DNA from: an uncultured Chloroflexia bacterium
GTDB lineage: Bacteria > Chloroflexota > Limnocylindria > Limnocylindrales > CSP1-4
Reading direction: 5' to 3'
Assembly: GCA_963720755.1 (NCBI GenBank)
Contig: CAVRGP010000002.1
Location: 96,001-160,000 of the forward strand
DNA length: 64,000 nucleotides
Shown here: positions 1 through 64,000 of the stretch, one piece after another
Layout of the letters: the number at the start of each line of letters is the position of its first letter
Position numbering within the stretch: the first letter of the stretch is position 1
Translations under genes and position numbers: made by a program
The notes under the pieces: model-generated
Seen by the model: only the letters and a program-made list of their open reading frames with translations
What the model was told of the DNA's origin: nothing
Database searches by the model: none

Positions 1-1180
1 GCTGATCGCCGAGCTCGAGGACATCCTCGCCAACCCGGCCCGGGTCAGCCAGATCATCAAGGATGAGCTCGCCGAGCTGAAGAAGAAGTACGCCGGCGAA
101 CGACGGACCCGCGTCGCCGACGATGCCAGCCGCGAGATGACCGACGAGGACCTCATCGCCGACGAGGACGTCGTGGTGACGATCTCGGGGCGCGGCTACA
201 TCAAGCGCCAGCCGGTTGCCACCTATCGGCGCCAGCACCGCGGCGGCAAGGGGATCATCGGCCACGTGACTCGCGAAGAGGATGCCGTCGAGCATCTCCT
301 CGTTGCGAACACCCATCACTGGGCGTTGTTCTTCACCAATCGGGGCCGCGTCTTCTCGGCCAAGGTCCACGCGATCCCCGATGCCAGCCGGCAGGCCAAG
401 GGCATCCCGATCATCAATCTGCCCGGCGTCCAGGTCGAATTGGGCGAGGTCCCGATGGCGACGATCATGCTCCCCGATTTCACCGCCGGGTCCTACCTCG
501 TGCTCGCGACCCGGCGAGGCATGATCAAGAAGACACCGCTCGAGCAGTTCGAGCGGGTCAGGTCGTCCGGGATCCGGGCGATCACGCTGCGTGACGAGGA
601 CGAGTTGGCCTGGGTGGATGTCTCCACCGGCGACGACGACGTCATCATCGCCACGGCGCAGGGCAAGCTGGCCCGCTTCTCGGAGGACGAGGTCCGGGCC
701 ATGGGTCGTGACGCTGCCGGTGTCATCGGGATCAGACTGGCCCGCAAGGGCGACTCGGTCATCGGGATGAGCGTCGTCCAGCCCGACAGCGACCTGCTCG
801 TCCTGAGCGAGACGGGCTACGGCAAGCGCGTGCCGCTGACCGACTTCCGCCGGAAGCATCGCGGTGGTCAGGGTGTCGGACTGATCAGCCTCGAAGGTCG
901 CAAGACCGGCGATGTCGCCGCTGTCCAGCAGGTCACCGAGGAGGATGAGGAGCTCCTGCTCATCAGTGCCGGCGGCCAGGTCATCCGGACCGAAACGAAC
1001 ACCATCAATCGCTACTCGCCGCACGCTCGGGGCGTGATCGTCATGCGCCTGGCCGAGGGCGATCGGGTCGTGGCCATCGCGGCGTTCCGGGCGGGACTTG
1101 CGGACCAGGACGTCATGGGCGACGATGGCGTCCCGGGAACCGACGGCACGAGCCCCGCGGGTCCGGGAACCGGCGGATGA
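1..1180 (+). CDS. gyrA: DNA gyrase subunit A, C-terminal part (5' truncated by window edge)
   Basis: Frame open from position 2. Contains the GyrA-box QHRGGKG and repeated beta-pinwheel blades (RGYIKR, FTNRGRV, TRRGMIKKT, GYGKR). Confidence 0.95.
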   Translation, partial: LIAELEDILANPARVSQIIKDELAELKKKYAGERRTRVADDASREMTDEDLIADEDVVVTISGRGYIKRQPVATYRRQHRGGKGIIGHVTREEDAVEHLLVANTHHWALFFTNRGRVFSAKVHAIPDASRQAKGIPIINLPGVQVELGEVPMATIMLPDFTAGSYLVLATRRGMIKKTPLEQFERVRSSGIRAITLRDEDELAWVDVSTGDDDVIIATAQGKLARFSEDEVRAMGRDAAGVIGIRLARKGDSVIGMSVVQPDSDLLVLSETGYGKRVPLTDFRRKHRGGQGVGLISLEGRKTGDVAAVQQVTEEDEELLLISAGGQVIRTETNTINRYSPHARGVIVMRLAEGDRVVAIAAFRAGLADQDVMGDDGVPGTDGTSPAGPGTGG

Positions 1181-1226
1181 GCCCGACGTGACGGGTTCGG
1201 CCTTCGGCGGACGGGAGGCGGCGCGC

Positions 1227-2300
1227 TTGTACGCGGACCAGTTCGAGATCTACCACGGCAATTCGAACCCGGACCTTGCCCGCAAGATCTGCCGCTATCT
1301 CGGCACCGAACCGGGCAAGGTCGAGGTCTTCCAGTTCGCGAACGAGAACATCTTCGTCAAGATCCTCGAGAACGTCCGTGAAAAGGACGTCTTCCTGGTC
1401 CAGCCGACGAGTCACCCGGTCAACCAGTCGATCATGGAACTGCTGATCATGATCGACGCCTTCAAGCGTGCCAGCGCCGGTCGGATCACCGCGGTCATCC
1501 CCTTCTACGCCTACGGCCGCTCCGACAAGAAGGACCAGCCGCGCGTCCCGATCACGGCCCGCCTCATCGCCGACATGGTCTCCGTGGCCGGAGCCGATCG
1601 GGTCCTGACGATGGACCTCCACCAGGGTCAGATCCAGGGGTTCTTCAACATCCCGGTCGATGAACTGACCGCGGTCCACATGCTCTCGAACTACTACCGC
1701 CACAAGCACATCGAGGATCCGGTCGTGGTCACCGACCTCGGCTTCGCCAAGCGGGCGCGTGCGTTCGCCGAGCTCCTCGACGCCCCGCTGGCCATCATCG
1801 AGAAACGCCGCGTCGGCAACCTGGACCGAGCCGAACTCATGAACGTCATCGGCGAGGTCAAGGGCAAACGGGCGATCATCGTCGACGACGAGATCGACAC
1901 CGGCGGCACCCTGGTCGAGATCACTCGAGCCCTCGAACGGGAGGGCGTGACCGAGATCTATGCCTGCGCGACCCATGGAGTCCTGAGCGACCCGGCGATC
2001 GACCGGATCGCGGCCTCGAGCGTGCGCGAAGTCGTCCTGACCGACTCCGTCCCACTGCCCGAACGCAAGCGCCTGGCCAAGATCACGACCCTGTCGGTCG
2101 CACCGCTGATCGGGGAGGCCATCAAGCGGATCCATCGCGGTGAGTCGGTCGGGGCCTTGTTCTCCAGCGAGGTGTCGCTCACGCAGGAGATGCTGTTGTG
2201 GGAGGATGGTTCGGAGGCGCTGCTCGACACGCGCCCTGACGATGGCGACGACCCGGCGTCCGATGCCGTGGCGGCGTCGGCACAGGCGGGAGACCGATGA
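1227..2300 (+). CDS. prs: Ribose-phosphate pyrophosphokinase
   Basis: Motifs PFYAYGRSDKKDQPRVPITA, MDLHQGQIQGFF and IIVDDEIDTGGT. Start taken as TTG at 1227 behind GGGAGG; GTG at 1188 is the alternative. Confidence 0.95.
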   Translation: MYADQFEIYHGNSNPDLARKICRYLGTEPGKVEVFQFANENIFVKILENVREKDVFLVQPTSHPVNQSIMELLIMIDAFKRASAGRITAVIPFYAYGRSDKKDQPRVPITARLIADMVSVAGADRVLTMDLHQGQIQGFFNIPVDELTAVHMLSNYYRHKHIEDPVVVTDLGFAKRARAFAELLDAPLAIIEKRRVGNLDRAELMNVIGEVKGKRAIIVDDEIDTGGTLVEITRALEREGVTEIYACATHGVLSDPAIDRIAASSVREVVLTDSVPLPERKRLAKITTLSVAPLIGEAIKRIHRGESVGALFSSEVSLTQEMLLWEDGSEALLDTRPDDGDDPASDAVAASAQAGDR

Positions 2301-2560
2301 CCCTCCAGCTCCACAAGCCAGACGATCACGGGGGCCTCGAGCCGCTGCCGCCCGGTCAGCCCGATTGGCGCAGCCAGCTCCGTTCGCCACGCTGGGGATC
2401 GGGCCGGGCGCACGACCGGATGCCCGCGCTCGCGAACCCGGAGATGAACCCGACGTCCCGGTTCCGTTCGGTCCTGTTCTGGCTCGGCCTGGCGACCGTG
2501 ACGTTCGTGCTGCTGGTCATCGGCTATGGCAGTGGGTTCTGGAGCATCGCCGGGTCCTGA
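2297..2560 (+). CDS. Small hypothetical protein with one C-terminal TM helix
   Basis: ATGA overlap with the prs stop. Hydrophobic stretch VLFWLGLATVTFVLLVIGYG. Confidence 0.65.
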   Translation: MTLQLHKPDDHGGLEPLPPGQPDWRSQLRSPRWGSGRAHDRMPALANPEMNPTSRFRSVLFWLGLATVTFVLLVIGYGSGFWSIAGS

Positions 2561-2588
2561 GCTCGACCTCACCTATACTGCACCGGCC

Positions 2589-5500
2589 ATGCGCTTACTG
2601 AACCAATTCGTCGACTCCAACGACCGGGAGATCCGACGCCTCCAACCCCTGGTCGATGAGACGAACGCCCTCGAGGCGGAAGTCCAGGCCCTCTCGGACG
2701 ACGAGATCCGCGCCCGATTCGCCGAGTTGCGGGCCGAGGTCCTCGAGGCGGCAGTGCCCGACGAGCCGTCCGACGACGAGCTCGGCCACCCGGACCTCGA
2801 GCGACGTCGTGAGCTGAAGGCCGACCGCCGGAAGCGCGAGAACGAGCGTCTCCAGCGCGCTCTCGACGACGTCCTCCCCGAATCGTTTGCGATGACTCGC
2901 GAGGCGATGCAGCGAACGCTCGGCATGCGCCACTTCGATGTCCAGTTGATGGGTGCCGCCGTCCTCCACCAGGGCAAGATCGCCGAGATGCGGACGGGCG
3001 AGGGCAAGACCCTCGTCGCGCCGATGGCCGCCATCCTCAATGCGATGTCCGGCCGAGGCGTCCACGTCGTCACGGTCAACGACTATCTCGCCCGCCGCGA
3101 CCCGCAGTGGATGGGCCCGGTCTTCCATTTCCTCGGCGTCAGCGTCGGGATGATCACCCACGACGCCTCGTTCGTCTTCGAGCCTGGGTATCCGACCAAC
3201 GACGAACGCTTCCTCAATCTTCGCCCCGTGACGAGGACCGAGGCGTATGCGGCCGACATCACCTACGGCACGAACAACGAGTTCGGGTTCGACTACCTGC
3301 GTGACAACATGGTCCTCGAGCTCGACCAGCGAGTCCAGCGAGAGCGCAGCTTCGCGATCGTCGACGAGGTCGATAACATCCTCATCGACGAGGCCCGGAC
3401 CCCGTTGATCATCAGTGGGCAGGCGGAGGAATCGGCCGACCTGTACTTCACCTTCGCCCGCCTGGTGCCGCGGCTGAAGGGGCGACCGGAAGGCGATGAA
3501 GAGGGCGGCGACTACTTCATCGACCTCAAGGACAAGGCCGTTTCCTCCACCGAGGAGGGGATCGGCAAGATGGAGGGCTGGCTCGGCGTCGAGAACCTGT
3601 ACGACGCGGACCCGCGACTGGCCCGCCACTTCGAGCAGGCGCTGCGGGCCCACGCCCTGTTCAAGCGCGATCGCGACTACATCGTCAAGGATGGTGAGAT
3701 CGTCATCGTCGACGAGTTCACCGGGCGCCAGATGCCGGGCCGCCGCTGGAGCGAGGGCCTGCACCAGGCGATCGAGGCGAAGGAGGGCCTGCGGGTCCAG
3801 CGCGAGAGCGTGACCCTGGCGACGATCACCTTCCAGAACTACTTCCGGTTGTACGACAAGCTGTCGGGGATGACCGGCACGGCGATGACCGAGGCCGAGG
3901 AGCTCCACAAGATCTACAAGCTCGAGGTCGTCGCGATCCCGACCCACCGCGAGATGGTCCGCGAGGATTTCGCGGACCTCGTCTACCGCGACGAACCGGC
4001 CAAGTTCAATGCCCTGATCGATGAGATCGTCGAGATGCAGGAGGAGGGCAGACCGGTCCTCGTCGGCACTGTCACGGTCGAGAAGTCGGAGCTTCTGGGG
4101 ACGATGCTCAAGCGTCGGGGCATCAAGCACGAAGTCCTGAACGCCAAGTTCCACGAGCAGGAATTGGGGATCGTCGCCCAGGCGGGCCGGTCCGGCTCGG
4201 TGACCATCGCCACCAACATGGCCGGTCGTGGGACGGACATCCTGCTCGGCGGCAACCCCGCCGGCCTCGCGTCGGAGGCACTCCACAAGCGCGGTCTCAA
4301 CCCCGCCGAGGTCGAACCGGAGGTCTACGAGACAGCCCTCGCTGAGGCGAAGGCCATCACCGGGGAAGACCACGACCGAGTCGTCGCCGCCGGCGGCCTG
4401 CACATCATCGGCACCGAGCGACACGACTCGCGCCGGATCGACAACCAGCTGCGCGGTCGTGCCGGGCGCCAGGGCGACCCGGGCTCGTCGCGCTTCTACC
4501 TGTCGCTCGACGACGACCTGATGAAGCGGTTCGCCAGCGAGCGGGTCACCGGGCTCATGGAGCGGCTCGGGCTCGACGACGACGTCGCCATCGAATCGCG
4601 GATGGTGTCGAAGACCATCGAATTGGCGCAGAGCCGCGTCGAGGGCTTCAACTTCGACATCCGCAAGCGCGTCGTCGAGTACGACGACGTCATCAACAAG
4701 CAGCGCGAGACGATCTACGCCGAGCGCGACAAGGTCCTCCACAACGAGGACCTGGCCGAGACGGTCCAGTCGTTCCTCGATGAGGAGGTCGAATTGCTCG
4801 CCGACAGCCACCTGGTCGGTGACGACCCCGGCGAATGGAACCTCGAAGGGCTCAGTGCCGCGCTCGAGGCGATGGGTCTGTCGGGCGAAGGCACATCGGC
4901 CGACGACCTGTGGGAGTTGCACAGTCGCGAGGCGATCATCACCCATATCCGCGATCTGGCCGATGCCCGGCTCGAAGAGAAGGCCGCCGAGGTCGGTGAA
5001 GCCGACTGGAAGACCGTCGAGCGGCTCGTCCTCATCCGGACGATCGACTCCCTGTGGGTCGAGCACCTCACCGAGCTGGACGACATGCGCCGCGGCATCG
5101 GCCTGCGCGGCTACGCCCAGCAGGATCCGCTCAACGAGTTCAAGCGCGAGGCATTCGAGCTGTACGACGAACTGCGCGGACTCATCCGACATAGCGTGGC
5201 GACGTCCATCTTCCGGGTCACGGTCACTCGCAATCCGGCACCCATAGCGCCGGTGCCGGTCGGCGGCGCGGTCCCGAGTCTCGCGGCGGGTGGCGGGGAT
5301 GTGGCCGCGACGAAGGGCACGACCAGCGACACCGCGACCGGCGTCCCGGCCGGTGTCCCGGTGGTCGCCGCTGCCGCTGGGACGGCCGTCCTGCGTGGCG
5401 GGCCAGGTCCGGCTCCGACCAGCGGGCCGATGCGCGAGTCACTCGGCGACCAGCCGGTCGGTGGTGCGATCGGCGGACCGGCCGGCAGCCCATCCGCCTC

Positions 5501-5603
5501 GGGCCCCAAACCCGGCTATACGCCGAGCGGCGCCAGGATCGGCCGGAACGATCCGTGCTGGTGTGGATCCGGAGCGAAATACAAGAAGTGCCACGGCCGC
5601 TGA
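2589..5603 (+). CDS. secA: Preprotein translocase subunit SecA
   Basis: Motifs MRTGEGKT, VDEVDNILIDEARTPLIISG, TNMAGRGTDI, QLRGRAGRQGDPG and C-terminal SEC-C motif GRNDPCWCGSGAKYKKCHG. TATACT at 2574-2579 lies just before the ATG at 2589. Confidence 0.97.
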   Translation: MRLLNQFVDSNDREIRRLQPLVDETNALEAEVQALSDDEIRARFAELRAEVLEAAVPDEPSDDELGHPDLERRRELKADRRKRENERLQRALDDVLPESFAMTREAMQRTLGMRHFDVQLMGAAVLHQGKIAEMRTGEGKTLVAPMAAILNAMSGRGVHVVTVNDYLARRDPQWMGPVFHFLGVSVGMITHDASFVFEPGYPTNDERFLNLRPVTRTEAYAADITYGTNNEFGFDYLRDNMVLELDQRVQRERSFAIVDEVDNILIDEARTPLIISGQAEESADLYFTFARLVPRLKGRPEGDEEGGDYFIDLKDKAVSSTEEGIGKMEGWLGVENLYDADPRLARHFEQALRAHALFKRDRDYIVKDGEIVIVDEFTGRQMPGRRWSEGLHQAIEAKEGLRVQRESVTLATITFQNYFRLYDKLSGMTGTAMTEAEELHKIYKLEVVAIPTHREMVREDFADLVYRDEPAKFNALIDEIVEMQEEGRPVLVGTVTVEKSELLGTMLKRRGIKHEVLNAKFHEQELGIVAQAGRSGSVTIATNMAGRGTDILLGGNPAGLASEALHKRGLNPAEVEPEVYETALAEAKAITGEDHDRVVAAGGLHIIGTERHDSRRIDNQLRGRAGRQGDPGSSRFYLSLDDDLMKRFASERVTGLMERLGLDDDVAIESRMVSKTIELAQSRVEGFNFDIRKRVVEYDDVINKQRETIYAERDKVLHNEDLAETVQSFLDEEVELLADSHLVGDDPGEWNLEGLSAALEAMGLSGEGTSADDLWELHSREAIITHIRDLADARLEEKAAEVGEADWKTVERLVLIRTIDSLWVEHLTELDDMRRGIGLRGYAQQDPLNEFKREAFELYDELRGLIRHSVATSIFRVTVTRNPAPIAPVPVGGAVPSLAAGGGDVAATKGTTSDTATGVPAGVPVVAAAAGTAVLRGGPGPAPTSGPMRESLGDQPVGGAIGGPAGSPSASGPKPGYTPSGARIGRNDPCWCGSGAKYKKCHGR

Positions 5604-5667
5604 GGGCGGCCTCGGATCCTCGTCTGGTTCGCCAGGTGGGCCATCCGGCGATCAACGGATTTCCCTC

Positions 5668-5696
5668 TTGGCGACTGCGGTTTGGCCCCGTATACT
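5668..5696 (+). promoter_or_regulatory. Sigma70-type promoter for the Cys-rich ORF-prfB unit
   Basis: TTGGCG-N17-TATACT. Confidence 0.65.
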
Positions 5697-5794
5697 GTGC
5701 CAAAACCCGCCGATATCGGACCTCCCCAGGGTCCTCTACTCGAGCCGAATCGTTTCCCCAGTCGCCTTGCCCAGCACACTGAGAGGGAGCCCCA

Positions 5795-6019
5795 TTGAAG
5801 CAGGCCGAGGAAGCATCCTTCGTCGATCTGATCGCCTGCGAGCGGGACTGCCGATCGTGCAGCTATGCCGCGGCGCTGGATTGTGACGGCAACTGCGGCG
5901 TCTGTCCGCACAACGCCTACTGCCCGTGCGTGAACCCCGTCGTCGCCCGGAGCAAGACGGCGCTGCGGCTCATCGAGCTGCGCCCCATCCTGCTCCAGGA
6001 TCTGCAGGGCCGGAACTAG
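5795..6019 (+). CDS. Small cysteine-rich protein (74 aa, 8 Cys), putative metal/Fe-S binding
   Basis: GAGAGGGAG SD before a TTG start and GC3-biased codons. Motifs CERDCRSC, CDGNCGVC, CPC. Its stop directly abuts the prfB start. Confidence 0.75.
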   Translation: MKQAEEASFVDLIACERDCRSCSYAAALDCDGNCGVCPHNAYCPCVNPVVARSKTALRLIELRPILLQDLQGRN

Positions 6020-7127
6020 GTGGAAGCGTCCGCCATCCGCGACCTGGCTGAACGGATCCAGTCGACCTCGGGGCATCTTTGACCTCGAGACCAAGGAAGC
6101 CCGGGTCGCCTCGATCGAGGCGCTGACCCAGGAAGCCGGGTTCTGGGACGACGGCCGGGCCGCCCAGAAGGTCCTTCGCGAAGCGGACGGGCTGCGTTCC
6201 GAGATAGCGACATGGCGCGAGTTGCTCGTCCGTGCCGATGACCTCATCGCGGCGGTCGAACTCCTGTACGAGGGGCCGGACGCCGACCTGGAAGCCGAAC
6301 TCGAACACGACGCGGCGGCCCTCGAGACCGACTTCAAGCGCGAGCGGACCGCTCTGCTCTTCTCCGGCGATTACGACGAACGACCGGCCCTCCTGTCGAT
6401 CAGTGCCGGAGCGGGCGGGACCGAGGCGACGGACTGGACCGAGATGCTCCTCCGGATGTATCTGCGCTGGGCGGAGCGCCACCGGTTCCAGACCGAGATC
6501 CTGGACCAGCAGGAAGGCGAGCAGGCCGGTCTCAAGAGTGTCACCGTGGCCGTGAATGGCCGACGCGCGTACGGCTGGATGCGAGCCGAACGAGGGGTGC
6601 ATCGTCTCGTCCGGATCAGCCCGTTCGACTCGCAGAACCGACGCCAGACGACGTTCGCGCTCGTGGAAGTCCTGCCCGAGGCCGAGGACGATGTCGAGAT
6701 CGAACTCGACTGGGACCAGATCCGGGTCGACACCTATCGCTCCCAGGGGGCCGGGGGTCAGCATGTGAACAAGACCGATTCCGCGGTCAGGCTGACCGAT
6801 CTCAAGACGGGGATCGTCGCCCAGAGCCAGAACGAGCGGAGCCAGACACAGAACAAGGAGATGGCCATCAAGGTCCTCAAGGCGCGGCTCCTCGAGCGCG
6901 CGCTCGAGGAGAAGGAGGAGGCGGTGCGCCAGCTCAAGGGTGAGCACGTCGAGGCCGGCTGGGGCAACCAGATCCGAAGCTACGTCCTCCACCCGTACCA
7001 GATGGTCAAGGACCTGCGGACCGGGTATGAGACCGGCAACACGGGGGCCGTCCTCGACGGCGACCTCGACGCATTCATGCAGGCAGAACTCGAGCGGGTG
7101 ATCGGCGAGGAAGCGGTCGCCACGTGA
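6020..7127 (+). CDS. prfB: Peptide chain release factor 2, with programmed +1 frameshift
   Basis: GTG at 6020 reads to CTT TGA C (6077-6083). The +1 frame continues into an ORF with the SPF and GGQ motifs. Confidence 0.96.
6070..6083 (+). promoter_or_regulatory. prfB +1 frameshift site (GGGG-CAT-CTT-TGA-C)
   Basis: Canonical CTTTGAC slippery stop with a short internal SD-like GGGG. Confidence 0.92.
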
Positions 7128-8104
7128 CCTCGGCCCGCCGGTCGGAGGGGATCGCCGACCGGCCATCGATCCGACCGGTCACACCGGACGAGTTGACGAT
7201 CTGCGCCGATGTCCTCCGCACGTCGGTGAACGACTACACCGGCCGCCTCGGCCAGCCCGAGATGCCGCCCGACTCGGCTGCGGTGGTCCGCCTGTTCGGA
7301 CACCTCCATTCGACCGATCCGGACCGATTCGTGGTCGCCACCGTTCCCGGGGCTGGGCCCGAGGGCGAGCGGATCGCGGGTTTCGCCTCCGCCTACGTCC
7401 GGGAGGACCTGTGGTACCTGGCTATGCTCTTCGTGCTACCCGGATCCCAGGGTGCCGGGCTGGGACGCCGGCTGTTCGCCCGGGTGGACGCAGTCGATCG
7501 ATCGATGCGTCGCGGCGTGGCCACAGACAGCGCCCAGCCGATCTCGAACGCGATGTACGCCGCCGAGGGCCTTGTCCCGAGGATGCCGCTGTTCAACCTC
7601 TCCGGGTTGCCGCGGCAGGTGGACGCATTTGGGGCGCTGCCGTCCGGGGTCACCCCGCTGGCGTTCGATGAGATCGCCGCGGGCGCGCCCGATGGCCAGG
7701 GTCACCGCATGCTCGTCGACGCGATCGACGGGATCGACCGCGCCTGCCTGGGCGTCGCCCACCCGACCGACCATCGCTTCCTGAGGCTGGAGGACCGGCA
7801 TGGTTGGTTGTATCGGGGCGCGGACGGGACGCCCGTCGGATACGGCTATGCCGGTGAAGCCGGGCGCATCGGGCCGATCGCCGTCGTCGATCCGGCGCTC
7901 GTCGCCCCGGTTATCGGACACCTGATGACGGCCGTCGTTCCGCGTGGAGCGTTCGCCCTCTGGATCGGTGGCGATGCCGACCGAGCCATGACCGCTGCGC
8001 TCCGGGCGGGTCTTCGGACCGATCCGTTCCCGGTCCTGGTGGCGTGGGATCGCCCCTTCGCCGACTTCTCCCGCTATCTGCCGCGGTCGCCCGGGCTGCT
8101 CTGA
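7124..8104 (+). CDS. GNAT-family N-acetyltransferase (probably tandem GNAT domains)
   Basis: Acetyl-CoA motif LFVLPGSQGAGLGRRL; GTGA overlap with prfB. Confidence 0.8.
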   Translation: MTSARRSEGIADRPSIRPVTPDELTICADVLRTSVNDYTGRLGQPEMPPDSAAVVRLFGHLHSTDPDRFVVATVPGAGPEGERIAGFASAYVREDLWYLAMLFVLPGSQGAGLGRRLFARVDAVDRSMRRGVATDSAQPISNAMYAAEGLVPRMPLFNLSGLPRQVDAFGALPSGVTPLAFDEIAAGAPDGQGHRMLVDAIDGIDRACLGVAHPTDHRFLRLEDRHGWLYRGADGTPVGYGYAGEAGRIGPIAVVDPALVAPVIGHLMTAVVPRGAFALWIGGDADRAMTAALRAGLRTDPFPVLVAWDRPFADFSRYLPRSPGLL

Positions 8105-8207
8105 ACCGGGCCCGGCGATGAGCGCCCGGTCCGTTCGGGAGCCCGGCGCCACGTTTGCCGGACCTTCGGGCGGGTGGTAGCCTCGACGCCGATGAGGCTC
8201 CCCTGTC

Positions 8208-9056
8208 GTGCCTGCGGACGGAGTCGACCGTGACGATGTGCGGCGCCGCCCGCCATCAAGCTTGCCCGCGGAGCCGAATGTGACCGTCGCCCCAGCCCCG
8301 AGCGCCACGCGCTCGATCCGCAGCCGCGTCCTTGGCCGGACCCGAGATCAGGCCAGTCAGGAGCGCGCCGTGCTCGTCATGCACGACGTGACGAAGCAAT
8401 ACCCCAATGGCAAGATCGCGCTGCGCGATGTCGATCTGGTCGTCCCCGAAGGCGCGTTCGTCTTCCTGGTCGGTCCGTCCGGCGCGGGCAAGTCCACCCT
8501 CATCAAGCTGCTCATCCGCGATGAGGTGGCGACCCGCGGGGCCGTCGTCCTCGATGGCCAGGATGTCGCTCGACTCAGCCGCCGTCAGGTTCCGAAGATG
8601 CGGCGCAAGATCGGGATCATCTTCCAGGACTTCAAGCTCCTGCCGTCCAAGACCGTGTTCGAGAACGTCGCCTTCGCCCTCGAGGTGACGGGCACGCCCC
8701 GTCGCAAGGTCCGACCGGCCGTGGAGAGCGTCCTCGCCCTGGTCGGCCTGACCGCCCAGTCCCAACAGAAGCCCTCGCAGTTGTCGGGCGGCGAACAGCA
8801 GCGCACGGCGATCGCCCGGGCCCTGGTCCACGACCCGCGGCTGATCATCGCCGACGAACCCACGGGCAATCTGGATCCGCTCATCAGCTGGGAGATCCTG
8901 CAGCTTCTCCTCCGGATCAATGAACTCGGCGTCACGGTGATGATGGCGACCCACAACGCGGAGGTGGTGACCGCGCTGCGCAAGCGGGTCGTCGCCCTCG
9001 AAGAGGGCCGGATCATCCGCGACGAGGTCGGTGGCGCCTACCATCGCGAAGACTGA
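8208..9056 (+). CDS. ftsE: Cell division ATP-binding protein FtsE (start uncertain)
   Basis: Motifs GPSGAGKST, LSGGEQQR, IIADEPTGNLDP and RRKIGIIFQDFKLL; followed by ftsX. Confidence 0.92.
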   Translation: MPADGVDRDDVRRRPPSSLPAEPNVTVAPAPSATRSIRSRVLGRTRDQASQERAVLVMHDVTKQYPNGKIALRDVDLVVPEGAFVFLVGPSGAGKSTLIKLLIRDEVATRGAVVLDGQDVARLSRRQVPKMRRKIGIIFQDFKLLPSKTVFENVAFALEVTGTPRRKVRPAVESVLALVGLTAQSQQKPSQLSGGEQQRTAIARALVHDPRLIIADEPTGNLDPLISWEILQLLLRINELGVTVMMATHNAEVVTALRKRVVALEEGRIIRDEVGGAYHRED

Positions 9057-9059
9057 CCG

Positions 9060-9944
9060 GTGATCACCTTCGTCCTGTTCAGCCTCAAGCGCGCCTGGCA
9101 GGGCTTCTGGCGCAATGCCGTCATGAGCCTGGCCGCGACTGCCACGATGGTCCTGATGCTGCTCCTGCTGGCCGGGTTCTGGATCATCCAGACGGGCTTG
9201 CTGGCCGGGCTCCAGTTCACCGAGCAGAAGGTGGAAGTCGTCGCCTACCTCCAGCCGAACGCGACCGATATCCAGGTCGAGACGCTCCAGGCCCAGCTCC
9301 GGACGATGCCCGAGGTGGCCGAGGTCACCTACGTCAGCCGCGACGAAGCCCTCACCCGGTTCCGCGAGTCGATGGCCGCCCAGGGTCGCGAGGATCTCAC
9401 CAGGTACCTCGATTCGAACCCGCTGTACGCCAGTCTCGAGGTCAAGATGGTCGACCCATCACAGATTCGGATCGTTGGCGACGCGTTGCGGGGCGACCCG
9501 AGTGTCCGCAACGTCATCAACATCGAGGATCTCGTCGATCGCGTCCTGACCGTGACCGGCATCCTCCGGACGGCCGGAACGGTCGTCCTGGTGATCGTCG
9601 GTGTCATCGCCCTGTTCATCATCATCAACACGATCCGGCTGGCGGTCCTGGCCCGGGCCGAGGAGATCGAGGTGATGCGCCTGGTCGGTGCGTCCGACGC
9701 ATTCATCCGCTGGCCGTTCGTGTTCGAGGGAGCGCTGGTCGGCCTCCTCGGATCGGTCCTCACGCTCGCCATCCTGGCCGCCGTGGCGGATCCGCTGAGT
9801 GCCTTCATGGCCGATTTCTTCCGGGTCCTGCCGCTCCAGTTCGGTTCGCTGACGCGCGACCTGGTGACGCTCATCATGGGCGCCGGCGTTGGCCTGGGGA
9901 TCCTGGGCTCGTGGCTGTCGGTCCGGACCTACCTCATCCGCTGA
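9060..9944 (+). CDS. ftsX: Cell division permease FtsX
   Basis: Signature IINTIRLAVLARAEEIEVMRLVGASDAFIRWPFVFEG; four TM segments. Confidence 0.93.
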   Translation: MITFVLFSLKRAWQGFWRNAVMSLAATATMVLMLLLLAGFWIIQTGLLAGLQFTEQKVEVVAYLQPNATDIQVETLQAQLRTMPEVAEVTYVSRDEALTRFRESMAAQGREDLTRYLDSNPLYASLEVKMVDPSQIRIVGDALRGDPSVRNVINIEDLVDRVLTVTGILRTAGTVVLVIVGVIALFIIINTIRLAVLARAEEIEVMRLVGASDAFIRWPFVFEGALVGLLGSVLTLAILAAVADPLSAFMADFFRVLPLQFGSLTRDLVTLIMGAGVGLGILGSWLSVRTYLIR

Positions 9945-10039
9945 CGGTCGTCGGCGCCACCGGGATCGTCGGCCCGACCAGCGTCGACCGCCCTCGTTCG
10001 GGACCCGTTGTACCCTAAGCGCCCCTTCCCGTCCCCAGC

Positions 10040-11437
10040 ATGCAGGACCGATCAGCGATGGCTCCCGTCGACCCGACCTCGTCCATCCCTGCCGAGCCGG
10101 TCGTGATCGCCGATCCGGTCGAACCGACCGAACCCGGCCTACCCGACCCGCCCGAGCCGGTTGCGTCAGCCACCGTCCAGCCGCGGCGGATCCCGCTGCT
10201 GGCGATCTCGATCGCCCTGGTCGCGGTCATGGCCGGAGCGTCACTGTTCCTGTCGGGCTACTCGCTCGGGCGGCAGGCCGCGTCCGACCCCGGGACGCCA
10301 GCGGCCGATTCCGAGGCGTTCCAGCCCTTCTGGGACACCTACCACATGATCGCGGACCGGTTCGCCGGCGGTCCGGTCGATCGGGAGCTCCTCATCCAGG
10401 GCGCGATCCGAGGGATGATCGACTCGCTCGGCGACCCATTCTCGGCGTATCTGACCGCGGATGAGTACCGCCAGAGTCTGCAGGGGATCAGCGGCCAGTT
10501 CGAGGGGATCGGCGCCGAGATCGGCACACAGGCCGGTGACGGGACCGCGGGCTGTACACCGCTGGGTCCGTCGTGCCGACTGGTCATCACCCGGCCCATC
10601 CCGGGTTCACCGGCCGAAGCGGCCGGGCTGGCTCCGGACGACATCGTCGTCGAGGTCGATGGGAGGTCGGTCGACGGGCTGACCGTCGACGGGGCCGTCC
10701 AGCTGATCCGGGGGCCGAAGGGTACCGACGTGACCCTGACCATCCAGCGCGGGACGGGCGCGCCGATGGACCTGGCGATCACCCGCGACGTCGTCCAGCA
10801 GCAGGAAGTCGCCAGCAAGGTCCTGGCCGACGGGACCGTCGGCTATGTCAAGGTCGCCGGGTTCTCGGACGCCTCCGCCGACCAATTCGTCGAGGCGCTG
10901 ACAGCTCACCTGGCCGCCGGGCGGACAGACCTCGTCCTCGACCTTCGCGGCAACCCGGGTGGGTACGTCACCGCCGCTCGCAAGATCGCCAGCCAGTTCA
11001 TCGCCTCCGGGCCGGTGTTCTGGGAGCAGGACGCCCAGGGCCGGCAGGTCGCGACGAACGCGCTAGGCGGCGGGATCGCCACCGATCCATCGATCCGTCT
11101 CGTGGTCCTGGTGGACGGCGGGAGCGCATCCGCAAGCGAGATCGTGGCCGGGGCCTTGCAGGACACGGGCCGGGCGACGCTGGTCGGCCGTCAGTCGTAC
11201 GGCAAGGGTACGGTCCAGCAGTGGCAGGAGCTGAGTGGCGAAGGCGGTGCGTTCAAGCTGACGATCGCTCGGTGGCTCACGCCCGACAAGCGCTGGATCA
11301 ATCAGGTCGGCCTGACCCCGGACGTCGTCGTGACGCTCCCCGATCCGGTGCCGGCCGGCTCGGATCCCGACCTGGACAAGGCGATCGAGATCCTCGGCGG
11401 GGCCGCTCAACGGGGTTCCGATCGCCTCGCCGCGTGA
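10040..11437 (+). CDS. S41-family C-terminal processing peptidase (CtpA/CtpB-like) with PDZ domain
   Basis: FEGIGA PDZ loop, LDLRGNPGG, SASASEIVAGALQD and SYGKGTVQ; N-terminal TM. Confidence 0.92.
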   Translation: MQDRSAMAPVDPTSSIPAEPVVIADPVEPTEPGLPDPPEPVASATVQPRRIPLLAISIALVAVMAGASLFLSGYSLGRQAASDPGTPAADSEAFQPFWDTYHMIADRFAGGPVDRELLIQGAIRGMIDSLGDPFSAYLTADEYRQSLQGISGQFEGIGAEIGTQAGDGTAGCTPLGPSCRLVITRPIPGSPAEAAGLAPDDIVVEVDGRSVDGLTVDGAVQLIRGPKGTDVTLTIQRGTGAPMDLAITRDVVQQQEVASKVLADGTVGYVKVAGFSDASADQFVEALTAHLAAGRTDLVLDLRGNPGGYVTAARKIASQFIASGPVFWEQDAQGRQVATNALGGGIATDPSIRLVVLVDGGSASASEIVAGALQDTGRATLVGRQSYGKGTVQQWQELSGEGGAFKLTIARWLTPDKRWINQVGLTPDVVVTLPDPVPAGSDPDLDKAIEILGGAAQRGSDRLAA

Positions 11438-11446
11438 CGGCCACTC

Positions 11447-11475
11447 TTGCACTCCAGGAAAGCATCGAGTACGGT
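11447..11475 (+). promoter_or_regulatory. Putative sigma70 promoter upstream of the sORF/smpB
   Basis: TTGCAC-N17-TACGGT. Confidence 0.45.
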
Positions 11476-11503
11476 TCGCGGGAACGAAAGGAGGTGATGT
11501 GCA

Positions 11504-11554
11504 GTGAGTGACAGTATGCCTAGCTGCACCACCTCGCAGGAGATGGCCGTCTAG
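11504..11554 (+). CDS. Putative 16-aa small ORF (MSDSMPSCTTSQEMAV)
   Basis: AAAGGAGGTGAT at 11487-11498, with GGAGGT 8 nt before GTG. Flanked by a promoter-like motif and a strong hairpin. Confidence 0.5.
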   Translation: MSDSMPSCTTSQEMAV

Positions 11555-11584
11555 TCGGACACCCTGTGGGTGGTACGCAACTCG

Positions 11585-11612
11585 GACGCCGGCCCGCACT
11601 CGGGCCGGCGTT
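11585..11612 (+). terminator. Strong GC hairpin (terminator/attenuator-like) between sORF and smpB
   Basis: GACGCCGGCCCG-CACT-CGGGCCGGCGTT, 12-bp stem, weak U-tract. Confidence 0.55.
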
Positions 11613-11642
11613 CGTGCGCCCAGCCCGAGAAGGAGCCATCCC

Positions 11643-12110
11643 ATGCGCGACGAACACACCGTCGCCCTCAACCGAAGAGCCCGCCACGACTTCACGATCG
11701 ATGAGACGTTCGAGGCCGGCCTCGTCCTGACCGGGACCGAGATCAAGTCGATCCGGGCCGGGAAGATCACCCTGTCGGACGCGTACGCGCGGGTCGAGCG
11801 AGGCGAGGCCTGGCTGATCGGTGCGCACATCGCGCCCTTCGAGGGCGGCAACCGCTACAACCATGAGCCCAAGCGGACGCGCAAGCTGCTCCTCCATCGC
11901 TCGGAGATCGACGAGCTGCTGGGTCGAGCCAAGGCCAAGGGCCAGACGATCGTGCCGCTCCGGCTGTACATCGACCCGAAGGGTCGAGCCAAGGTGGAAC
12001 TCGGGCTGGCGCGCGGCAAGCAGCTCCACGACCGGCGTCGCGACATCGCCGAACGCGACTCCCGGCGCGATGTCGCGCGCGAACTGGCCGACGCCCAACG
12101 CGGTCGCTGA
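11643..12110 (+). CDS. smpB: SsrA-binding protein SmpB
   Basis: Motifs NRRARHDF, EAGLVLTGTEIKSIR, RTRKLLLH and ARGKQLHDRR; AAGGAG SD before the ATG at 11643. Confidence 0.97.
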   Translation: MRDEHTVALNRRARHDFTIDETFEAGLVLTGTEIKSIRAGKITLSDAYARVERGEAWLIGAHIAPFEGGNRYNHEPKRTRKLLLHRSEIDELLGRAKAKGQTIVPLRLYIDPKGRAKVELGLARGKQLHDRRRDIAERDSRRDVARELADAQRGR

Positions 12111-12147
12111 CGCGCCACCCCCGAGCGAGAAGTCCTAGTATCGGGTC

Positions 12148-13221
12148 ATGCCCATCCCCGATCGTCTCCGCGTCGGACCCGTCATCGAGGCCGTCGATGC
12201 CCACGCTGCCGGTGAGCCGGGACGGGTGATCGTCGGCGGCGTGGAGGTCGCGCCGGGTTCGACGATGTTCGAGGCGATGACCTGGCTCCAGGCGAACCGG
12301 GACGACATTCGCCTCAGGATGTTGCGTGAGCCACGCGGATACCCCGCCGCGAACTGCAATCTCATCCTTCCCCCGGCCGACCCGACGGCGGACGCCGGCT
12401 ACGTGATCATGGAGCAGGTCGAGTACCCCGGGATGTCCGGCACGAACACGATGTGCGTGGTGACCGTGCTCCTCGAGACCGGGATGGTCCCGATGACGGA
12501 GCCGTTGACCGAGCTCACCCTCGAGGCTCCAGCCGGATTGATCCGCGTCCGGGCCGATTGCCGCGACGGCAAGGTCGAGTCGGTCACGTTCCGGAACGTG
12601 CCGGCCTTCGCGACGCACCTGGACCGCCCGATCGAGGTACCGCACCTCGGGACGGTGACGGTCGACGTGGCCTATGGAGGGATGTTCTACGTCATCGCCG
12701 ACGCCGAGCCGTTCGGCCTCCGGCTGACGCCGGACGAGGGCGCCGACATCGTGCGGATCACCGAGATGATCAAGGCCGCAGCCAGCGAGCAGCTCCCTGT
12801 CGTCCACCCGGACCAGCCTGGTTTCAGTGGCATCACCATCGGCCAGCTTTCCGGGCCTGCTCACGATCCGGCCAATAGCCGACGCAACGTGGTGACCGTC
12901 TCGACCGGGACGCTCGACTGGCAACGGCCGGCGACCTGGACGGGGGCGATCGACCGCTCGCCGTGCGGCACGGGGACGTCGGCCAGGATGGCTGTGCTCC
13001 ATGCGAAGGGCGAGCTGAAGGTCGGTGACACATTCCGCCACGAAGGCGTCCTCGGGACGGTCTTCACGGGTCGCGTCGAGTCGGAGACCACGGTCGGGCC
13101 GTACCGGGCGATCATCCCGAGCATCAGTGGGCAGGCCTGGATCACCGGCTTCGCGACATACGTCATCGACCCGACCGACCCGTTCCCGGAGGGCTACACG
13201 GTCGGCGACATCTGGGGCTAG
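12148..13221 (+). CDS. Proline racemase-family protein (Ser/Cys active-site pair)
   Basis: Motifs DAHAAGEPGRV, LREPRG, MSGTNT (in place of MCGH) and DRSPCGTGTSA. Confidence 0.9.
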   Translation: MPIPDRLRVGPVIEAVDAHAAGEPGRVIVGGVEVAPGSTMFEAMTWLQANRDDIRLRMLREPRGYPAANCNLILPPADPTADAGYVIMEQVEYPGMSGTNTMCVVTVLLETGMVPMTEPLTELTLEAPAGLIRVRADCRDGKVESVTFRNVPAFATHLDRPIEVPHLGTVTVDVAYGGMFYVIADAEPFGLRLTPDEGADIVRITEMIKAAASEQLPVVHPDQPGFSGITIGQLSGPAHDPANSRRNVVTVSTGTLDWQRPATWTGAIDRSPCGTGTSARMAVLHAKGELKVGDTFRHEGVLGTVFTGRVESETTVGPYRAIIPSISGQAWITGFATYVIDPTDPFPEGYTVGDIWG

Positions 13222-13240
13222 GATCGAGCGGCGCGCGGTT

Positions 13241-14533
13241 TCAGCGGAGGGTGCCGACCGCCCGGACGCTTCGGAAGGCGCGACTCACGCGCGATGGTCG
13301 GACGCTCACGCCGGCGCTGCCGACCCCTTCGGCGGTCTCGGTCGCTTCGGCGGATCCGGCCACGCTGGCCTGTGCATACAGCACCACGCCGATCGCCGAG
13401 GTCGCCGCGCACAGGAGCAAGCCAGTCGTCACGTCGACGATCCCGAGTTGAAGCAACGCGCTCATGGCGAAGGCGGCGATGATCCCACGGGCACCGGTCA
13501 CGGCATTCCAGCCGGCCATCGCGGCCGCCCTCGAATCGATCGTCGTGTGGTCGCTGACCGCCGCGGCGATACCGACATCGATCGAGGCACTCCCGGCGCC
13601 GGCGCCGACGGCCGCGATCCACAGGACCCGGACATCGGGCGCCAGGGCGTAGGCGACGAGCGCGACCAGCCCGAGCATGCTCCCGTACCGCATCGCGACG
13701 AGCGGTCCATGGCGGTCCGCCACGGCACCCCACAGGAGGAAGAAGAGGGTGGTCGCGCCGGCCGTCATGATCCCGATGATCCCGACATCGGACAGCGACA
13801 GGTCGAGTCGATCCACGTTGACGATGGCGTAGAGCGGCACGGCCGCGATCAGGCCGCCACCGTAGAACCCCTGGGCCACCGCGATCCTGGCCAGGATCGG
13901 TCGCTCGCGAAGCTCCCGGACCGAATCGCGGGCGGAGAACGCCCTGGGGCGGGGCGCCGTCGGGGCCCGAAGACCGACATAGGCGGACGCACACACCAAT
14001 CCGAACAGGCCGGCCAGGGCCACCGCCGTCAGGCCGCCGAACTGGTCCGCGATCAGGCCGCCGAGCAACGCCGCGAGCGCCGCGGCAGCAGCCTTCGCCG
14101 AACCGGTCACCCCGACCAGTCGCCCCCGGATCCGGGCCGGGTACATCGACCCCCACAGGCCCAGGTAGAACGGGCTCGACAGCGACAGGCTGAGCCAGAA
14201 CACGACCGTGACCGCGATCAGGATGGGTGCGGCCGCCGACATGACCAGGAGCAGAAGCGACGCGGCTCCGACGCCGCGGATGAGACTCAGTTGACCCGGC
14301 GAACGGGGGCCGACCCGACCCGCGAACGCGCCGAGCAGGTTGGCCACGAACGGCGCGGCCGCGAGCGCGGCGAGGCCGATCGGTTCGAGACCCGCTCGCC
14401 GGGCGATCGTCGGCAGGAGCGTGGTGATCAGCGCGACCGTCACGCCGACGCCGACGGCGGCCACGAGGTCGAGGGCGAGGTTGCGCCCGACCGAGCGCTG
14501 TTGCACGGACGGATGGAAATGCGGCCGGATCAC
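13241..14533 (-). CDS. MFS transporter
   Basis: About 12 hydrophobic helices, with motif-A-like GAFAGRVGPR and GAVADRHGP. Start chosen as GTG at 14533 after a GAGGT SD. Confidence 0.85.
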   Translation of the reverse strand: MIRPHFHPSVQQRSVGRNLALDLVAAVGVGVTVALITTLLPTIARRAGLEPIGLAALAAAPFVANLLGAFAGRVGPRSPGQLSLIRGVGAASLLLLVMSAAAPILIAVTVVFWLSLSLSSPFYLGLWGSMYPARIRGRLVGVTGSAKAAAAALAALLGGLIADQFGGLTAVALAGLFGLVCASAYVGLRAPTAPRPRAFSARDSVRELRERPILARIAVAQGFYGGGLIAAVPLYAIVNVDRLDLSLSDVGIIGIMTAGATTLFFLLWGAVADRHGPLVAMRYGSMLGLVALVAYALAPDVRVLWIAAVGAGAGSASIDVGIAAAVSDHTTIDSRAAAMAGWNAVTGARGIIAAFAMSALLQLGIVDVTTGLLLCAATSAIGVVLYAQASVAGSAEATETAEGVGSAGVSVRPSRVSRAFRSVRAVGTLR

Positions 14534-14557
14534 GACGTACCTCGAAGCAGCCCGTCC

Positions 14558-14662
14558 GGCCTGCGAGGTGAGCTGTCGGGCTCGGCGATGGGTCCGCCGT
14601 CGCGTCTGTCGCGATTTGCCCCGAGGATCTGGGTCCCCCGTCCTCCACGAGGAGGTTCGGCC
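14558..14662 (-). ncRNA. c-di-AMP (ydaO/yuaA) riboswitch
   Basis: Minus strand reads GCCGAA-hairpin-ACGGGGGACCC...GGGGCAAAUC...GAGCCCGACAGCUCACCUCGCAGGC, matching the ydaO consensus blocks in order. It lies in the MFS 5' UTR, below an extended -10 (TGCTACTGT, 14670-14678). Confidence 0.85.
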
Positions 14663-14725
14663 ATCGCAAACAGTAGCAGCATGCTGCCAGGTCGTCGCGC
14701 CATCCATTGGTCAGGGGCGCGACTC

Positions 14726-14818
14726 CCGGTCGTCCGGTCGTCCGGTCGCCGGTCGCCGGCGGTCGTCGGCGGTCGTCGGCGGTCGGTCGCCGGCGGTCGT
14801 CGGCGGTCGGCGGCGGTC
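14726..14818. repeat. Low-complexity short tandem repeats (GGTCGTC(C)/GGTCGTCGGC-type units)
   Basis: Visible 7-10 bp reiterations in the intergenic DNA. Confidence 0.8.
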
Positions 14819-14970
14819 CTTGCCGGACACGACCGTGGTTCGTGCAATGCGACACCGACGCCGGCCGCAACGGGTTCGGGACCACATTCCGTGCACGAAG
14901 GCTCAGCTTCCCCGCGCCCCGCTTGCCCAAATCCCGCACAAGACGATCCTGGTTCGTATCTGGCATAGAC

Positions 14971-15165
14971 GCGTCGGGCAGGCCGCGGATCGGGCGTCGG
15001 GCAGGGCCGCGGATCGGTCGCCGGTCGCGGCCGCGGATCGGGCGTCGGCAGGCCGCGGATCGGGCCTCGGCCGGCCGCGGATCGGGCGTCGGGCAGGCCG
15101 CGGATCGGGCGTCGGCCGCAGAACGCGTCGGCCGCGGCCGGCCGCGGAACGCGTCGGTCGCGAAC
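14971..15165. repeat. Tandem array with six exact GGCCGCGGATCGG cores plus degenerate tail copies
   Basis: Cores start at 14981, 15005, 15029, 15051, 15073 and 15096 (period 22-24 bp). Confidence 0.9.
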
Positions 15166-15251
15166 GCTTGGGCCCCCAAGCCCGACATCCTCCTGTTCGG
15201 TCGCGACCATCGGTGGTAGCATCCCGGGTCCGAGCCGGTTCTCGGACCTGT

Positions 15252-15626
15252 GGGGATGTGTGGTTTCGACAGGGCCTGGCTACCGGAGAACGCGAGCCGA
15301 GGACGCCACTGGGCCTCGTAAATCACGTGGCAAAAAGAAGTACCTGGCAACCGCCAGTCGACTCTCGCCCTCGCTGCTTAGGCAGTAAGGTGAGCGTGGA
15401 AGCTGCCTCCGCCTCGCGGGTAGTGGAAGCGTCATGCAGCGAGGCTGCGATCCGGACAAGCGTCACGTAGTCCGGAGTCAAGCCCGATCTAGGGGCACGT
15501 GACTGGACCGCCCGGCAGGGTGCCGATGCTCGTTCGGGCGGTCGACGACAAACCATCGGACACGCTCGTAGTGGTTTCCGGCGAAGGGTTCTGGACGGGG
15601 AGTTCGACTCTCCCCCATCTCCACCA
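15252..15626 (+). ncRNA. ssrA: tmRNA; tag peptide (A)GNRQSTLALAA
   Basis: 5' GGGGATG pairs with 3' CATCTCC-ACCA with a G3:U wobble; T-loop GTTCGACTC. Tag frame 15346-15381 ends in LAA-TAG. Extended -10 TGGTAGCAT at 15214-15222; smpB is nearby. Confidence 0.96.
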
Positions 15627-15709
15627 ATCGCCTCGGTGGCCTCCCAGGGGTCCTGATAATGGGTCATCTGGCCCTGTCCGGGCTGGGACGAGCCGTCCAT
15701 GATCGGCCC

Positions 15710-18082
15710 ATGCCCACGACGACTTGGCGCGCCCGCCTCACCGATGGGGCCGGGTCAGCGCTGCTCCCGTTCACGCTGCTCTGTCTGACGCTGGGGATCG
15801 TCGCCGAGCTCAGTGGCAACTCCACCGCCGCCTCGTGGTCGTGGATCCTCGCCGCTGCGGTCTCGTCGATCCGCCTGGCCGTCGGGATCGTGAACTCGCT
15901 GCGGGCCGGTGCGACCGGTGTCGACATCATCGCGTTGCTGGCGATGGGCGGGTCGATCGCGCTGGGCGAGTACTTCACCGGTGCTGTGATCGCGGTGATG
16001 TATGCCACCGGCCAGGCGCTGGAGCGGTACGCGCAGGGTCGCGCCGAGCGCGATCTGCATGCCCTGCTGGAGCGAGCCCCGAGCATCGCCCACCGCTACG
16101 AGGATGGCGACCTCGTGGATCGTGCCGCCGAAACGATCGTTGCGGGCGACCGCCTCTTGATCAAGCCGGGCGAACTCGTGCCGGTGGACGGGATCGTCGT
16201 CGCCGGTCCGGCCGCGCTGGACGAATCCGCCCTCACCGGCGAATCCCGCGTCGTCATCCGCGACCTCGACGAACCCGTGGCGAGCGGCGTCGTCAACGCC
16301 GGTTCGACCTTCGACCTGCGTGCCTCGGCGACCGCCGAGGCGAGCACCTATGCCGGCATCGTCCGTCTCGTCCGGTACGCCCAGACCCAGAAGTCCCCGT
16401 TCGTTCGGGTCGCGGACCGCTACGCCGGGATCTTCGTCGTGGTGAGTCTTGGCCTGGCCGGCGTCGCCTGGCTGGTCTCCGGGGATCCGGTCCGGGCGCT
16501 GGCGGTCCTCGTCGTGGCGACCCCGTGTCCGATGTTGCTGGCCGCGCCGATCGCGATCGTGGCCGGTGTCTCGAGGGCAGCCCGCCGGGGCGTCATCGTC
16601 AAAGGAGGCGGCGCCCTCGAGGCACTCGGTCAGGCCAGGGTCCTGCTGATGGACAAGACCGGCACGCTCACGACCGGCCGCCCACGCCTCGAACGCGTCT
16701 CGGTCGGTCCGGACGGCGACCCGGATGTCGTCCTTGGCCTGGCTGCATCGCTCGATCGCTCGTCAGCGCACGTCCTCGCCACGGCCATCGTCCATGCCGC
16801 TCGCGAGCGCTCGATCGAGCTATCGCTCGCAAGCGACGTCGTCGAGGAAGCCGGGCTCGGCGTCAGCGGGAAGGTCGGGGAGGCGACCGTGTCGATCGGC
16901 AGCCGCGACTGGATCGGGCGCATGGATGCCCTGCCGGCCTGGGCACAGACGACGATCGACGGCGTCGAGATCGACGGGTCGATGGCGATCCTCGTGGCGG
17001 TGGACGGGCGGCTCGTCGGGGTCCTGGTCATGACCGATCCCATCCGGCCCGAGACACCGCGGGCCCTGCGACTCCTCCGGCAGGCGGGGATCGCACGGAT
17101 CGTCATGGTGACCGGCGACCACCCATCCGTCGCCGAGTCGATCGGAGCGGCCATCGGCGTCGACAGTGTGCTTGCCGAGCGAACCCCGACCGAGAAGGTC
17201 GAGGCCGTGAAAGCCGAGCGGATCGACACGCCCGGCGGCACGGTGATGGTCGGCGACGGGATCAACGACGCTCCAGCCCTCGCTGCGGCCGACGTCGGTG
17301 TCGCGATGGGTGCCCGCGGGGCGACGGCGTCGTCCGAGGCCGCCGACGTCGTGATCACCGTCGACCGGCTCGACCGGCTCGCCGAGGCCATCTCGATCGC
17401 ACGACGGTCGCGCCGCATCGCGGTCATGAGCGTTCTCGTCGGCATCGCCCTGTCAAGCATCGCGATGGTCGTCGCCGCCTTCGGCTATCTCGCTCCAGTG
17501 CAGGGTGCGGTCCTCCAGGAAGGCATCGACGTGCTCGTCATCCTCATGGCCCTGACCGCACTGACCGGTGGTGGCCCACGAGTCGTCCGACTCGAAGGCT
17601 GGGACGAACTGCGAGCCGGCCTCGAGGAGGATCACCTGGCGCTCGCACCACTCATCGCCGACGTCGGCAGGATGGCCGACACGTGTGACGACCTTGCGCC
17701 GGCCGAGGCCACGGTGGCGCTCAGGTCGCTCGTCGACGACCTCGAAACACGGCTGCTGCGCCACGAGTGGCATGAGGAGTCGACGGTCTACCCGGCCCTG
17801 GCGGCCGCGATCGGCGGGCAGGATCCGCTCGCGGTCATGAGCAGCAGTCACCGCGAGATCTTCCACCTGATGCGACTCCTCCGGCGGAACGTCGACCGTC
17901 TCGAGACCCGCGTGGATGCGGCGGCACTTCTCGATATCCGCCGGAACCTCTATGGCCTGCACGCCATCCTCGGATTGCATTTTGCGCAGGAGGCCGAGTT
18001 GTACGAGGGGGTCGTGGACGCGCCCGCCAGAGGACGGTCCCGAGCGGCCCGGATCGCTCGGAGAGATCAGGGACAGGCCTGA
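15710..18082 (+). CDS. Heavy-metal P1B-type ATPase (P1B-5-like) with C-terminal hemerythrin-like domain
   Basis: Motifs LTGES, TPCP, DKTGTLT, GDGINDAPALA and QEGID. C-terminal His/Glu pattern H...HEWHEE...H...HFAQE. Confidence 0.9.
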   Translation: MPTTTWRARLTDGAGSALLPFTLLCLTLGIVAELSGNSTAASWSWILAAAVSSIRLAVGIVNSLRAGATGVDIIALLAMGGSIALGEYFTGAVIAVMYATGQALERYAQGRAERDLHALLERAPSIAHRYEDGDLVDRAAETIVAGDRLLIKPGELVPVDGIVVAGPAALDESALTGESRVVIRDLDEPVASGVVNAGSTFDLRASATAEASTYAGIVRLVRYAQTQKSPFVRVADRYAGIFVVVSLGLAGVAWLVSGDPVRALAVLVVATPCPMLLAAPIAIVAGVSRAARRGVIVKGGGALEALGQARVLLMDKTGTLTTGRPRLERVSVGPDGDPDVVLGLAASLDRSSAHVLATAIVHAARERSIELSLASDVVEEAGLGVSGKVGEATVSIGSRDWIGRMDALPAWAQTTIDGVEIDGSMAILVAVDGRLVGVLVMTDPIRPETPRALRLLRQAGIARIVMVTGDHPSVAESIGAAIGVDSVLAERTPTEKVEAVKAERIDTPGGTVMVGDGINDAPALAAADVGVAMGARGATASSEAADVVITVDRLDRLAEAISIARRSRRIAVMSVLVGIALSSIAMVVAAFGYLAPVQGAVLQEGIDVLVILMALTALTGGGPRVVRLEGWDELRAGLEEDHLALAPLIADVGRMADTCDDLAPAEATVALRSLVDDLETRLLRHEWHEESTVYPALAAAIGGQDPLAVMSSSHREIFHLMRLLRRNVDRLETRVDAAALLDIRRNLYGLHAILGLHFAQEAELYEGVVDAPARGRSRAARIARRDQGQA

Positions 18083-18094
18083 GCCGATCCGCGT

Positions 18095-18556
18095 CTAGTC
18101 TTGCGCGGACTCGGACATCACGGCGAATCCGCCGGCGATCAAGAGCCCCTCGATCGTGAGGGTCGGGGCATCGGCGGCGATATCGATCCCATCGCGAACA
18201 TCCTGGATGCCACCCAGTCCGCGCGCGTCGACGACGACCCGCCAGCTGGACGGGACCAGGATCTGGCCGCCACCGAAGATGGCGCGCACGCTGAGAGTGG
18301 CACCGGCGGGATCGAGCGTCGCATCACGAAGGTCGAGCTCGCCGCCGCCGTACCAGCACTCCAGAGTCCCGATTCGGAGCTGCGCCGCCGTGCTGCGGTA
18401 GGCGAGCGGTCCGAAGATCGCGGTCGCGACGATCTCGTCGGCCGACTCGTCGGAGTCGCGCCCCGCACCCATCTTCACCCGCAGGGCGGCCACGGCACCG
18501 ACCACCACACCGACGATCCAGCCGACCACGATGAGCCGGATGATCCGCTTGATCAC
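18095..18556 (-). CDS. LiaF-like (DUF2154-type) membrane-anchored protein
   Basis: N-terminal TM, then GGGELDLRDA and AIFGGGQILVPSSWRV; GAGGAGG SD. Confidence 0.7.
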   Translation of the reverse strand: MIKRIIRLIVVGWIVGVVVGAVAALRVKMGAGRDSDESADEIVATAIFGPLAYRSTAAQLRIGTLECWYGGGELDLRDATLDPAGATLSVRAIFGGGQILVPSSWRVVVDARGLGGIQDVRDGIDIAADAPTLTIEGLLIAGGFAVMSESAQD

Positions 18557-18575
18557 TGACGTCCTCCTCTCGTAC

Positions 18576-19445
18576 CTACCCGGTCGCGTTGGCTGGATCG
18601 GGCAGGAGGTGCCTGGCGCCGAACCCTAGCAGGTCCCGCGAGCGGGTGAGGTCGAATGGGACCTCGCGGCCCCGGATCGGCCGGGTCAGGATCGTCGTCG
18701 GGTGGAACCGGCGCAGCAGGTCGGCGGTCGGCTCGGGGGAGAGCGTGTCCGGCGCCATGACGTTGATCACGTGACAGCCGGGCAGGTCGCGCTCGATCGC
18801 GAGTGCGAACGCCTCGGCACCGTCTCGGATGTCCAGGTATGCCCACAGCTCCTCGGCCAGGAATGACGGGTCGTCGCGAACCGCCTCGGCACGCTGGACC
18901 TGGGTCGCCATCGGTGACATGTTCGGGATCCGGAGGGCGACGACCTGATAGCCATGTCGCCGGTGCATCGTCGCTGCGGTGGCCTCATCGACCTGTTTGG
19001 AGAGGGCGTACGGATCCACCCCGATGAACGGATGCGCCTCGTCGATCGGCACGTACCGGGGCGAGATCGGGGTCGAGGCGAAGACGGTCCCGAGCGCAGA
19101 CGTGCTCGACGCGATGACCACTCGGCGGACGCTCCGGGCGCCCGCGGTCTCGAGGGCGACGAAGGTCGCACGGGTATTGGTGGCGAAGACCTCGAACGGT
19201 GTGCCCAGTGACGGACGCGGGATCGCGGCAAGGTGGACCACCGCCTCGGGTCGGGCGTCCCGTATGACCGACGCCATCACCACAGGATCGGTCACGTCAC
19301 CGATCGTCCATCCCACGGTCTCCAGTGTGGCGCCCCCGTCCGACTCGACTCGATCGACGGCGTGGACCAGGTGACCCCTGGCGACGAGCTCGGTGACGAC
19401 CTGCCGACCGACGTGTCCGCTGGCCCCTGTGACCACGACCCGCAT
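18576..19445 (-). CDS. NAD-dependent epimerase/dehydratase (extended SDR)
   Basis: Motifs VTGASGHVG, VVHLAAIP and YALSK; ATGA overlap with the upstream gene. Confidence 0.88.
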   Translation of the reverse strand: MRVVVTGASGHVGRQVVTELVARGHLVHAVDRVESDGGATLETVGWTIGDVTDPVVMASVIRDARPEAVVHLAAIPRPSLGTPFEVFATNTRATFVALETAGARSVRRVVIASSTSALGTVFASTPISPRYVPIDEAHPFIGVDPYALSKQVDEATAATMHRRHGYQVVALRIPNMSPMATQVQRAEAVRDDPSFLAEELWAYLDIRDGAEAFALAIERDLPGCHVINVMAPDTLSPEPTADLLRRFHPTTILTRPIRGREVPFDLTRSRDLLGFGARHLLPDPANATG

Positions 19446-20626
19446 CAGGGTTCGACCGGATCGGCTCCGAGCCGAGCACCGTCGCGAAGTTGCCAGCCCG
19501 GCTCGAACAGTCGCAGGCGGGCGCCTGTCCGCGGGTGCCGAGCGCAGGCGTCGTGGTCGAGCCGCAGACCGAGTCCCGGCCGCTCCGGGACGGGGAAGCA
19601 GCCATCGACCGGATCGACCGTTGGGGCGAGGTCGACGAGCTCGTGGACCCATGGGTCGGCGAAGTCATTGAAATGCTCGACGATGTCGACATTGCGGGTG
19701 GCCACGGCGAGATGGATGTTGGCAGCCGTGGCGACCGGGCCTCCGACGTTGTGCGGCGCCAGCGTGAGGTAATGCGCCTCGGTCCAGCCGGCCAGCCGGC
19801 GCATCCCGGTGAACCCACCGAAGTGGGTCAGATCGGCCTGGATGATGTCGACATCGCCTCCCTCGATGAACCCGCTGGCATCCCAGATCGAATGGATGCG
19901 CTCACCGGTCGCGATGGACAGGTTGGTGGCCGCCCGAACGCGGCGCAGCGCCGCCGCATCCTCGGGCGGGACCGGTTCCTCGATCCATCGGGGTGCGGCC
20001 GGTCCGAGGATCTCGGCGACCTGGGCGGCCGTATCGGGCGAGAACCGTCCGTGCATCTCGATCATCAGGTCGATGTCGGGCCCGACGGCATCGCGGACCG
20101 CCATCACGAGCGCGATCGCCCGTCGCCGATCCGCCGCCGAGAGCCGGACGCTGGCCGCGCCGAACGGGTCGAGCTTCATCGCCCGGTACCCCCGAGCCAC
20201 GACGCCACGGGCCAGATCCGCGATCCGGCTCGGATCCAGCTCAGCCTGATACCAGCCGTTGGCATAAGCCGGGACCCGGTCCCGGAAGCGGCCGCCGAGC
20301 AGCTTCCAGACCGGCACACCCAGGGTCTGGCCGATGAGGTCCCAGGATGCGATGTCGAAGGCCGCCAGGGCTGATTGACTGTGCTCCCCGGGCCGGCCGT
20401 ACTCGAGCCGTTCGATCGACCATGCGAGCCGCTCGGTGTCGAACGGATCCGCCCCGACGACGTACCGCGAAGCCAGCTCGTCGACGACGGCGACGAACGA
20501 ATCGGTCTTGTTGACCGGCCTGACTTCGCCCACGCCCACCAGTCCGGTGTCCGTCGCAAGCTCGACGAAGACGAGATCGCGCCACGGCGTCCCCACGACG
20601 GTGGTGCGGACATCGGTGACCTGCAC
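19445..20626 (-). CDS. Mandelate racemase/enolase-superfamily sugar-acid dehydratase (galactonate/gluconate dehydratase-like)
   Basis: Motifs PAYANGWY, KLDPFG, IEMHGRF, WIEEP, ATGER and APHN; GTG start after GGAGGGG. Confidence 0.88.
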   Translation of the reverse strand: MQVTDVRTTVVGTPWRDLVFVELATDTGLVGVGEVRPVNKTDSFVAVVDELASRYVVGADPFDTERLAWSIERLEYGRPGEHSQSALAAFDIASWDLIGQTLGVPVWKLLGGRFRDRVPAYANGWYQAELDPSRIADLARGVVARGYRAMKLDPFGAASVRLSAADRRRAIALVMAVRDAVGPDIDLMIEMHGRFSPDTAAQVAEILGPAAPRWIEEPVPPEDAAALRRVRAATNLSIATGERIHSIWDASGFIEGGDVDIIQADLTHFGGFTGMRRLAGWTEAHYLTLAPHNVGGPVATAANIHLAVATRNVDIVEHFNDFADPWVHELVDLAPTVDPVDGCFPVPERPGLGLRLDHDACARHPRTGARLRLFEPGWQLRDGARLGADPVEP

Positions 20627-20744
20627 GTCCCCTCCTGCCACGGGACCGGCCACCCGGAGTGGCCCGGCTCGGAGCCGTCAGGATAGCGAGTCCGCCACCT
20701 AGAATGGACCCGATGCTTCCACAGCGACCAGACAGGGCGGCCCG

Positions 20745-23042
20745 GTGACCGTGCCCGGCCCGATCGGCCGTTCCATCCCGCGGATCGACAGCGGCCCCAA
20801 AGTCACGGGCCAGGCGCGTTTCGCGGCCGACATCGATATCCGCGGGCTGTTACACGGGCGCCCGGTCCTGGCCCTGCCGGCACATGCCCGGATCGAGCGG
20901 ATCGAGACCGAGGCGGCCATGTCCACCCCGGGCGTGGTGGCCGTCCTGACCGCCGCCGACCTCCCCATCGTCACGAGCGGGACGGACCGACTGCACGAGC
21001 CGCTCGCCCGCCACGAGATCGTCTGGGCCGGCCAACCGGTCGCACTCGTGGTCGCCGAGACGCCAGAGGCCGCGGCCGATGGGGCCGCCCGGGTCGTCGT
21101 CCGGACAACGCCACTCGAACCGGTCCTCGATCTCGACGCCGCCCTGATCCCGGGTGCGCCGCGAGCCCGGATCGACCAGGAAGTCGTCGCGGCTGAGGCC
21201 TCGACCGGATCCCAGCATGCGGCCGTCGGCGGTGGAGCCGAGGAGTTCACCCCGGCCGAGGCCGTTTCGGACAACGCCCCAAAGCGCAGCGGCTACCGGC
21301 GCGGCGACGTGACCGCGGTCCTGGCCGAAAGTGACGTGATCATCGAGCGGTCGTTCTCCACCAGCTGGATCCACCAGGGATACATCGAGCCACAGGTCGC
21401 GATGGCCGAACTCGATCGCGACGGGGTCCTGCATGTCACGAGCGCGACCCAGGGCACGTTCTACACGCGATCGGAGCTGGCTCGCCTGTACGGACTCCCG
21501 ATCGCCAGGGTCCGGGTGACCGGTGCAACGATCGGCGGCGGGTTCGGCGGCAAGAATCTCGTCCTGGAGCCGCTCGTCGCGGGTGCCGTGCTCGCCCTTC
21601 GCCGGCCCGTCCGGGTCGAACTGACCCGCCTCGAGGATTTCAGGATGACCAACCCCGCGCCGTCGGTGCGGCTGGACGTCGGTATCGGCGCCATGCGCGA
21701 TGGTCGCCTGCGCGGGCTCAGGGCCCGGATCGTGACCGACACGGGGGCGTACGCGGACAACAGCATCGAGGGCATCGTCGCGATCCTGACGCTCGGCCCG
21801 TATCGATGGGACGCGCATGAGGTGGTCGCCTTCGGGGTCGAGACCAACCGGGTCGCGACCGGGGCCTACCGGGCGCCCGGCGCGCAACAGGCCTCGTTCG
21901 CGCTCGAACAGCTGCTCGACGAACTGGCCGCTGTTCTCGAGATCGACCCGATCGAACTTCGCCGCCGCAACCTCGTCGGACCCGATGACGAGATGGGCGA
22001 CGGGACGCCGTGGGGCGTGATCGGGCTCGATGCCTGCCTCGCTCGGCTCGCCGACCATCCCCTCTACCGCGATCGAGCCAGCCTTCCGGCCCACGAAGGC
22101 GTCGGACTCGCCGCAGGAGCGTGGCCGGGCAGCCGTCAACCCGCGTCGGCGATCTGCCGCCTTGAGGCCGACGGTCGGGTCACGGTCGTGACCGGGGTGG
22201 TCGACATCTCCGGGACGATGACCGGGTTCGCGACGATCGCCGCAGCGGGCCTGGGGCTCACGGCGGATGCGGTTTCCGTCGTCGCCGTCGACACCGCGTC
22301 GGCACCTCGGTCGCCGGTCAGCGGCGGAAGCGTCATCACCTATTCGGCCGGACGGGCCGTCCAGGTGGCCACCGCGGCCCTCCGCGACAAGATCCTGGCG
22401 TATGCCTCTCAGGTGCTCGAGATCGACGTCGGGGACCTCGACCTCAGCGACGGTGCCGTGCGGCCGCGAGGCAGCCCGGACCGCGGGCTCACCTTTGCCG
22501 AGATCGGCGAGCGGCTGGATGGCTGGAGTGCGGAATTCGAACCCCTCGAGGGGCACGGTGGCACCGTGCCGCCGGGCCTCGCCCCCCTCACGGCGGCCCA
22601 CCTCGTCCATCTCCGGGTCGATCCGGAGACAGGCGTCGTGAAGGTGCTGCGGTATGTCCTGGCCCAGGATGTCGGTCGGGCACTCAATCCTGCGATCATC
22701 GAGGGCCAGCTCCAGGGCGGCGCGACCCAGGGCCTGGGTTGGGCCCTGTCCGAGGCCCTGGTCCACGACGATACCGGCCAGCTGCTGACCGGCACGTTCC
22801 TCGACTACCCGCTCCGGACCGCGGCCGATATGCCCTACTTCGAGACGATCATCGTGGAAGTGCCCTCGACCGACGGCCCGTACGGGGCTCGCGGGCTCGG
22901 CGAGGGTCCGCTCTGCGGTGGCGCGGCCGCCGTGGCGAATGCGATCGCCCAAGCGATGGGCGTCCGATTCCGCTCACTCCCGATCACCGCGCCGACGATC
23001 TGGCGCGGGCTCCATGACGGCGGCGTCGCGCGGGCTGGGTGA
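20745..23042 (+). CDS. Xanthine dehydrogenase/aldehyde oxidoreductase-family molybdopterin-binding subunit
   Basis: Motifs KVTGQARFAAD, HQGYIEP, IGGGFGGK, GAYRAPG, EGQLQGGATQGLGWALSE and GARGLGE. Confidence 0.9.
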   Translation: MTVPGPIGRSIPRIDSGPKVTGQARFAADIDIRGLLHGRPVLALPAHARIERIETEAAMSTPGVVAVLTAADLPIVTSGTDRLHEPLARHEIVWAGQPVALVVAETPEAAADGAARVVVRTTPLEPVLDLDAALIPGAPRARIDQEVVAAEASTGSQHAAVGGGAEEFTPAEAVSDNAPKRSGYRRGDVTAVLAESDVIIERSFSTSWIHQGYIEPQVAMAELDRDGVLHVTSATQGTFYTRSELARLYGLPIARVRVTGATIGGGFGGKNLVLEPLVAGAVLALRRPVRVELTRLEDFRMTNPAPSVRLDVGIGAMRDGRLRGLRARIVTDTGAYADNSIEGIVAILTLGPYRWDAHEVVAFGVETNRVATGAYRAPGAQQASFALEQLLDELAAVLEIDPIELRRRNLVGPDDEMGDGTPWGVIGLDACLARLADHPLYRDRASLPAHEGVGLAAGAWPGSRQPASAICRLEADGRVTVVTGVVDISGTMTGFATIAAAGLGLTADAVSVVAVDTASAPRSPVSGGSVITYSAGRAVQVATAALRDKILAYASQVLEIDVGDLDLSDGAVRPRGSPDRGLTFAEIGERLDGWSAEFEPLEGHGGTVPPGLAPLTAAHLVHLRVDPETGVVKVLRYVLAQDVGRALNPAIIEGQLQGGATQGLGWALSEALVHDDTGQLLTGTFLDYPLRTAADMPYFETIIVEVPSTDGPYGARGLGEGPLCGGAAAVANAIAQAMGVRFRSLPITAPTIWRGLHDGGVARAG

Positions 23043-23051
23043 TCGCCCGCG

Positions 23052-24062
23052 TCAAGCCGGGTTGCGAGGCACCAGCACGACGCGCCGGTTCGGCTCCTCG
23101 CCGATCGACTGCGTCGCGACGCCCGGATGGTCGCGCAGGGACAGGTGGATCCAGCGGCGTTCGAGGGCGGACATCGGTTCAAGCTGAAGCATCTTGCCCG
23201 TCTCGACGACCCGGGCGGCCGCGCGGTCGGCGAGTTCGCGAAGCTGGCGCTCCCGCCGGCCCCGGTAATCCTCGACGTCGACGAGGACGCGGGTCCACGC
23301 TCCCATCTCCTTGGACAGCATGAGATTGACCAGGTGCTGGAGCGCCGAAAGGCGTTCCCCTTTGCGCCCGATGAGGGCGCCGAGCGCCTCCTTCTCGTCG
23401 CCGTCGGCCACGACGTTGAGACGGCTCGTCTCGCCCGTCTCGACCTCGACCCGGACGTCGAACCCGAGATGTTCCATGAGGTGCTCCAGGATCGCCTTCC
23501 CGGCGGCGAGCGCCTCGGGCGATGCTTCGGCGGCCTCCAGGTCCGCTCGTTCGGCGGCCAGTGATCCCCGGGCGGCGGCGACCTCGGCGGCTTCCGAGGC
23601 CGACAGGCCACCTTGATCGTTGGGGGCGGGTGTTCGCTCGCGGTCGTCGCGGCGGGGCGGTCGAGCGTCGCGGCGGGGCGGTCGATCCCCACGGGGCCGG
23701 TCGTCTCGGGGCCGGTCGTCACGGCGCGGCGGTCGGTCGCCTCGAGGCCGGTCGTCCCGGCGCGGCGGTCGGTCCTCGGCTGGGCGGTCGTCCGGCACAG
23801 CGTCAGGCGCGGCTGCCGGAGTCGGCGCCGACGGAGTCGCGGCCGACGAAACCGCGGCCGCGCGCCGCGGCGTGGAACCGCCGAGGGCGGAACGCGGGGC
23901 CGCCACGATGCGGGCCGATTCGGCGCCCATGCCGAGGACGCCGCGGCTACCCGGCGTGAGGATCTCGAAGTCGATGTCGTTGAGTTCTGCCCCGAACGCC
24001 TCACAGGCGAGCTTCAAGGCCTCCTCGACGGACTTGCCGGTGAACTCCTGGTATTCGCTCAT
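23052..24062 (-). CDS. jag: RNA-binding protein Jag/KhpB (EloR)
   Basis: Jag-N (EFTGKSVEEAL), KH domain (LIGRKGERL) and R3H domain (ERRWIH); downstream of yidC. Confidence 0.93.
   Translation of the reverse strand: MSEYQEFTGKSVEEALKLACEAFGAELNDIDFEILTPGSRGVLGMGAESARIVAAPRSALGGSTPRRAAAVSSAATPSAPTPAAAPDAVPDDRPAEDRPPRRDDRPRGDRPPRRDDRPRDDRPRGDRPPRRDARPPRRDDRERTPAPNDQGGLSASEAAEVAAARGSLAAERADLEAAEASPEALAAGKAILEHLMEHLGFDVRVEVETGETSRLNVVADGDEKEALGALIGRKGERLSALQHLVNLMLSKEMGAWTRVLVDVEDYRGRRERQLRELADRAAARVVETGKMLQLEPMSALERRWIHLSLRDHPGVATQSIGEEPNRRVVLVPRNPA
23640..23778 (-). repeat. Coding repeats in the Jag linker (DRPPRRDDRPR units)
   Basis: Visible in both the DNA and the translation. Confidence 0.8.
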
Positions 24063-24063
24063 A

Positions 24064-25257
24064 TCAGCGTCGTCTCCCTCGTCGGCCCTGACGGCCCCGT
24101 TCACGGGGGCGGATCGTCGAAGCGGCCGTGGTCTTCTTGTCGGCGTCGGTCAGGATGGCCGCACGCTTTCCTGGCTCTGGTGGTGGAGGCATGGTCACAG
24201 GGAATCTGGGGGTGTGGTCCTGCGCGAAGGCTGGCGTTCGCCCGAAGAGCGGGAACATCCCGCCCCAGCCGACGATCAGGTATTGCTGGGCGATCGAGAA
24301 GATCGTCGCCGTGATCCAGTAGATGAACAACCCGGCCGGCAGGAACCCGCCATAGAAGATCGAGATGAGCGGGAGGAACAACATCGTCTGGCGCTGGATC
24401 TTGGTGTTCGGGTCGTCGTCCTCGGGTCGGGTCTTGGGCAACATCATCCTCGACTGGACGAGTTGCAGGCCGGCCGAGGCGATCGCCAGGACGCTGATCC
24501 CGAGGACGAAGCCGCCGATGGGGATGTCGAAGATCGTCGACGGCTTGCCGACGTTGATCGTGAAGTTGCCGATCGAGATGACCGTGTCGATGCACGGGCC
24601 CAGCGCCGCATCGGGCATGCCGGTCGCGGGGTTGATGTTGTTGCATGTCAGGGGAACGACCTGGTGACCGAAGAACTGGAGCATCGCCGATGGGTCGACG
24701 TTGGTCAGTCCGTTCTGGATGACCGAATACATGATGAACAGCAGGGGCATCTGGAGCAGGAGCGGCAGGCAGCCCGCCAATGGGCTGATCCCGCGTTCCT
24801 TGAACAGTTCCTGCTGGGCCGCCCTGGCCTTCATCGCGTCGCCCTTGTAGCGGCGCTGGATCTCCTTCACCTCCGGCTGGAGCATCTGGGTCCGGCGTTG
24901 CGACACGAGCTGGCGTCGGTACAGCGGGATCACCGCCGACCGGACCACGAGCGTCAGCACGACGATCGCCCAGCCGATCGCCGCGGGGAACCCGATCGCG
25001 CTCAGGATGTCGTAGACCCCGACCAGGATGATCAGCATGACCTGGAAGATCGGGCTGAAGATCCAGGCCAGGAAGCTGATCGGATCGGCGCCGGGCTGTG
25101 CCGGAGTCAGGGGCGGGTGGGGCGTCGGCGACGGCGCCGGCGAGCCGGATGCGCCAGGGACGGTCCCCGGAGCGGCGCAGGCTGCGACGACCAGGACGAT
25201 GAGGACGAGCAGCGCGATGAGGCCGATCCGGTCCCAGCGAAGCCGAGGGAATGTCAC
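24064..25257 (-). CDS. yidC: Membrane protein insertase YidC
   Basis: Motifs LQPEVKEIQRRYK, ISPLAGCLPLLLQMP and PAGLFIYW; N-terminal lipobox-like VAAC. Confidence 0.94.
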   Translation of the reverse strand: MTFPRLRWDRIGLIALLVLIVLVVAACAAPGTVPGASGSPAPSPTPHPPLTPAQPGADPISFLAWIFSPIFQVMLIILVGVYDILSAIGFPAAIGWAIVVLTLVVRSAVIPLYRRQLVSQRRTQMLQPEVKEIQRRYKGDAMKARAAQQELFKERGISPLAGCLPLLLQMPLLFIMYSVIQNGLTNVDPSAMLQFFGHQVVPLTCNNINPATGMPDAALGPCIDTVISIGNFTINVGKPSTIFDIPIGGFVLGISVLAIASAGLQLVQSRMMLPKTRPEDDDPNTKIQRQTMLFLPLISIFYGGFLPAGLFIYWITATIFSIAQQYLIVGWGGMFPLFGRTPAFAQDHTPRFPVTMPPPPEPGKRAAILTDADKKTTAASTIRPRERGRQGRRGRRR

Positions 25258-25272
25258 AGGCCTGGCGCCTCG

Positions 25273-25479
25273 CTAGCGGACCGGGTCATAGCCGCTCCCG
25301 CCCCACGGGTGACATCGAGCGATCCTTCGGGCACCCATCCAGCTCCCCTTCAGGAGACCGTACTTGTCGATCGCCTGCTCCGTGTAATGCGAGCAGGTCG
25401 GTTCATATCGACAACTGGATGGCATCCAGGCGAAGACGATGCGGTAGAGCTTGATCGCCCCGATCCCGATGCGCTTCAC
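25273..25479 (-). CDS. yidD: Membrane protein insertion efficiency factor YidD
   Basis: Motifs CRYEPTCSHY and RIARCHPW..GYDPV. Confidence 0.94.
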   Translation of the reverse strand: MKRIGIGAIKLYRIVFAWMPSSCRYEPTCSHYTEQAIDKYGLLKGSWMGARRIARCHPWGGSGYDPVR

Positions 25480-25811
25480 CGCGTGGGCCCTCCGAGTGCG
25501 CCGCCCTTCGCGAGGGTCCGACGCAGAACTCCGATGAGTGTGTCCAGGTCGGCTTCGACGATCGCCGGCCGAGCGATGATGAGGACGTCCCAGCCCGGCT
25601 GGAACGAGGGCGCCATCACCCTGAGTGCCTCGCGGAGCCGGCGACGGACACGATTGCGAACCACCGCCCCGCCGAGCGCTCGGCCGGTCGACAGCCCGAA
25701 TCGGGTCGTCTCGAGATCGGTCCGCCGGAACCGGGCGGTGAGGAGAGGATGGGACCTGGAGGTCCCGCCCGCCGTGAACGCCGCGAAATCCTGCGGTCGG
25801 GAGAGCATCAC
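25476..25811 (-). CDS. rnpA: Ribonuclease P protein component (start approximate)
   Basis: RNR motif RFGLSTGRALGGAVVRNRVRRRLRE; located between rpmH and yidD. Confidence 0.9.
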   Translation of the reverse strand: MMLSRPQDFAAFTAGGTSRSHPLLTARFRRTDLETTRFGLSTGRALGGAVVRNRVRRRLREALRVMAPSFQPGWDVLIIARPAIVEADLDTLIGVLRRTLAKGGALGGPTR

Positions 25812-25843
25812 GAGCCGCGGCGTGTTCGTGCCGCGTCCGACGG

Positions 25844-25978
25844 TCAGGCTGTCAGCCGCTTCCGACCACGAGCGCGGCGGGTCGCCAGGATGCGCCGGCC
25901 GCCGGCCGTCCTCATCCGGGCTCGGAAGCCGTGCTCTTTGGCGCGGTGTCGCTTCTTTGGCTGATAGGTCTGCTTCAT
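25844..25978 (-). CDS. rpmH: 50S ribosomal protein L34
   Basis: Hand translation: [44 protein letters not shown]. Confidence 0.97.
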
Positions 25979-26092
25979 CGGGGCTGTCCGGGATCCTCTC
26001 CATCCGGCCTCGGGGACGGTCTGTCACTACCCCCTGAAGGCACACGAACGCGCCTGGCACTCGAAAGCGCACGGCGCGTCGTCGTCGGGCGG

Positions 26093-26122
26093 ATGATAGG
26101 CCGCCGCCGAGAGGAGTGTCAA
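26093..26122 (-). promoter_or_regulatory. rpmH promoter
   Basis: Minus strand TTGACA-N18-TATCAT. Confidence 0.6.
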
Positions 26123-26210
26123 ACGAGCCGACCGGATCGGCCCGTTCGTCGACGACCGCCGCGCCGTCGGTCCGTGGCTGGATACTCCCCCAGAGTATCA
26201 CCGGATCGCC

Positions 26211-26240
26211 TTGCAGCGGCCCTCCGCCCGGTGCTATCCT
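26211..26240 (+). promoter_or_regulatory. dnaA promoter
   Basis: TTGCAG-N18-TATCCT with a TG extension. Confidence 0.5.
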
Positions 26241-26431
26241 CTCCGAGCCCCCGGCGCCGGAGACGTACGCGGGAGTCCCGTGAAAGCCCGTGGACGGCTC
26301 GATCGGGTCCATATCGACCGGTGCCACGACGACACGTTTCTGCTGATGCGCGCGACCCTTGGCCTCGATCCCAGTCCTTGGCCGACGCTACCCATCTACC
26401 GACGAAACCATACGTAGGATCCCATCGACGA

Positions 26432-27841
26432 ATGGACGCAAAGCAAGTCTGGCGAGCCGCCCTCGGAGAACTCCAGGTGTCGCTCTCTCCGGCCAATTTC
26501 GAGACCTGGTTGCGCGACACGCAGCTGGTGGACGTCGATGACCAACGTTTCCGGATCTCGGTCCCGAATGGCTTCGCCAAGGACTGGCTCGAGTCCCGAT
26601 ATCGGTCGCTGATCAGCCAGACCCTGGCCCGGATCGTCGGGTACAGCGTCCAGGTGGAGTTCGTCGTCGGACCCGGGACCGCTGACTCGGACGAAGCGCC
26701 AGGGGACGCCGGGGCGATCGGTCCCGAGGTCGGCAGCGACGCACGGAGCGCGACCGCCCGGGAGGAGCGCCGGCACGTTCGGGTGGAGCCCGGTCGGGTC
26801 GGCGGAGAAGGCGGGGCGACCTTCATCAATCCTCGATACACGTTCGCCAACTTCATCGTGGGGTCGGCCAACCGACTCGCCCATGCGGCCAGCCTGTCGG
26901 TCGCGGAGCGGCCCGGCCACGCCTATAACCCGCTGTTCCTGTACGGCGGGGTCGGACTCGGCAAGACGCACCTGATGCATGCGATCGGGAACCAGGTGAT
27001 CGCCAAGTTCCCCCGCAAGCGTGTGGTCTACGCGACGAGCGAGAAGTTCACGAACGAGTTCATCGCTTCGATCCAGCAGGGCAAGATCGATGAATTCCGG
27101 GCCCGCTACCGGCGGATCGACCTGCTCCTCATCGACGACATCCAGTTCATCGCCGACAAGGAGCGGACCCAGGAGGAGTTCTTTCACACGTTCAACGCGA
27201 TCCACGAGGACGGCAAGCAGATCGTCCTGTCGTCGGATCGGCCACCGAAGGCGATCCTGACCCTTGAAGAGCGCCTGCGCAGCCGGTTCGAGTGGGGCCT
27301 CATCGCGGACCTGACCGCGCCGGACCTCGAGACCCGCATCGCCATCCTGCGGGCCAAGGCGGAAGAGGGCGCGGTCCCGATCACCTCGGATGTGATCGAG
27401 TTCATCGCTCGCAAGGTCGTCAGCAACATCCGGGAGCTCGAGGGCGCACTCAACCGGATCGTCGCCTACGCGAGCATGGGCGCGATGCCGATCAGCATCG
27501 AACTCGCCCAGGCCGTCCTCTCGAACGTCCTGTACAACCCGAAGAAGCGCCAGGTGACGCCGGAGCGGATCGCCCGGGTCGTGTCGGATTACTACTCCGT
27601 CCCGATGGACGTCCTGCAGGGCCAGAAGCGCGACAAGGCCATCGTCGTGCCGCGCCAGATCGCGATGTTCCTGATGCGCGAGGAGACAGACGTCTCACTG
27701 CTCCGGATCGGCGCCGAATTGGGCGGCCGCGATCACTCGACGGTCCTCCATGCGTGCGACAAGATCAACCGCGAAGTCGCCGTCAACGACGAGTTGCGGC
27801 GGGAGATCGCCGCCGTCCGTGAGTTGATCTACGCCGACTGA
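26432..27841 (+). CDS. dnaA: Chromosomal replication initiator DnaA
   Basis: Motifs YNPLFLYGGVGLGKTHL, LLIDDIQF, RLRSRFEWGL and GGRDHSTVLHA. Confidence 0.98.
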   Translation: MDAKQVWRAALGELQVSLSPANFETWLRDTQLVDVDDQRFRISVPNGFAKDWLESRYRSLISQTLARIVGYSVQVEFVVGPGTADSDEAPGDAGAIGPEVGSDARSATAREERRHVRVEPGRVGGEGGATFINPRYTFANFIVGSANRLAHAASLSVAERPGHAYNPLFLYGGVGLGKTHLMHAIGNQVIAKFPRKRVVYATSEKFTNEFIASIQQGKIDEFRARYRRIDLLLIDDIQFIADKERTQEEFFHTFNAIHEDGKQIVLSSDRPPKAILTLEERLRSRFEWGLIADLTAPDLETRIAILRAKAEEGAVPITSDVIEFIARKVVSNIRELEGALNRIVAYASMGAMPISIELAQAVLSNVLYNPKKRQVTPERIARVVSDYYSVPMDVLQGQKRDKAIVVPRQIAMFLMREETDVSLLRIGAELGGRDHSTVLHACDKINREVAVNDELRREIAAVRELIYAD

Positions 27842-27874
27842 CCTTCTCCATCGGGATCGCCGGCCGAGCGCGGC

Positions 27875-28145
27875 CGTGGATCACAGCCCGAGTGCGGTGG
27901 ACAACCCCCTCGATCCGTGGACATCTCGGGCCATCGTCGTCGATGACCGCCGTCCCGGGTGTGGACCCGCGCCGCAAGTCCGGGGTCGCGTGTGGGTCAG
28001 GCCCGCAGTCATCCACCGTGACCACACCGACCGTCCGCATGACGGGCGGCTGCCATCCACCGATCCGGCCCGGTCATCCACCTCGTCGCTGAACGGGGTC
28101 GAGCACGACCATCCACATCGCCAACACCATTACTACGATGACGAC
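27875..28145. other. Replication origin oriC: degenerate DnaA boxes plus DnaA-trios
   Basis: Nine TCCAC/CCCAC-core 9-mers in the dnaA-dnaN gap, followed by eight NAN trinucleotides (28122-28145). Confidence 0.8.
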
Positions 28146-28221
28146 GGGATGAGATGATAGGGAGAAGATACCCACCTACCAGCGGATCGCGACCCCGCGA
28201 ACGATGTGGAGTGAGCCCAAC

Positions 28222-29340
28222 GTGAAACTATCGGTCATGCAAGAGAACCTGGCGCGCGGCCTGTCGGTCGTGAGTCGCGCCGTTTCGAATCGGAGCACCC
28301 TGCCCGTCCTGGCAAACGTCCTTCTGAAGACGGAGGACGCAGGCCTCAAACTGACGGCGACGAACCTCGAGATCGGCCTCACCTACTGGGTCCCGGGCAA
28401 GATCGAGACGGACGGAGCAACGACGGTGCCGGCCAAGCTGCTGACCGACCTGGTCAACTCATTGCCTGCCGGCGACCGGGTCGACCTTGAGCTCCAGGCC
28501 AACGACACCCTGCATCTCCGCTGCGGACGCTTCGAAACCAACGTCAAGGGCATCGATGCCGACGAATTCCCGGCCATCGGCGCCGCTGGTGAGCGTCCAA
28601 CGACCCGGATCGCCCAGAACGTCCTGCGCAGGGCGCTGACCGAGACCGCGTTCGCCGCGGCCAGCGACGAGGCGCGGCCCATCCTGACCGGCGTGCTCGC
28701 ACGGTTCGAGGGCGATCGACTCACCCTCGCCGCAGCCGACAACTACCGGATCGCGGTCAAGACCATCCCGGTCCTCGATGCGGTCCCCGAGACCAGCGTC
28801 GTCATCCCTGCACGTGCTCTCAATGAGTTGATCCGGATCCTGTCGGATGTCGAGGACCCGGTCGACGTCGTGCTGACCGGGGGCCGGAATCAGATCGTCT
28901 TCCATCTCGACGGGATCGACCTGGTCAGCCGGCTCATCGACGGTCAGTTCCCGAACTACCAACAGGTCGTCCCCCAGAACCACACGACCCGGGCCGTGCT
29001 CGACCGCGAGGAGCTGCTTCGGGCTGTCCGGCCGGCGGCGCTGATCGCCCATGAGTCGGCGAACATCGTCAAGCTCCAGGTCAGTGCCGACGGAGAACCC
29101 GGTATCACCGTGAGCGCCAACGCGGAGGTCGGTGACCTCGTCGGCCAGGTCGAGGCAGCCGTCGAGGGGGACGGAACGACCATCGCCTTCAACGCCCGCT
29201 ACCTTGCCGACGTCCTGACGAACGTCACCGCCGAAAGCTTTGCCCTCGAACTCAACGGTCCGCTGTCGCCTGGTGTGTTCAAGCCTCTCGGCGACGACCA
29301 GTACATCCACGTGGTCATGCCCGTCCGGACCACGTCCTAG
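28222..29340 (+). CDS. dnaN: DNA polymerase III beta clamp
   Basis: Motifs TLPVLANVLL, ATNLEIG, RPILTGV, SRLIDGQFPNY, IAFNARYL and VVMPVR. Confidence 0.97.
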   Translation: MKLSVMQENLARGLSVVSRAVSNRSTLPVLANVLLKTEDAGLKLTATNLEIGLTYWVPGKIETDGATTVPAKLLTDLVNSLPAGDRVDLELQANDTLHLRCGRFETNVKGIDADEFPAIGAAGERPTTRIAQNVLRRALTETAFAAASDEARPILTGVLARFEGDRLTLAAADNYRIAVKTIPVLDAVPETSVVIPARALNELIRILSDVEDPVDVVLTGGRNQIVFHLDGIDLVSRLIDGQFPNYQQVVPQNHTTRAVLDREELLRAVRPAALIAHESANIVKLQVSADGEPGITVSANAEVGDLVGQVEAAVEGDGTTIAFNARYLADVLTNVTAESFALELNGPLSPGVFKPLGDDQYIHVVMPVRTTS

Positions 29341-29378
29341 CCCGCCTATCCGGAGGCCCGCCCCGGGTCCGCCCGTGG

Positions 29379-30530
29379 ATGGGAGTGACCCTGCTCGAGA
29401 CGATCAGCCTGCTCGATGTCCGGGGCTACGCGTCACTCGACGCGACGTTCAGGGCTGGACCGCACCTCATCTGGGGCCCGAATGCCGCCGGCAAGACGAG
29501 CCTCCTTGAGGCGATGGTCATGCTCGCCTGGGGACGGTCGCACCGGACGAGCTCGGATGGCGAAGTGATCCGGTGGGGCACGGACCTCGCCAGGATCGAG
29601 GGGGTCACCGGTCGGGACACCATCGAGTTGGCCGTGGTGCGCGCCGGTGCCGGCGGCTCGGCCGGCCGCAAACGGATCAGGGTCAACGGGCTCGGGCGGC
29701 GGACGACCGGGCTCGCGGGGCTGCTCCGGGTCGTGATCTTCGCACCGGAAGAGATGCTCCTCATCGTCGGCTCGCCGTCGTTGCGGCGGGCCGTCATCGA
29801 CCGGATCGCATCGGCCGGATCACCTGCGTACGTTGACGCGCTCGCGACCTATGGCCGGACGCTCCAGCAGCGCAACAGCCTGCTTCGCGCCATCCGTGAG
29901 GAGGGGGCGTCGCGCTCGGAACTGCGGTTCTGGGACAGCGCCCTCCTGGACTCGGGCGGGTCGATCGTCGCCGAACGCCTCCGGATCCTCGAGCTGATGG
30001 CCGGGCCCCTGGCAGCGGCGCACGCGGAGATCGCGCCGGACGAGGCCGCAACCGCTGCGCTGACCCTTCGCTATGAGACGAATGCACCCGCGATGCCGGG
30101 AGAATCCTCGCGCGACGCCCTGGCTCGACGGTTGGCCGACACTGCCGACAAGGAGATCTGGAACGGGTCCACCCTCGTCGGACCGCACCGGGACGACCTC
30201 GTCTTCGAGCTGGCCGGCCGGGACCTGAGCACCTTCGCATCACGGGGGCAGCAACGGACGGCCATCCTGGCCCTGAAGCTGGCCGAACTCGATGTCGTCA
30301 CCGCGCTCGATGGGCGGCCGCCGTTGCTCCTGCTCGACGACGTCTTCTCGGAACTTGACCCGGAGCGACGGGCCCACCTCGTCCGACGGATCGCCGCCCT
30401 GCCCCAGTCGTTCGTCACGACGACGACGCTCGACGATCTCGACCCGACGCTGCGGGCGATCGCGACCAGCTGGGAGGTCCGGGTCGGCTCCGCCGGGGCC
30501 GAGCTCGTCGGCGGCGGGACACCGGGCTGA
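29379..30530 (+). CDS. recF: DNA replication/repair protein RecF
   Basis: Motifs GPNAAGKTSLLEA, GPHRDDL, SRGQQR and LLLDDVFSELD. Confidence 0.95.
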   Translation: MGVTLLETISLLDVRGYASLDATFRAGPHLIWGPNAAGKTSLLEAMVMLAWGRSHRTSSDGEVIRWGTDLARIEGVTGRDTIELAVVRAGAGGSAGRKRIRVNGLGRRTTGLAGLLRVVIFAPEEMLLIVGSPSLRRAVIDRIASAGSPAYVDALATYGRTLQQRNSLLRAIREEGASRSELRFWDSALLDSGGSIVAERLRILELMAGPLAAAHAEIAPDEAATAALTLRYETNAPAMPGESSRDALARRLADTADKEIWNGSTLVGPHRDDLVFELAGRDLSTFASRGQQRTAILALKLAELDVVTALDGRPPLLLLDDVFSELDPERRAHLVRRIAALPQSFVTTTTLDDLDPTLRAIATSWEVRVGSAGAELVGGGTPG

Positions 30531-30862
30531 TGAGCCCGCAGCGTCGTCGTCCGATGGTCAGGATCGGCGATCTGATCCCGGACGCGGCCCGAGCCCTGGG
30601 CCTGGAAGAAGAGCTGCGCCTGTCCAGGGCGATCGCGACGTTCGAAGCCCTCGTTGCGGAACGGGTCCCGGCGGCGACCGGTGCGTGCCGGGTCGTCAGC
30701 CTCAAGGGATTCACCCTCGATGTCGAGGCCGACCAGCCGATCGTCGCCCAGGAACTTCGCCTGCGGTCGACCGAGTTGCTGGCCGCCTTCGCCGCCGCCC
30801 CGGGCGGCGTCGGCGCACGCGAACTGCGCGTACACGTGCGGCGCGGGGGTCCCCGCGTATAA
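30530..30862 (+). CDS. DciA/DUF721-family protein
   Basis: Position right after recF, size, and pattern RIGDLI...LDVEADQPIVAQELRLRSTELL. Confidence 0.7.
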   Translation: MSPQRRRPMVRIGDLIPDAARALGLEEELRLSRAIATFEALVAERVPAATGACRVVSLKGFTLDVEADQPIVAQELRLRSTELLAAFAAAPGGVGARELRVHVRRGGPRV

Positions 30863-31002
30863 TCCCCGTCACCTGCCAGCCAACCCGAGGCGACCGAACC
30901 GGACGAGCCGCACTGACAGCCCAGGGCGACGCTCGGAATGGACCTTACCGCCCGCCCCCGCAGCCCCTCCACGGTGGGGCCGCCTGATCACGAGAGGCCC
31001 GG

Positions 31003-33270
31003 ATGGCCGTACGGCTCCACATGACGCTCGGCATCGTTGCCGAACATGACCGACTCGCCGACTCCCCGGATACGCTCATCGTCGTCGAACCGAGCGTCGG
31101 CTCCGTCGCGCGCTCGAAGGGCTACCTGTACCTGCTCGTGACATCGCGGATCTCCTCGCGTCACGCCCTGGAAGCGACCCGCCTGGCCGCCGAGACGATC
31201 CGAAACGAGTATTACTACGACGAGTCAGCCGGGATCCGGGTCTGTCTCCAGAAGGCGATCGGGACGGCAAACAAACGGTTGGCTCACCAGGCGGATCGCC
31301 TCGGACTCAAATCCCCGGATGGCAACGGCCCGATCGGCATCGGCGTCGCCGTCGTCCGCGGCAGCGAGATGTACGTCGCGACGGTCGGGCCGGCCGAGGC
31401 GTACCTGATCCGCCAGGCTCGGCTGTCCACCCTGCCCGACCCGAACCGGGCGAGCGGCCTTCCGTCCGACGCGCTTGAACCCGATGTCTGGCGCGGCGAG
31501 GTGTCGGTCGGCGATTCGCTGGTCTTGATCTCGCCCAACGTCATCGCCAAGCTCGGCGCCGATGAGTTGAAGGACGCGATGCTGACGCTCCACCCGCAGT
31601 CGGCGATGGAGCACCTGCATCAGCGCTTCGTGGCGGCCGACGGGTCCGGCAGTGACGGCGCGATCTCCTTCGAGGCGACCGAGCTGTCGTCGACCAGCCG
31701 GGCGCGGACGCTGGTCCCGGTGCGACCCGCAGAGCCGCTGGCGGGTGCCCCGGACCGGTCACCCATCCCGTTGGCCGACAACGTCCAGGCGGCCGGAATC
31801 GCGGTCACGGCCGCTGCCGGCAATGCGCGAACGGCCGCCGGTGGGGCGGTCGGGCGGATCGTCACCCGCCTCCAGGACCTCATGCCCCAGCGGAAGCAGG
31901 CCTATCGACGCGTCACCCCGTTGACGTCGCGGCGGGAGACCCAACGACGGGCCGCCCTGGCTCTCCTGGCCCTGGTGATCGTCGTGGGTGGCCTGGGCCT
32001 CGCGGTTTTCGCGCTCGGTGGCAACACGCCGCAGCAGGCGATCAGCTCGGTCAATGCCGGACAGCAGGCCCTGGACAAGGCGAAGGCGGACCTGGCCCAG
32101 GTCACCGGACCCGGGATCGACCTCATCGCCGACGACCGCTCCCAGGCGCTCGACCTGCTGACCGACGCCCATGACCAGCTCGATATCGCCGAGCAGGCGA
32201 AGGTCAGCGCCGTCGTGATCGCGCCGCTCCGTGCCCAGACGGTCGCGGGCCTCGATCGCCTGTACGGGGTCGTACCCGTCACGTCGGCGCCCCTGTATAC
32301 GTTCGAGCCCGCCGCCGACGCGGGCCCGACCGACCTGGCCGCGATGGTCCGTGGGCCCGACGGCGCGCCCTACGTCCTCGACCAGTCCACCAAGACCGTG
32401 TATCGGGTCAACCTCAAGAACACTGACGCGACCGTCGTCGTTCGAGCTGGCACCAAGAACAAGGCGGGCACGGTCGCAACGCCCCGGTTCCTGGCAGTGG
32501 GCGGCCAGGATCTCCTGATCCTCGATTCGAAGAACGTGTTGTGGCGATGGCGACCCGCAGACGCAACGGGCAAGGGGACGCTCACAAAGGTCACCGTCCA
32601 GGGAGCGGCCTCGCTGGGCAGCGATGTCGCGGGGATCGACACGTTCCTGCGGCCGGGGACTCGCGGGCTGTACAACCTGTACGTCGTCGATCCGTCCGAA
32701 CAGCAGATCCTGGCCTATTCACCCGCGGCGGACGGGAGTGGCTTCCCGAACAAGCCGTCCCCCTGGCTGGCGACGGCCCGGGATGTGACGTTGATGACAT
32801 CGACCTACGTCGACGGCGACATCTTCGCGACCGACACGGGCGAATTGATCCGGTTCGTGGGCGGCAAGAGCGAGGGCTGGACGCCCAAGGATCCCGGCGA
32901 TGAACTCCTCCGCCCGGCGCCCGAGTACTCGATCGTCACGGGCGTGAGCGCCCGACGTGAGGGCGTGGTCTACGCCTACGACGGACCGAATGCCCGGGTC
33001 GTCGCGATCTCCAAGTCGGACGGCTCGTACGCCGCCCAGTACCGATTGGCCGGCGGAGTGCCGGACTGGTCGGACCTGCGTGCGATGTACGTGGTGGCCG
33101 GGGCGGACGGGGAACCGGACACGGTCGTCTGGGCATCGCCCGACGGGATCAACCAGGCGATCCTTGTGGCCGTCCCCGACATCGCGCCGGTCGCGACCCC
33201 GTCCCCGACCCCCGAACCGAGTCCGACCAAGAAGCCGGCGAAGACGCCGAAGCCCACCAAGAAACCCTGA
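31003..33270 (+). CDS. Hypothetical bitopic protein: PP2C-like N-terminal domain, TM helix, beta-propeller-like extracellular domain
   Basis: N-terminal pattern YYYD...LQKAIGTANKRL...YVATVGPAEAYLIR...GDSLVLIS, central TM, YVLD/LILD/YVVD blade-like repeats and a Pro/Thr/Lys tail. TATAAT at 30858-30863. Confidence 0.7.
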   Translation: MAVRLHMTLGIVAEHDRLADSPDTLIVVEPSVGSVARSKGYLYLLVTSRISSRHALEATRLAAETIRNEYYYDESAGIRVCLQKAIGTANKRLAHQADRLGLKSPDGNGPIGIGVAVVRGSEMYVATVGPAEAYLIRQARLSTLPDPNRASGLPSDALEPDVWRGEVSVGDSLVLISPNVIAKLGADELKDAMLTLHPQSAMEHLHQRFVAADGSGSDGAISFEATELSSTSRARTLVPVRPAEPLAGAPDRSPIPLADNVQAAGIAVTAAAGNARTAAGGAVGRIVTRLQDLMPQRKQAYRRVTPLTSRRETQRRAALALLALVIVVGGLGLAVFALGGNTPQQAISSVNAGQQALDKAKADLAQVTGPGIDLIADDRSQALDLLTDAHDQLDIAEQAKVSAVVIAPLRAQTVAGLDRLYGVVPVTSAPLYTFEPAADAGPTDLAAMVRGPDGAPYVLDQSTKTVYRVNLKNTDATVVVRAGTKNKAGTVATPRFLAVGGQDLLILDSKNVLWRWRPADATGKGTLTKVTVQGAASLGSDVAGIDTFLRPGTRGLYNLYVVDPSEQQILAYSPAADGSGFPNKPSPWLATARDVTLMTSTYVDGDIFATDTGELIRFVGGKSEGWTPKDPGDELLRPAPEYSIVTGVSARREGVVYAYDGPNARVVAISKSDGSYAAQYRLAGGVPDWSDLRAMYVVAGADGEPDTVVWASPDGINQAILVAVPDIAPVATPSPTPEPSPTKKPAKTPKPTKKP

Positions 33271-33291
33271 CGACCGTGGGATAATCCAGGC

Positions 33292-33855
33292 ATGGACGAC
33301 GGGCTGATCGAGATGGTCGTCGAGAGCGTCCGCGTCCATATGCTCTCGAGCCGCCACGTGGTGATCCTCAAGGAGGCCGAGGCCGACCGAGAGCGCTACC
33401 TGCCGATCTGGATCGGTCCATGGGAAGCCAGCGCGATCGCCATGAAGCTCCAGGGGCTGACGCCGGACCGACCGCTCACCCATGACCTGTTCGCTTCCAC
33501 CCTCGAGGCGCTCGATGCGCGGATCGAGCGGGTCGTCATCAGTGACCTGGCCGACGAGACGTTCCATGCCCGCATCGTCCTGGTCCACGACGGCCGGACC
33601 ACGGAAGTCGATGCCCGGCCATCGGACGCGCTCGCTTTGGCCGTCCGGACGGGGGTGAGGATCTTCGCCGCCGAGGCGGTCCTGGAACAGGCGTCGCTCG
33701 GCCGGGATGGCGGGATCGGCGAGGAGATCGAAGGCGGCGAGTCCACCCTGGAGGCGACCGGCGAACGCGTGGTCGACCCCCGACTCGACGTCTTTCGCGA
33801 ATTCGTCAACTCGCTCGACACCGAAGCCGAAGGTGGCGAGGGTCGCTCGAGCTAG
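33292..33855 (+). CDS. Bifunctional nuclease (DUF151) family protein
   Basis: Motifs LPIWIGPWEASAIA, RPLTHDL and DARPSDALALA. Confidence 0.92.
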   Translation: MDDGLIEMVVESVRVHMLSSRHVVILKEAEADRERYLPIWIGPWEASAIAMKLQGLTPDRPLTHDLFASTLEALDARIERVVISDLADETFHARIVLVHDGRTTEVDARPSDALALAVRTGVRIFAAEAVLEQASLGRDGGIGEEIEGGESTLEATGERVVDPRLDVFREFVNSLDTEAEGGEGRSS

Positions 33856-33903
33856 CCCGATGACGGCCATGTTCCGACCCGCCGACCGGGTCGTGCCGAG
33901 GGA

Positions 33904-35418
33904 CTAGGTCCCGGCCCGCCGTCCGATGACCCGGGTGAGCTGGGTCGCATCCTGGCCATCGATGTACTCGAGGTCGTAGCGTTCGGCCAGCATCGCCACC
34001 TCGCGTGGATCGACCCGGATCACGTAGACGGGTCTCTGTCCCAGGTTGGTGTCGATGACGTCCGTCAGCGATCCGAGGTCCTCGTCGAGGCGGGTCCGAT
34101 CGTCCACGATCGAGATGTCCGGGCGTTGGCCCAGGACGCGCTGGCGATACCAGAGCGGCGTCGAGTAGCTCCACCAGCTGACGATGACGCTGTCAGGCTC
34201 CATGACCGCCAGGGCGTGGTCGGCCCACGTATCGGCGTCATGCCTGTGACTCATGTCGATCGCAGCGGACCGAGCCGGGATGGCCGCCACGGTCGGCAGC
34301 AGGAGGGCCACCCCGACGACCGCGGCGATGGTCCGCGTCCTGATCGTCGGGGCCGTCGCCCTCTCGCCCATGAACGCACCGATCGCCTCGACGACGACCC
34401 CGGCCAGGATGGCCAGCCAGGTCCAGGCCATGAGCGCCGGCCCGACGTAGTAGCGGGAGATGTCGGCGTTCACGTAGGACGCCGCGAAGAAGCAGGTGAT
34501 CCCCGCCGCGGTGCCGGTCAGCAGCGCATAGCGAGGCTGGCGGATCGCGGTCACCACGAAGGCGACCGGGATGGCCGGCGCGAGGAGTCCGAACTGGGCG
34601 ACGGCGAGACCGACCAGATCGCCGAACTTGCGCGGCAGGTCCCCGAACGGGTCGAGGAGGCTCCCCTGGAACTGTTCGGCGAAGACGATGTACCGGAACC
34701 CGTCCCAGGTATCCGGTCGACCGTACACGAGGGCGGCCCGGAACGGACCGGCTCGCAGCGGCAACTCGAGATAGACGACGACGAGGGTGATCGCGAGCGC
34801 GGCGACGCACCCGGCGACCAGTCGTCCACGGCGCCAGATCCCGGGATCGACGGCCAGGACGTACAACCCGACCGGGACGGCGAGCAGGACGGTCAACGAG
34901 TGATTGCCGAGCGCGAGGGCGAACACGACCGCGGCGCCGATGAGGTACCGGTCGGACCGTTCCGCCCGTCCATCGCCGTCCCACGCGACCAGCAACCAGA
35001 GCAGGATGGCGACGAACGCGAGATGCAGTGAGTGGGCCTCGGCGTGGGTCGCGATCGACCAGGCGATGGGGGTGAGGGCCATGGCGATCCCGGCGGCGAT
35101 CCCGATGGCCAGCCAACCGGTCAGGCGTCGAACGAGGTCGACGCTGACCCCGGCCGCCACCGCCAGGCAGACCGCCGACAGCAGGTTCATCCGAAAGGCC
35201 GGCTCGCCGAACGCCTGGAAGGCGACGGACGCGAGCCAGCCGATCAGCACATAGGTCGGGAACCCGGTCGGATGGGCGGTTCCCATGAGCGGGCCGACCG
35301 CCTGCAGTTCCGCGGTGTCCCAGAAAGCCAACCCGGGGAGCAGGGTGAACCAGGCGGCCGCGAAGGCGACGGCACCGACGAGCATGGCGGCGAGGAGGCG
35401 GATCCGACCCTGGTTCAC
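33904..35418 (-). CDS. DUF2723 (TMEM260-like) GT-C glycosyltransferase
   Basis: WDTAELQ...AHPTGFPTYVLIG signature, AEAHSLH and multiple TMs; GTGA overlap with the upstream gene. Confidence 0.8.
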   Translation of the reverse strand: MNQGRIRLLAAMLVGAVAFAAAWFTLLPGLAFWDTAELQAVGPLMGTAHPTGFPTYVLIGWLASVAFQAFGEPAFRMNLLSAVCLAVAAGVSVDLVRRLTGWLAIGIAAGIAMALTPIAWSIATHAEAHSLHLAFVAILLWLLVAWDGDGRAERSDRYLIGAAVVFALALGNHSLTVLLAVPVGLYVLAVDPGIWRRGRLVAGCVAALAITLVVVYLELPLRAGPFRAALVYGRPDTWDGFRYIVFAEQFQGSLLDPFGDLPRKFGDLVGLAVAQFGLLAPAIPVAFVVTAIRQPRYALLTGTAAGITCFFAASYVNADISRYYVGPALMAWTWLAILAGVVVEAIGAFMGERATAPTIRTRTIAAVVGVALLLPTVAAIPARSAAIDMSHRHDADTWADHALAVMEPDSVIVSWWSYSTPLWYRQRVLGQRPDISIVDDRTRLDEDLGSLTDVIDTNLGQRPVYVIRVDPREVAMLAERYDLEYIDGQDATQLTRVIGRRAGT

Positions 35419-36872
35419 CACCCGAGGATCCGGCTCCACAGCACGCCCCAGGCATTGATCGCGATGGACACGACGATGAGGCTCATTCCCGCAAGCATGC
35501 CCCATCTGTACCGAAGGACCATCCGCTCGAACCCCAGCGCAACGAGGAGCAGCGCGAACGGTGCCGCATCGTTGCTGAAGCGGTAGCCGAACTGGACCCA
35601 TCCCTGACTGAAATGCATCAGGTCGACCAGGACGATGAGCCCCACGGCGATCACCGCGCCTGCCACCAGCCGCCGGCGCCGGAACGCGAACATCGCCGGG
35701 ATGGCCAGCAGGTAGGCCGGACTCGTCAGGAGGACGCTCATCCCGGTGGCGCGCGGGAGGGCGAGGGGGCAGGCGATGTCGAACAGGCCGCGACCGGCCG
35801 AGGGGTCGACGCAGACGGCGACGGGCGCGACCCCCAGGCTGTCCGGGAGCACGGTCGGGAGCAGGTCCGGTGTCCCGAACAGGGCGATCCCGAGGTTCTG
35901 GACGGCGTAGCGGACATCCTCGATCGCCCAATCGGCGTGGTAGCCGAGGGCGGGATAGCCGGCGACCTCGAGCCGGTAGAGGTAGTCGTACGCGGGATTG
36001 GTCAGGTGGCCGGTGCTGACGAGCGTGTAGGCGAGGAGGATCCCGATCGGGATGGCCGCCCCCAGACCGGCCGACCAGGCTCGCCGCCGCCACGCTCCGC
36101 CGGCCCCGACGAAGATGAAGAACGGCGCTCCGAAGACGACGGTGAGCCGTGCCGTGCAGGCCAGGCCGAACAGGAACCCGGCCACGAACTGGCGTCGGTC
36201 GACCCGAAGCCTCGGGCCTGGCCGCGATGCGGCCGTCCCGGCCTCGAGGCCCGTGACGGCGCCCGGGTCGTCGCGGACCGCCAGGCCGATCGCGAGGAAG
36301 GCCAACCCGACAGCGACGATATGGGCCTGATACCAGGTCGTCGCCTGTTGGGCGGTGTACCAGAAGACGGTCCCGAAGGCGAAGAAGACGGTCGTGCCCA
36401 GCCGGACCGCCGTCCCGACCGGGAGCCGGCCGATGGCCCACCAGCAGATCGCGATATCGAACGCTGCGATGACCGTGTAGATGGCCTGGGCGTTGGTGGC
36501 GAGGCCCCACATCGCGACGAACGGCAGCAGGAGGAGCGCCGGGAGGGGTGGGAACGGGAGCAGGCCCCGCGGGATGCCGTCCGAGGTGACGATCGGCAGG
36601 ACGTCCTGGAAGTCGACGTTGCCGAACACGCCGTCGCCGGCGACCGGGTATCGGATCGCGGCGTGGCCCTCGAGGAACGCAGCGGCTTGCCAGACGAAGT
36701 GGTCGTACTGGCGGGCCGAGTAGCTCAGACCGTAGACGGCCAGGGCCGCGAGCACGAGGAGCAGACCGACCACGATCGCCGCCGTTCGGGCGACGTCAGG
36801 GCCGATCGGGATCTCCGTATCGAGGTACGTTTCGGGGCCCGGCGGGCGACCCTGTGCTACGCTCCGATCCAC
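35415..36872 (-). CDS. Polytopic membrane protein, probable GT-C glycosyltransferase (start uncertain)
   Basis: Motifs HFVWQAAAFLEG, PFPPLPALLLLPF and GWVQFGYRFSND; many TMs. Confidence 0.65.
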   Translation of the reverse strand: MDRSVAQGRPPGPETYLDTEIPIGPDVARTAAIVVGLLLVLAALAVYGLSYSARQYDHFVWQAAAFLEGHAAIRYPVAGDGVFGNVDFQDVLPIVTSDGIPRGLLPFPPLPALLLLPFVAMWGLATNAQAIYTVIAAFDIAICWWAIGRLPVGTAVRLGTTVFFAFGTVFWYTAQQATTWYQAHIVAVGLAFLAIGLAVRDDPGAVTGLEAGTAASRPGPRLRVDRRQFVAGFLFGLACTARLTVVFGAPFFIFVGAGGAWRRRAWSAGLGAAIPIGILLAYTLVSTGHLTNPAYDYLYRLEVAGYPALGYHADWAIEDVRYAVQNLGIALFGTPDLLPTVLPDSLGVAPVAVCVDPSAGRGLFDIACPLALPRATGMSVLLTSPAYLLAIPAMFAFRRRRLVAGAVIAVGLIVLVDLMHFSQGWVQFGYRFSNDAAPFALLLVALGFERMVLRYRWGMLAGMSLIVVSIAINAWGVLWSRILGW

Positions 36873-36901
36873 CTTCCACGCTCGTGCAGGAGCCGTTCCC
36901 G

Positions 36902-39900
36902 GTGACTGGCCCCCAGACCCGCGGGACCGAGCGAGACACACGAGCGCCGTTGCCGGTTACCGGGACGCAGGGAGCCGTCGGCGCGGTCCTCGTGGTCCTC
37001 GCGCTCGGACTCGTCCTCCGACTCATCATCGCATACCTCCTTCCCGGGTCCGGATTCGAGGTCGATCTGGGGGCGTTCCGATACTGGGCGTCGAACCTAG
37101 CCTCGGAGGGACTCAACGGGTTCTATGCCCGCGACTTCTTCCACGACTACACGCCCGGCTACCTGTACGTGCTCTGGCTCGTCGGTATCGTCGGCAACGC
37201 GGCTGGGGGCGTCGGTGACCTGATCAAGCTTCCGCCCATCCTGTCCGACCTGGCGATCGGCTGGCTCGCCTGGTCGATGGTCCGGGAGCTTGGTGGGCGG
37301 GACCGCCTGGCCCTCGCCGCGGCCGCGGTGGCGGTGCTCAACCCGATCTCGTGGTTCGACAGCGTGGTGTGGGGTCAGGTCGACTCGTTCGGCGTCGTCT
37401 TCCTCCTGCTCGGGCTGCGCGAGCTGTGGCGCGACCGACCCGAGCGGGCCGCGATATTCACCGTGATCGCCGCGGTCATCAAGCCCCAGCTCGGGATCCT
37501 CATCCCGGTCGTGGCTGTCGTCACCATCAGGCGAGCGCTCTGGCCGGCCGGCGGCCACGGCGACCCGGCCCGGACCGGACGCCCGATCCGCATCCTGACG
37601 ACCGGCCTGGTCGGGTACATCACCGCCGTCGTGGTCTGTTTCCCGTTCGGCCTGTCGGTCATCGAGCTGAGCAGCCAGGCGCCCTATGTCTCGTCCGGGC
37701 TGCTCCAGCAGGTGGCGGTCGCCGCCGGCGGCTACCCGTACCTGACGGTCAATGCCTTCAACCCGTGGGCGCTGGTCCCGTCCGACCTGGGACAGAGCCT
37801 CGCCAACGCGGGCCTGTGGGTATGCGATTACGCGGGGACCGCCCAGGACTGCGGGGCCGGGACCGCGGTGTTCGGCCCGATCCCGGCGGTCGTCATCGGG
37901 ACGACCCTCCTGCTCGCCGCGATGGCCGTGATCCTCGCGGTCATCGCCAGGCGCCCGGACCGGCTGACGTTGCTCGTCGGGATGGCCGTCCTGGCGCTCG
38001 CCTTCTTCGTCGTCCCGACCCGCGTCCATGAGCGCTACGGCTACCCATTCTTCGCGATGGGCGTGATCCTGGCCGCGATCTCCCTGCGCTGGCGGATCGC
38101 CTACATCGTCCTGTCGGTGGCGACCTTCGCCAACATGTATGTCGTCCTGACCACGCTGTACCCCAACAATCCGTCGATCGCGGACTGGCTCGGGCTGGGC
38201 CCGGCGATCCGATCCGAGGCCGGCGTGGTTGCCGTGTCGGTGCTGCACGCGGTGGCGTTCGCGTGGGCGTTCGTCCAGCTGCGTTCGGACGCCCGAGCCC
38301 GGTTGGCGGAGGAACTGGTGGACGCCTCGACCGTCGACGTGCCGGAGCCAACGGACGACATCCCGGCCGGCCTGCCATCGCCGGAGGACCGGGCCCTTCG
38401 ACCGACGCCGGCGTCGAGCTCCCCGGTCGTCGTCGCCACGATGCCCACCTGGACGCCGCGCCCGAGCTTCGAGGAGGTCGGCATCCTCGGCTGGTTCAGG
38501 GCCCGTCTCGCCGACCCGCCGATCCGGCCCGACCGGAGCTCGACCCTGCGCTCGGAAGGCGGTGGACGGCTCGATCGACTCGATCTCTGGATGGTCGTCG
38601 TCCTCGTCATCGGCACGATGCTCCTGCGCACGTATCGGCTGGAACAGCCGTACCAGATGCATTTCGACGAGGTCTACCACGCCCGGACGGCCACCGAGTT
38701 CCTCCAGGATTGGCGGTACGGGCTGTCGCACGATATCTATGAGTGGACCCATCCGCATCTCGCCAAGTACCTGATGGCCGCGGGGATCGTCGCGTGGGGT
38801 GGGGACCATGTCGGCGCCACCAGCGAGCTGGGTGTCCCGGTCGTGGACGCGGTCGTCGAGCCCCGCCGGCTCGACCAACTCTCGCCGGGAGGTCGTGCCG
38901 GCGAACGGCTGTACGTCGCGACCGGCACCGAGGTGCGTGCCTACGACCTGCGCAGTCGGGAACTGGTGGCGGTCATCACCGCCCCGGGAGCGGTCAGCCT
39001 CGCCATCGACGAATCGGCTGATCTCCTCGTCATCGGCGGGTCGGACGGGCAGTTGAGCACGGTCAACCTCTTCGACATCGGCCAGTACAGGCTCGATAGC
39101 GACCTCAAGCCGATCGAGGTCGCCAACGTCGGTCACCCGATCGATCACCTCGTCGTCACTGACGATGGGTCGACCGTGGTCGCCGCGTCCGACGAACGGC
39201 TGACGGCCGTCGATCCGTTCGACGGGACGATCCACGGTTCGATGGATCTTCCTGGCATCGCCGACCTGTCGCCGGGTGGGACAGGATCGGCGATCGTCGC
39301 CAGCGTCGACGATGTCGGCGACCCGACCGCGGCCGCCTCGGCGCTGGCTGCCGTGATGGCGACCAACGGGTCGGCCGATGCCGAGGCGAGCCTCGCGGCC
39401 GACTACGAGACGCGTCTGGCGGGGGCAGCCTCCGGAACCACGGTCGTGCTCGGGGATCCGGGCAGCGGTGATGTGCGGACCGCCCTGGACGACGCGATCG
39501 CGGCCGGTTCGCTGCCGGGTATCTCGGTCGGGAGCGTGTCACGGATCGCCGCTGCGACGTCGGACGGCGTGGCCTTCATCGACCCCGCCCGCGTCTCCCT
39601 GGTCACGACCATCCTGCTCGACGGCGGTGCGCACGGGCTGGCGATGGTGACCGGCCTGGACGATCCGAAGATCTACGCGACGTATGGCGATGCCGCGGCC
39701 CCCGGCTACCAGGTCATCACCGTCGGAGGTGCTCAGGCGGATGCAGGACCGACCGCCGGCAGTTCGCACCCATTACCGGGGCTCGGCTCCCTCGTCACCT
39801 ACGACCCTGCCAGCCAGATGGTCCACATCCTGGGGCACGCCCCGGCCCCCGCCGGCGACGCCTGGACCGTGTACGTGGTCGAACCGCACGGCAACGCGGT

Positions 39901-42298
39901 CTTCGCCGATGCCCGGCTTCCTGATGGGTTCACGCCGTCGGCATGGGGTTCTGACTTCAACCCGGAGTACCCCTCGGAGGATCGGCAGCAGATCCTGGTC
40001 TTCGACCACGCTGGGGCGTCGGCCGCGATCGACGCGGGATCCCACGCCTTCGCCTGGCGGCTGCCCGGCGTCATCGCCGGGGCATTGACCGCCGCCCTGC
40101 TCTACCTCCTGACTCGGATCCTGTTCCGCCGCAGACTCGTGGCCGGCCTCGTGGCGCTCTTCGTCATCGCCGACGGCATGTTCTTCGTCCAATCCCGGAT
40201 CGGCATGAACGATGTCTACGTCGGGCTGTTCATCGTCGCCGCCTACACCCTGTTCGCGATGGTCTGGACAGGTTGGTGGCGAGGCCGCTCCGCGTTCTGG
40301 CTGGCCATGCCGGTCATCGGGGTCCTGCTCGGGCTGGCACTGGCCAGCAAGTGGGTCGCGGCCTATGCGATCGGCGCCCTCGTGCTGCTGATCCTCATCC
40401 GCAGCGCGCTCGGTCGGGTGCTCGCCATCCTCGGCATGATCGGGATCACGACGGTCCTGGGCTACATGGCCATCAGCGTCGCCGCCATCGAGGGCGGGCC
40501 GGACCCCGGGTTCGGGAACCTGACCTTCCTGCTGATCATGATCGCGCTGACTCTGCTGGCCGTCGTCGTGGCCGTCGTCCACCCGATCGCCTGGACCGAC
40601 GACGAGATGCGTTTCGCGGTCGGAGCGCCGGCCGTTCTGGGGGCATTGGTCTTCTTCGGGGCCGTCGGGACGGGTCGGATCGATTCGACGATCGCCATGG
40701 GGCCGCTGACCGTCACGCCGTTGCTCATCGCGATCGCCCTCGGGCTCGGATCGGTGGTGGTCGCCGTCCTGTTCTTCCTCGGTGGACGGATCGGGTTCGG
40801 TCCCCTGGCGTCTCCACCGGCCGACGACGACCCGATCCGGCTGCTCGACCCGCCCGGCACGCCCCCGGATGGCTGGCTCCGGCCCGGCTGGCTGTTGGGC
40901 CTGCCGGTCGTGTGGGTGGCGATCTGCATCCTCATCCTGCCGCTCGCCGTGTATGTCATCACCTACATCCCGTGGGCCCTCATCGAGAACCACCAGATCG
41001 TCCCTGGCTGGCCGCCCGGTCACACCGGCCAGACCCTCCTCGACCTGACGGGGCAGATGTACGGCTATCACAACGGCCTGACGGCGGCGCACCCCGCGTC
41101 CTCGCCCTGGTGGGCCTGGCCGATGAATCTGAAGCCGGTCTGGTTCTACCAGCAGAGTCTGGCGGCCGGAACGTCGGCCGCGCTGTACGACGCCGGCAGC
41201 CTGGTCATCTGGTGGATGAGCATCCCGGCGATGGCGTTCGTCGCCTACATGGCGTTCAAGCGGCGGAGTCTGGCCCTGACCCTCATCGCGATCGGGTTCG
41301 CCGCCCAGTGGATCCCATGGGCGCGGATCGATCGGGCCGCCTTCCAGTACCACTACTACACGTCGTTGCCGTTCCTGGTGATGGCCCTGGCCTACTTCGC
41401 CGCCGAGCTGTGGCACGGCGCCTCACGGCACACCTGGGCGCTGGCCCGGGCGGCCGGTGCCATCGCGATCGTCGCCCCGGCCGGCCTGTGGATCCTCGAC
41501 CGGCCCCTCTGTGCGATCGTCGGCGTCGACTCGGTCAACCCGGGCTCAGCCGCCTGCCCAGCCGTGATCCCGGACTTCGTTCTCACGGCCAGGACCGCCG
41601 GCCTGGCCCTGGTCGTCGGGATCGGTCTGATCATCATCATCCGGCGGTTCCTCGCGTTCGATCAGGCTGACGATGGCAGTGGCGACGGGGGCCAGCTCAC
41701 GGAGGCGTTCCGGTCACTCGTCTGGACCGGCCTGGCCGTCATCGCCGGATTGATCGTCGTGGCCTTCCTGCCCGACACCCCGATCCTGGTCCTGACCAGC
41801 GTCCCGGTGGAGCCGATCGCGCTGATCGTCGCGATCCCGCTCGGGTTCCTCGGCCTGCAGGTGTTCGCGTCAAGAGACGCACATCGGTTCGTGGTCGGTC
41901 TCGGCGTCGCGGTCGTTGCCTGGTTCGCCATCCTGTACCCGAACATCAGCGCCCTGCCGCTGCCCGCTGCCGTCGTCGCGGCGTACCAGGGCATCCTGCC
42001 GACCTATCTGTACGCCTTCCAGTTCCCGGTCAGCACGGTCACCCGGGCGACGGACACCCCCCTCCTGACGCCCATGCTCCTGGTCCTGCTGATCGCCCTG
42101 ACAGTGACCTGCCTGGTGGTCGCCTATTCCGCCTGGGTCTGGCGACTGACGCTGGCCGAAGCGAGAGCCGCGTCGGTGCCGCCGACGGATCCGACGCGTC
42201 CGCCGGCCCGGACGACCTGGCCCGGACCGGCAACGCCTGAGGGACGGCGGCCCGGAAGTCCGGCGGCAGCTGCCCGCCGGCCGCGAGACGGCGGATGA
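36902..42298 (+). CDS. Giant GT-C fusion: mannosyltransferase-like domain plus PMT-family protein O-mannosyltransferase with a large extracytoplasmic insert (true stop probably 42240)
   Basis: N-domain: DYTPGYLY, DSVVWGQVDS, KPQ, HERY. PMT motifs: FDEVYH, THPHLAK, FAWRLPG, SRIGMNDVY, SKW, HPASSPWWAWP, YHYY. Confidence 0.82.
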   Translation: MTGPQTRGTERDTRAPLPVTGTQGAVGAVLVVLALGLVLRLIIAYLLPGSGFEVDLGAFRYWASNLASEGLNGFYARDFFHDYTPGYLYVLWLVGIVGNAAGGVGDLIKLPPILSDLAIGWLAWSMVRELGGRDRLALAAAAVAVLNPISWFDSVVWGQVDSFGVVFLLLGLRELWRDRPERAAIFTVIAAVIKPQLGILIPVVAVVTIRRALWPAGGHGDPARTGRPIRILTTGLVGYITAVVVCFPFGLSVIELSSQAPYVSSGLLQQVAVAAGGYPYLTVNAFNPWALVPSDLGQSLANAGLWVCDYAGTAQDCGAGTAVFGPIPAVVIGTTLLLAAMAVILAVIARRPDRLTLLVGMAVLALAFFVVPTRVHERYGYPFFAMGVILAAISLRWRIAYIVLSVATFANMYVVLTTLYPNNPSIADWLGLGPAIRSEAGVVAVSVLHAVAFAWAFVQLRSDARARLAEELVDASTVDVPEPTDDIPAGLPSPEDRALRPTPASSSPVVVATMPTWTPRPSFEEVGILGWFRARLADPPIRPDRSSTLRSEGGGRLDRLDLWMVVVLVIGTMLLRTYRLEQPYQMHFDEVYHARTATEFLQDWRYGLSHDIYEWTHPHLAKYLMAAGIVAWGGDHVGATSELGVPVVDAVVEPRRLDQLSPGGRAGERLYVATGTEVRAYDLRSRELVAVITAPGAVSLAIDESADLLVIGGSDGQLSTVNLFDIGQYRLDSDLKPIEVANVGHPIDHLVVTDDGSTVVAASDERLTAVDPFDGTIHGSMDLPGIADLSPGGTGSAIVASVDDVGDPTAAASALAAVMATNGSADAEASLAADYETRLAGAASGTTVVLGDPGSGDVRTALDDAIAAGSLPGISVGSVSRIAAATSDGVAFIDPARVSLVTTILLDGGAHGLAMVTGLDDPKIYATYGDAAAPGYQVITVGGAQADAGPTAGSSHPLPGLGSLVTYDPASQMVHILGHAPAPAGDAWTVYVVEPHGNAVFADARLPDGFTPSAWGSDFNPEYPSEDRQQILVFDHAGASAAIDAGSHAFAWRLPGVIAGALTAALLYLLTRILFRRRLVAGLVALFVIADGMFFVQSRIGMNDVYVGLFIVAAYTLFAMVWTGWWRGRSAFWLAMPVIGVLLGLALASKWVAAYAIGALVLLILIRSALGRVLAILGMIGITTVLGYMAISVAAIEGGPDPGFGNLTFLLIMIALTLLAVVVAVVHPIAWTDDEMRFAVGAPAVLGALVFFGAVGTGRIDSTIAMGPLTVTPLLIAIALGLGSVVVAVLFFLGGRIGFGPLASPPADDDPIRLLDPPGTPPDGWLRPGWLLGLPVVWVAICILILPLAVYVITYIPWALIENHQIVPGWPPGHTGQTLLDLTGQMYGYHNGLTAAHPASSPWWAWPMNLKPVWFYQQSLAAGTSAALYDAGSLVIWWMSIPAMAFVAYMAFKRRSLALTLIAIGFAAQWIPWARIDRAAFQYHYYTSLPFLVMALAYFAAELWHGASRHTWALARAAGAIAIVAPAGLWILDRPLCAIVGVDSVNPGSAACPAVIPDFVLTARTAGLALVVGIGLIIIIRRFLAFDQADDGSGDGGQLTEAFRSLVWTGLAVIAGLIVVAFLPDTPILVLTSVPVEPIALIVAIPLGFLGLQVFASRDAHRFVVGLGVAVVAWFAILYPNISALPLPAAVVAAYQGILPTYLYAFQFPVSTVTRATDTPLLTPMLLVLLIALTVTCLVVAYSAWVWRLTLAEARAASVPPTDPTRPPARTTWPGPATPEGRRPGSPAAAARRPRDGG

Positions 42299-43392
42299 CG
42301 AAGCCGTAGTAGTCCTCCACCTTGGCCGTCACCCGCGGCCAGCTGAATTCCTCGGCCCGGACGCGTCCGGCGGCGCCCATCTGCGCCCGAAGGGCCGGGT
42401 CGTCGAGCAGGCGCCCGATCGCGCTGGCGAGCTCCTCGGGTTCCCGGGGCGGGACGAGCAGTCCCTCGCGGCCGCGTCGGACGACGCCCTTGTACCCGTG
42501 GATGTCCGAGGCGACGATCGGGGCGCCGGCGGCCATCGCCTCGAGCAGGACGATCCCGAACGACTCGCGACCCGTCGCCGGCGCGACGTACACGTCGGCG
42601 GTCCGGAAGAGCTGCGCCTTCTCGGCGTCGGTGACGCGTCCCAGGAACTCGACCGCCTGCAGACCGCGGGTCGCGACGTACCGGCGCGCCTCCCGCTCCT
42701 GCGGGCCGGAACCGACGACCAGGAGGCGATCGCGGTAATCCGGCCTTGCGGAGGATCCGATGTGCCTTCAGCAGGTCGAGCAGCCCTTTGCGTGGCTCGT
42801 GGCGACCGACGAACAGGACATTGGGCGTGCCGTCCTGCCAGCGGGCGACCGGCACCGCTCCCGCGAAGCGGGGGATATCGACGCCGTTGGGGATGACCTT
42901 GTAGTCGCCGGGGAAGAACCGGTCGATGAAGTGCCGCGCGGCGGCACTCACGGCGATGCGGCCGTGGAGCTTGGCCGCATGTCCCTTCATGACCCGGCTG
43001 CCCAGCTCGTAGGACGGAGAGAAGCCGGCATACGCGTGGAACGTGGCGATGTTGACACTCTTCGATTCGCGCAGCAGGAAGAGCGACAGGAAGGGGACGA
43101 ACGGTTCGTGGAGATGGAGGACATCGAAGCGTTCACGCGCGAGCAGCTCGCGGACCTGGCCGAGATACCGCGGTGAGAAGGTCAGCGTCCCGATCGAGCC
43201 ATTGAGCGGCACGCTGAAGCCCACGCCGATGCGCAGGATGTCACCCTCGGAGGCGCGTTGCGGGCCGTGGCTGGCAGTGATGATGCGGACGTCGTGGCCG
43301 GCCAGCCGGAGGTTCTCGTACAGGTGACGGACATGCTGGGCGACCCCGCCCGCCTCCGGGTAGATGTACGGACAGACCAGGCCGATCTTCAT
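42124..43392 (-). CDS. pimA: PimA-like GT4 phosphatidylinositol alpha-mannosyltransferase, with two compensating 1-bp frameshifts in this sequence
   Basis: N-terminus MKIGLVCPY..GGVAQHV, then LHLHEP, ATFH, GRIAVS, IPNGVD and EPRKG. The C-terminal ESFGIVLLEAMAAG motif lies in a shifted frame after about 42738. Confidence 0.78.
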   Translation of the reverse strand: MKIGLVCPYIYPEAGGVAQHVRHLYENLRLAGHDVRIITASHGPQRASEGDILRIGVGFSVPLNGSIGTLTFSPRYLGQVRELLARERFDVLHLHEPFVPFLSLFLLRESKSVNIATFHAYAGFSPSYELGSRVMKGHAAKLHGRIAVSAAARHFIDRFFPGDYKVIPNGVDIPRFAGAVPVARWQDGTPNVLFVGRHEPRKGLLDLLKAHRILRKAGLPRSPPGRRFRPAGAGGAPVRRDPRSAGGRVPGTRHRRREGAALPDRRRVRRAGDGSRVVRDRPARGDGRRRPDRRLGHPRVQGRRPTRPRGTARPAPGTRGARQRDRAPARRPGPSGADGRRRTRPGRGIQLAAGDGQGGGLLRLRHPPSRGRRAAAAGLPGRRPSGVAGPGQVVRAGGRVGSVGGTDAALASASVSRQTQAE

Positions 43393-44210
43393 CGACTCGG
43401 CCCATCCCCGGGACCGGGCGCCATGAACCGGGGAGGTCGCTGACGACCGCCCGGATAGCCATGATCGCGACCGGTCCCGTCGCGTCGGATCCGCCCGATG
43501 ACCTCGTCGCGGGCGTCGCGGCTGCGTTTCCGGAGCTGCTGTCCGAACGTGCCGAGCTGGCCGACCGTGGCGTGGAACGTGCCGCCATGCTCGGTCGTGC
43601 CGGCGAGGATCGCGCGCCGAAGGTCGTCGGCGTCCTGTCCGGCGAACGTCGTCCAGCCCGTCCCGATGGCCTCGAGTGCGTGGGCATCGCTGTTGCCGAG
43701 GTGGGCGAGACCGTGATCGTCGGCGAAGCGCACGACCCGACGATGGAGTGGCCGGCCGAGGCTGGTCGGGTTGAACGTCTCGAGTCCATCGGGGTGGGCG
43801 CCCGGGTCAGGATCATCGAGGAGCCGACGAAGGGTCCAGGCCTGTGCGCACAGCGGATATGGGACGAGCGGGTGCGCCGGGATCGCCAGCCCGCCGGCAT
43901 CGTGCACGGCGAGGATCGTCGTCCGCATCGATCGGTACGGGCGGATCGGGCGGTCCAGGAAGAGCCCCAGCAGATGACCGCCAAGGGTCGTGATCTCCTC
44001 GCCGACCACGACGTCGACCCGGAGTCCACGGTCCCGGGCCATCGACCGAGCCGCGACGGCGGCATCGATCCGCTCATGGTCGGCGATCGCGATGACGTCG
44101 AGGTCGGTCTGCCCCTCGACGTGCTCGAGGATCTCCTGGATCCCGGCCGTGCCGTCGCTGGCGAGCGTATGGATGTGGAGGTCGGCCCGACCGAGGCGAT
44201 CGATGGTCAT
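43389..44210 (-). CDS. PHP-domain phosphoesterase
   Basis: Motifs DLHIHTLASDG, IADHE, GEEI, GHLL, AHP and NSDAH; start and stop overlap neighbours on both sides. Confidence 0.88.
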   Translation of the reverse strand: MTIDRLGRADLHIHTLASDGTAGIQEILEHVEGQTDLDVIAIADHERIDAAVAARSMARDRGLRVDVVVGEEITTLGGHLLGLFLDRPIRPYRSMRTTILAVHDAGGLAIPAHPLVPYPLCAQAWTLRRLLDDPDPGAHPDGLETFNPTSLGRPLHRRVVRFADDHGLAHLGNSDAHALEAIGTGWTTFAGQDADDLRRAILAGTTEHGGTFHATVGQLGTFGQQLRKRSRDARDEVIGRIRRDGTGRDHGYPGGRQRPPRFMAPGPGDGPSR

Positions 44211-45160
44211 GCCGCGACCCCTGCGTCGGCGAGGCCCGGGTCGGATCCAGCCTCGAGATCCGGCCAGATCGGGAAGAAGATGGCCCACCATTGGTCGGGC
44301 GCGTCGGCGATGAGGTCCTCGAACGCGGCCGCGAGATTGAGCATCGTCGCCATCACCCGCTCACGGCGAGTCCCGGACGTCGGCACGTCGATCGGGAGGA
44401 TCCGACCCCGGTAGGAGCCGGACCCGGCCCGTCGAACGGCCATCCCGTAGACCGGCACCCCCGCTTCGACCGCCAGGATGGCCGGACCCATCGGCAGCAT
44501 GGCCGGGGACCCGAAGAGCGCGATCGGCGTCCCGCCGCCGGTCAGGTCCCGGTCGCCGACGAGACCCACCGGGATGCCCTCGCGCAGGGCGTCGATGAGT
44601 GCCCGTCGAGCTTCCCGCAGACTGACGAGGCGGACCCCGTGCACGCCTCGGGTCCGTTCGAAGTACGCCTGGACCCCGGGATCGTCCACGGTCTCCATCG
44701 GGATCACCGTCGAGCCAACGCGAAGCGCGAAGTAGACGACCGGCAGTTCAAGCGACCCGAAGTGAAGACCGACGAACAGGACGGCCTGGCCCGGCTTGAC
44801 CGCCTCCTCGATGAGCTCAGGCGTATCCAGCTGCAGGCGTTCGTCCACGTATTCCCGCGTGATCGCCGGCGTCCGGGCGACCTCGAGGTAGTAGCGGGCA
44901 GCGTGGCGGAAGGACGATCTGACGAGCCGCTCGAGTGCCTTGGGGTCGGTCGCCGCCGCCCGGACCCGAGCACTTCCGCGACCGGAACCCGCCAGCGACC
45001 GACAGACGCGCCGAAGGTTCCGTCGTGCCTGGTCGGCGCGGCGCGGTGCCAGCCGGTACCAGACGTCACCGGCCAGATCGGCGACGCGCATCAGCGGTCG
45101 TTCGGGCAGCCGGCAGGCGAGCCACGACATGGCCAGCAGGAGGCGGCCCCGGACGGTCAC
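44207..45160 (-). CDS. PatA-like (lipid A/PIM) acyltransferase, copy 2
   Basis: Motifs ARYYLE, LHFGSLE (HX4E), LVGDRDL and PDQW. Confidence 0.82.
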   Translation of the reverse strand: MTVRGRLLLAMSWLACRLPERPLMRVADLAGDVWYRLAPRRADQARRNLRRVCRSLAGSGRGSARVRAAATDPKALERLVRSSFRHAARYYLEVARTPAITREYVDERLQLDTPELIEEAVKPGQAVLFVGLHFGSLELPVVYFALRVGSTVIPMETVDDPGVQAYFERTRGVHGVRLVSLREARRALIDALREGIPVGLVGDRDLTGGGTPIALFGSPAMLPMGPAILAVEAGVPVYGMAVRRAGSGSYRGRILPIDVPTSGTRRERVMATMLNLAAAFEDLIADAPDQWWAIFFPIWPDLEAGSDPGLADAGVAA

Positions 45161-46242
45161 CCGGGTGTCGCCTCGGTCGATCCGTCGACCCCCGTGGGTG
45201 CCGTGGAGGCGGTCGCAGACGCGTCGCCGGGTGTCCGGCCCGGTCCCGGGTCGGGTACGCCCGACTGCATCATCCTGGCGCGGACTTCGAGTTCCGCCGC
45301 TTCGCCGGGGTCGTCCGGCCACATCGGCTTGAAGCTGTACCACTGATATGGGGCGACCCGGATCGCATCGGCCAGTGCATCGGCCATCGCCTGGCTGGCG
45401 CGCTGCAGCTCGGCCGGGTCGCTCGACGGCACGTCGATCGGATCGCGGAACTCGAGGGCGAACGTGCCGTCAGCCTTGCGGTGGATAGCGACCGGCAGGA
45501 TCCGCGACCCCGTCTTGGCCGCGAGTGTCGCCGGTCCAGCCGGCAGCGTCGTCCAGGCATCGAACAGGCGCACCGGGATGCCATCGCTGCGATAGCCCCA
45601 GTCGATCAGCAGACCGAGCATCTCGCGGCGTCGGAGCACCCCGAAGATCGCCCGAAGGTTGCGCCATGGAACGAGGTCGAAACCCCACGCCGCGCGTTGC
45701 CGGCGGAGCAGCTCGAACAGCTCCGGGAATGACGAGTCATCGGCCACGACACTGACCTTCAGGCCGAGTCGCGCGACCGCCGCCGCGATCGCTTCGTTGC
45801 TGCCGATATGAGCGGCCGTGAAGATGAGCCCGCCGGTATTCGATCCATCGCGGATCCGTCGCAGGTCGTCCTCCAGCCGGTCGAGGTCACCGGCCAGCCG
45901 CCCGACCTCGTCCGGCGTCAGCGATGGCAGGCGCATCAGTTCGACGAGGTACCGGCCGTATTCGCGATAGGCATGAAGCGCGAGCGCACGCACCCGACGA
46001 TCGTCGGGCGAGATCCCCAGGACGTGCCCGAAATTGTCGTTCGACCACCGTCGTCGTGCCGGCCAGGCGAGGTACGACCCCTGTGCCAGGAGCCCGACGA
46101 CGACGGCTGCGGGCCCGGCCGGCAGGACGCGCAGGAGCCACGCCGTCGCCCGATAGGCAACGACGGCCGTCCGTTCGACGATCCTCGGCCGAGCCCCGCC
46201 TCGGCGGTGTGGCGCCTCGAGCCGTTTGTCGGCGCTGGTCAC
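45157..46242 (-). CDS. PatA-like (lipid A/PIM) acyltransferase, copy 1
   Basis: Motifs [28 protein letters not shown] and [11 protein letters not shown]. Confidence 0.82.
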
Positions 46243-47477
46243 TTCGCGGCGGTGGCCACCTTGGCCTTGGTGCCGGCCATCCGCTTGACGGTCTTCTTGA
46301 CCGGCGCTTCCGTGCCGACCAGGGTTTCGTTGTCATCGCCGCGGATGAACGCCTCGACCCGGTTGAACGCGATGTCGTCGTGGATCTGGTGCGGCGGGCT
46401 CTTCATGAAGTAGCTGGACGGCGCGACCAGCGTGCCGGTCAGACCGCGATCGAGTCCGAGCTTGAGGCAGCGGATCGCGTCGGTGATGACGCCGGCGCTG
46501 TTGGGGCTGTCCCAGACCTCGAGCTTGAGTTCCGCGTTGAGCGGCACGTCGCCATAGGTCGTGCCTTCCATCCGGATGTAGCACCACTTCCGATCGAGCA
46601 GCCACGGCACGTGGTCGCTCGGGCCGACGTGGACATCGTCGGGATCCATCTCGTAGTCGAGCATGGACGTGACCGCGTTCGTCTTGCTGATCTTCTTGGA
46701 CTCGAGTCGTTCCCGCTCGAGCATGTTGAGGAAGTCCGTGTTGCCACCGAAGTTGAGCTGGTACGTCCGATCGAGCCGGACGCCACGGTCCATGAACAGG
46801 CGGGTCAGCACGCGATGGCTGATCGTCGCGCCGACCTGGCTCTTGATATCGTCGCCGATGACCGGCAGCCCGGCCGCTGCGAATCGGCGCTGCCAGTAGG
46901 GCTCGCGGCCGATGAACACCGGGATGGCGTTGACGAAGGCGACGCCCGCCTCGAGGGCCTGCTCGACGTACCACTTGGTGGCCTGCTCGCTCCCGACCGG
47001 GAGGTAGCTGACCATGACGTCGACCTGGCGCTCCTTGAGGATGCCGACGATGTCGGCCGTGGGGCCGGGCGCCTTCTCGATGACCTGGCTGAGGTACTTG
47101 CCGAGGCCGTCGTGGGTCATCCCGCGCTCGACCGGCACGCCCATGGGCTGGACCTGCTGGAAGACGTACGTGTTGTTCGGCTTCGTGTAGATCGCCTCGG
47201 ACAGGTCCTTGCCGACCTTGTTCTTGTCGATGTCGAATGCCGCGACGAACTCGATGTCCTTGACGTGGTAGCCGCCGAGGTCGACGTGCATCAGCCCGGG
47301 GACGAAGTCGTCCTTCTTGGCGTTCTCGTAGTAGTAGCGGCCCTGGACCAGGCTGCTGGCGCAGTTGCCGACCCCGACGATGGCGACCCGGATCTTGCCG
47401 TCGCCGCGCCGGCCCGCGCCGGCCCAGGTGTTGGTCGGCTTGGCGCCGTCCTTGCCGTTCTTGCCGTTGGTGCTCAC
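46239..47477 (-). CDS. ino1: myo-Inositol-1-phosphate synthase (actinobacterial/archaeal type)
   Basis: Motifs [48 protein letters not shown] and WDSPNSAG. Confidence 0.96.
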
Positions 47478-47492
47478 GATGGTCCGTTCTCC

Positions 47493-48185
47493 TTACTTGG
47501 ACGGGATGTGGGAGGCCGACTTGGCCTGGCTGCGGACGTGGAGGATCCGCTGGATGACGGTGATGATGGAACCGATGGTGATGATGCCCAGGGCGAGGAA
47601 CAGGGCATCCACGCCGAGCGGGGTGGCGAGACCGCCAGCACCTGCCCCATCGGGGATATCCCAGCTGGCGCCGAGGATCCCGGCGAGGACGAGGCCGAGA
47701 CTGAGGATGATCAGGCGCACTTCCCGTGGCATGACGCCGACGGCCGCCATCCCGGTCCCGGCCGTGAAGCCGAGCCCGTCGGACTTGGCCCGTGTATAGC
47801 TGACCATGACGGCCGATCCCATGGCCGCAGCGGCCCATAGCGTGCCGTCGGCGACGCCGACCGCCTGCAGTCCGGCGACGATCCCGATGTAGACGACCAC
47901 TTCACCGGCCCGATCGAACACGCTGTCCATGAACGCGCCGAGGTTGCTGACCTTGCCGGTCGCCCGGGCCAGCGTGCCATCGAACATGTCGAAGACGCCG
48001 CCGAGGAACACGACGAGGCCGCCGAGGAGCCAGAGCTGCGCGGCGACGAGGACCGCACCGACGACCGTGATCCCGAAGCCGATGAGCGTCAGCCCGTCCG
48101 GCGTCAGGCCGAGGCGGCCCATCCCGAGCGCGATCGGCTCGAAGACCTTCTTGATCCGGCCACGGGACTCGTTGGAGATCGTCAT
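47493..48185 (-). CDS. pgsA: CDP-alcohol phosphatidyltransferase, probable phosphatidylinositol-phosphate synthase
   Basis: Motif DMFDGTLAR...GAFMDSVFDR, plus MVSYTRAK; adjacent to ino1. Confidence 0.85.
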   Translation of the reverse strand: MTISNESRGRIKKVFEPIALGMGRLGLTPDGLTLIGFGITVVGAVLVAAQLWLLGGLVVFLGGVFDMFDGTLARATGKVSNLGAFMDSVFDRAGEVVVYIGIVAGLQAVGVADGTLWAAAAMGSAVMVSYTRAKSDGLGFTAGTGMAAVGVMPREVRLIILSLGLVLAGILGASWDIPDGAGAGGLATPLGVDALFLALGIITIGSIITVIQRILHVRSQAKSASHIPSK

Positions 48186-48197
48186 CCTGTCGGGCGC

Positions 48198-48533
48198 CTA
48201 GCTCGCGAAGCCGAGGACGGCGCGCTCGCGCGCGGCGAACTCCACGAACGCCTCTTCCCGGAGGCGACAGACGGTCTCACGACCCTTGCGACGGGTCTCG
48301 ACGACGCCCGCGGCGCGCAGGCGGCCGAGGTGCCACGAGACGAGTGGCTGGCTGAGTCCGACGTGGGCGATGAGTTCCGCGACGGTGGCATCGCTCTCTG
48401 CGAGGCGGCGGACGATCCGCAGCCGGTTCACGTCGGCCATGACCTTATGGAAGGCGCGCAGCTGGCGGAGGTCTTCGGGCTGGGCGACGGCCGCGGCGAT
48501 CGTGCTGCGGACTCGGACGGGCGAGGGGGACAC
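48198..48533 (-). CDS. ArsR/SmtB-family transcriptional regulator
   Basis: Pattern ADVNRLRIVRRL...TVAEL...LSQPLVSWHLGRLRAAGVV; GTG start after GGAG (ATG at 48590 is the alternative). Confidence 0.9.
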   Translation of the reverse strand: MSPSPVRVRSTIAAAVAQPEDLRQLRAFHKVMADVNRLRIVRRLAESDATVAELIAHVGLSQPLVSWHLGRLRAAGVVETRRKGRETVCRLREEAFVEFAARERAVLGFAS

Positions 48534-48586
48534 GGTGACGGCTCCGGATCGGTGACGAGTCGAGATCGAGGTGGGGGATCGCGGTC

Positions 48587-48648
48587 GCATCAACCACGAT
48601 TTATATCAATCGCCGTTGATGCTAGGACGTCGGCCTGTCCGGTGTCAA
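48587..48648 (-). promoter_or_regulatory. Promoter and ArsR-type operator of the inositol-lipid operon
   Basis: Minus strand TTGACA-N18-TAGCAT, overlapped by the inverted repeat GCATCAAC...GTTGATGC containing ATCAA-N6-TTGAT and ATAAA-N6-TTGAT. Confidence 0.75.
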
Positions 48649-48667
48649 GGGGTTCGCAGCGCGAGTG

Positions 48668-49195
48668 CTATAGCGCGGCAGCCGCGTCCTGTGGGTCAGT
48701 CGCGCGGGTGGACATCGCCAGCGCGATGGCGGCCGCCGCAAGCCAGGTGACAAACATGATGACGCCGCCTCCGACCACGAAGAGGATGACTCCAGCAATC
48801 GTCCCAGCCGGCACGAGAGCGAGAAGGCGGTAAAGACCACGACCCGTCCAGGCGATCAGGAGGCTCAGGATGACCAGTGCAACCAAGTTGATCATCTCGC
48901 CGAGGATGAAGACGAAGAAGACCCACTCGATACGCAGTCCGTCCTCGAAGACGTTGGCGACGCTCGAAAGAGCGACACCAGAACCTGCGACGAGCGACAG
49001 TCGGGTCACCCAGCGCCCGCCCACCATTCGGCCGAACACAGGGAGTGCGACCGCGAGCGTTAGCAACGCTCCGCTGAATCCGAGCACATGCGGCCATTCG
49101 CCCTGACTCGCAGTCGCCTCGAACGAGGGGTTCGCCACGACCCAATAGGCGAGGAAGGCGAACCCCGTGAGGGCAAAGAGCGCAGCACGTGCCAT
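48668..49195 (-). CDS. Hypothetical membrane protein (about 6 TM)
   Basis: Hydrophobic ORF starting MARAALFALTG; visibly more A/T-rich than its neighbours. Confidence 0.65.
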   Translation of the reverse strand: MARAALFALTGFAFLAYWVVANPSFEATASQGEWPHVLGFSGALLTLAVALPVFGRMVGGRWVTRLSLVAGSGVALSSVANVFEDGLRIEWVFFVFILGEMINLVALVILSLLIAWTGRGLYRLLALVPAGTIAGVILFVVGGGVIMFVTWLAAAAIALAMSTRATDPQDAAAAL

Positions 49196-49300
49196 AAGCA
49201 CGGAGTATGGGATGACGCCCGCCGGGATGTGCGACGTCCAGGACATGAAGCGGTCTGGGTCGCCCCCGGGCGCTTCGTCGACGACCACTACACTCCGTGG

Positions 49301-50974
49301 ATGGATCGACGGTCGGCAGTCGTGCTCCTCGCCGTCATCGGGCTCGGCGTCTTCCTGGCCGGTCTCGAGCTCATGGTCACCGCGGTGGCCCTGCCGTCGA
49401 TCCTGGCGGACCTGGCGGACCCGACTGGTGGCACGGCCTGGGCGGAGTTGCGCAAGGCAAGCTGGATCATCAACGGCTACCTGCTCGTCTACATCCTGAC
49501 GATGCCGATGGCCGGCCGACTGGCCGACCTGTGGGGCGCTCGCCGCCTGTTCATGGGCGCACTGGCGGTGTTCACGGTCGGATCGGTCCTCGCGGGCGCG
49601 TCGCAGACGCTCGACCAGCTGATCGCTGCGCGGCTCGTCCAGGCCATCGGTGGCGGCGTTCTCGTGCCGGTCGGCACGGCCGCCGCCGCGGCCTTGTTCG
49701 ACGGCGCGGCCCGCCCGAGGGCGCTCGGCGTGGTCGGTGCCCTGACGTTCCTCGGCATGGCGGCCGGTCCGGTCGTCGGCGCCGCGATCCTCGCTTCCGT
49801 GCACCCGTCAGCGGCGGTCGCGTCGATGGGTCTGACCGGGACGGCGATGGCCGATCTCATGGAGCCAGCCTGGCGCTGGGTCTTCTATCTCAACGTCCCG
49901 ATCGGGATCATCGCCATCGTCCTTGCCTGGGCGGCTCCGCCGGACTGGCGGATGCCCCGTCGCGAGGGACGGGTCGACCTCCCCGGCGCCATCCTGTTCG
50001 GGCTCGCGCTGCTTGCCGGCCTGCTCGGCCTGACGCTATTGGGCACGACCCAGATCGCCGAAACCGGGATCCCGCCGACGACCGTGATGGTCGTCCTGTT
50101 CGCGGTCGCGGCGACGGCGTCGGTCGTGGCCGTGCTGCGCGGACTCCGGATCGCGGACCCATTCCTCGACCCGCGCCTGTTCCGGAGCGTGCCGTTCAGT
50201 TCGTCTGCCCTCGTGTCGCTGATGACCGGCTACGCGTTCGCCACCGCGATCATCGGCGGCGCCGTGTTCGTCGATCGCGTCCTGTACGGAGGCCCCGATG
50301 ACCAACGGCTGGCGCTCGGGTCACTCGCGGCCGCGACGGCGATCGGCGCGCTCGTCTCCGGCTTCCTGGTCAGGATCGTATCGCTCCGGATCGTCGCCAC
50401 GGTCGGGATCGGGCTCGGCGTGATCGGCCTCGTCGCGATGTCGACATGGACGGCCGATACCGAGCTCCGGACGGTGTCGCTCGCGCTCGGCGTCTTCGGT
50501 CTGGGGTTCGGGTTGACCGTGACGCCACGTTCGACCGCCGCAGTCGAGGCGGCCGGGCGGCGGGCGTTCGGGACAGCTTCGGCCGTGGTCACGGTGGCCC
50601 GGATGCTGGGCATGGCCGTGGGGCTGGCGATCCTGACCGCCTACGGGTCCACGACGATCGATCGCCTCTACGAACAGGTCTACGCGACGCCGGACGCCTA
50701 CCTCCAGTACATCCCGGAGAGCCTCCACGACCGGCCCTTGCGCGACCCGCTCGTCGTCGGAGCGCTCGAGTCGTGGGCGTCGCGTGAGGCGGCATCGATC
50801 ATGGTCGGGCTCTTCCTGATCGCCGCTGCGGTCATGGCCGTCGCGCTCGTCCCGGCGCTGGCCCTCGGAGGGGCGGGTGCTCGGCGAGCGCGTATGCTGG
50901 GCGCTGCTCCGACCCCACCCGAAGGACCGCCGCCCGATGGCCTCGACCCGCCCGAACCCGGCCTCGCGCTCTGA
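49301..50974 (+). CDS. MFS transporter, DHA2 (14-TM) type
   Basis: Motifs WIINGYLL, GRLADLWGARR, ARLVQAIGGG and WRWVFYLNVPIG. Confidence 0.9.
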   Translation: MDRRSAVVLLAVIGLGVFLAGLELMVTAVALPSILADLADPTGGTAWAELRKASWIINGYLLVYILTMPMAGRLADLWGARRLFMGALAVFTVGSVLAGASQTLDQLIAARLVQAIGGGVLVPVGTAAAAALFDGAARPRALGVVGALTFLGMAAGPVVGAAILASVHPSAAVASMGLTGTAMADLMEPAWRWVFYLNVPIGIIAIVLAWAAPPDWRMPRREGRVDLPGAILFGLALLAGLLGLTLLGTTQIAETGIPPTTVMVVLFAVAATASVVAVLRGLRIADPFLDPRLFRSVPFSSSALVSLMTGYAFATAIIGGAVFVDRVLYGGPDDQRLALGSLAAATAIGALVSGFLVRIVSLRIVATVGIGLGVIGLVAMSTWTADTELRTVSLALGVFGLGFGLTVTPRSTAAVEAAGRRAFGTASAVVTVARMLGMAVGLAILTAYGSTTIDRLYEQVYATPDAYLQYIPESLHDRPLRDPLVVGALESWASREAASIMVGLFLIAAAVMAVALVPALALGGAGARRARMLGAAPTPPEGPPPDGLDPPEPGLAL

Positions 50975-52013
50975 CGACGGGTCGACCATCCCCATCACCG
51001 TCGAGCTCAAGCGAGCCGGTGCCCTGTCGAGGCGTGACGTCCCGGGGACCGTCAGGGTCACGGTCATCGACGGCGACGCGGTCCGGGAGGCGGAGGACCC
51101 GACTGCCCTGGCCGGGGTCGCCGACGAGCGCGCCAGGCCCGGGGCCGCCATCTGGATCGACCTGACGGCGCCATCCGCAGCGCAGGCCAGGGAGGTCGGC
51201 AAGGTCCTTGCGCTCCACCCACTCATCATCGAGGACGTGCTCGAGGGCAATCAGCGCGCCAAGATCGAATCGACGGACGGCGTCCTCCATATCGTCCTGT
51301 TCCACCTGGCCTACGGCGATGCGGTGATCGCCTCGGAGCTCGACATCGTGCTCGGGCCCGGCTACCTTCTGACGGTCCACGACTCGGACTGGGATCCGCG
51401 CTCCGGCCACCACCTGGCGGCCGGCGTGGAACCGGTGCTCCGGCACGGTCCCGACCACCTGCTGTGGGCCATCGCCGACGACCTCGTCGACGGCTATTTC
51501 CCGTTCGCCGACCTGATCGGCGATGCCATCGACGACGTCCAGGACGAGGTCGTCCGGCGAGCGACGCCGGACACCCTGGAGCGCCTGTTCAAGCTCAAGC
51601 GCGAGCTCATCGGCGTCCGCCGGGCGATCAGCCCGGTCCGCGAGGTCTTCAACCAGCTGACCAACCGTGACGAGCAATTCATCGACCCGGACGAGCTGGT
51701 CTACTTCCGCGACATCTACGATCACGTCATCCGGCTGACCGACGAACTCGACAACTACCGCGAGCTGGCATCGGCGACTCTGGACGTCTATCTCACCCAG
51801 GTCAACAACAACCTGTCGGTCATCATGAAGCGGCTGACCGGCGTCACCGTCATCCTCGCCGGGATCGCGGCCATCGCGGGGGTCTTCGGGATGAGCGAGG
51901 CCGGCGCGGCTGTCGGCGGTCACGAGGCTGGTGGGTTCTGGATGGTCACTGCGGCCGTGTTCGGACTCGCGGCGCTGGCTGCCGTCATCCTGCGGCGGAT
52001 CGACTGGATCTGA
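50937..52013 (+). CDS. corA: CorA-family Mg2+/Co2+ transporter
   Basis: Motifs LHPLIIED, YFRDIYDH, MKRLT and GVFGMS (a GMN variant). Confidence 0.88.
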   Translation: MASTRPNPASRSDDGSTIPITVELKRAGALSRRDVPGTVRVTVIDGDAVREAEDPTALAGVADERARPGAAIWIDLTAPSAAQAREVGKVLALHPLIIEDVLEGNQRAKIESTDGVLHIVLFHLAYGDAVIASELDIVLGPGYLLTVHDSDWDPRSGHHLAAGVEPVLRHGPDHLLWAIADDLVDGYFPFADLIGDAIDDVQDEVVRRATPDTLERLFKLKRELIGVRRAISPVREVFNQLTNRDEQFIDPDELVYFRDIYDHVIRLTDELDNYRELASATLDVYLTQVNNNLSVIMKRLTGVTVILAGIAAIAGVFGMSEAGAAVGGHEAGGFWMVTAAVFGLAALAAVILRRIDWI

Positions 52014-52881
52014 CCTCGCGCTCGAGCGCCGATGCCAGGGCGGACAGGGCTCGCGCGGCCTGGTGCGGGGTCGTGAACACGACGTCTGACATCGTTCGGA
52101 CCTCGTCGGGCATGCCGTGGGGCCCGATGACGCCGGCCGCCAGCCCCTGGATCGTGCCGGCGGCCCGGGCGTCGCGCAGGACCGCGAACCCGTCCGCATC
52201 GCTGAGATCGTCGCCGAAGGCGACGACTGCGGCCGGCGCACGCTCCTGCAGGAGTTCCTCGAACGCCTCGCGCTTGCCACCCGCCGTCCGCGGTCGGAGA
52301 TCCACGACCAGTCTGCCGCGATAGTGGGCCAGGTCGTGGGCGGGCAGGTCGCCGTCGACCGTCTCGATCGCGGCCTCGACGGCCGCCCGGGCCGCCGTCC
52401 GGTCTTCGGCCTGCCTGACGTGGAACGCCACCGAGGGGCCCTTGCGCTCGACGTACAGCCAGCGTGGTCGACCGAGCAGTGCCGGTACTCGATCGGCGAG
52501 GAGCTCGGCCGGCTCGATCGAGGCATCGTGGCCCGCGTGGAACGTCGTCGAGAGTCGGGCCGGGTCGCCGCCGCGAGGGAACGTCCCGCGCTGCAGCCCG
52601 TGATCCCCGAGATAGGTCACGCCTCCCACCCGGATCCTCATGGCCGCGTCGGCGGCCGTCCGGCCGGTCAGGACCACCACCGACAGCCGCCCCGGTCGTG
52701 CCACTGCGAGCCCGGCGAGACGCCGCAGCGAACGTTGGGCGAGCGGGACGATGACCGCGGCGCCCGGGTCTCGCGAACCCTCGGCCAGCGTGCCGTCGAA
52801 ATCGGCGATCACGAGGAGCGGCCCGGAGACCTCGGCCAGCCCGGCGACGGCCAGGATCGCGGCCCGATCCGTCCCGTTCAA
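51985..52881 (-). CDS. otsB: Trehalose-6-phosphate phosphatase (HAD family)
   Basis: Motifs ADFDGTLA, LTGR, GDHGL, ERKGPSVAFHVR and FGDDLSD; TTGA overlap with the upstream gene. Confidence 0.82.
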   Translation of the reverse strand: MNGTDRAAILAVAGLAEVSGPLLVIADFDGTLAEGSRDPGAAVIVPLAQRSLRRLAGLAVARPGRLSVVVLTGRTAADAAMRIRVGGVTYLGDHGLQRGTFPRGGDPARLSTTFHAGHDASIEPAELLADRVPALLGRPRWLYVERKGPSVAFHVRQAEDRTAARAAVEAAIETVDGDLPAHDLAHYRGRLVVDLRPRTAGGKREAFEELLQERAPAAVVAFGDDLSDADGFAVLRDARAAGTIQGLAAGVIGPHGMPDEVRTMSDVVFTTPHQAARALSALASALEREVRSSRSAAG

Positions 52882-53291
52882 GGGGTGACGTCGACTCCCG
52901 GCAGGATCGTCTTGCCGCCGACCTGGGTCACGGCGAGGGCCGATGCCGGTAGACCGACCTGGAGCGAGGTGGCCTCGACGGTGGCGCTGGGCCTGGCGGT
53001 GGCGCTGGGGCTGGCGCTGGGGCTGGGACTCGCGGTCGGGCCGGCCGTGGCGCCGGGGCTGGGGCTCGGGCTTGCGGTGGCGCTGGCCGTAGCGCCGGGG
53101 CTCGCCGTGGCGGCAGGGCTCGGCGCGAGCGATGCCGACGCCGACGGCGTCGCGGACGCGAGCGGCAGGGTCGGGGCGACGACCTGCGGCACCAGCGACT
53201 CGGGGGTGAGGCTGTAGATCCCGCCGAGCACCAGTCCGGCGACCGCGATCCCGACCACGAGGCCGGCGACGATCGAAAGGCGGGCCAACAT
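52878..53291 (-). CDS. Membrane-anchored Ser/Thr/Pro/Ala-rich protein
   Basis: N-terminal TM followed by ASPSPSPGATA-type low-complexity repeats. Confidence 0.65.
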   Translation of the reverse strand: MLARLSIVAGLVVGIAVAGLVLGGIYSLTPESLVPQVVAPTLPLASATPSASASLAPSPAATASPGATASATASPSPSPGATAGPTASPSPSASPSATARPSATVEATSLQVGLPASALAVTQVGGKTILPGVDVTP

Positions 53292-53361
53292 CTCGGGCGG
53301 AGGGTACCAGTACCAGCGGGCAAGGGCGATTTCGACGGCCCGCTGCTAGGATGCCGGTCCA

Positions 53362-54075
53362 ATGGGTCAACTCGCGGACTCGATCCGCATCCGGGTCATC
53401 CCGGCCGTCATCATCGCCCTCGGCGTGACGTTCCTCGCGGCGGGGATGCTGTCGTTCGCGACCCCGGTGACCGCCGACCCCTCCGCAACGCCGGTCGAGA
53501 CGGCCGTTGCCGTGGCCGATCCGACGCCGAGTCCGCTCATCACCCTGCCGCCGATCGGGTCCGGAGCGCCCACGACGGCAGCACCCTCCATCCCGGCCGA
53601 CCGCGTGGCCACCCGTGTCCGAGTCGCCGCCCTCGAGATCGACCTGCCGGTGATCGCCCCGACCGGCGGCTATCCGTACTGCAACGTGGCCCAGTACTTC
53701 GATGACAGCCGCCTCGGTCAGCCTGGAGAGGGCAAGGCCGTCTACCTCTACGGGCATGCCCGGACCGGGATGTTCCTGCCCCTCCTCGACGCGTCGAAGG
53801 TGGCGAGCGGCAAGAAGATGATCGGGATGGTCGTCGAGGTGTGGACCAGTGACGACCAGCGGTTCCTGTACGTCATCACCCAGGTTCGTCGCCACGTGCC
53901 GTATGACGAGGTGTTCACGAAGCCGTTCGCGGCCGACCACGAGCAGCTCTGGCTCCAGACGTCCGAAGGGGTCGGCACGCAGCCGAAGCTCCAGGTCGTG
54001 GCCGAGCCCCTGTCGCATGAGGCGGCACCGCACCGGGAGGCGAACCCCGTGCCCAGGCCGGTGACCTGCGGCTGA
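53362..54075 (+). CDS. Sortase-fold protein with Ser at the catalytic Cys position
   Basis: N-terminal TM, Pro/Thr linker, then RVRVAALEIDLPVI, YLYGHA and LWLQTS. Confidence 0.7.
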   Translation: MGQLADSIRIRVIPAVIIALGVTFLAAGMLSFATPVTADPSATPVETAVAVADPTPSPLITLPPIGSGAPTTAAPSIPADRVATRVRVAALEIDLPVIAPTGGYPYCNVAQYFDDSRLGQPGEGKAVYLYGHARTGMFLPLLDASKVASGKKMIGMVVEVWTSDDQRFLYVITQVRRHVPYDEVFTKPFAADHEQLWLQTSEGVGTQPKLQVVAEPLSHEAAPHREANPVPRPVTCG

Positions 54076-54152
54076 CCCGAGTTCGCTGGACGGTTCGGGT
54101 GCTGGCAGCCGGCGCCGGACCGTGGCCGGGCGTCAGCGCTGGAGCGCCTGCG

Positions 54153-55652
54153 CTAGCTCGGCAGCAGTTTGACGATCGACGCCGCGGCATCGCTGGCGGC
54201 ATCGAGGAGACCCGTCGGGAACAGGCCCAGGAGGATCGTGAGGGCCGCCGCCGCGGCCAGACCGGCCCACTGCAGGCCACCGTGCCGGACGGCAGACGCG
54301 TCAGCGACCGGGTCGCGCATGTACATGTAGACGACGACCCGCAGGTAGTAGAACGCGGCCACGGCGGCGTTGAGCACCGTGATGACGGCAAGGATCGTGA
54401 GCGGCCCGCCCGCTTCGACCGCGGCAAGGATGATGTTGGCCTTGGCGAAGAATCCGGCGGTCGGCGGGATCCCGACGAGCGACAGCAGGAACAGGGTCAT
54501 CAGGACGCCCATCAGCGGCTCCCGTCGGCCCAGACCCGCGAACGTCCCGAGGCTCGAGGTGACGCCCGTCCGCTTCTGGAGCGAGGCGATCACCGCGAAC
54601 GCACCGAGGTTCATGAACCCGTACGCGACCATGTAGAACAGCAGCGCCGCGATCCCGGCACCCTCGGGGTCCTGGGCCCAGGCAGCCAATCCGACGAGCA
54701 TGTAGCCGGTGTGAGCGATGGAGCTGTAGCCCAGCATCCGCTTGACGTTGTCCTGGGTGAGGGCCACGAGGTTCCCCAAGGTCATGGTGATCGTCGCGAG
54801 GACGATGACGACCGGTAGCCACCAATCGGCCAGCGGCCCGAGCGCTTCGACGAAGAGACGCAGGATGAGCGCGAACGCTCCCACCTTCGGCCCGACCGAG
54901 AGATACCCGGTGATCGGGGTCGGCGAGCCCTGATACGCGTCGGGCGTCCAGTAGTGGAAGGGGACGGCCGCGATCTTGAAGGCGACGCCGGTCGTGAGGA
55001 AGGCGAGGCCCATCGCCAGGCCGGGCGAGAGCGGGGCGCCGCCCGCCACGATGACCGACAACTGGGCGGCGATCACATCGAGCCGCATCGACCCGGTGAT
55101 GCCCCACACGAACGCCAGGCCGAACAGGAAGATCGCCGAGCTGAACGAACCCAGGAGGAAGTACTTGATCGCGCCTTCCGTCGAGTAGCCGTCGCTCTTG
55201 TGGAAGGCGGCCAGCAGATACCCCGGCAGGACCATCAACTCGAGGCCGATGAACAGCAGCAGGAGGTCGGCCGCAGCGGAGATGAGCATCGCGCCCGTCA
55301 TCGCGAAGACGAGGATCGCCGCGAATTCGGCGATCGGCAGACCCCGCGGAACGAGGTAGTCCGGCCCGAACAGGATGGTCATCGCGATGACCGCAACGAA
55401 CAGGACATCGAGGAACGTGGTCAGGGCGTCGACCTGATAGCTGCCGCCGAACGCGGTGCTCTGTGCGTCACCGGCGGAGACCGCCGCTCCCACCGTGATC
55501 GTCAGGAGCGCCGTGATCGCCAGCCCGGCCAGGGCGGTGAAGACCGCGACCGCGGTCCGGCCCGGCCGGATGAGATCGACGATCAGGATCGCTGCGGCTG
55601 TCAGGATCGCGGCGACGAACGGGCTGATCGTCACGAAGTCCTGCCAGCTCAA
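54153..55652 (-). CDS. nuoN: NADH-quinone oxidoreductase subunit N
   Basis: Motifs EGAIKYFLLG, FKIAAVPFHYWTPDAYQGSP and KRMLGYSSIAH. Confidence 0.95.
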   Translation of the reverse strand: MSWQDFVTISPFVAAILTAAAILIVDLIRPGRTAVAVFTALAGLAITALLTITVGAAVSAGDAQSTAFGGSYQVDALTTFLDVLFVAVIAMTILFGPDYLVPRGLPIAEFAAILVFAMTGAMLISAAADLLLLFIGLELMVLPGYLLAAFHKSDGYSTEGAIKYFLLGSFSSAIFLFGLAFVWGITGSMRLDVIAAQLSVIVAGGAPLSPGLAMGLAFLTTGVAFKIAAVPFHYWTPDAYQGSPTPITGYLSVGPKVGAFALILRLFVEALGPLADWWLPVVIVLATITMTLGNLVALTQDNVKRMLGYSSIAHTGYMLVGLAAWAQDPEGAGIAALLFYMVAYGFMNLGAFAVIASLQKRTGVTSSLGTFAGLGRREPLMGVLMTLFLLSLVGIPPTAGFFAKANIILAAVEAGGPLTILAVITVLNAAVAAFYYLRVVVYMYMRDPVADASAVRHGGLQWAGLAAAAALTILLGLFPTGLLDAASDAAASIVKLLPS

Positions 55653-57295
55653 TGCGCGGCCCCGCCTTCGGGTTCCAGGGCGACCCGCGGCCGGGTCAGG
55701 ACCCAGCCGATCCGGGCCACGACGAAGATGACGACCAGGGCCCCGAAGCCGATCGGCGCCGCGATCGGGATGTCGATCGCGGATGCGGGCTCGACGGCGG
55801 CCAGCGTCTCCCGCACCGTGCCGGAGAACAGGTCGAGCAGAAGTCCAGGCTGGATCCCGAAGATGACCACCAGGGTCCCGAGCGGGACAAGGGTCAGGAT
55901 CTCGACCGGGTTCATGTCGGTCAGATGGTCACCGAGGCCTGCCAGGAAATCGGACAGCTCGCCGAACACGACCCGGCCGTACATGTACAGGAGGTAGCCG
56001 GCGGCCAGGATCATGACGAATGCCGCGACCGCGGCCGCGTACGGATCCGCCTCGAAGGTCCCGACCAGGACCAGGAATTCGCCGACGAAGCCCGACAGTC
56101 CGGGCAGGCCGGCGGAGGCGAACACGAAGAACCCGAAGACGGCCGCGTAGACCGGCGTCCGGGCGGACAACCCGCCCATCTTGGCGATCGTCCGGTCATG
56201 GGTCCGCTCGTAGATGACGCCGACCAGCAGGAACAGCGCCCCCGTGATGAGGCCGTGATTGATCATCTGCAGGATCGCGCCCTGGAGCCCCTGCTGGGTG
56301 AAGACGAAGATCCCCAGGGTCACGAACCCCATGTGGCTGACCGATGAGTACGCCACCAGTCGCTTGAGATCCGGCTGGACGAGGGCCACGATCGCCCCGT
56401 AGATGATCGCGATGAGCGACAGCACGATGATCGCCGGCGCGAAGGTGTCCGCGGCGGACGGGTAGAGCGGCAGCGCGAACCGGATGAAACCATAGGCGCC
56501 GAGTTTCAGCATGATCGCCGCCAGCATCACCGAGCCTGCTGTCGGCGCCTCGGTATGGGCGTCGGGCAGCCAGGTGTGGAACGGGAACATCGGCACCTTG
56601 ATCGCAAAGGCCAGGAAGAAGGCGAGGAACGCCAGCAGCTGCAAGCCGTCGGCGAAGCCACCGGTCGCGGCATACGCCCGAAGCGCTTCGAAGTCGAAGG
56701 CGCCGACCCACGACCCGTCGTGACCCGACTGATAGGCGAACGCGGTCGCCAGGATCGCCACCAGCATCAGGAGCGACCCGACCAGCGTGTACAGGACGAA
56801 CTTGATCGTGGCGTAGATCCGATTGGAGCCGCCCCAGATCCCGATGATCAGATACATCGGGACCAGGACGATCTCCCAGAAGATGTAGAACAGGAACGTG
56901 TCGAGGGCAAGGAATACGCCGATCAGCCCGACCTCGAGGATGAGGAAGGAGATCATGTATTCCTTGATCCGGGTCTGGATCGGCTTGAAGCTCGCCAGGA
57001 TCGCGATCCAGCTGAGCAGGGTCGTGAGGACGACCAGGCCGACCGACAGGCCGTCGGCACCAACCTTGTACTGGATCCCGAAGGCCGGGATCCAGTCGAC
57101 GGCCTCGACGAACTGGAACCCGGGCCGTCCCGGCAGGTAGCCGACCAGGAGGAGCAGGGACACGACGAATGTGAGGAGCGCGAAGGCCAGCGCCGTCGCA
57201 CGCGCAGCCGAGGGTGGCGCGATCGCGATGACCAGGGCGCCGATCAGCGGCAGGAAGGTGACGATCGACAGGATCGGGATCGTGCTGACGTCCAT
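55649..57295 (-). CDS. nuoM: NADH-quinone oxidoreductase subunit M
   Basis: Motifs FYIFWE, IKVPMFPFHTWLPDAHTEAP and AYSSVSHMG. Confidence 0.95.
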   Translation of the reverse strand: MDVSTIPILSIVTFLPLIGALVIAIAPPSAARATALAFALLTFVVSLLLLVGYLPGRPGFQFVEAVDWIPAFGIQYKVGADGLSVGLVVLTTLLSWIAILASFKPIQTRIKEYMISFLILEVGLIGVFLALDTFLFYIFWEIVLVPMYLIIGIWGGSNRIYATIKFVLYTLVGSLLMLVAILATAFAYQSGHDGSWVGAFDFEALRAYAATGGFADGLQLLAFLAFFLAFAIKVPMFPFHTWLPDAHTEAPTAGSVMLAAIMLKLGAYGFIRFALPLYPSAADTFAPAIIVLSLIAIIYGAIVALVQPDLKRLVAYSSVSHMGFVTLGIFVFTQQGLQGAILQMINHGLITGALFLLVGVIYERTHDRTIAKMGGLSARTPVYAAVFGFFVFASAGLPGLSGFVGEFLVLVGTFEADPYAAAVAAFVMILAAGYLLYMYGRVVFGELSDFLAGLGDHLTDMNPVEILTLVPLGTLVVIFGIQPGLLLDLFSGTVRETLAAVEPASAIDIPIAAPIGFGALVVIFVVARIGWVLTRPRVALEPEGGAAH

Positions 57296-59265
57296 CAGCG
57301 GGCCAGCAACAGGTAGGCGCCGGCCATCGCGATCAGCCCGATCGCGATCCCGAGGGCATAGTTCTGGACCCGACCGGTCTGGATCTCGCCGAGTCCGCGA
57401 CCGGCGTCCACGGTCGCCCCGCCGACGGCGTTCACCGTCCCGTCGACGACCTCCCGGTCGAACCACCAGAGGGCGGCTGCGATCCGGCCGCCGATCACCA
57501 TGAACAGCAGGTGGTAGAGCTCATCGAACCACCATTTGTTGAGCGATGCCCGGTACAGGAATGGCGCCCGAGCGGTCAACTCGCGAACGCGTTCCGGGCG
57601 AGCCGGCATCCGGATCGGACCGATGTTCGCGCCGAACAGGCGCCAGGCGATGAGCAGACCGATGGTCGCGATGGTGACACTCGCCAGGATCAACACCCCG
57701 TCGATGCCGAAGAGCTCGTAACCGGGCTGGGCGCCCTCGCCGCGCAGGATCAGTTCGCCTTCTTCGAAGATCGGCTTCAGCCATTCGACGATCCGGCTCG
57801 CCCCGAGGGGCAACCCGAGGTAGAGGCCGAGGAGGGCGGACGGGATCGCCAGGAGGATCAACGGGATCGTCATCACCGCCGGCGACTCGTGGATCTTGTC
57901 CCAGATCGCCTTGGGTCCCCGGAACGTGCCCCAGAAGGTCAGGCCCATGAGCCGGAACATGTAGAACGCGGTCATCCCGGCCACGACGAGGCCGATCAGC
58001 CAGACCCACCAGAATCCGAGCTTGAGCGACTCACCCAGGACCTCGTCCTTCGAGAAGAACCCGGCCAGCGGCGGGATCCCGGCGATCGCCAACGAACCGA
58101 TGAACATCGTGATGTAGGTGATCCGGATCTTGGTAGACAGGCCGCCCATCTGGCGCATGTCCTGCTCTTCGTGGACTGCGTGGATGACCGATCCGGAGCC
58201 GAGGAAGAGCAGACCCTTGAAGAAGCCGTGGGTCATGAGGTGGAAGATCGCGGCCGTCCAGGCACCGACGCCGAGCGCGGCGAACATGTAGCCGAGCTGG
58301 CTGAGGGTGGAGTACGCGAGGACCCGCTTGATGTCCGTCTGGGTCATCGCGATCGACGCCGCGAGCAGGGCGGTGAAGATGCCGATGGCCGCCACGACGA
58401 CCAGGGCGGATGGGGCGTGGGCGAAGATCGGGTTCGTCCGGGCGACCAGGTAGACGCCCGCGTTGACCATCGTGGCCGCATGGATCAGGGCGGACACCGG
58501 GGTCGGACCCTCCATCGCGTCCGGCAGCCAGACGTGGAGGGGGAACTGGGCGCTCTTGCCCATGGCGCCGGCGAAGATGAGCATGGCGATGATCGTGATC
58601 GTCGTCCCGTCGAGTTCGCCGATCCGCTCGATGACGGCCCGGATATCGAGCGTTCCCAGGCTCACGAAGATGAGCATGATGCCGAGGGCGAAGCCGACAT
58701 CGCCGACCCGGTTGACGATGAACGCCTTCTTGGCCGCGAGGGCCGCCGAGCGCTTGCGATACCAGAACCCGATGAGCAGGTAACTGCACAGGCCGACCAG
58801 CTCCCAGGCCACGAACACGACCAGGAAGCTGCTCGCCAGAACGAGCAGCAGCATGGAGAACATGAACAGGTTCAGATAGGCGAAGAACCGCCAGTAGCCT
58901 GGGTCATGACTCATGTAGCCGATCGAGTAGACGTGGACGAGCAGGCCGATCGTCGTGACCACGATCAGGAGACAGGCGGTCAGGGAGTCGACCACGAACC
59001 CGACATCGACCACGAAGTGATCGGCCGGGATCCAGGTGAACCAGGTGACGGCGTACCCGTGCGACGTCTCCGAGCCCGGCAGCAGCGGCGCCGTCCCCGA
59101 CAGGACGTCGACGACCAGCGCCATCGCGATGACCCACACCGCCAGGATCGCCAGGACCGGGATCCAGTGCGCCTGTTTGCCGAGCCGGCGCCCGATCATC
59201 GCCGTCAGGGCGAACCCCGAGATGGGCAGGATGACCAGGACCGGGATGAGGCTCTCGAGGTTCAC
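57295..59265 (-). CDS. nuoL: NADH-quinone oxidoreductase subunit L
   Basis: Motifs KAFIVNRVGD and GKSAQFPLHVWLPDAMEGPTPVSALIHAATMV. Confidence 0.96.
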   Translation of the reverse strand: MNLESLIPVLVILPISGFALTAMIGRRLGKQAHWIPVLAILAVWVIAMALVVDVLSGTAPLLPGSETSHGYAVTWFTWIPADHFVVDVGFVVDSLTACLLIVVTTIGLLVHVYSIGYMSHDPGYWRFFAYLNLFMFSMLLLVLASSFLVVFVAWELVGLCSYLLIGFWYRKRSAALAAKKAFIVNRVGDVGFALGIMLIFVSLGTLDIRAVIERIGELDGTTITIIAMLIFAGAMGKSAQFPLHVWLPDAMEGPTPVSALIHAATMVNAGVYLVARTNPIFAHAPSALVVVAAIGIFTALLAASIAMTQTDIKRVLAYSTLSQLGYMFAALGVGAWTAAIFHLMTHGFFKGLLFLGSGSVIHAVHEEQDMRQMGGLSTKIRITYITMFIGSLAIAGIPPLAGFFSKDEVLGESLKLGFWWVWLIGLVVAGMTAFYMFRLMGLTFWGTFRGPKAIWDKIHESPAVMTIPLILLAIPSALLGLYLGLPLGASRIVEWLKPIFEEGELILRGEGAQPGYELFGIDGVLILASVTIATIGLLIAWRLFGANIGPIRMPARPERVRELTARAPFLYRASLNKWWFDELYHLLFMVIGGRIAAALWWFDREVVDGTVNAVGGATVDAGRGLGEIQTGRVQNYALGIAIGLIAMAGAYLLLAR

Positions 59266-59579
59266 TGGCGCATCGAGTCGTACTCGTCGACCAGCGGTGT
59301 CTTCTTGTTGCGGTAGATCGCGATCACGATCGCCAGCCCGACGGTCGCCTCGGCGGCGGCGATGGCGATGACCATCAGGGCCACGACGGAGCCCTGGGCG
59401 GCCATGGCCGCGTCAGCCCCGAAGGATCCGAAGGCGACGATCGCGAGGTTGACGCCATTGAGCATGAGTTCGATGGACATCAGCATGCTGATCGCGTTGC
59501 GCCGGGCCAGGAACCCGAACGAGCCGATCGCGAAGAGCAGGCCGGCCAGGATCAGGTAGGCGTCCAGCGAGTCGGTCAT
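59262..59579 (-). CDS. nuoK: NADH-quinone oxidoreductase subunit K
   Basis: Motifs RRNAISMLMSIELMLN and AAAEATVGLAI. Confidence 0.95.
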   Translation of the reverse strand: MTDSLDAYLILAGLLFAIGSFGFLARRNAISMLMSIELMLNGVNLAIVAFGSFGADAAMAAQGSVVALMVIAIAAAEATVGLAIVIAIYRNKKTPLVDEYDSMRQ

Positions 59580-60169
59580 GACGGACCACCGGGTTCGCGC
59601 TTGGCCAGGTAGACGCCGCCGATGACCGCAGCCAGGAGCAGGACGCTGATGACCTCGAACGGCAGAACGTAGTCCTTGAACAGGACCGTGGACAGTGCGT
59701 CGGCCGTGAGCCGGACCCGATGCGCTGCTTCGTTCCAGTCGGTGGCGGCGACCGCCAGGGCGATGACCAGGGCGATGACGATCGATGCGATCGCCGCCGG
59801 GACCGCCTGGGTCTGGAAGACGAGTCGGCTCGGGGCGTCCTTCGTCTGAGTGAGCATGATCGCGAACAGGATCAGGACACTGATCGCCCCGATGTACACG
59901 ATGACCTGGGCCGCCGCGATCAGGGTCGCCCCCAGGATCACGTAGATCCCGGCCAGCGACCCGAAGCACACGATCATGGCCAGGCCGCAGCGGATGATGT
60001 CGCGCATCGTCACGACGAGGAGGGCGGAGCCGATCATCACCGCCGCGAAGATCCAGAACAGGGCGTCGGCCCAATCCTGCCCGAGAAACACGAGCATGAC
60101 GACCGCCACGGCGGTCACCAGGCCGAGGACCATGAGTCCCAGCAGGATCGGGATCAGACGATTCATCAC
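59576..60169 (-). CDS. nuoJ: NADH-quinone oxidoreductase subunit J (with an extra N-terminal TM)
   Basis: Motifs QVIVYIGAISVLILFAIML and YVLPFEVISVLLL. Confidence 0.93.
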   Translation of the reverse strand: MMNRLIPILLGLMVLGLVTAVAVVMLVFLGQDWADALFWIFAAVMIGSALLVVTMRDIIRCGLAMIVCFGSLAGIYVILGATLIAAAQVIVYIGAISVLILFAIMLTQTKDAPSRLVFQTQAVPAAIASIVIALVIALAVAATDWNEAAHRVRLTADALSTVLFKDYVLPFEVISVLLLAAVIGGVYLAKREPGGPS

Positions 60170-60178
60170 GCCACCGGC

Positions 60179-62791
60179 CTACTCGTGATGACTGGGTGCG
60201 ACAGCCGCCCCGCCGTGTTCGTGCCCGTCGCCGCGAGCCTGCCCGTGCCCGTTGCCGTTGGTCGCGACGCCCGTCACCGTCGGCGGCAGCATCGGCAACA
60301 TCCGCGCCGTGTCGATGAGCCGGCCCTGCTCGGCCGCCCTCGTCGCCCAGTCACGCTCTCGCCGGATGTAGGTGACTTCCGTTTCGCGCTCCACCGCGGC
60401 GATGGCCATCAGGTCGATCATCGGCTGCGACCGGCTGGTGTGTGAGAGCTCGAAGTCCGCGCCATCGCGGAGCGCGTCGTACGGGCAGGCATCGACGCAG
60501 ATGCCGCACAGGATGCAGCGACTCTCGTCGACGTCGTACTTCTGCAGGACCCGTGGCTTGGGCATCAGGGCGCCGGTCGGGCAGGTCTCCGCACAGCGGC
60601 CGCAGGAGACGCACGGGGTGTCGTTGAGGCTCATGTCGAGCGGCGTGGTGACGAGCGTGTCGAAGCCGATCCGCATGAAGTCGTAGCAGGCCGCGCCGAC
60701 GACCTCCGAGCAGACCTGGGCGCATCGCCCGCAGTCGATGCAGCGTGACGGTTCACGCAGGATGAAGGCGTGGGAGTCGTCCCGGATGTAGTCGTGGTTG
60801 ACGCCCGTGAACCGGTTCTCCGTGACACTCCGGAAGCCCGCGCCCGCGTGATGTTGCGGTTCGAGTGTGGGCAGGGTCGTCCCGTACTCGATCCCGAGCC
60901 GGCGCAGGTCGCAGAAGCCGATCGCTTCGCAGGTGCACTGGAGGCAACGGGTGGACTCGGCGACGGCGTCCTCGCGGGTGTACGGCAGCTCGTACTCGAC
61001 GTAGGAATGGTTCCGTTCCTCGGCCTCGAGCGCGCTCAGCCGGTAGCGCGGCGTCTTGGCTTCGCTGGTGAACGGCACGATCGACAGGAATTCAGGCTGC
61101 GGTTCAGCCAGGGTCTGCCGGGTCCGGATGGCCGACAGGTCGAGGCCCTTGAGATAGGCATCGACCGCATAGGCGGACCGTCGACCTTCGGCGATGGCCT
61201 GGACCACCGTCGCCGCGCCGATCCGGACGTCGCCGGTACCGAAGACACCGGGACGGCCCGTCTCGAACGTCACGGCATCGGCCTTGAGACGGCGCTGCCG
61301 GGTCGCCTCCGGTCCCTCCGAGCCAGGCCCGATCCAGGTCAGATCCGGGCCCTGACCGATGGCCAGCAGGACGCGATCGCAGGGGATCGTGAACTCCGTG
61401 CCCGGCGCCGGTTCCGGGCGTCTCCGGCCCGAGGCATCCGGCGCGCCGAGGGCCATCCGGATGAACTCGACGCCGGTCACCGTCCCGTCGTCGTCCGTGA
61501 TGACCCGGACCGGACCCGCCTGGAAGATGGCGGTGACACCTTCCTCGATCGCTTCGTGGACCTCGTTGGAGGCCGGCATGTCCTTCATGTCGCGGCGATA
61601 GACGAGGGTGACCTCGGCGGCGCCCTGGCGGATCGATGTCCGTGAGCAGTCCATCGAGGTGAACCCGCCACCGATCACGACGACCCGCTTGCCGGCGTGA
61701 TCCGGATACGGGAGCCCGAGCGTCGCGGTCCGCAGGTACTCCAGTCCGTCCAGGCACTCGGCCGCGTCCTCGCCCGGGATCCCGAGCTTGTTGGTGTCGT
61801 AGCAGCCGATCGCGACGACGACTGCATCGAACCCCTGGAAGGTCAGGTCGTCGAGCGTGAAATCCGTTCCCAGGCCGGCGTTGCAGACGATCTTGCCGCC
61901 CAGCCGGGTCACCGACTCGTACTCCGCCTCGAGGACCTCGACCTTCGGCAGGCGATATTGCGGGATCCCGTACCGGAGCATGCCGCCCGGGGCGGGGTCG
62001 CGCTCGAACACGGTCACGTCGTGACCGGCCAGGAGCAGGTAGAAGGCGGCCGACATCCCGGCCGGGCCGGAGCCGATGACCGCGGCTCGACGACCGGTCG
62101 GGGCCTGCCGTTCGAACGGCAGCGGTGGATCGACATCCTCGTCGAGCATCGCCTTGAGGACCTGATCGCCGGCATAGCGGTGGCTGTCGCGGATGGCGAT
62201 CGCCTCGTCCACCTCGTCACGCCGGCAGTGCTCCTCGCACGGGGCAGGACAGACCCGCCCGAGCACGCTCGGGAACGGGATGGTCCGCTTGAAGATCCGG
62301 GTGCTCTCGCGCCAGTCGGCCTCGGCGTTGGCCTTCAGGAACCCGGGGATATCGATATGGCTCGGGCACTTGTTCTGGCAGGGCGGCAGGCAGTAGGCGT
62401 TGTGGTCGGAGAAGATCAGCTCGAGGTTCGTCCGGCGGAGGCGCCGAAGCTCGTCGGTCTGTGTCTGGACCTTCATCTCGGGCTCGCACGTGCGCGAGCA
62501 GGAGATCGGCGGATGCTCCTCGCCTTCGACCTCGACCACGCACATCCGGCACGCCCCGAAGCCGGGCAACTTCGGCTCGTAGCACAGCGTCGGGATCTCG
62601 ATCCCGTTGTCGCGGCAAACCTCCAGGATCGTCTGGCCCTCGAAGCCCTCGACGACCCGGCCGTCGACTTCGATCCGGATGGGCAGCGAGGATTGCGGGC
62701 GCTGCGGCGACTGCGTATCGAGCAGGCGCTCGGCCAGCGACTCCGGCTCGATCGCGGAAGTGGCGTCGGGGCGTGTCATCAGGTCAGCCAT
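60179..62791 (-). CDS. Multi-Fe-S flavoprotein: NuoG-like 2Fe-2S domain, GltD/SfrB-like FAD-NAD(P)H domain, ferredoxin domains and NuoI-like C-terminus
   Basis: Motifs IPTLCY..GACRMC; PPCQNKCP, GRVCPAPCEEHC; GSGPAG, GGGFTSMD, YRR; CIDCGRC, CVSCGRC, CILCGICVDACP..DFELS. Confidence 0.88.
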   Translation of the reverse strand: MADLMTRPDATSAIEPESLAERLLDTQSPQRPQSSLPIRIEVDGRVVEGFEGQTILEVCRDNGIEIPTLCYEPKLPGFGACRMCVVEVEGEEHPPISCSRTCEPEMKVQTQTDELRRLRRTNLELIFSDHNAYCLPPCQNKCPSHIDIPGFLKANAEADWRESTRIFKRTIPFPSVLGRVCPAPCEEHCRRDEVDEAIAIRDSHRYAGDQVLKAMLDEDVDPPLPFERQAPTGRRAAVIGSGPAGMSAAFYLLLAGHDVTVFERDPAPGGMLRYGIPQYRLPKVEVLEAEYESVTRLGGKIVCNAGLGTDFTLDDLTFQGFDAVVVAIGCYDTNKLGIPGEDAAECLDGLEYLRTATLGLPYPDHAGKRVVVIGGGFTSMDCSRTSIRQGAAEVTLVYRRDMKDMPASNEVHEAIEEGVTAIFQAGPVRVITDDDGTVTGVEFIRMALGAPDASGRRRPEPAPGTEFTIPCDRVLLAIGQGPDLTWIGPGSEGPEATRQRRLKADAVTFETGRPGVFGTGDVRIGAATVVQAIAEGRRSAYAVDAYLKGLDLSAIRTRQTLAEPQPEFLSIVPFTSEAKTPRYRLSALEAEERNHSYVEYELPYTREDAVAESTRCLQCTCEAIGFCDLRRLGIEYGTTLPTLEPQHHAGAGFRSVTENRFTGVNHDYIRDDSHAFILREPSRCIDCGRCAQVCSEVVGAACYDFMRIGFDTLVTTPLDMSLNDTPCVSCGRCAETCPTGALMPKPRVLQKYDVDESRCILCGICVDACPYDALRDGADFELSHTSRSQPMIDLMAIAAVERETEVTYIRRERDWATRAAEQGRLIDTARMLPMLPPTVTGVATNGNGHGQARGDGHEHGGAAVAPSHHE

Positions 62792-62798
62792 GGTCGCC

Positions 62799-64000
62799 TC
62801 ACGAGATCGCACCGGCCGCCACCGCGATCGGGTGGCAGACGCCGGCCGGGCAGGCACTGCGCAGGATGTGCTCGTCCAGCTCGGAACGGAAGTATCGCAT
62901 CCCGCTGCTGAGCGGAAGCGTCGTCAGTCGCTCGTGGTCGCACAGCGCCGATGCCACGATATCGTCCGAGAGGTCGGCGAGGAGCGCCGGGTCGGTCGGT
63001 CGCGGGCGGCCATCGACGATGCGGTCGGCGATCTCGGACAACCGCCGGGTCCCGATCCGACACGGGATCGTCTTGCCGCACGCCTCCCCGGCGCAGAACC
63101 GGGTCAGAAGCCGGGCGAGGTCCACGATGCAGGTCCGGTCGTCGGCGGCGACCACCGACCCAGAGCCGATGTGGGCACCGGCGTCCCGCAACGGCGCGAA
63201 TGCGTAGGGCGTGTCGAGGAGTCCCGGTGGCAGGATGCCACCGGATGGGCCCCCGACCAGGATCGCCTTGAGCGATCGGCCGGCGGGCAGGCGGCCACCG
63301 AGTGCGACGATGTCCCGGAGCGGCGTCCCGAGGGGTACCTCGGCGATCCCTTCTCCGGACGTCGCCCGGACCTGGACGAGGATGGTGCCCGGCGCATCCG
63401 GAGCACCGATCGCCGCGAAGGCCTCCGACCCGTGGATGACGATCCAGGGGACCGTGGCCACGGTCTGGACGTTGTGGACGACGGTCGGCAGCCCGAACAG
63501 GCCCCGCTCCGCGGGATGCGGCGGCCGCTGCTCGGGCTGGCCGCGCTTGCCCTCCAGCGCCTTGAGCAGAACGGTCTCCTCGCCGAGCATGTAGGCGCCC
63601 TGCACCGGCCGGACCGTCACGCCGATGTCGTGACCGGATCCAAGGACGTCGATACCGATGAACCCGGCGTCCTCGGCGGCGGCGATCGCCGCGGTCAAGG
63701 TGCGGATCGCCTCCGTCGCTTCGGTCCGAACGGCGATGATGACCTCGGCGGCGCCGGTGGCGAACGCCACGATCGCGGCGCCCTCGATGACGGCGAACGG
63801 GTCGCGTTCGAGCAGGAACCGGTCCGTCCCGGTCGCCGGGTCCGCTCCGTACCCGTTGACGACCACGTACCGGCGAGGCGCGTCGGTGGTCGCGGCCGTC
63901 CGCCATTTCGTCGCGGCCGGGAAACCCGCACCGCCGCGGCCGCGCAGTCCGGACTGGTCGATCATCGCGATCGTCGCGGTCTCCCCGAAGTTCCGGATCA
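62799..64000 (-). CDS. NuoF/HydB-like flavoprotein, divergent (5' truncated by window edge)
   Basis: Motifs GLRGRGGAGFP, GEET, VGGPSGG and EHI..CPAGVC; frame open to the window edge. Confidence 0.88.
   Translation of the reverse strand, partial: IRNFGETATIAMIDQSGLRGRGGAGFPAATKWRTAATTDAPRRYVVVNGYGADPATGTDRFLLERDPFAVIEGAAIVAFATGAAEVIIAVRTEATEAIRTLTAAIAAAEDAGFIGIDVLGSGHDIGVTVRPVQGAYMLGEETVLLKALEGKRGQPEQRPPHPAERGLFGLPTVVHNVQTVATVPWIVIHGSEAFAAIGAPDAPGTILVQVRATSGEGIAEVPLGTPLRDIVALGGRLPAGRSLKAILVGGPSGGILPPGLLDTPYAFAPLRDAGAHIGSGSVVAADDRTCIVDLARLLTRFCAGEACGKTIPCRIGTRRLSEIADRIVDGRPRPTDPALLADLSDDIVASALCDHERLTTLPLSSGMRYFRSELDEHILRSACPAGVCHPIAVAAGAIS

Follow-up and report, generated by a model that had tools for sequence, protein, structure and literature searches.

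Gene X and its domains

On the reverse strand of the window (the whole stretch of DNA analysed, 64,000 nucleotides), gene X stands between a nuoF-like gene and nuoJKLMN (Table 1). Its reading frame is open across 60179..62857 (-), and the ATG at 62791 gives a protein of 870 aa. This start falls 7 nt past the TGA of the upstream nuoF-like gene, has a GAGG just 5' of the ATG, and is supported by alignment from residue 1 of X in most related loci. The reading frame and its Pfam matches confirm what an earlier note on this DNA had described, namely a NuoG-type 2Fe-2S domain, a GltD-type FAD domain and 4Fe-4S motifs in one chain, with no molybdopterin or H-cluster domain detected in X by Pfam; nuoJKLMN, placed downstream by the same note, is borne out by family models and translations.

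Table 1 Features of gene X and its neighbours (window coordinates)
Feature	Position	Strand	Basis or remark
Gene X, 870 aa	60179..62791	(-)	NfnA/StnC-type Fe-S flavoprotein; end is the C-terminal half of NuoI
N-terminal [2Fe-2S] domain, NuoG/HydA type, X aa 37-112	62456..62683	(-)	Fer2_4 PF13510, E 3.6e-20
GltD/NfnL (DPD)-type domain for two [4Fe-4S], X aa 134-213	62153..62392	(-)	Fer4_20 PF14691, E 1.1e-17
FAD and NADPH binding domains, X aa 236-536	61184..62086	(-)	Pyr_redox_2 PF07992, E 4.5e-29; GSGPAG and VYRRDMKDMPA motifs
CxxCxCx5C after the flavoprotein insert, second part of NuoG-type cluster motif, X aa 616-627	60911..60946	(-)	seen in sequence
NuoG/HydA-type ferredoxin-like domain, X aa 677-742	60566..60763	(-)	Fer4_Nqo3 PF22117 and Fer4 families
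C-terminal half of NuoI, YDVDESRCILCGICVDACPYDAL..GADFELS, X aa 747-798	60398..60553	(-)	TIGR01971 positions 71-116
C-terminal tail, X aa 799-870	60182..60397	(-)	conserved to ~aa 816, then variable Gly/His-rich end
nuoF-like gene, 441 aa	62799..64000, past window end to G000:C2:160124 (= L001:4124)	(-)	trimmed Bfu B-type subunit
nuoJ	59576..60169	(-)	NCBIfam NuoJ models E 2e-33, below cut-offs; position
nuoK, start approximate	59262..59579	(-)	read from translation; counterpart in L097 matches PF00420
nuoL	57295..59265	(-)	NF005141 721 bits, cut-off 556
nuoM, start inferred from nuoL end	55649..57292	(-)	translation
nuoN	54153..55652	(-)	TIGR01770 409 bits, cut-off 332.6

Conservation was followed in up to 80 related loci, and the Fe-S cysteines of X are kept in 76-80 of 77-80 of them. 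C70, C81, C84 and C98 of the [2Fe-2S] domain are invariant in 78-79 loci, and C134, 138, 142, 181, 185 and 189 of the GltD-type domain in 79-80. The four cysteines of CxxCxCx5C are invariant in 80/80 loci, and the same motif is present in 9bov_A and 8oh5_C. The ferredoxin-like domain carries CxxCxxCxxxC at 684-694 and CxxCxxCxxxCP at 727-738, with cysteines that are invariant or changed in a single locus (77 loci); Pfam places a Fer4 dicluster at aa 727-773. The tail is without a Pfam family match, and its conservation falls from 0.80 to 0.54 along its length. An AlphaFold2 model of X built from 19 sequences has a mean pLDDT of 49.9, with everything beyond residue 557 below 50. A look-up of RNA evidence for window positions 59500-64000 gave no entry.

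The flavoprotein insert shows the GltD/NfnL-type features (two [4Fe-4S] motifs, a GxGxxG fold and a YRR Rossmann domain; PF14691, PF07992 and PF00070 by Pfam). Its FAD/NADPH region can be aligned to StnC/NfnA along the whole length, and VYRRDMKDMPA is kept in 80/80 loci. We take the YRR motif, together with the likeness of X to StnC, as a mark of NADPH; the motif is common to the NADPH-using StnC and NfnA, in keeping with the hint that the earlier note drew from it. Directly before the insert, aa 119-135 of X resemble the opening part of the His-cluster motif of NuoG (positions 1-17 of the 40 in PF10588; E 4e-4, below cut-off), the His of 'SDH' being residue 130. With CxxCxCx5C on the far side of the insert, the layout is that of NfnA/StnC, and the GltD domain may split this motif as the earlier note proposed.

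X is an NfnA/StnC-type subunit

Comparison with PDB sequences aligns X 38-770 with NfnA (9bov_A 4-700, E 2.7e-160) and with StnC (8oh5_C 4-700, E 6.6e-139). The A-subunit layout of these proteins, with a [2Fe-2S] domain, a GltD/NfnL FAD-NADPH insert and NuoG-type clusters in one chain, is found in X. The FdhF-like C-terminal domain (StnC 683-1172) is absent, X ending at residue 870 with a NuoI half after residue 745. As judged by its sequence, X is an NfnA/StnC-type subunit that carries the C-terminal half of NuoI only.

Two other assignments were rejected. As a NuoG, X scores 88.3 bits on TIGR01973 against a cut-off of 470, over the N-terminal 98 positions only, and has no Molybdopterin domain. 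As a glutamate synthase small subunit or SfrB-type protein, it reaches 540.6 bits over X 38-697 on PRK12814 (NCBIfam; putative NADPH-dependent glutamate synthase small subunit, 657 aa); the cut-off is 916, and X lies in a nuo context.

The operon and a divided NuoI

The gene order is nuoA-B-C-D-H-[NuoI N-half::truncated NuoE]-[trimmed NuoF-like]-[X::NuoI C-half]-J-K-L-M-N. The core of the operon is a bona fide complex I, with NuoB (TIGR01957, 218 bits, cut-off 142.7), NuoD (NF004739, 434 bits, cut-off 360), NuoH (NF004741, 324 bits, cut-off 305), NuoL and NuoN all over curated NCBIfam cut-offs. The genome is 93.6% complete and holds nuoH in single copy; no nuoG or nuoI above family cut-offs was found in the operon or the whole genome. 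The canonical nuoG and nuoI whose presence in the operon would, by the earlier note, have refuted its reading are absent from it. The C11 NuoE-F / NuoG-like genes were considered as a canonical N-module and rejected: they belong to a cluster of formate-dehydrogenase-like type apart from this operon, and X already has NuoI fused to it.

The fusion gene of the NuoI N-half and the NuoE-like part (IE) lies two genes upstream of X, just beyond the window edge. The IE protein matches positions 1-64 of TIGR01971 (E 3.1e-13; 49.7 bits over positions 1-63), and X residues 747-792 match positions 71-116 (52.7 bits; E 2.9e-14 in one scan and 1.8e-11 in another). Each half scores below the NuoI cut-off of 113.05 bits, and no other match in the genome exceeds it; a regular NuoI has both CxxCxxCxxxCP motifs in one polypeptide. 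On solved NuoI chains the two pieces adjoin without overlap: IE 9-74 aligns to 7ar7_I 23-88 and to Nqo9 (2fug_9) 6-68, X 749-794 to 7ar7_I 99-144, and X 747-788 to Nqo9 86-127. The IE motif CETCFQCAQACP is kept in 71/71 loci and the NuoI C-half cysteines of X in 76-77 of 77. An AlphaFold2 model of the IE protein has a mean pLDDT of 63, with 82-96 in the NuoE-like N-domain and mostly below 56 in the NuoI half. From these alignments, NuoI is divided between two polypeptides, its N-half on IE and its C-half on X. The earlier note had seen the end of X as similar to the C-terminal half of NuoI, which the HMM match upholds, and a GltD-type FAD/NADPH module covalently linked to NuoI sequence in a complex I operon is likewise supported. 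Its NuoI-like module is, however, a C-half and not a whole NuoI, and X does not simply occupy the nuoI position, as nuoH, the IE fusion and the nuoF-like gene precede it.

The IE and NuoF-like subunits

The NuoE part of IE has 9bov_C and 8oh5_A as best PDB matches. The protein ends 30 aa past the NuoE N-domain, with no Cys pairs and no thioredoxin-like Cys domain. The NuoF-like protein is closest in the PDB to HydB, NfnB and StnB (335-324 bits, against 271-221 bits for NuoF of complex I), fails the TIGR01959 NuoF equivalog test (342 bits against 558.65) and lies below all NuoF cut-offs. It consists of Complex1_51K and NADH_4Fe-4S only and aligns to HydB 158-573 only. The core of bifurcating Bfu enzymes (the C1 [2Fe-2S] and the extra B-subunit sites B2-B5, including the C-terminal 2x[4Fe-4S]) is not present here. 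NfnABC/StnABC gives the best matches for X and for both the NuoF-like and the NuoE-like sequences, and the transhydrogenase likeness proposed in the earlier note is real.

The nucleotide site of the NuoF-like protein is remodelled. The FMN loop, N[AG]DEGDPGAF in the five best Bfu references, reads NGYGADP.., of which N, G and Y are kept in 72/72 loci; NNVET has become [HNQ]NVQT. In NfnB of C. saccharolyticus, Phe-294 stacks against the adenine of NADH (PMC11829005, in part); the residue at this position is His in 60/73 loci. The [4Fe-4S] (B1/N3) motif reads CGK[T/S]IPC, its second Cys lost in 74/74 loci. Other elements of the site are retained: the GLRGRGGAGFP loop, K73 (72/72 loci), GEETVL (73/73) and Asp95 (72/72), the kept Asp corresponding by offset to D186 of StnB. 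All the canonical motifs are intact in a paralogue from this genome. NADH input is possible, as GLRGRGGAGFP, Lys73, GEE and the Asp are kept, and so is a regulated or transhydrogenase-like role.

Distribution and a second group

In 79/80 loci the genes follow the full operon order over one unbroken stretch, and 54 of these loci are complete from A to N. One locus (L036) carries, where its contig ends, a nuoF fragment in inverted orientation, and one (L041) gave no nuoF or IE match within 3 kb upstream of X. A match to the IE protein occurs in 369/401 sampled Limnocylindria genomes and in 173/178 of the high-quality ones, and where one genome was taken from each of four other families it covers both parts of IE in 4/4. 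In families f3 and f5, a B-D-IE-F-X cluster lies away from nuoH and nuoJ-N.

A second group of loci comes from metagenomes, one of its members carrying the label Thermoleophilia; here the same divided NuoI surrounds a complete Bfu-type module. In its member L097 NuoE is full, and F, at 646 aa, includes a thioredoxin-like domain, a 2x[4Fe-4S] domain and the motifs in canonical form; the BfuBC core (C1, B2-B5) is present in this group. The Limnocylindria form is thus probably a trimmed derivative of the full Bfu form, one that has lost the ferredoxin/bifurcation branch.

A probable rebuilt input module for complex I

From gene content, order, homologies and conservation, we infer how the NuoI halves pair, which way electrons run, which substrates are used and how the insertion arose. 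A cassette of three genes, Nfn/Stn-type (BfuCBA), would have entered the nuoI of an operon of the 11-subunit type (nuoABCDHIJKLMN). The NuoI N-half, with the first CxxCxxCxxxCP, would thereby have been joined to the NuoE-like protein, and the C-half, with the second motif, to the end of X in place of the formate-dehydrogenase-like domain. The two halves are predicted to meet as the usual 2x[4Fe-4S] NuoI fold, bolting the module to NuoB/D/H. Electrons would pass from NADPH, a substrate suggested by the likeness to StnC/NfnA, to the FAD of X, then through its two GltD-type clusters, its NuoG-type clusters and the split-NuoI clusters to cluster N2 of NuoB, and from there to quinone, with proton pumping by NuoL, M and N. 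We read the enzyme as non-bifurcating because the NuoE [2Fe-2S], the N-/C-terminal Fe-S domains of the NuoF-like protein and one [4Fe-4S] Cys are lost and the FMN loop is rewritten. Most likely it would work as an NADPH:quinone oxidoreductase, possibly accepting NADH too, that pumps protons without bifurcation. This account as a whole, a complex I with a rebuilt NADPH-fed input module spliced into nuoI and with X as the large subunit of that module, we consider probable.

Bifurcation or confurcation as proposed for Nuo-Bfu would couple NAD(P)H oxidation to ferredoxin and quinone and yield extra pumping force or an energy-linked transhydrogenase. The proteins of the module, all three of them, trace back to the bifurcating Nfn-Bfu/Stn family, the full BfuBC core stands beside the same split NuoI in group 2, and Schut et al. 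predicted membrane-bound Nuo-Bfu enzymes (PMC9304861, in part). We nevertheless hold this mode, which the earlier note had suggested, to be decidedly improbable in the Limnocylindria lineage. The C-subunit [2Fe-2S], part of the B1-FMN-C1 bifurcation site (PMC11829005, in part), is gone together with the B-subunit N-/C-terminal Fe-S domains, of which the C-terminal clusters are the site of ferredoxin reduction (PMC10482914, in part); one Cys of the B1/N3 motif is lost in 74/74 loci; and the known non-bifurcating relatives are those without B2-B5 (PMC9304861, in part). The dual input of the same note is uncertain, the FMN/NADH site being remodelled. If NADPH were the sole donor, the remnant of NuoE would be a structural relic, as would the NuoF-like subunit, and both would have stopped binding FMN and NADH. 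The altered FMN loop and NNVET, the exchange of Phe-294 for His, the lost second cluster Cys, the scores below all NuoF cut-offs and the intact paralogue are consistent with this, but strong purifying selection on the NuoF-like subunit, including GLRGRGGAG, K73, GEETVL and Asp95, argues for a site that is kept but altered rather than dead, and we regard the sole-donor reading as unlikely.

That the cassette merely broke nuoI, leaving complex I inactive and IE-F-X as a soluble Nfn/Stn-like enzyme, we find scarcely credible. Each NuoI half alone does fall below the family cut-off, and the relatives of the module are soluble enzymes. Yet every Cys is kept in both halves (71/71 and 76-77/77 loci), the arrangement is class-wide and recurs in the second group, and the other nuo genes are all intact, five of them over cut-offs. 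Moreover, X lacks the FdhF-like domain, which StnC needs for its tetramer and stability and whose deletion left no purifiable active complex (PMC10482914, in part). An enzyme running mainly in reverse, with proton-motive force driving electrons from quinol to NADP+ and supplying NADPH in place of PntAB, appears very improbable. The genome gave no match to PntB, and enzymes of the Nfn/Stn kind connect the pyridine nucleotide pools in either direction (PMC10482914, in part); but the sequence carries nothing that bears on direction, and absence of PntB from a genome 93.6% complete is weak evidence.

Textbook complex I does not take electrons from NADPH. Limnocylindria are abundant in soils and lakes, and their only complex I would do so. 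A core Fe-S subunit shared between two chains, both of them fusions with a module protein, would be a new way of docking an input module, and the split NuoI would preserve a record of gene insertion as a route by which modular redox enzymes are put together. Leading from the full Bfu form by way of partly decayed ones to the trimmed form, the series may be a natural experiment in the loss of bifurcation. The arrangement would also tie the soluble Bfu family directly to the way in which the N-module of complex I arose. A wider idea, which we offer tentatively and think somewhat doubtful, is that complex I gained an input module a second, independent time by capturing a whole bifurcating Nfn/Stn transhydrogenase inside nuoI and tethering it by both NuoI halves. 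The group 2 enzyme might then be a proton pump coupling NADPH, NADH and ferredoxin to quinone, the Limnocylindria enzyme a streamlined NADPH-fed pump, and the 'dead-end' cluster branch of StnC might have become a live wire to quinone.

Comparison with known systems

The literature searched (main texts of articles outside subscription journals) yielded no account of a divided nuoI or of a nuo operon with an Nfn-type module in it. Nuo-Bfu (Schut et al. 2022, PMC9304861, in part) is alike in having a Bfu-type module in place of NuoEFG amid a nuo cluster, with quinone as the proposed acceptor. It is a predicted 14-subunit complex I with a BfuABC module and separate subunits A-N, from Deferribacteres, Proteobacteria, Planctomycetes and Nitrospirae; NuoI, a GltD/NADPH domain in its A subunit and the lineages studied here all go unmentioned in the main text of that paper. 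In the mbx-like operons of Thermotoga and proteobacteria, a gltD-related flavoprotein takes the place of NuoI (Degli Esposti 2015, PMC4758237, in part), so that a complex I-like membrane module again has a GltD-type NAD(P)-binding flavoprotein linked to its NuoI position. By the description given there, these are Mbx/Mrp-type complexes, ferredoxin-linked and with no NuoE/F-like genes, and no split NuoI is described.

With canonical complex I (NuoA-N; T. thermophilus Nqo1-15) the operon has NuoA, B, C, D, H, J, K, L, M and N in common, and both Cys motifs of canonical NuoI are present with their flanking signatures, YPE..FRG at the beginning and FE behind the second motif. It differs in that NuoI is on two polypeptides and the gene order is ABCDH..JKLMN, that NuoG lacks the large C-terminal domain and carries a flavoprotein insert, that NuoE is without the N1a cluster, and that the NuoF site is remodelled. 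The nearest relatives are NfnABC/StnABC (C. saccharolyticus 9bov/9bp5; S. ovata 8oh5/8oh9; 9n5u), whose domain order X shares to about residue 745: a [2Fe-2S] domain, the GltD/NfnL Fe-S domain, the FAD and NADPH domains within the NuoG-type cluster region, and the ferredoxin-like domain. Beyond that point X has the NuoI C-half in place of the FdhF-like C-terminal domain. The C subunit is reduced here to its N-domain, fused behind the NuoI N-half, and the B subunit is without its N-/C-terminal Fe-S domains and one cluster Cys. Whereas NfnABC and StnABC are encoded by a soluble three-gene operon, the genes described here lie within a nuo operon.

Gene X and its operon

The reading frame of X, the 870-aa protein, is open across 60179..62857 of the window (minus strand); its start ATG at 62791 is preceded by GAGG and lies 7 nt 3' of the TGA of the upstream gene. 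As the earlier note had described, X carries the Pfam domains listed in the table and stands directly 5' of nuoJ, K, L, M and N, and the Pfam scan of X confirmed the absence of molybdopterin and H-cluster domains. The upstream gene crosses the window end, and the same contig was examined onward as L001 (G000:C2:156001-176000 of the source genome G000; L001 coordinates are window coordinates minus 60000). The operon order is nuoA, B, C, D, H, IE, F, X, nuoJ, K, L, M, N, where IE joins the N-half of NuoI to a NuoE-like part and F is a nuoF-like gene of 441 aa; all these genes lie on the minus strand. The upstream contig, which the note had singled out as a check, thus holds nuoA, B, C, D and H, and the operon has no canonical nuoG or nuoI. 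NuoB, D, H, L and N score above curated cut-offs. G000 is 93.6% complete, with nuoH in single copy, and no nuoG or nuoI above cut-offs was found in it.

The PF02636 (Methyltransf_28) SAM-dependent methyltransferase gene adjoining the operon has a counterpart beside X in a family-f3 genome of the same class. NDUFAF7, an assembly factor of complex I that methylates NDUFS2/NuoD, belongs to this family.

Features of the operon, its proteins and the compared loci
Feature	Location	Strand	Remarks
IE	L001:4129-4788	minus	219 aa, between nuoH and the nuoF-like gene
PF02636 methyltransferase	L001:9318-11129 (G000:C2:165318-167129)	minus	just 5' of nuoA; E 8e-54
PF02636 methyltransferase, f3	L177:5861-7216	minus	directly 3' of X; E 3.9e-54
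X [2Fe-2S] domain, NuoG/HydA type	aa 37-112		Pfam
X Fe-S domain, GltD/DPD type	aa 134-213		Pfam
X FAD/NAD(P) domains	aa 236-536		Pfam
X ferredoxin-like domain, Nqo3 type	aa 677-742		Pfam
X additional 4Fe-4S motif			Pfam
X tail	aa 799-870 (window 60182-60397)	minus	conserved stretch, variable end
IE 9-74			aligns to 7ar7_I 23-88 (solved NuoI chain)
IE 9-71			aligns to Nqo9 (2fug_9) 6-68
X 749-794			aligns to 7ar7_I 99-144
X 747-788			aligns to Nqo9 (2fug_9) 86-127
C11 cluster	L095 (G000:C11:60001-76000): 5819-7936, 4776-5822, 10522-12162	minus (all)
Group 2 loci	L097:10001-15201	plus	with 79 further metagenome loci, L096-L175

NuoI is divided between two proteins

When the whole of G000 was searched with the NuoI model TIGR01971 (121 positions), the best match was IE (model positions 1-64, E 3.1e-13), followed by the C-terminal end of X (E 1.8e-11 at positions 71-116), where aa 747-792 comprise the last Cys motif and the residues following it. 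No match in the genome, IE and X included, exceeds the family cut-off. Because the pieces in IE and X align to neighbouring segments of solved NuoI chains without overlap, we conclude from the alignments that NuoI is divided between the two proteins, with its second half only in X. Single-chain structure models of IE and X were of poor quality. The profile scan of the X end proposed in the earlier note therefore did match NuoI, but the NuoI-like module placed in X amounts to the C-terminal half; the N-half sits in IE. The start of IE carries NuoI signatures (..VMYPEDRRDPPPKFRGR.., then CETCFQCAQACP) and is followed by a NuoE-type N-terminal helical domain; the protein breaks off ahead of the [2Fe-2S] domain's Cys pairs. 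Beyond the NuoI half, the X tail consists of a conserved stretch (MIDLMAIAA..RETEVTYIRRERDW) followed by a Gly/His-rich end of variable sequence, and neither part matches a known family.

The inserted module resembles bifurcating transhydrogenases

X 38-770 aligns with C. saccharolyticus NfnA (9bov_A, E 2.7e-160), a subunit of NfnABC, and with S. ovata StnC (8oh5_C, E 6.6e-139), and the NuoE-like part of IE best matches the C/A subunits of NfnABC/StnABC (9bov_C, 8oh5_A). F scores higher against B subunits of the electron-bifurcating (Bfu) family (HydB 8a6t_B 335 bits, NfnB 9bov_B 333, StnB 8oh5_B 324) than against complex I NuoF (mycobacterial NuoF 271 bits, Nqo1 221). The module is thus, by homology, related to the Nfn-Bfu/Stn electron-bifurcating transhydrogenases and not to ordinary NuoEFG. 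In the published description of StnC, FAD and NADPH sit in the GltD-like part (residues 102-565), from which electrons pass via Fe-S clusters to the StnAB core, while a formate-dehydrogenase-like C-terminal domain holds a dead-end cluster branch (PMC10482914); X has a NuoI half in place of that domain.

The bifurcation site of Nfn-Bfu is described as FMN, the B1 [4Fe-4S] cluster and the C1 [2Fe-2S] cluster of the NuoE-like subunit (PMC11829005), with the B-subunit C-terminal clusters as the site of ferredoxin reduction (PMC11829005, PMC10482914). The NuoE part of IE lacks the cluster domain, and F, which aligns to HydB 158-573 only, is therefore without the N-terminal and C-terminal Fe-S domains. 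The flavin loop of F reads NGYGADPATG versus N[AG]DEGDPGAF in 5/5 best references (N, G and Y kept in 72/72 loci), and [H/N/Q]NVQT stands at the site of the reference NNVET. At the position of NfnB Phe-294, the adenine-stacking residue (PMC11829005), 60/73 loci have His. The cluster motif is CGK[T/S]IPC instead of CGKCxxC, with an invariant DHER directly after the last cluster Cys (both 74/74 loci). F retains the loop GLRGRGGAG with the following Lys (72/72), GEETVL (73/73) and Asp95 (72/72). By a +91 offset, Asp95 would be the counterpart of StnB D186, the residue said to protonate NAD+.

These motif changes are specific to the nuo-operon copy, because a NuoE-NuoF fusion on contig C11 of the same genome keeps every canonical motif. 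This 705-aa fusion (NADESEPGTFKDR, NNVET, ESCGQCVPC) adjoins a NuoG-like N-terminal protein that carries a Molybdop_Fe4S4 domain, and a molybdopterin oxidoreductase with one in-frame TGA inside the match lies nearby; the cluster probably encodes an NAD-linked enzyme of formate dehydrogenase type that is soluble and may contain selenocysteine.

Conservation in Limnocylindria

A scan of species-representative genomes gave 570 relatives of X. The best 80 of these 570, all MAGs labelled by depositors mostly as Chloroflexota, Limnocylindria or Limnocylindrales, were taken for locus comparison. In 79/80 loci the detected genes make up an uninterrupted segment of A-B-C-D-H-IE-F-X-J-L-N, 54 of the 80 having the complete order; L036 departs from it through a nuoF fragment that lies inverted at a contig end. 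In L041, the 3 kb upstream of X gave no hit to nuoF or IE. The Fe-S cysteines of X are retained in 76-80 of 77-80 loci, VYRRDMKDMPA in 80/80 and the IE Cys motif in 71/71.

Among 401 sampled class genomes (13 unpublished-flagged ones included in the tallies), 369 have an IE match at E <= 1e-10, as do 173/178 high-quality genomes and 63/65 genera. In four other families, one genome each, the match covers both NuoI and NuoE parts (4/4). The operon order is complete in families f2 and f4; in f3 and f5 the cluster is reduced to nuoB-nuoD-IE-F-X, and nuoH lies on a separate contig. In two such loci, L177 (G004:C8:96001-115000) and L178 (G013:C82:8001-17362), IE, F and X lie directly 3' of nuoB and nuoD, nuoH, nuoC and nuoJ-N are not beside the cluster, and a 158-aa ORF without known family lies 5' of nuoB. 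Decay of the module is graded within the class: F of f3 retains a four-Cys motif, NuoE-type Cys are still present in the IE homologue P0223 and in part in P0241, and P0164 has the first Cys pair only.

A second group with a complete Bfu core

IE also belongs with a large family of more distant homologues; P0236 (253 aa, 35% identical) gave 1201 hits, and one member of its family is named Thermoleophilia by NCBI. In this metagenomic group 2, gene order is a piece of B-C-D-H-IE-F-X-JK-L-M in 80/80 loci. In L097, IE joins the NuoI N-half to a complete NuoE including the [2Fe-2S] domain, F (646 aa) has a thioredoxin-like N-domain, a C-terminal 2x[4Fe-4S] domain and canonical motifs (NGDEGDPGAF, ESCGKCVPC), and the 831-aa X-like protein ends in the NuoI C-half. 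Split NuoI is therefore also found around a complete Bfu core. The tail in group 2 differs from that of X. The group 2 complex is a candidate confurcating complex I, and, by an inferred direction of change, the Limnocylindria form appears to be a trimmed version of it.

Discussion

From gene content and homology, we read the Limnocylindria enzyme as a non-bifurcating NADPH:quinone proton pump. Electrons from NADPH would enter at the FAD of X, pass through its two GltD-type and then its NuoG-type clusters to the clusters of a NuoI re-assembled from both halves, and reach quinone via N2. The remodelled F site may also accept NADH.

The earlier note had also considered a bifurcating complex, as the kinship with Nfn-Bfu/Stn enzymes might suggest. 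This is unlikely and was not borne out, because the cluster domain of the NuoE part and the N- and C-terminal Fe-S domains of the B-type subunit are gone. In view of the conservation, a simple disruption of nuoI by the inserted genes is very unlikely. A reverse mode in which the complex produces NADPH is a low-probability alternative; the membrane transhydrogenase subunit PntB (PF02233) had no match in the whole of G000 (93.6% complete).

Neither a split nuoI nor an Nfn-type module within a nuo operon is described in the literature searched. Degli Esposti 2015 (PMC4758237) reports a gltD-related flavoprotein replacing NuoI in mbx-like operons. Schut et al. 2022 (PMC9304861) predicted a 14-subunit 'Nuo-Bfu' in which BfuABC stands in place of NuoEFG, and their main text contains no reference to NuoI or to an NADPH domain of this complex. 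Nuo-Bfu was predicted in other phyla, whereas the operon of X belongs to Limnocylindria and combines a split NuoI with a GltD-type NADPH module.
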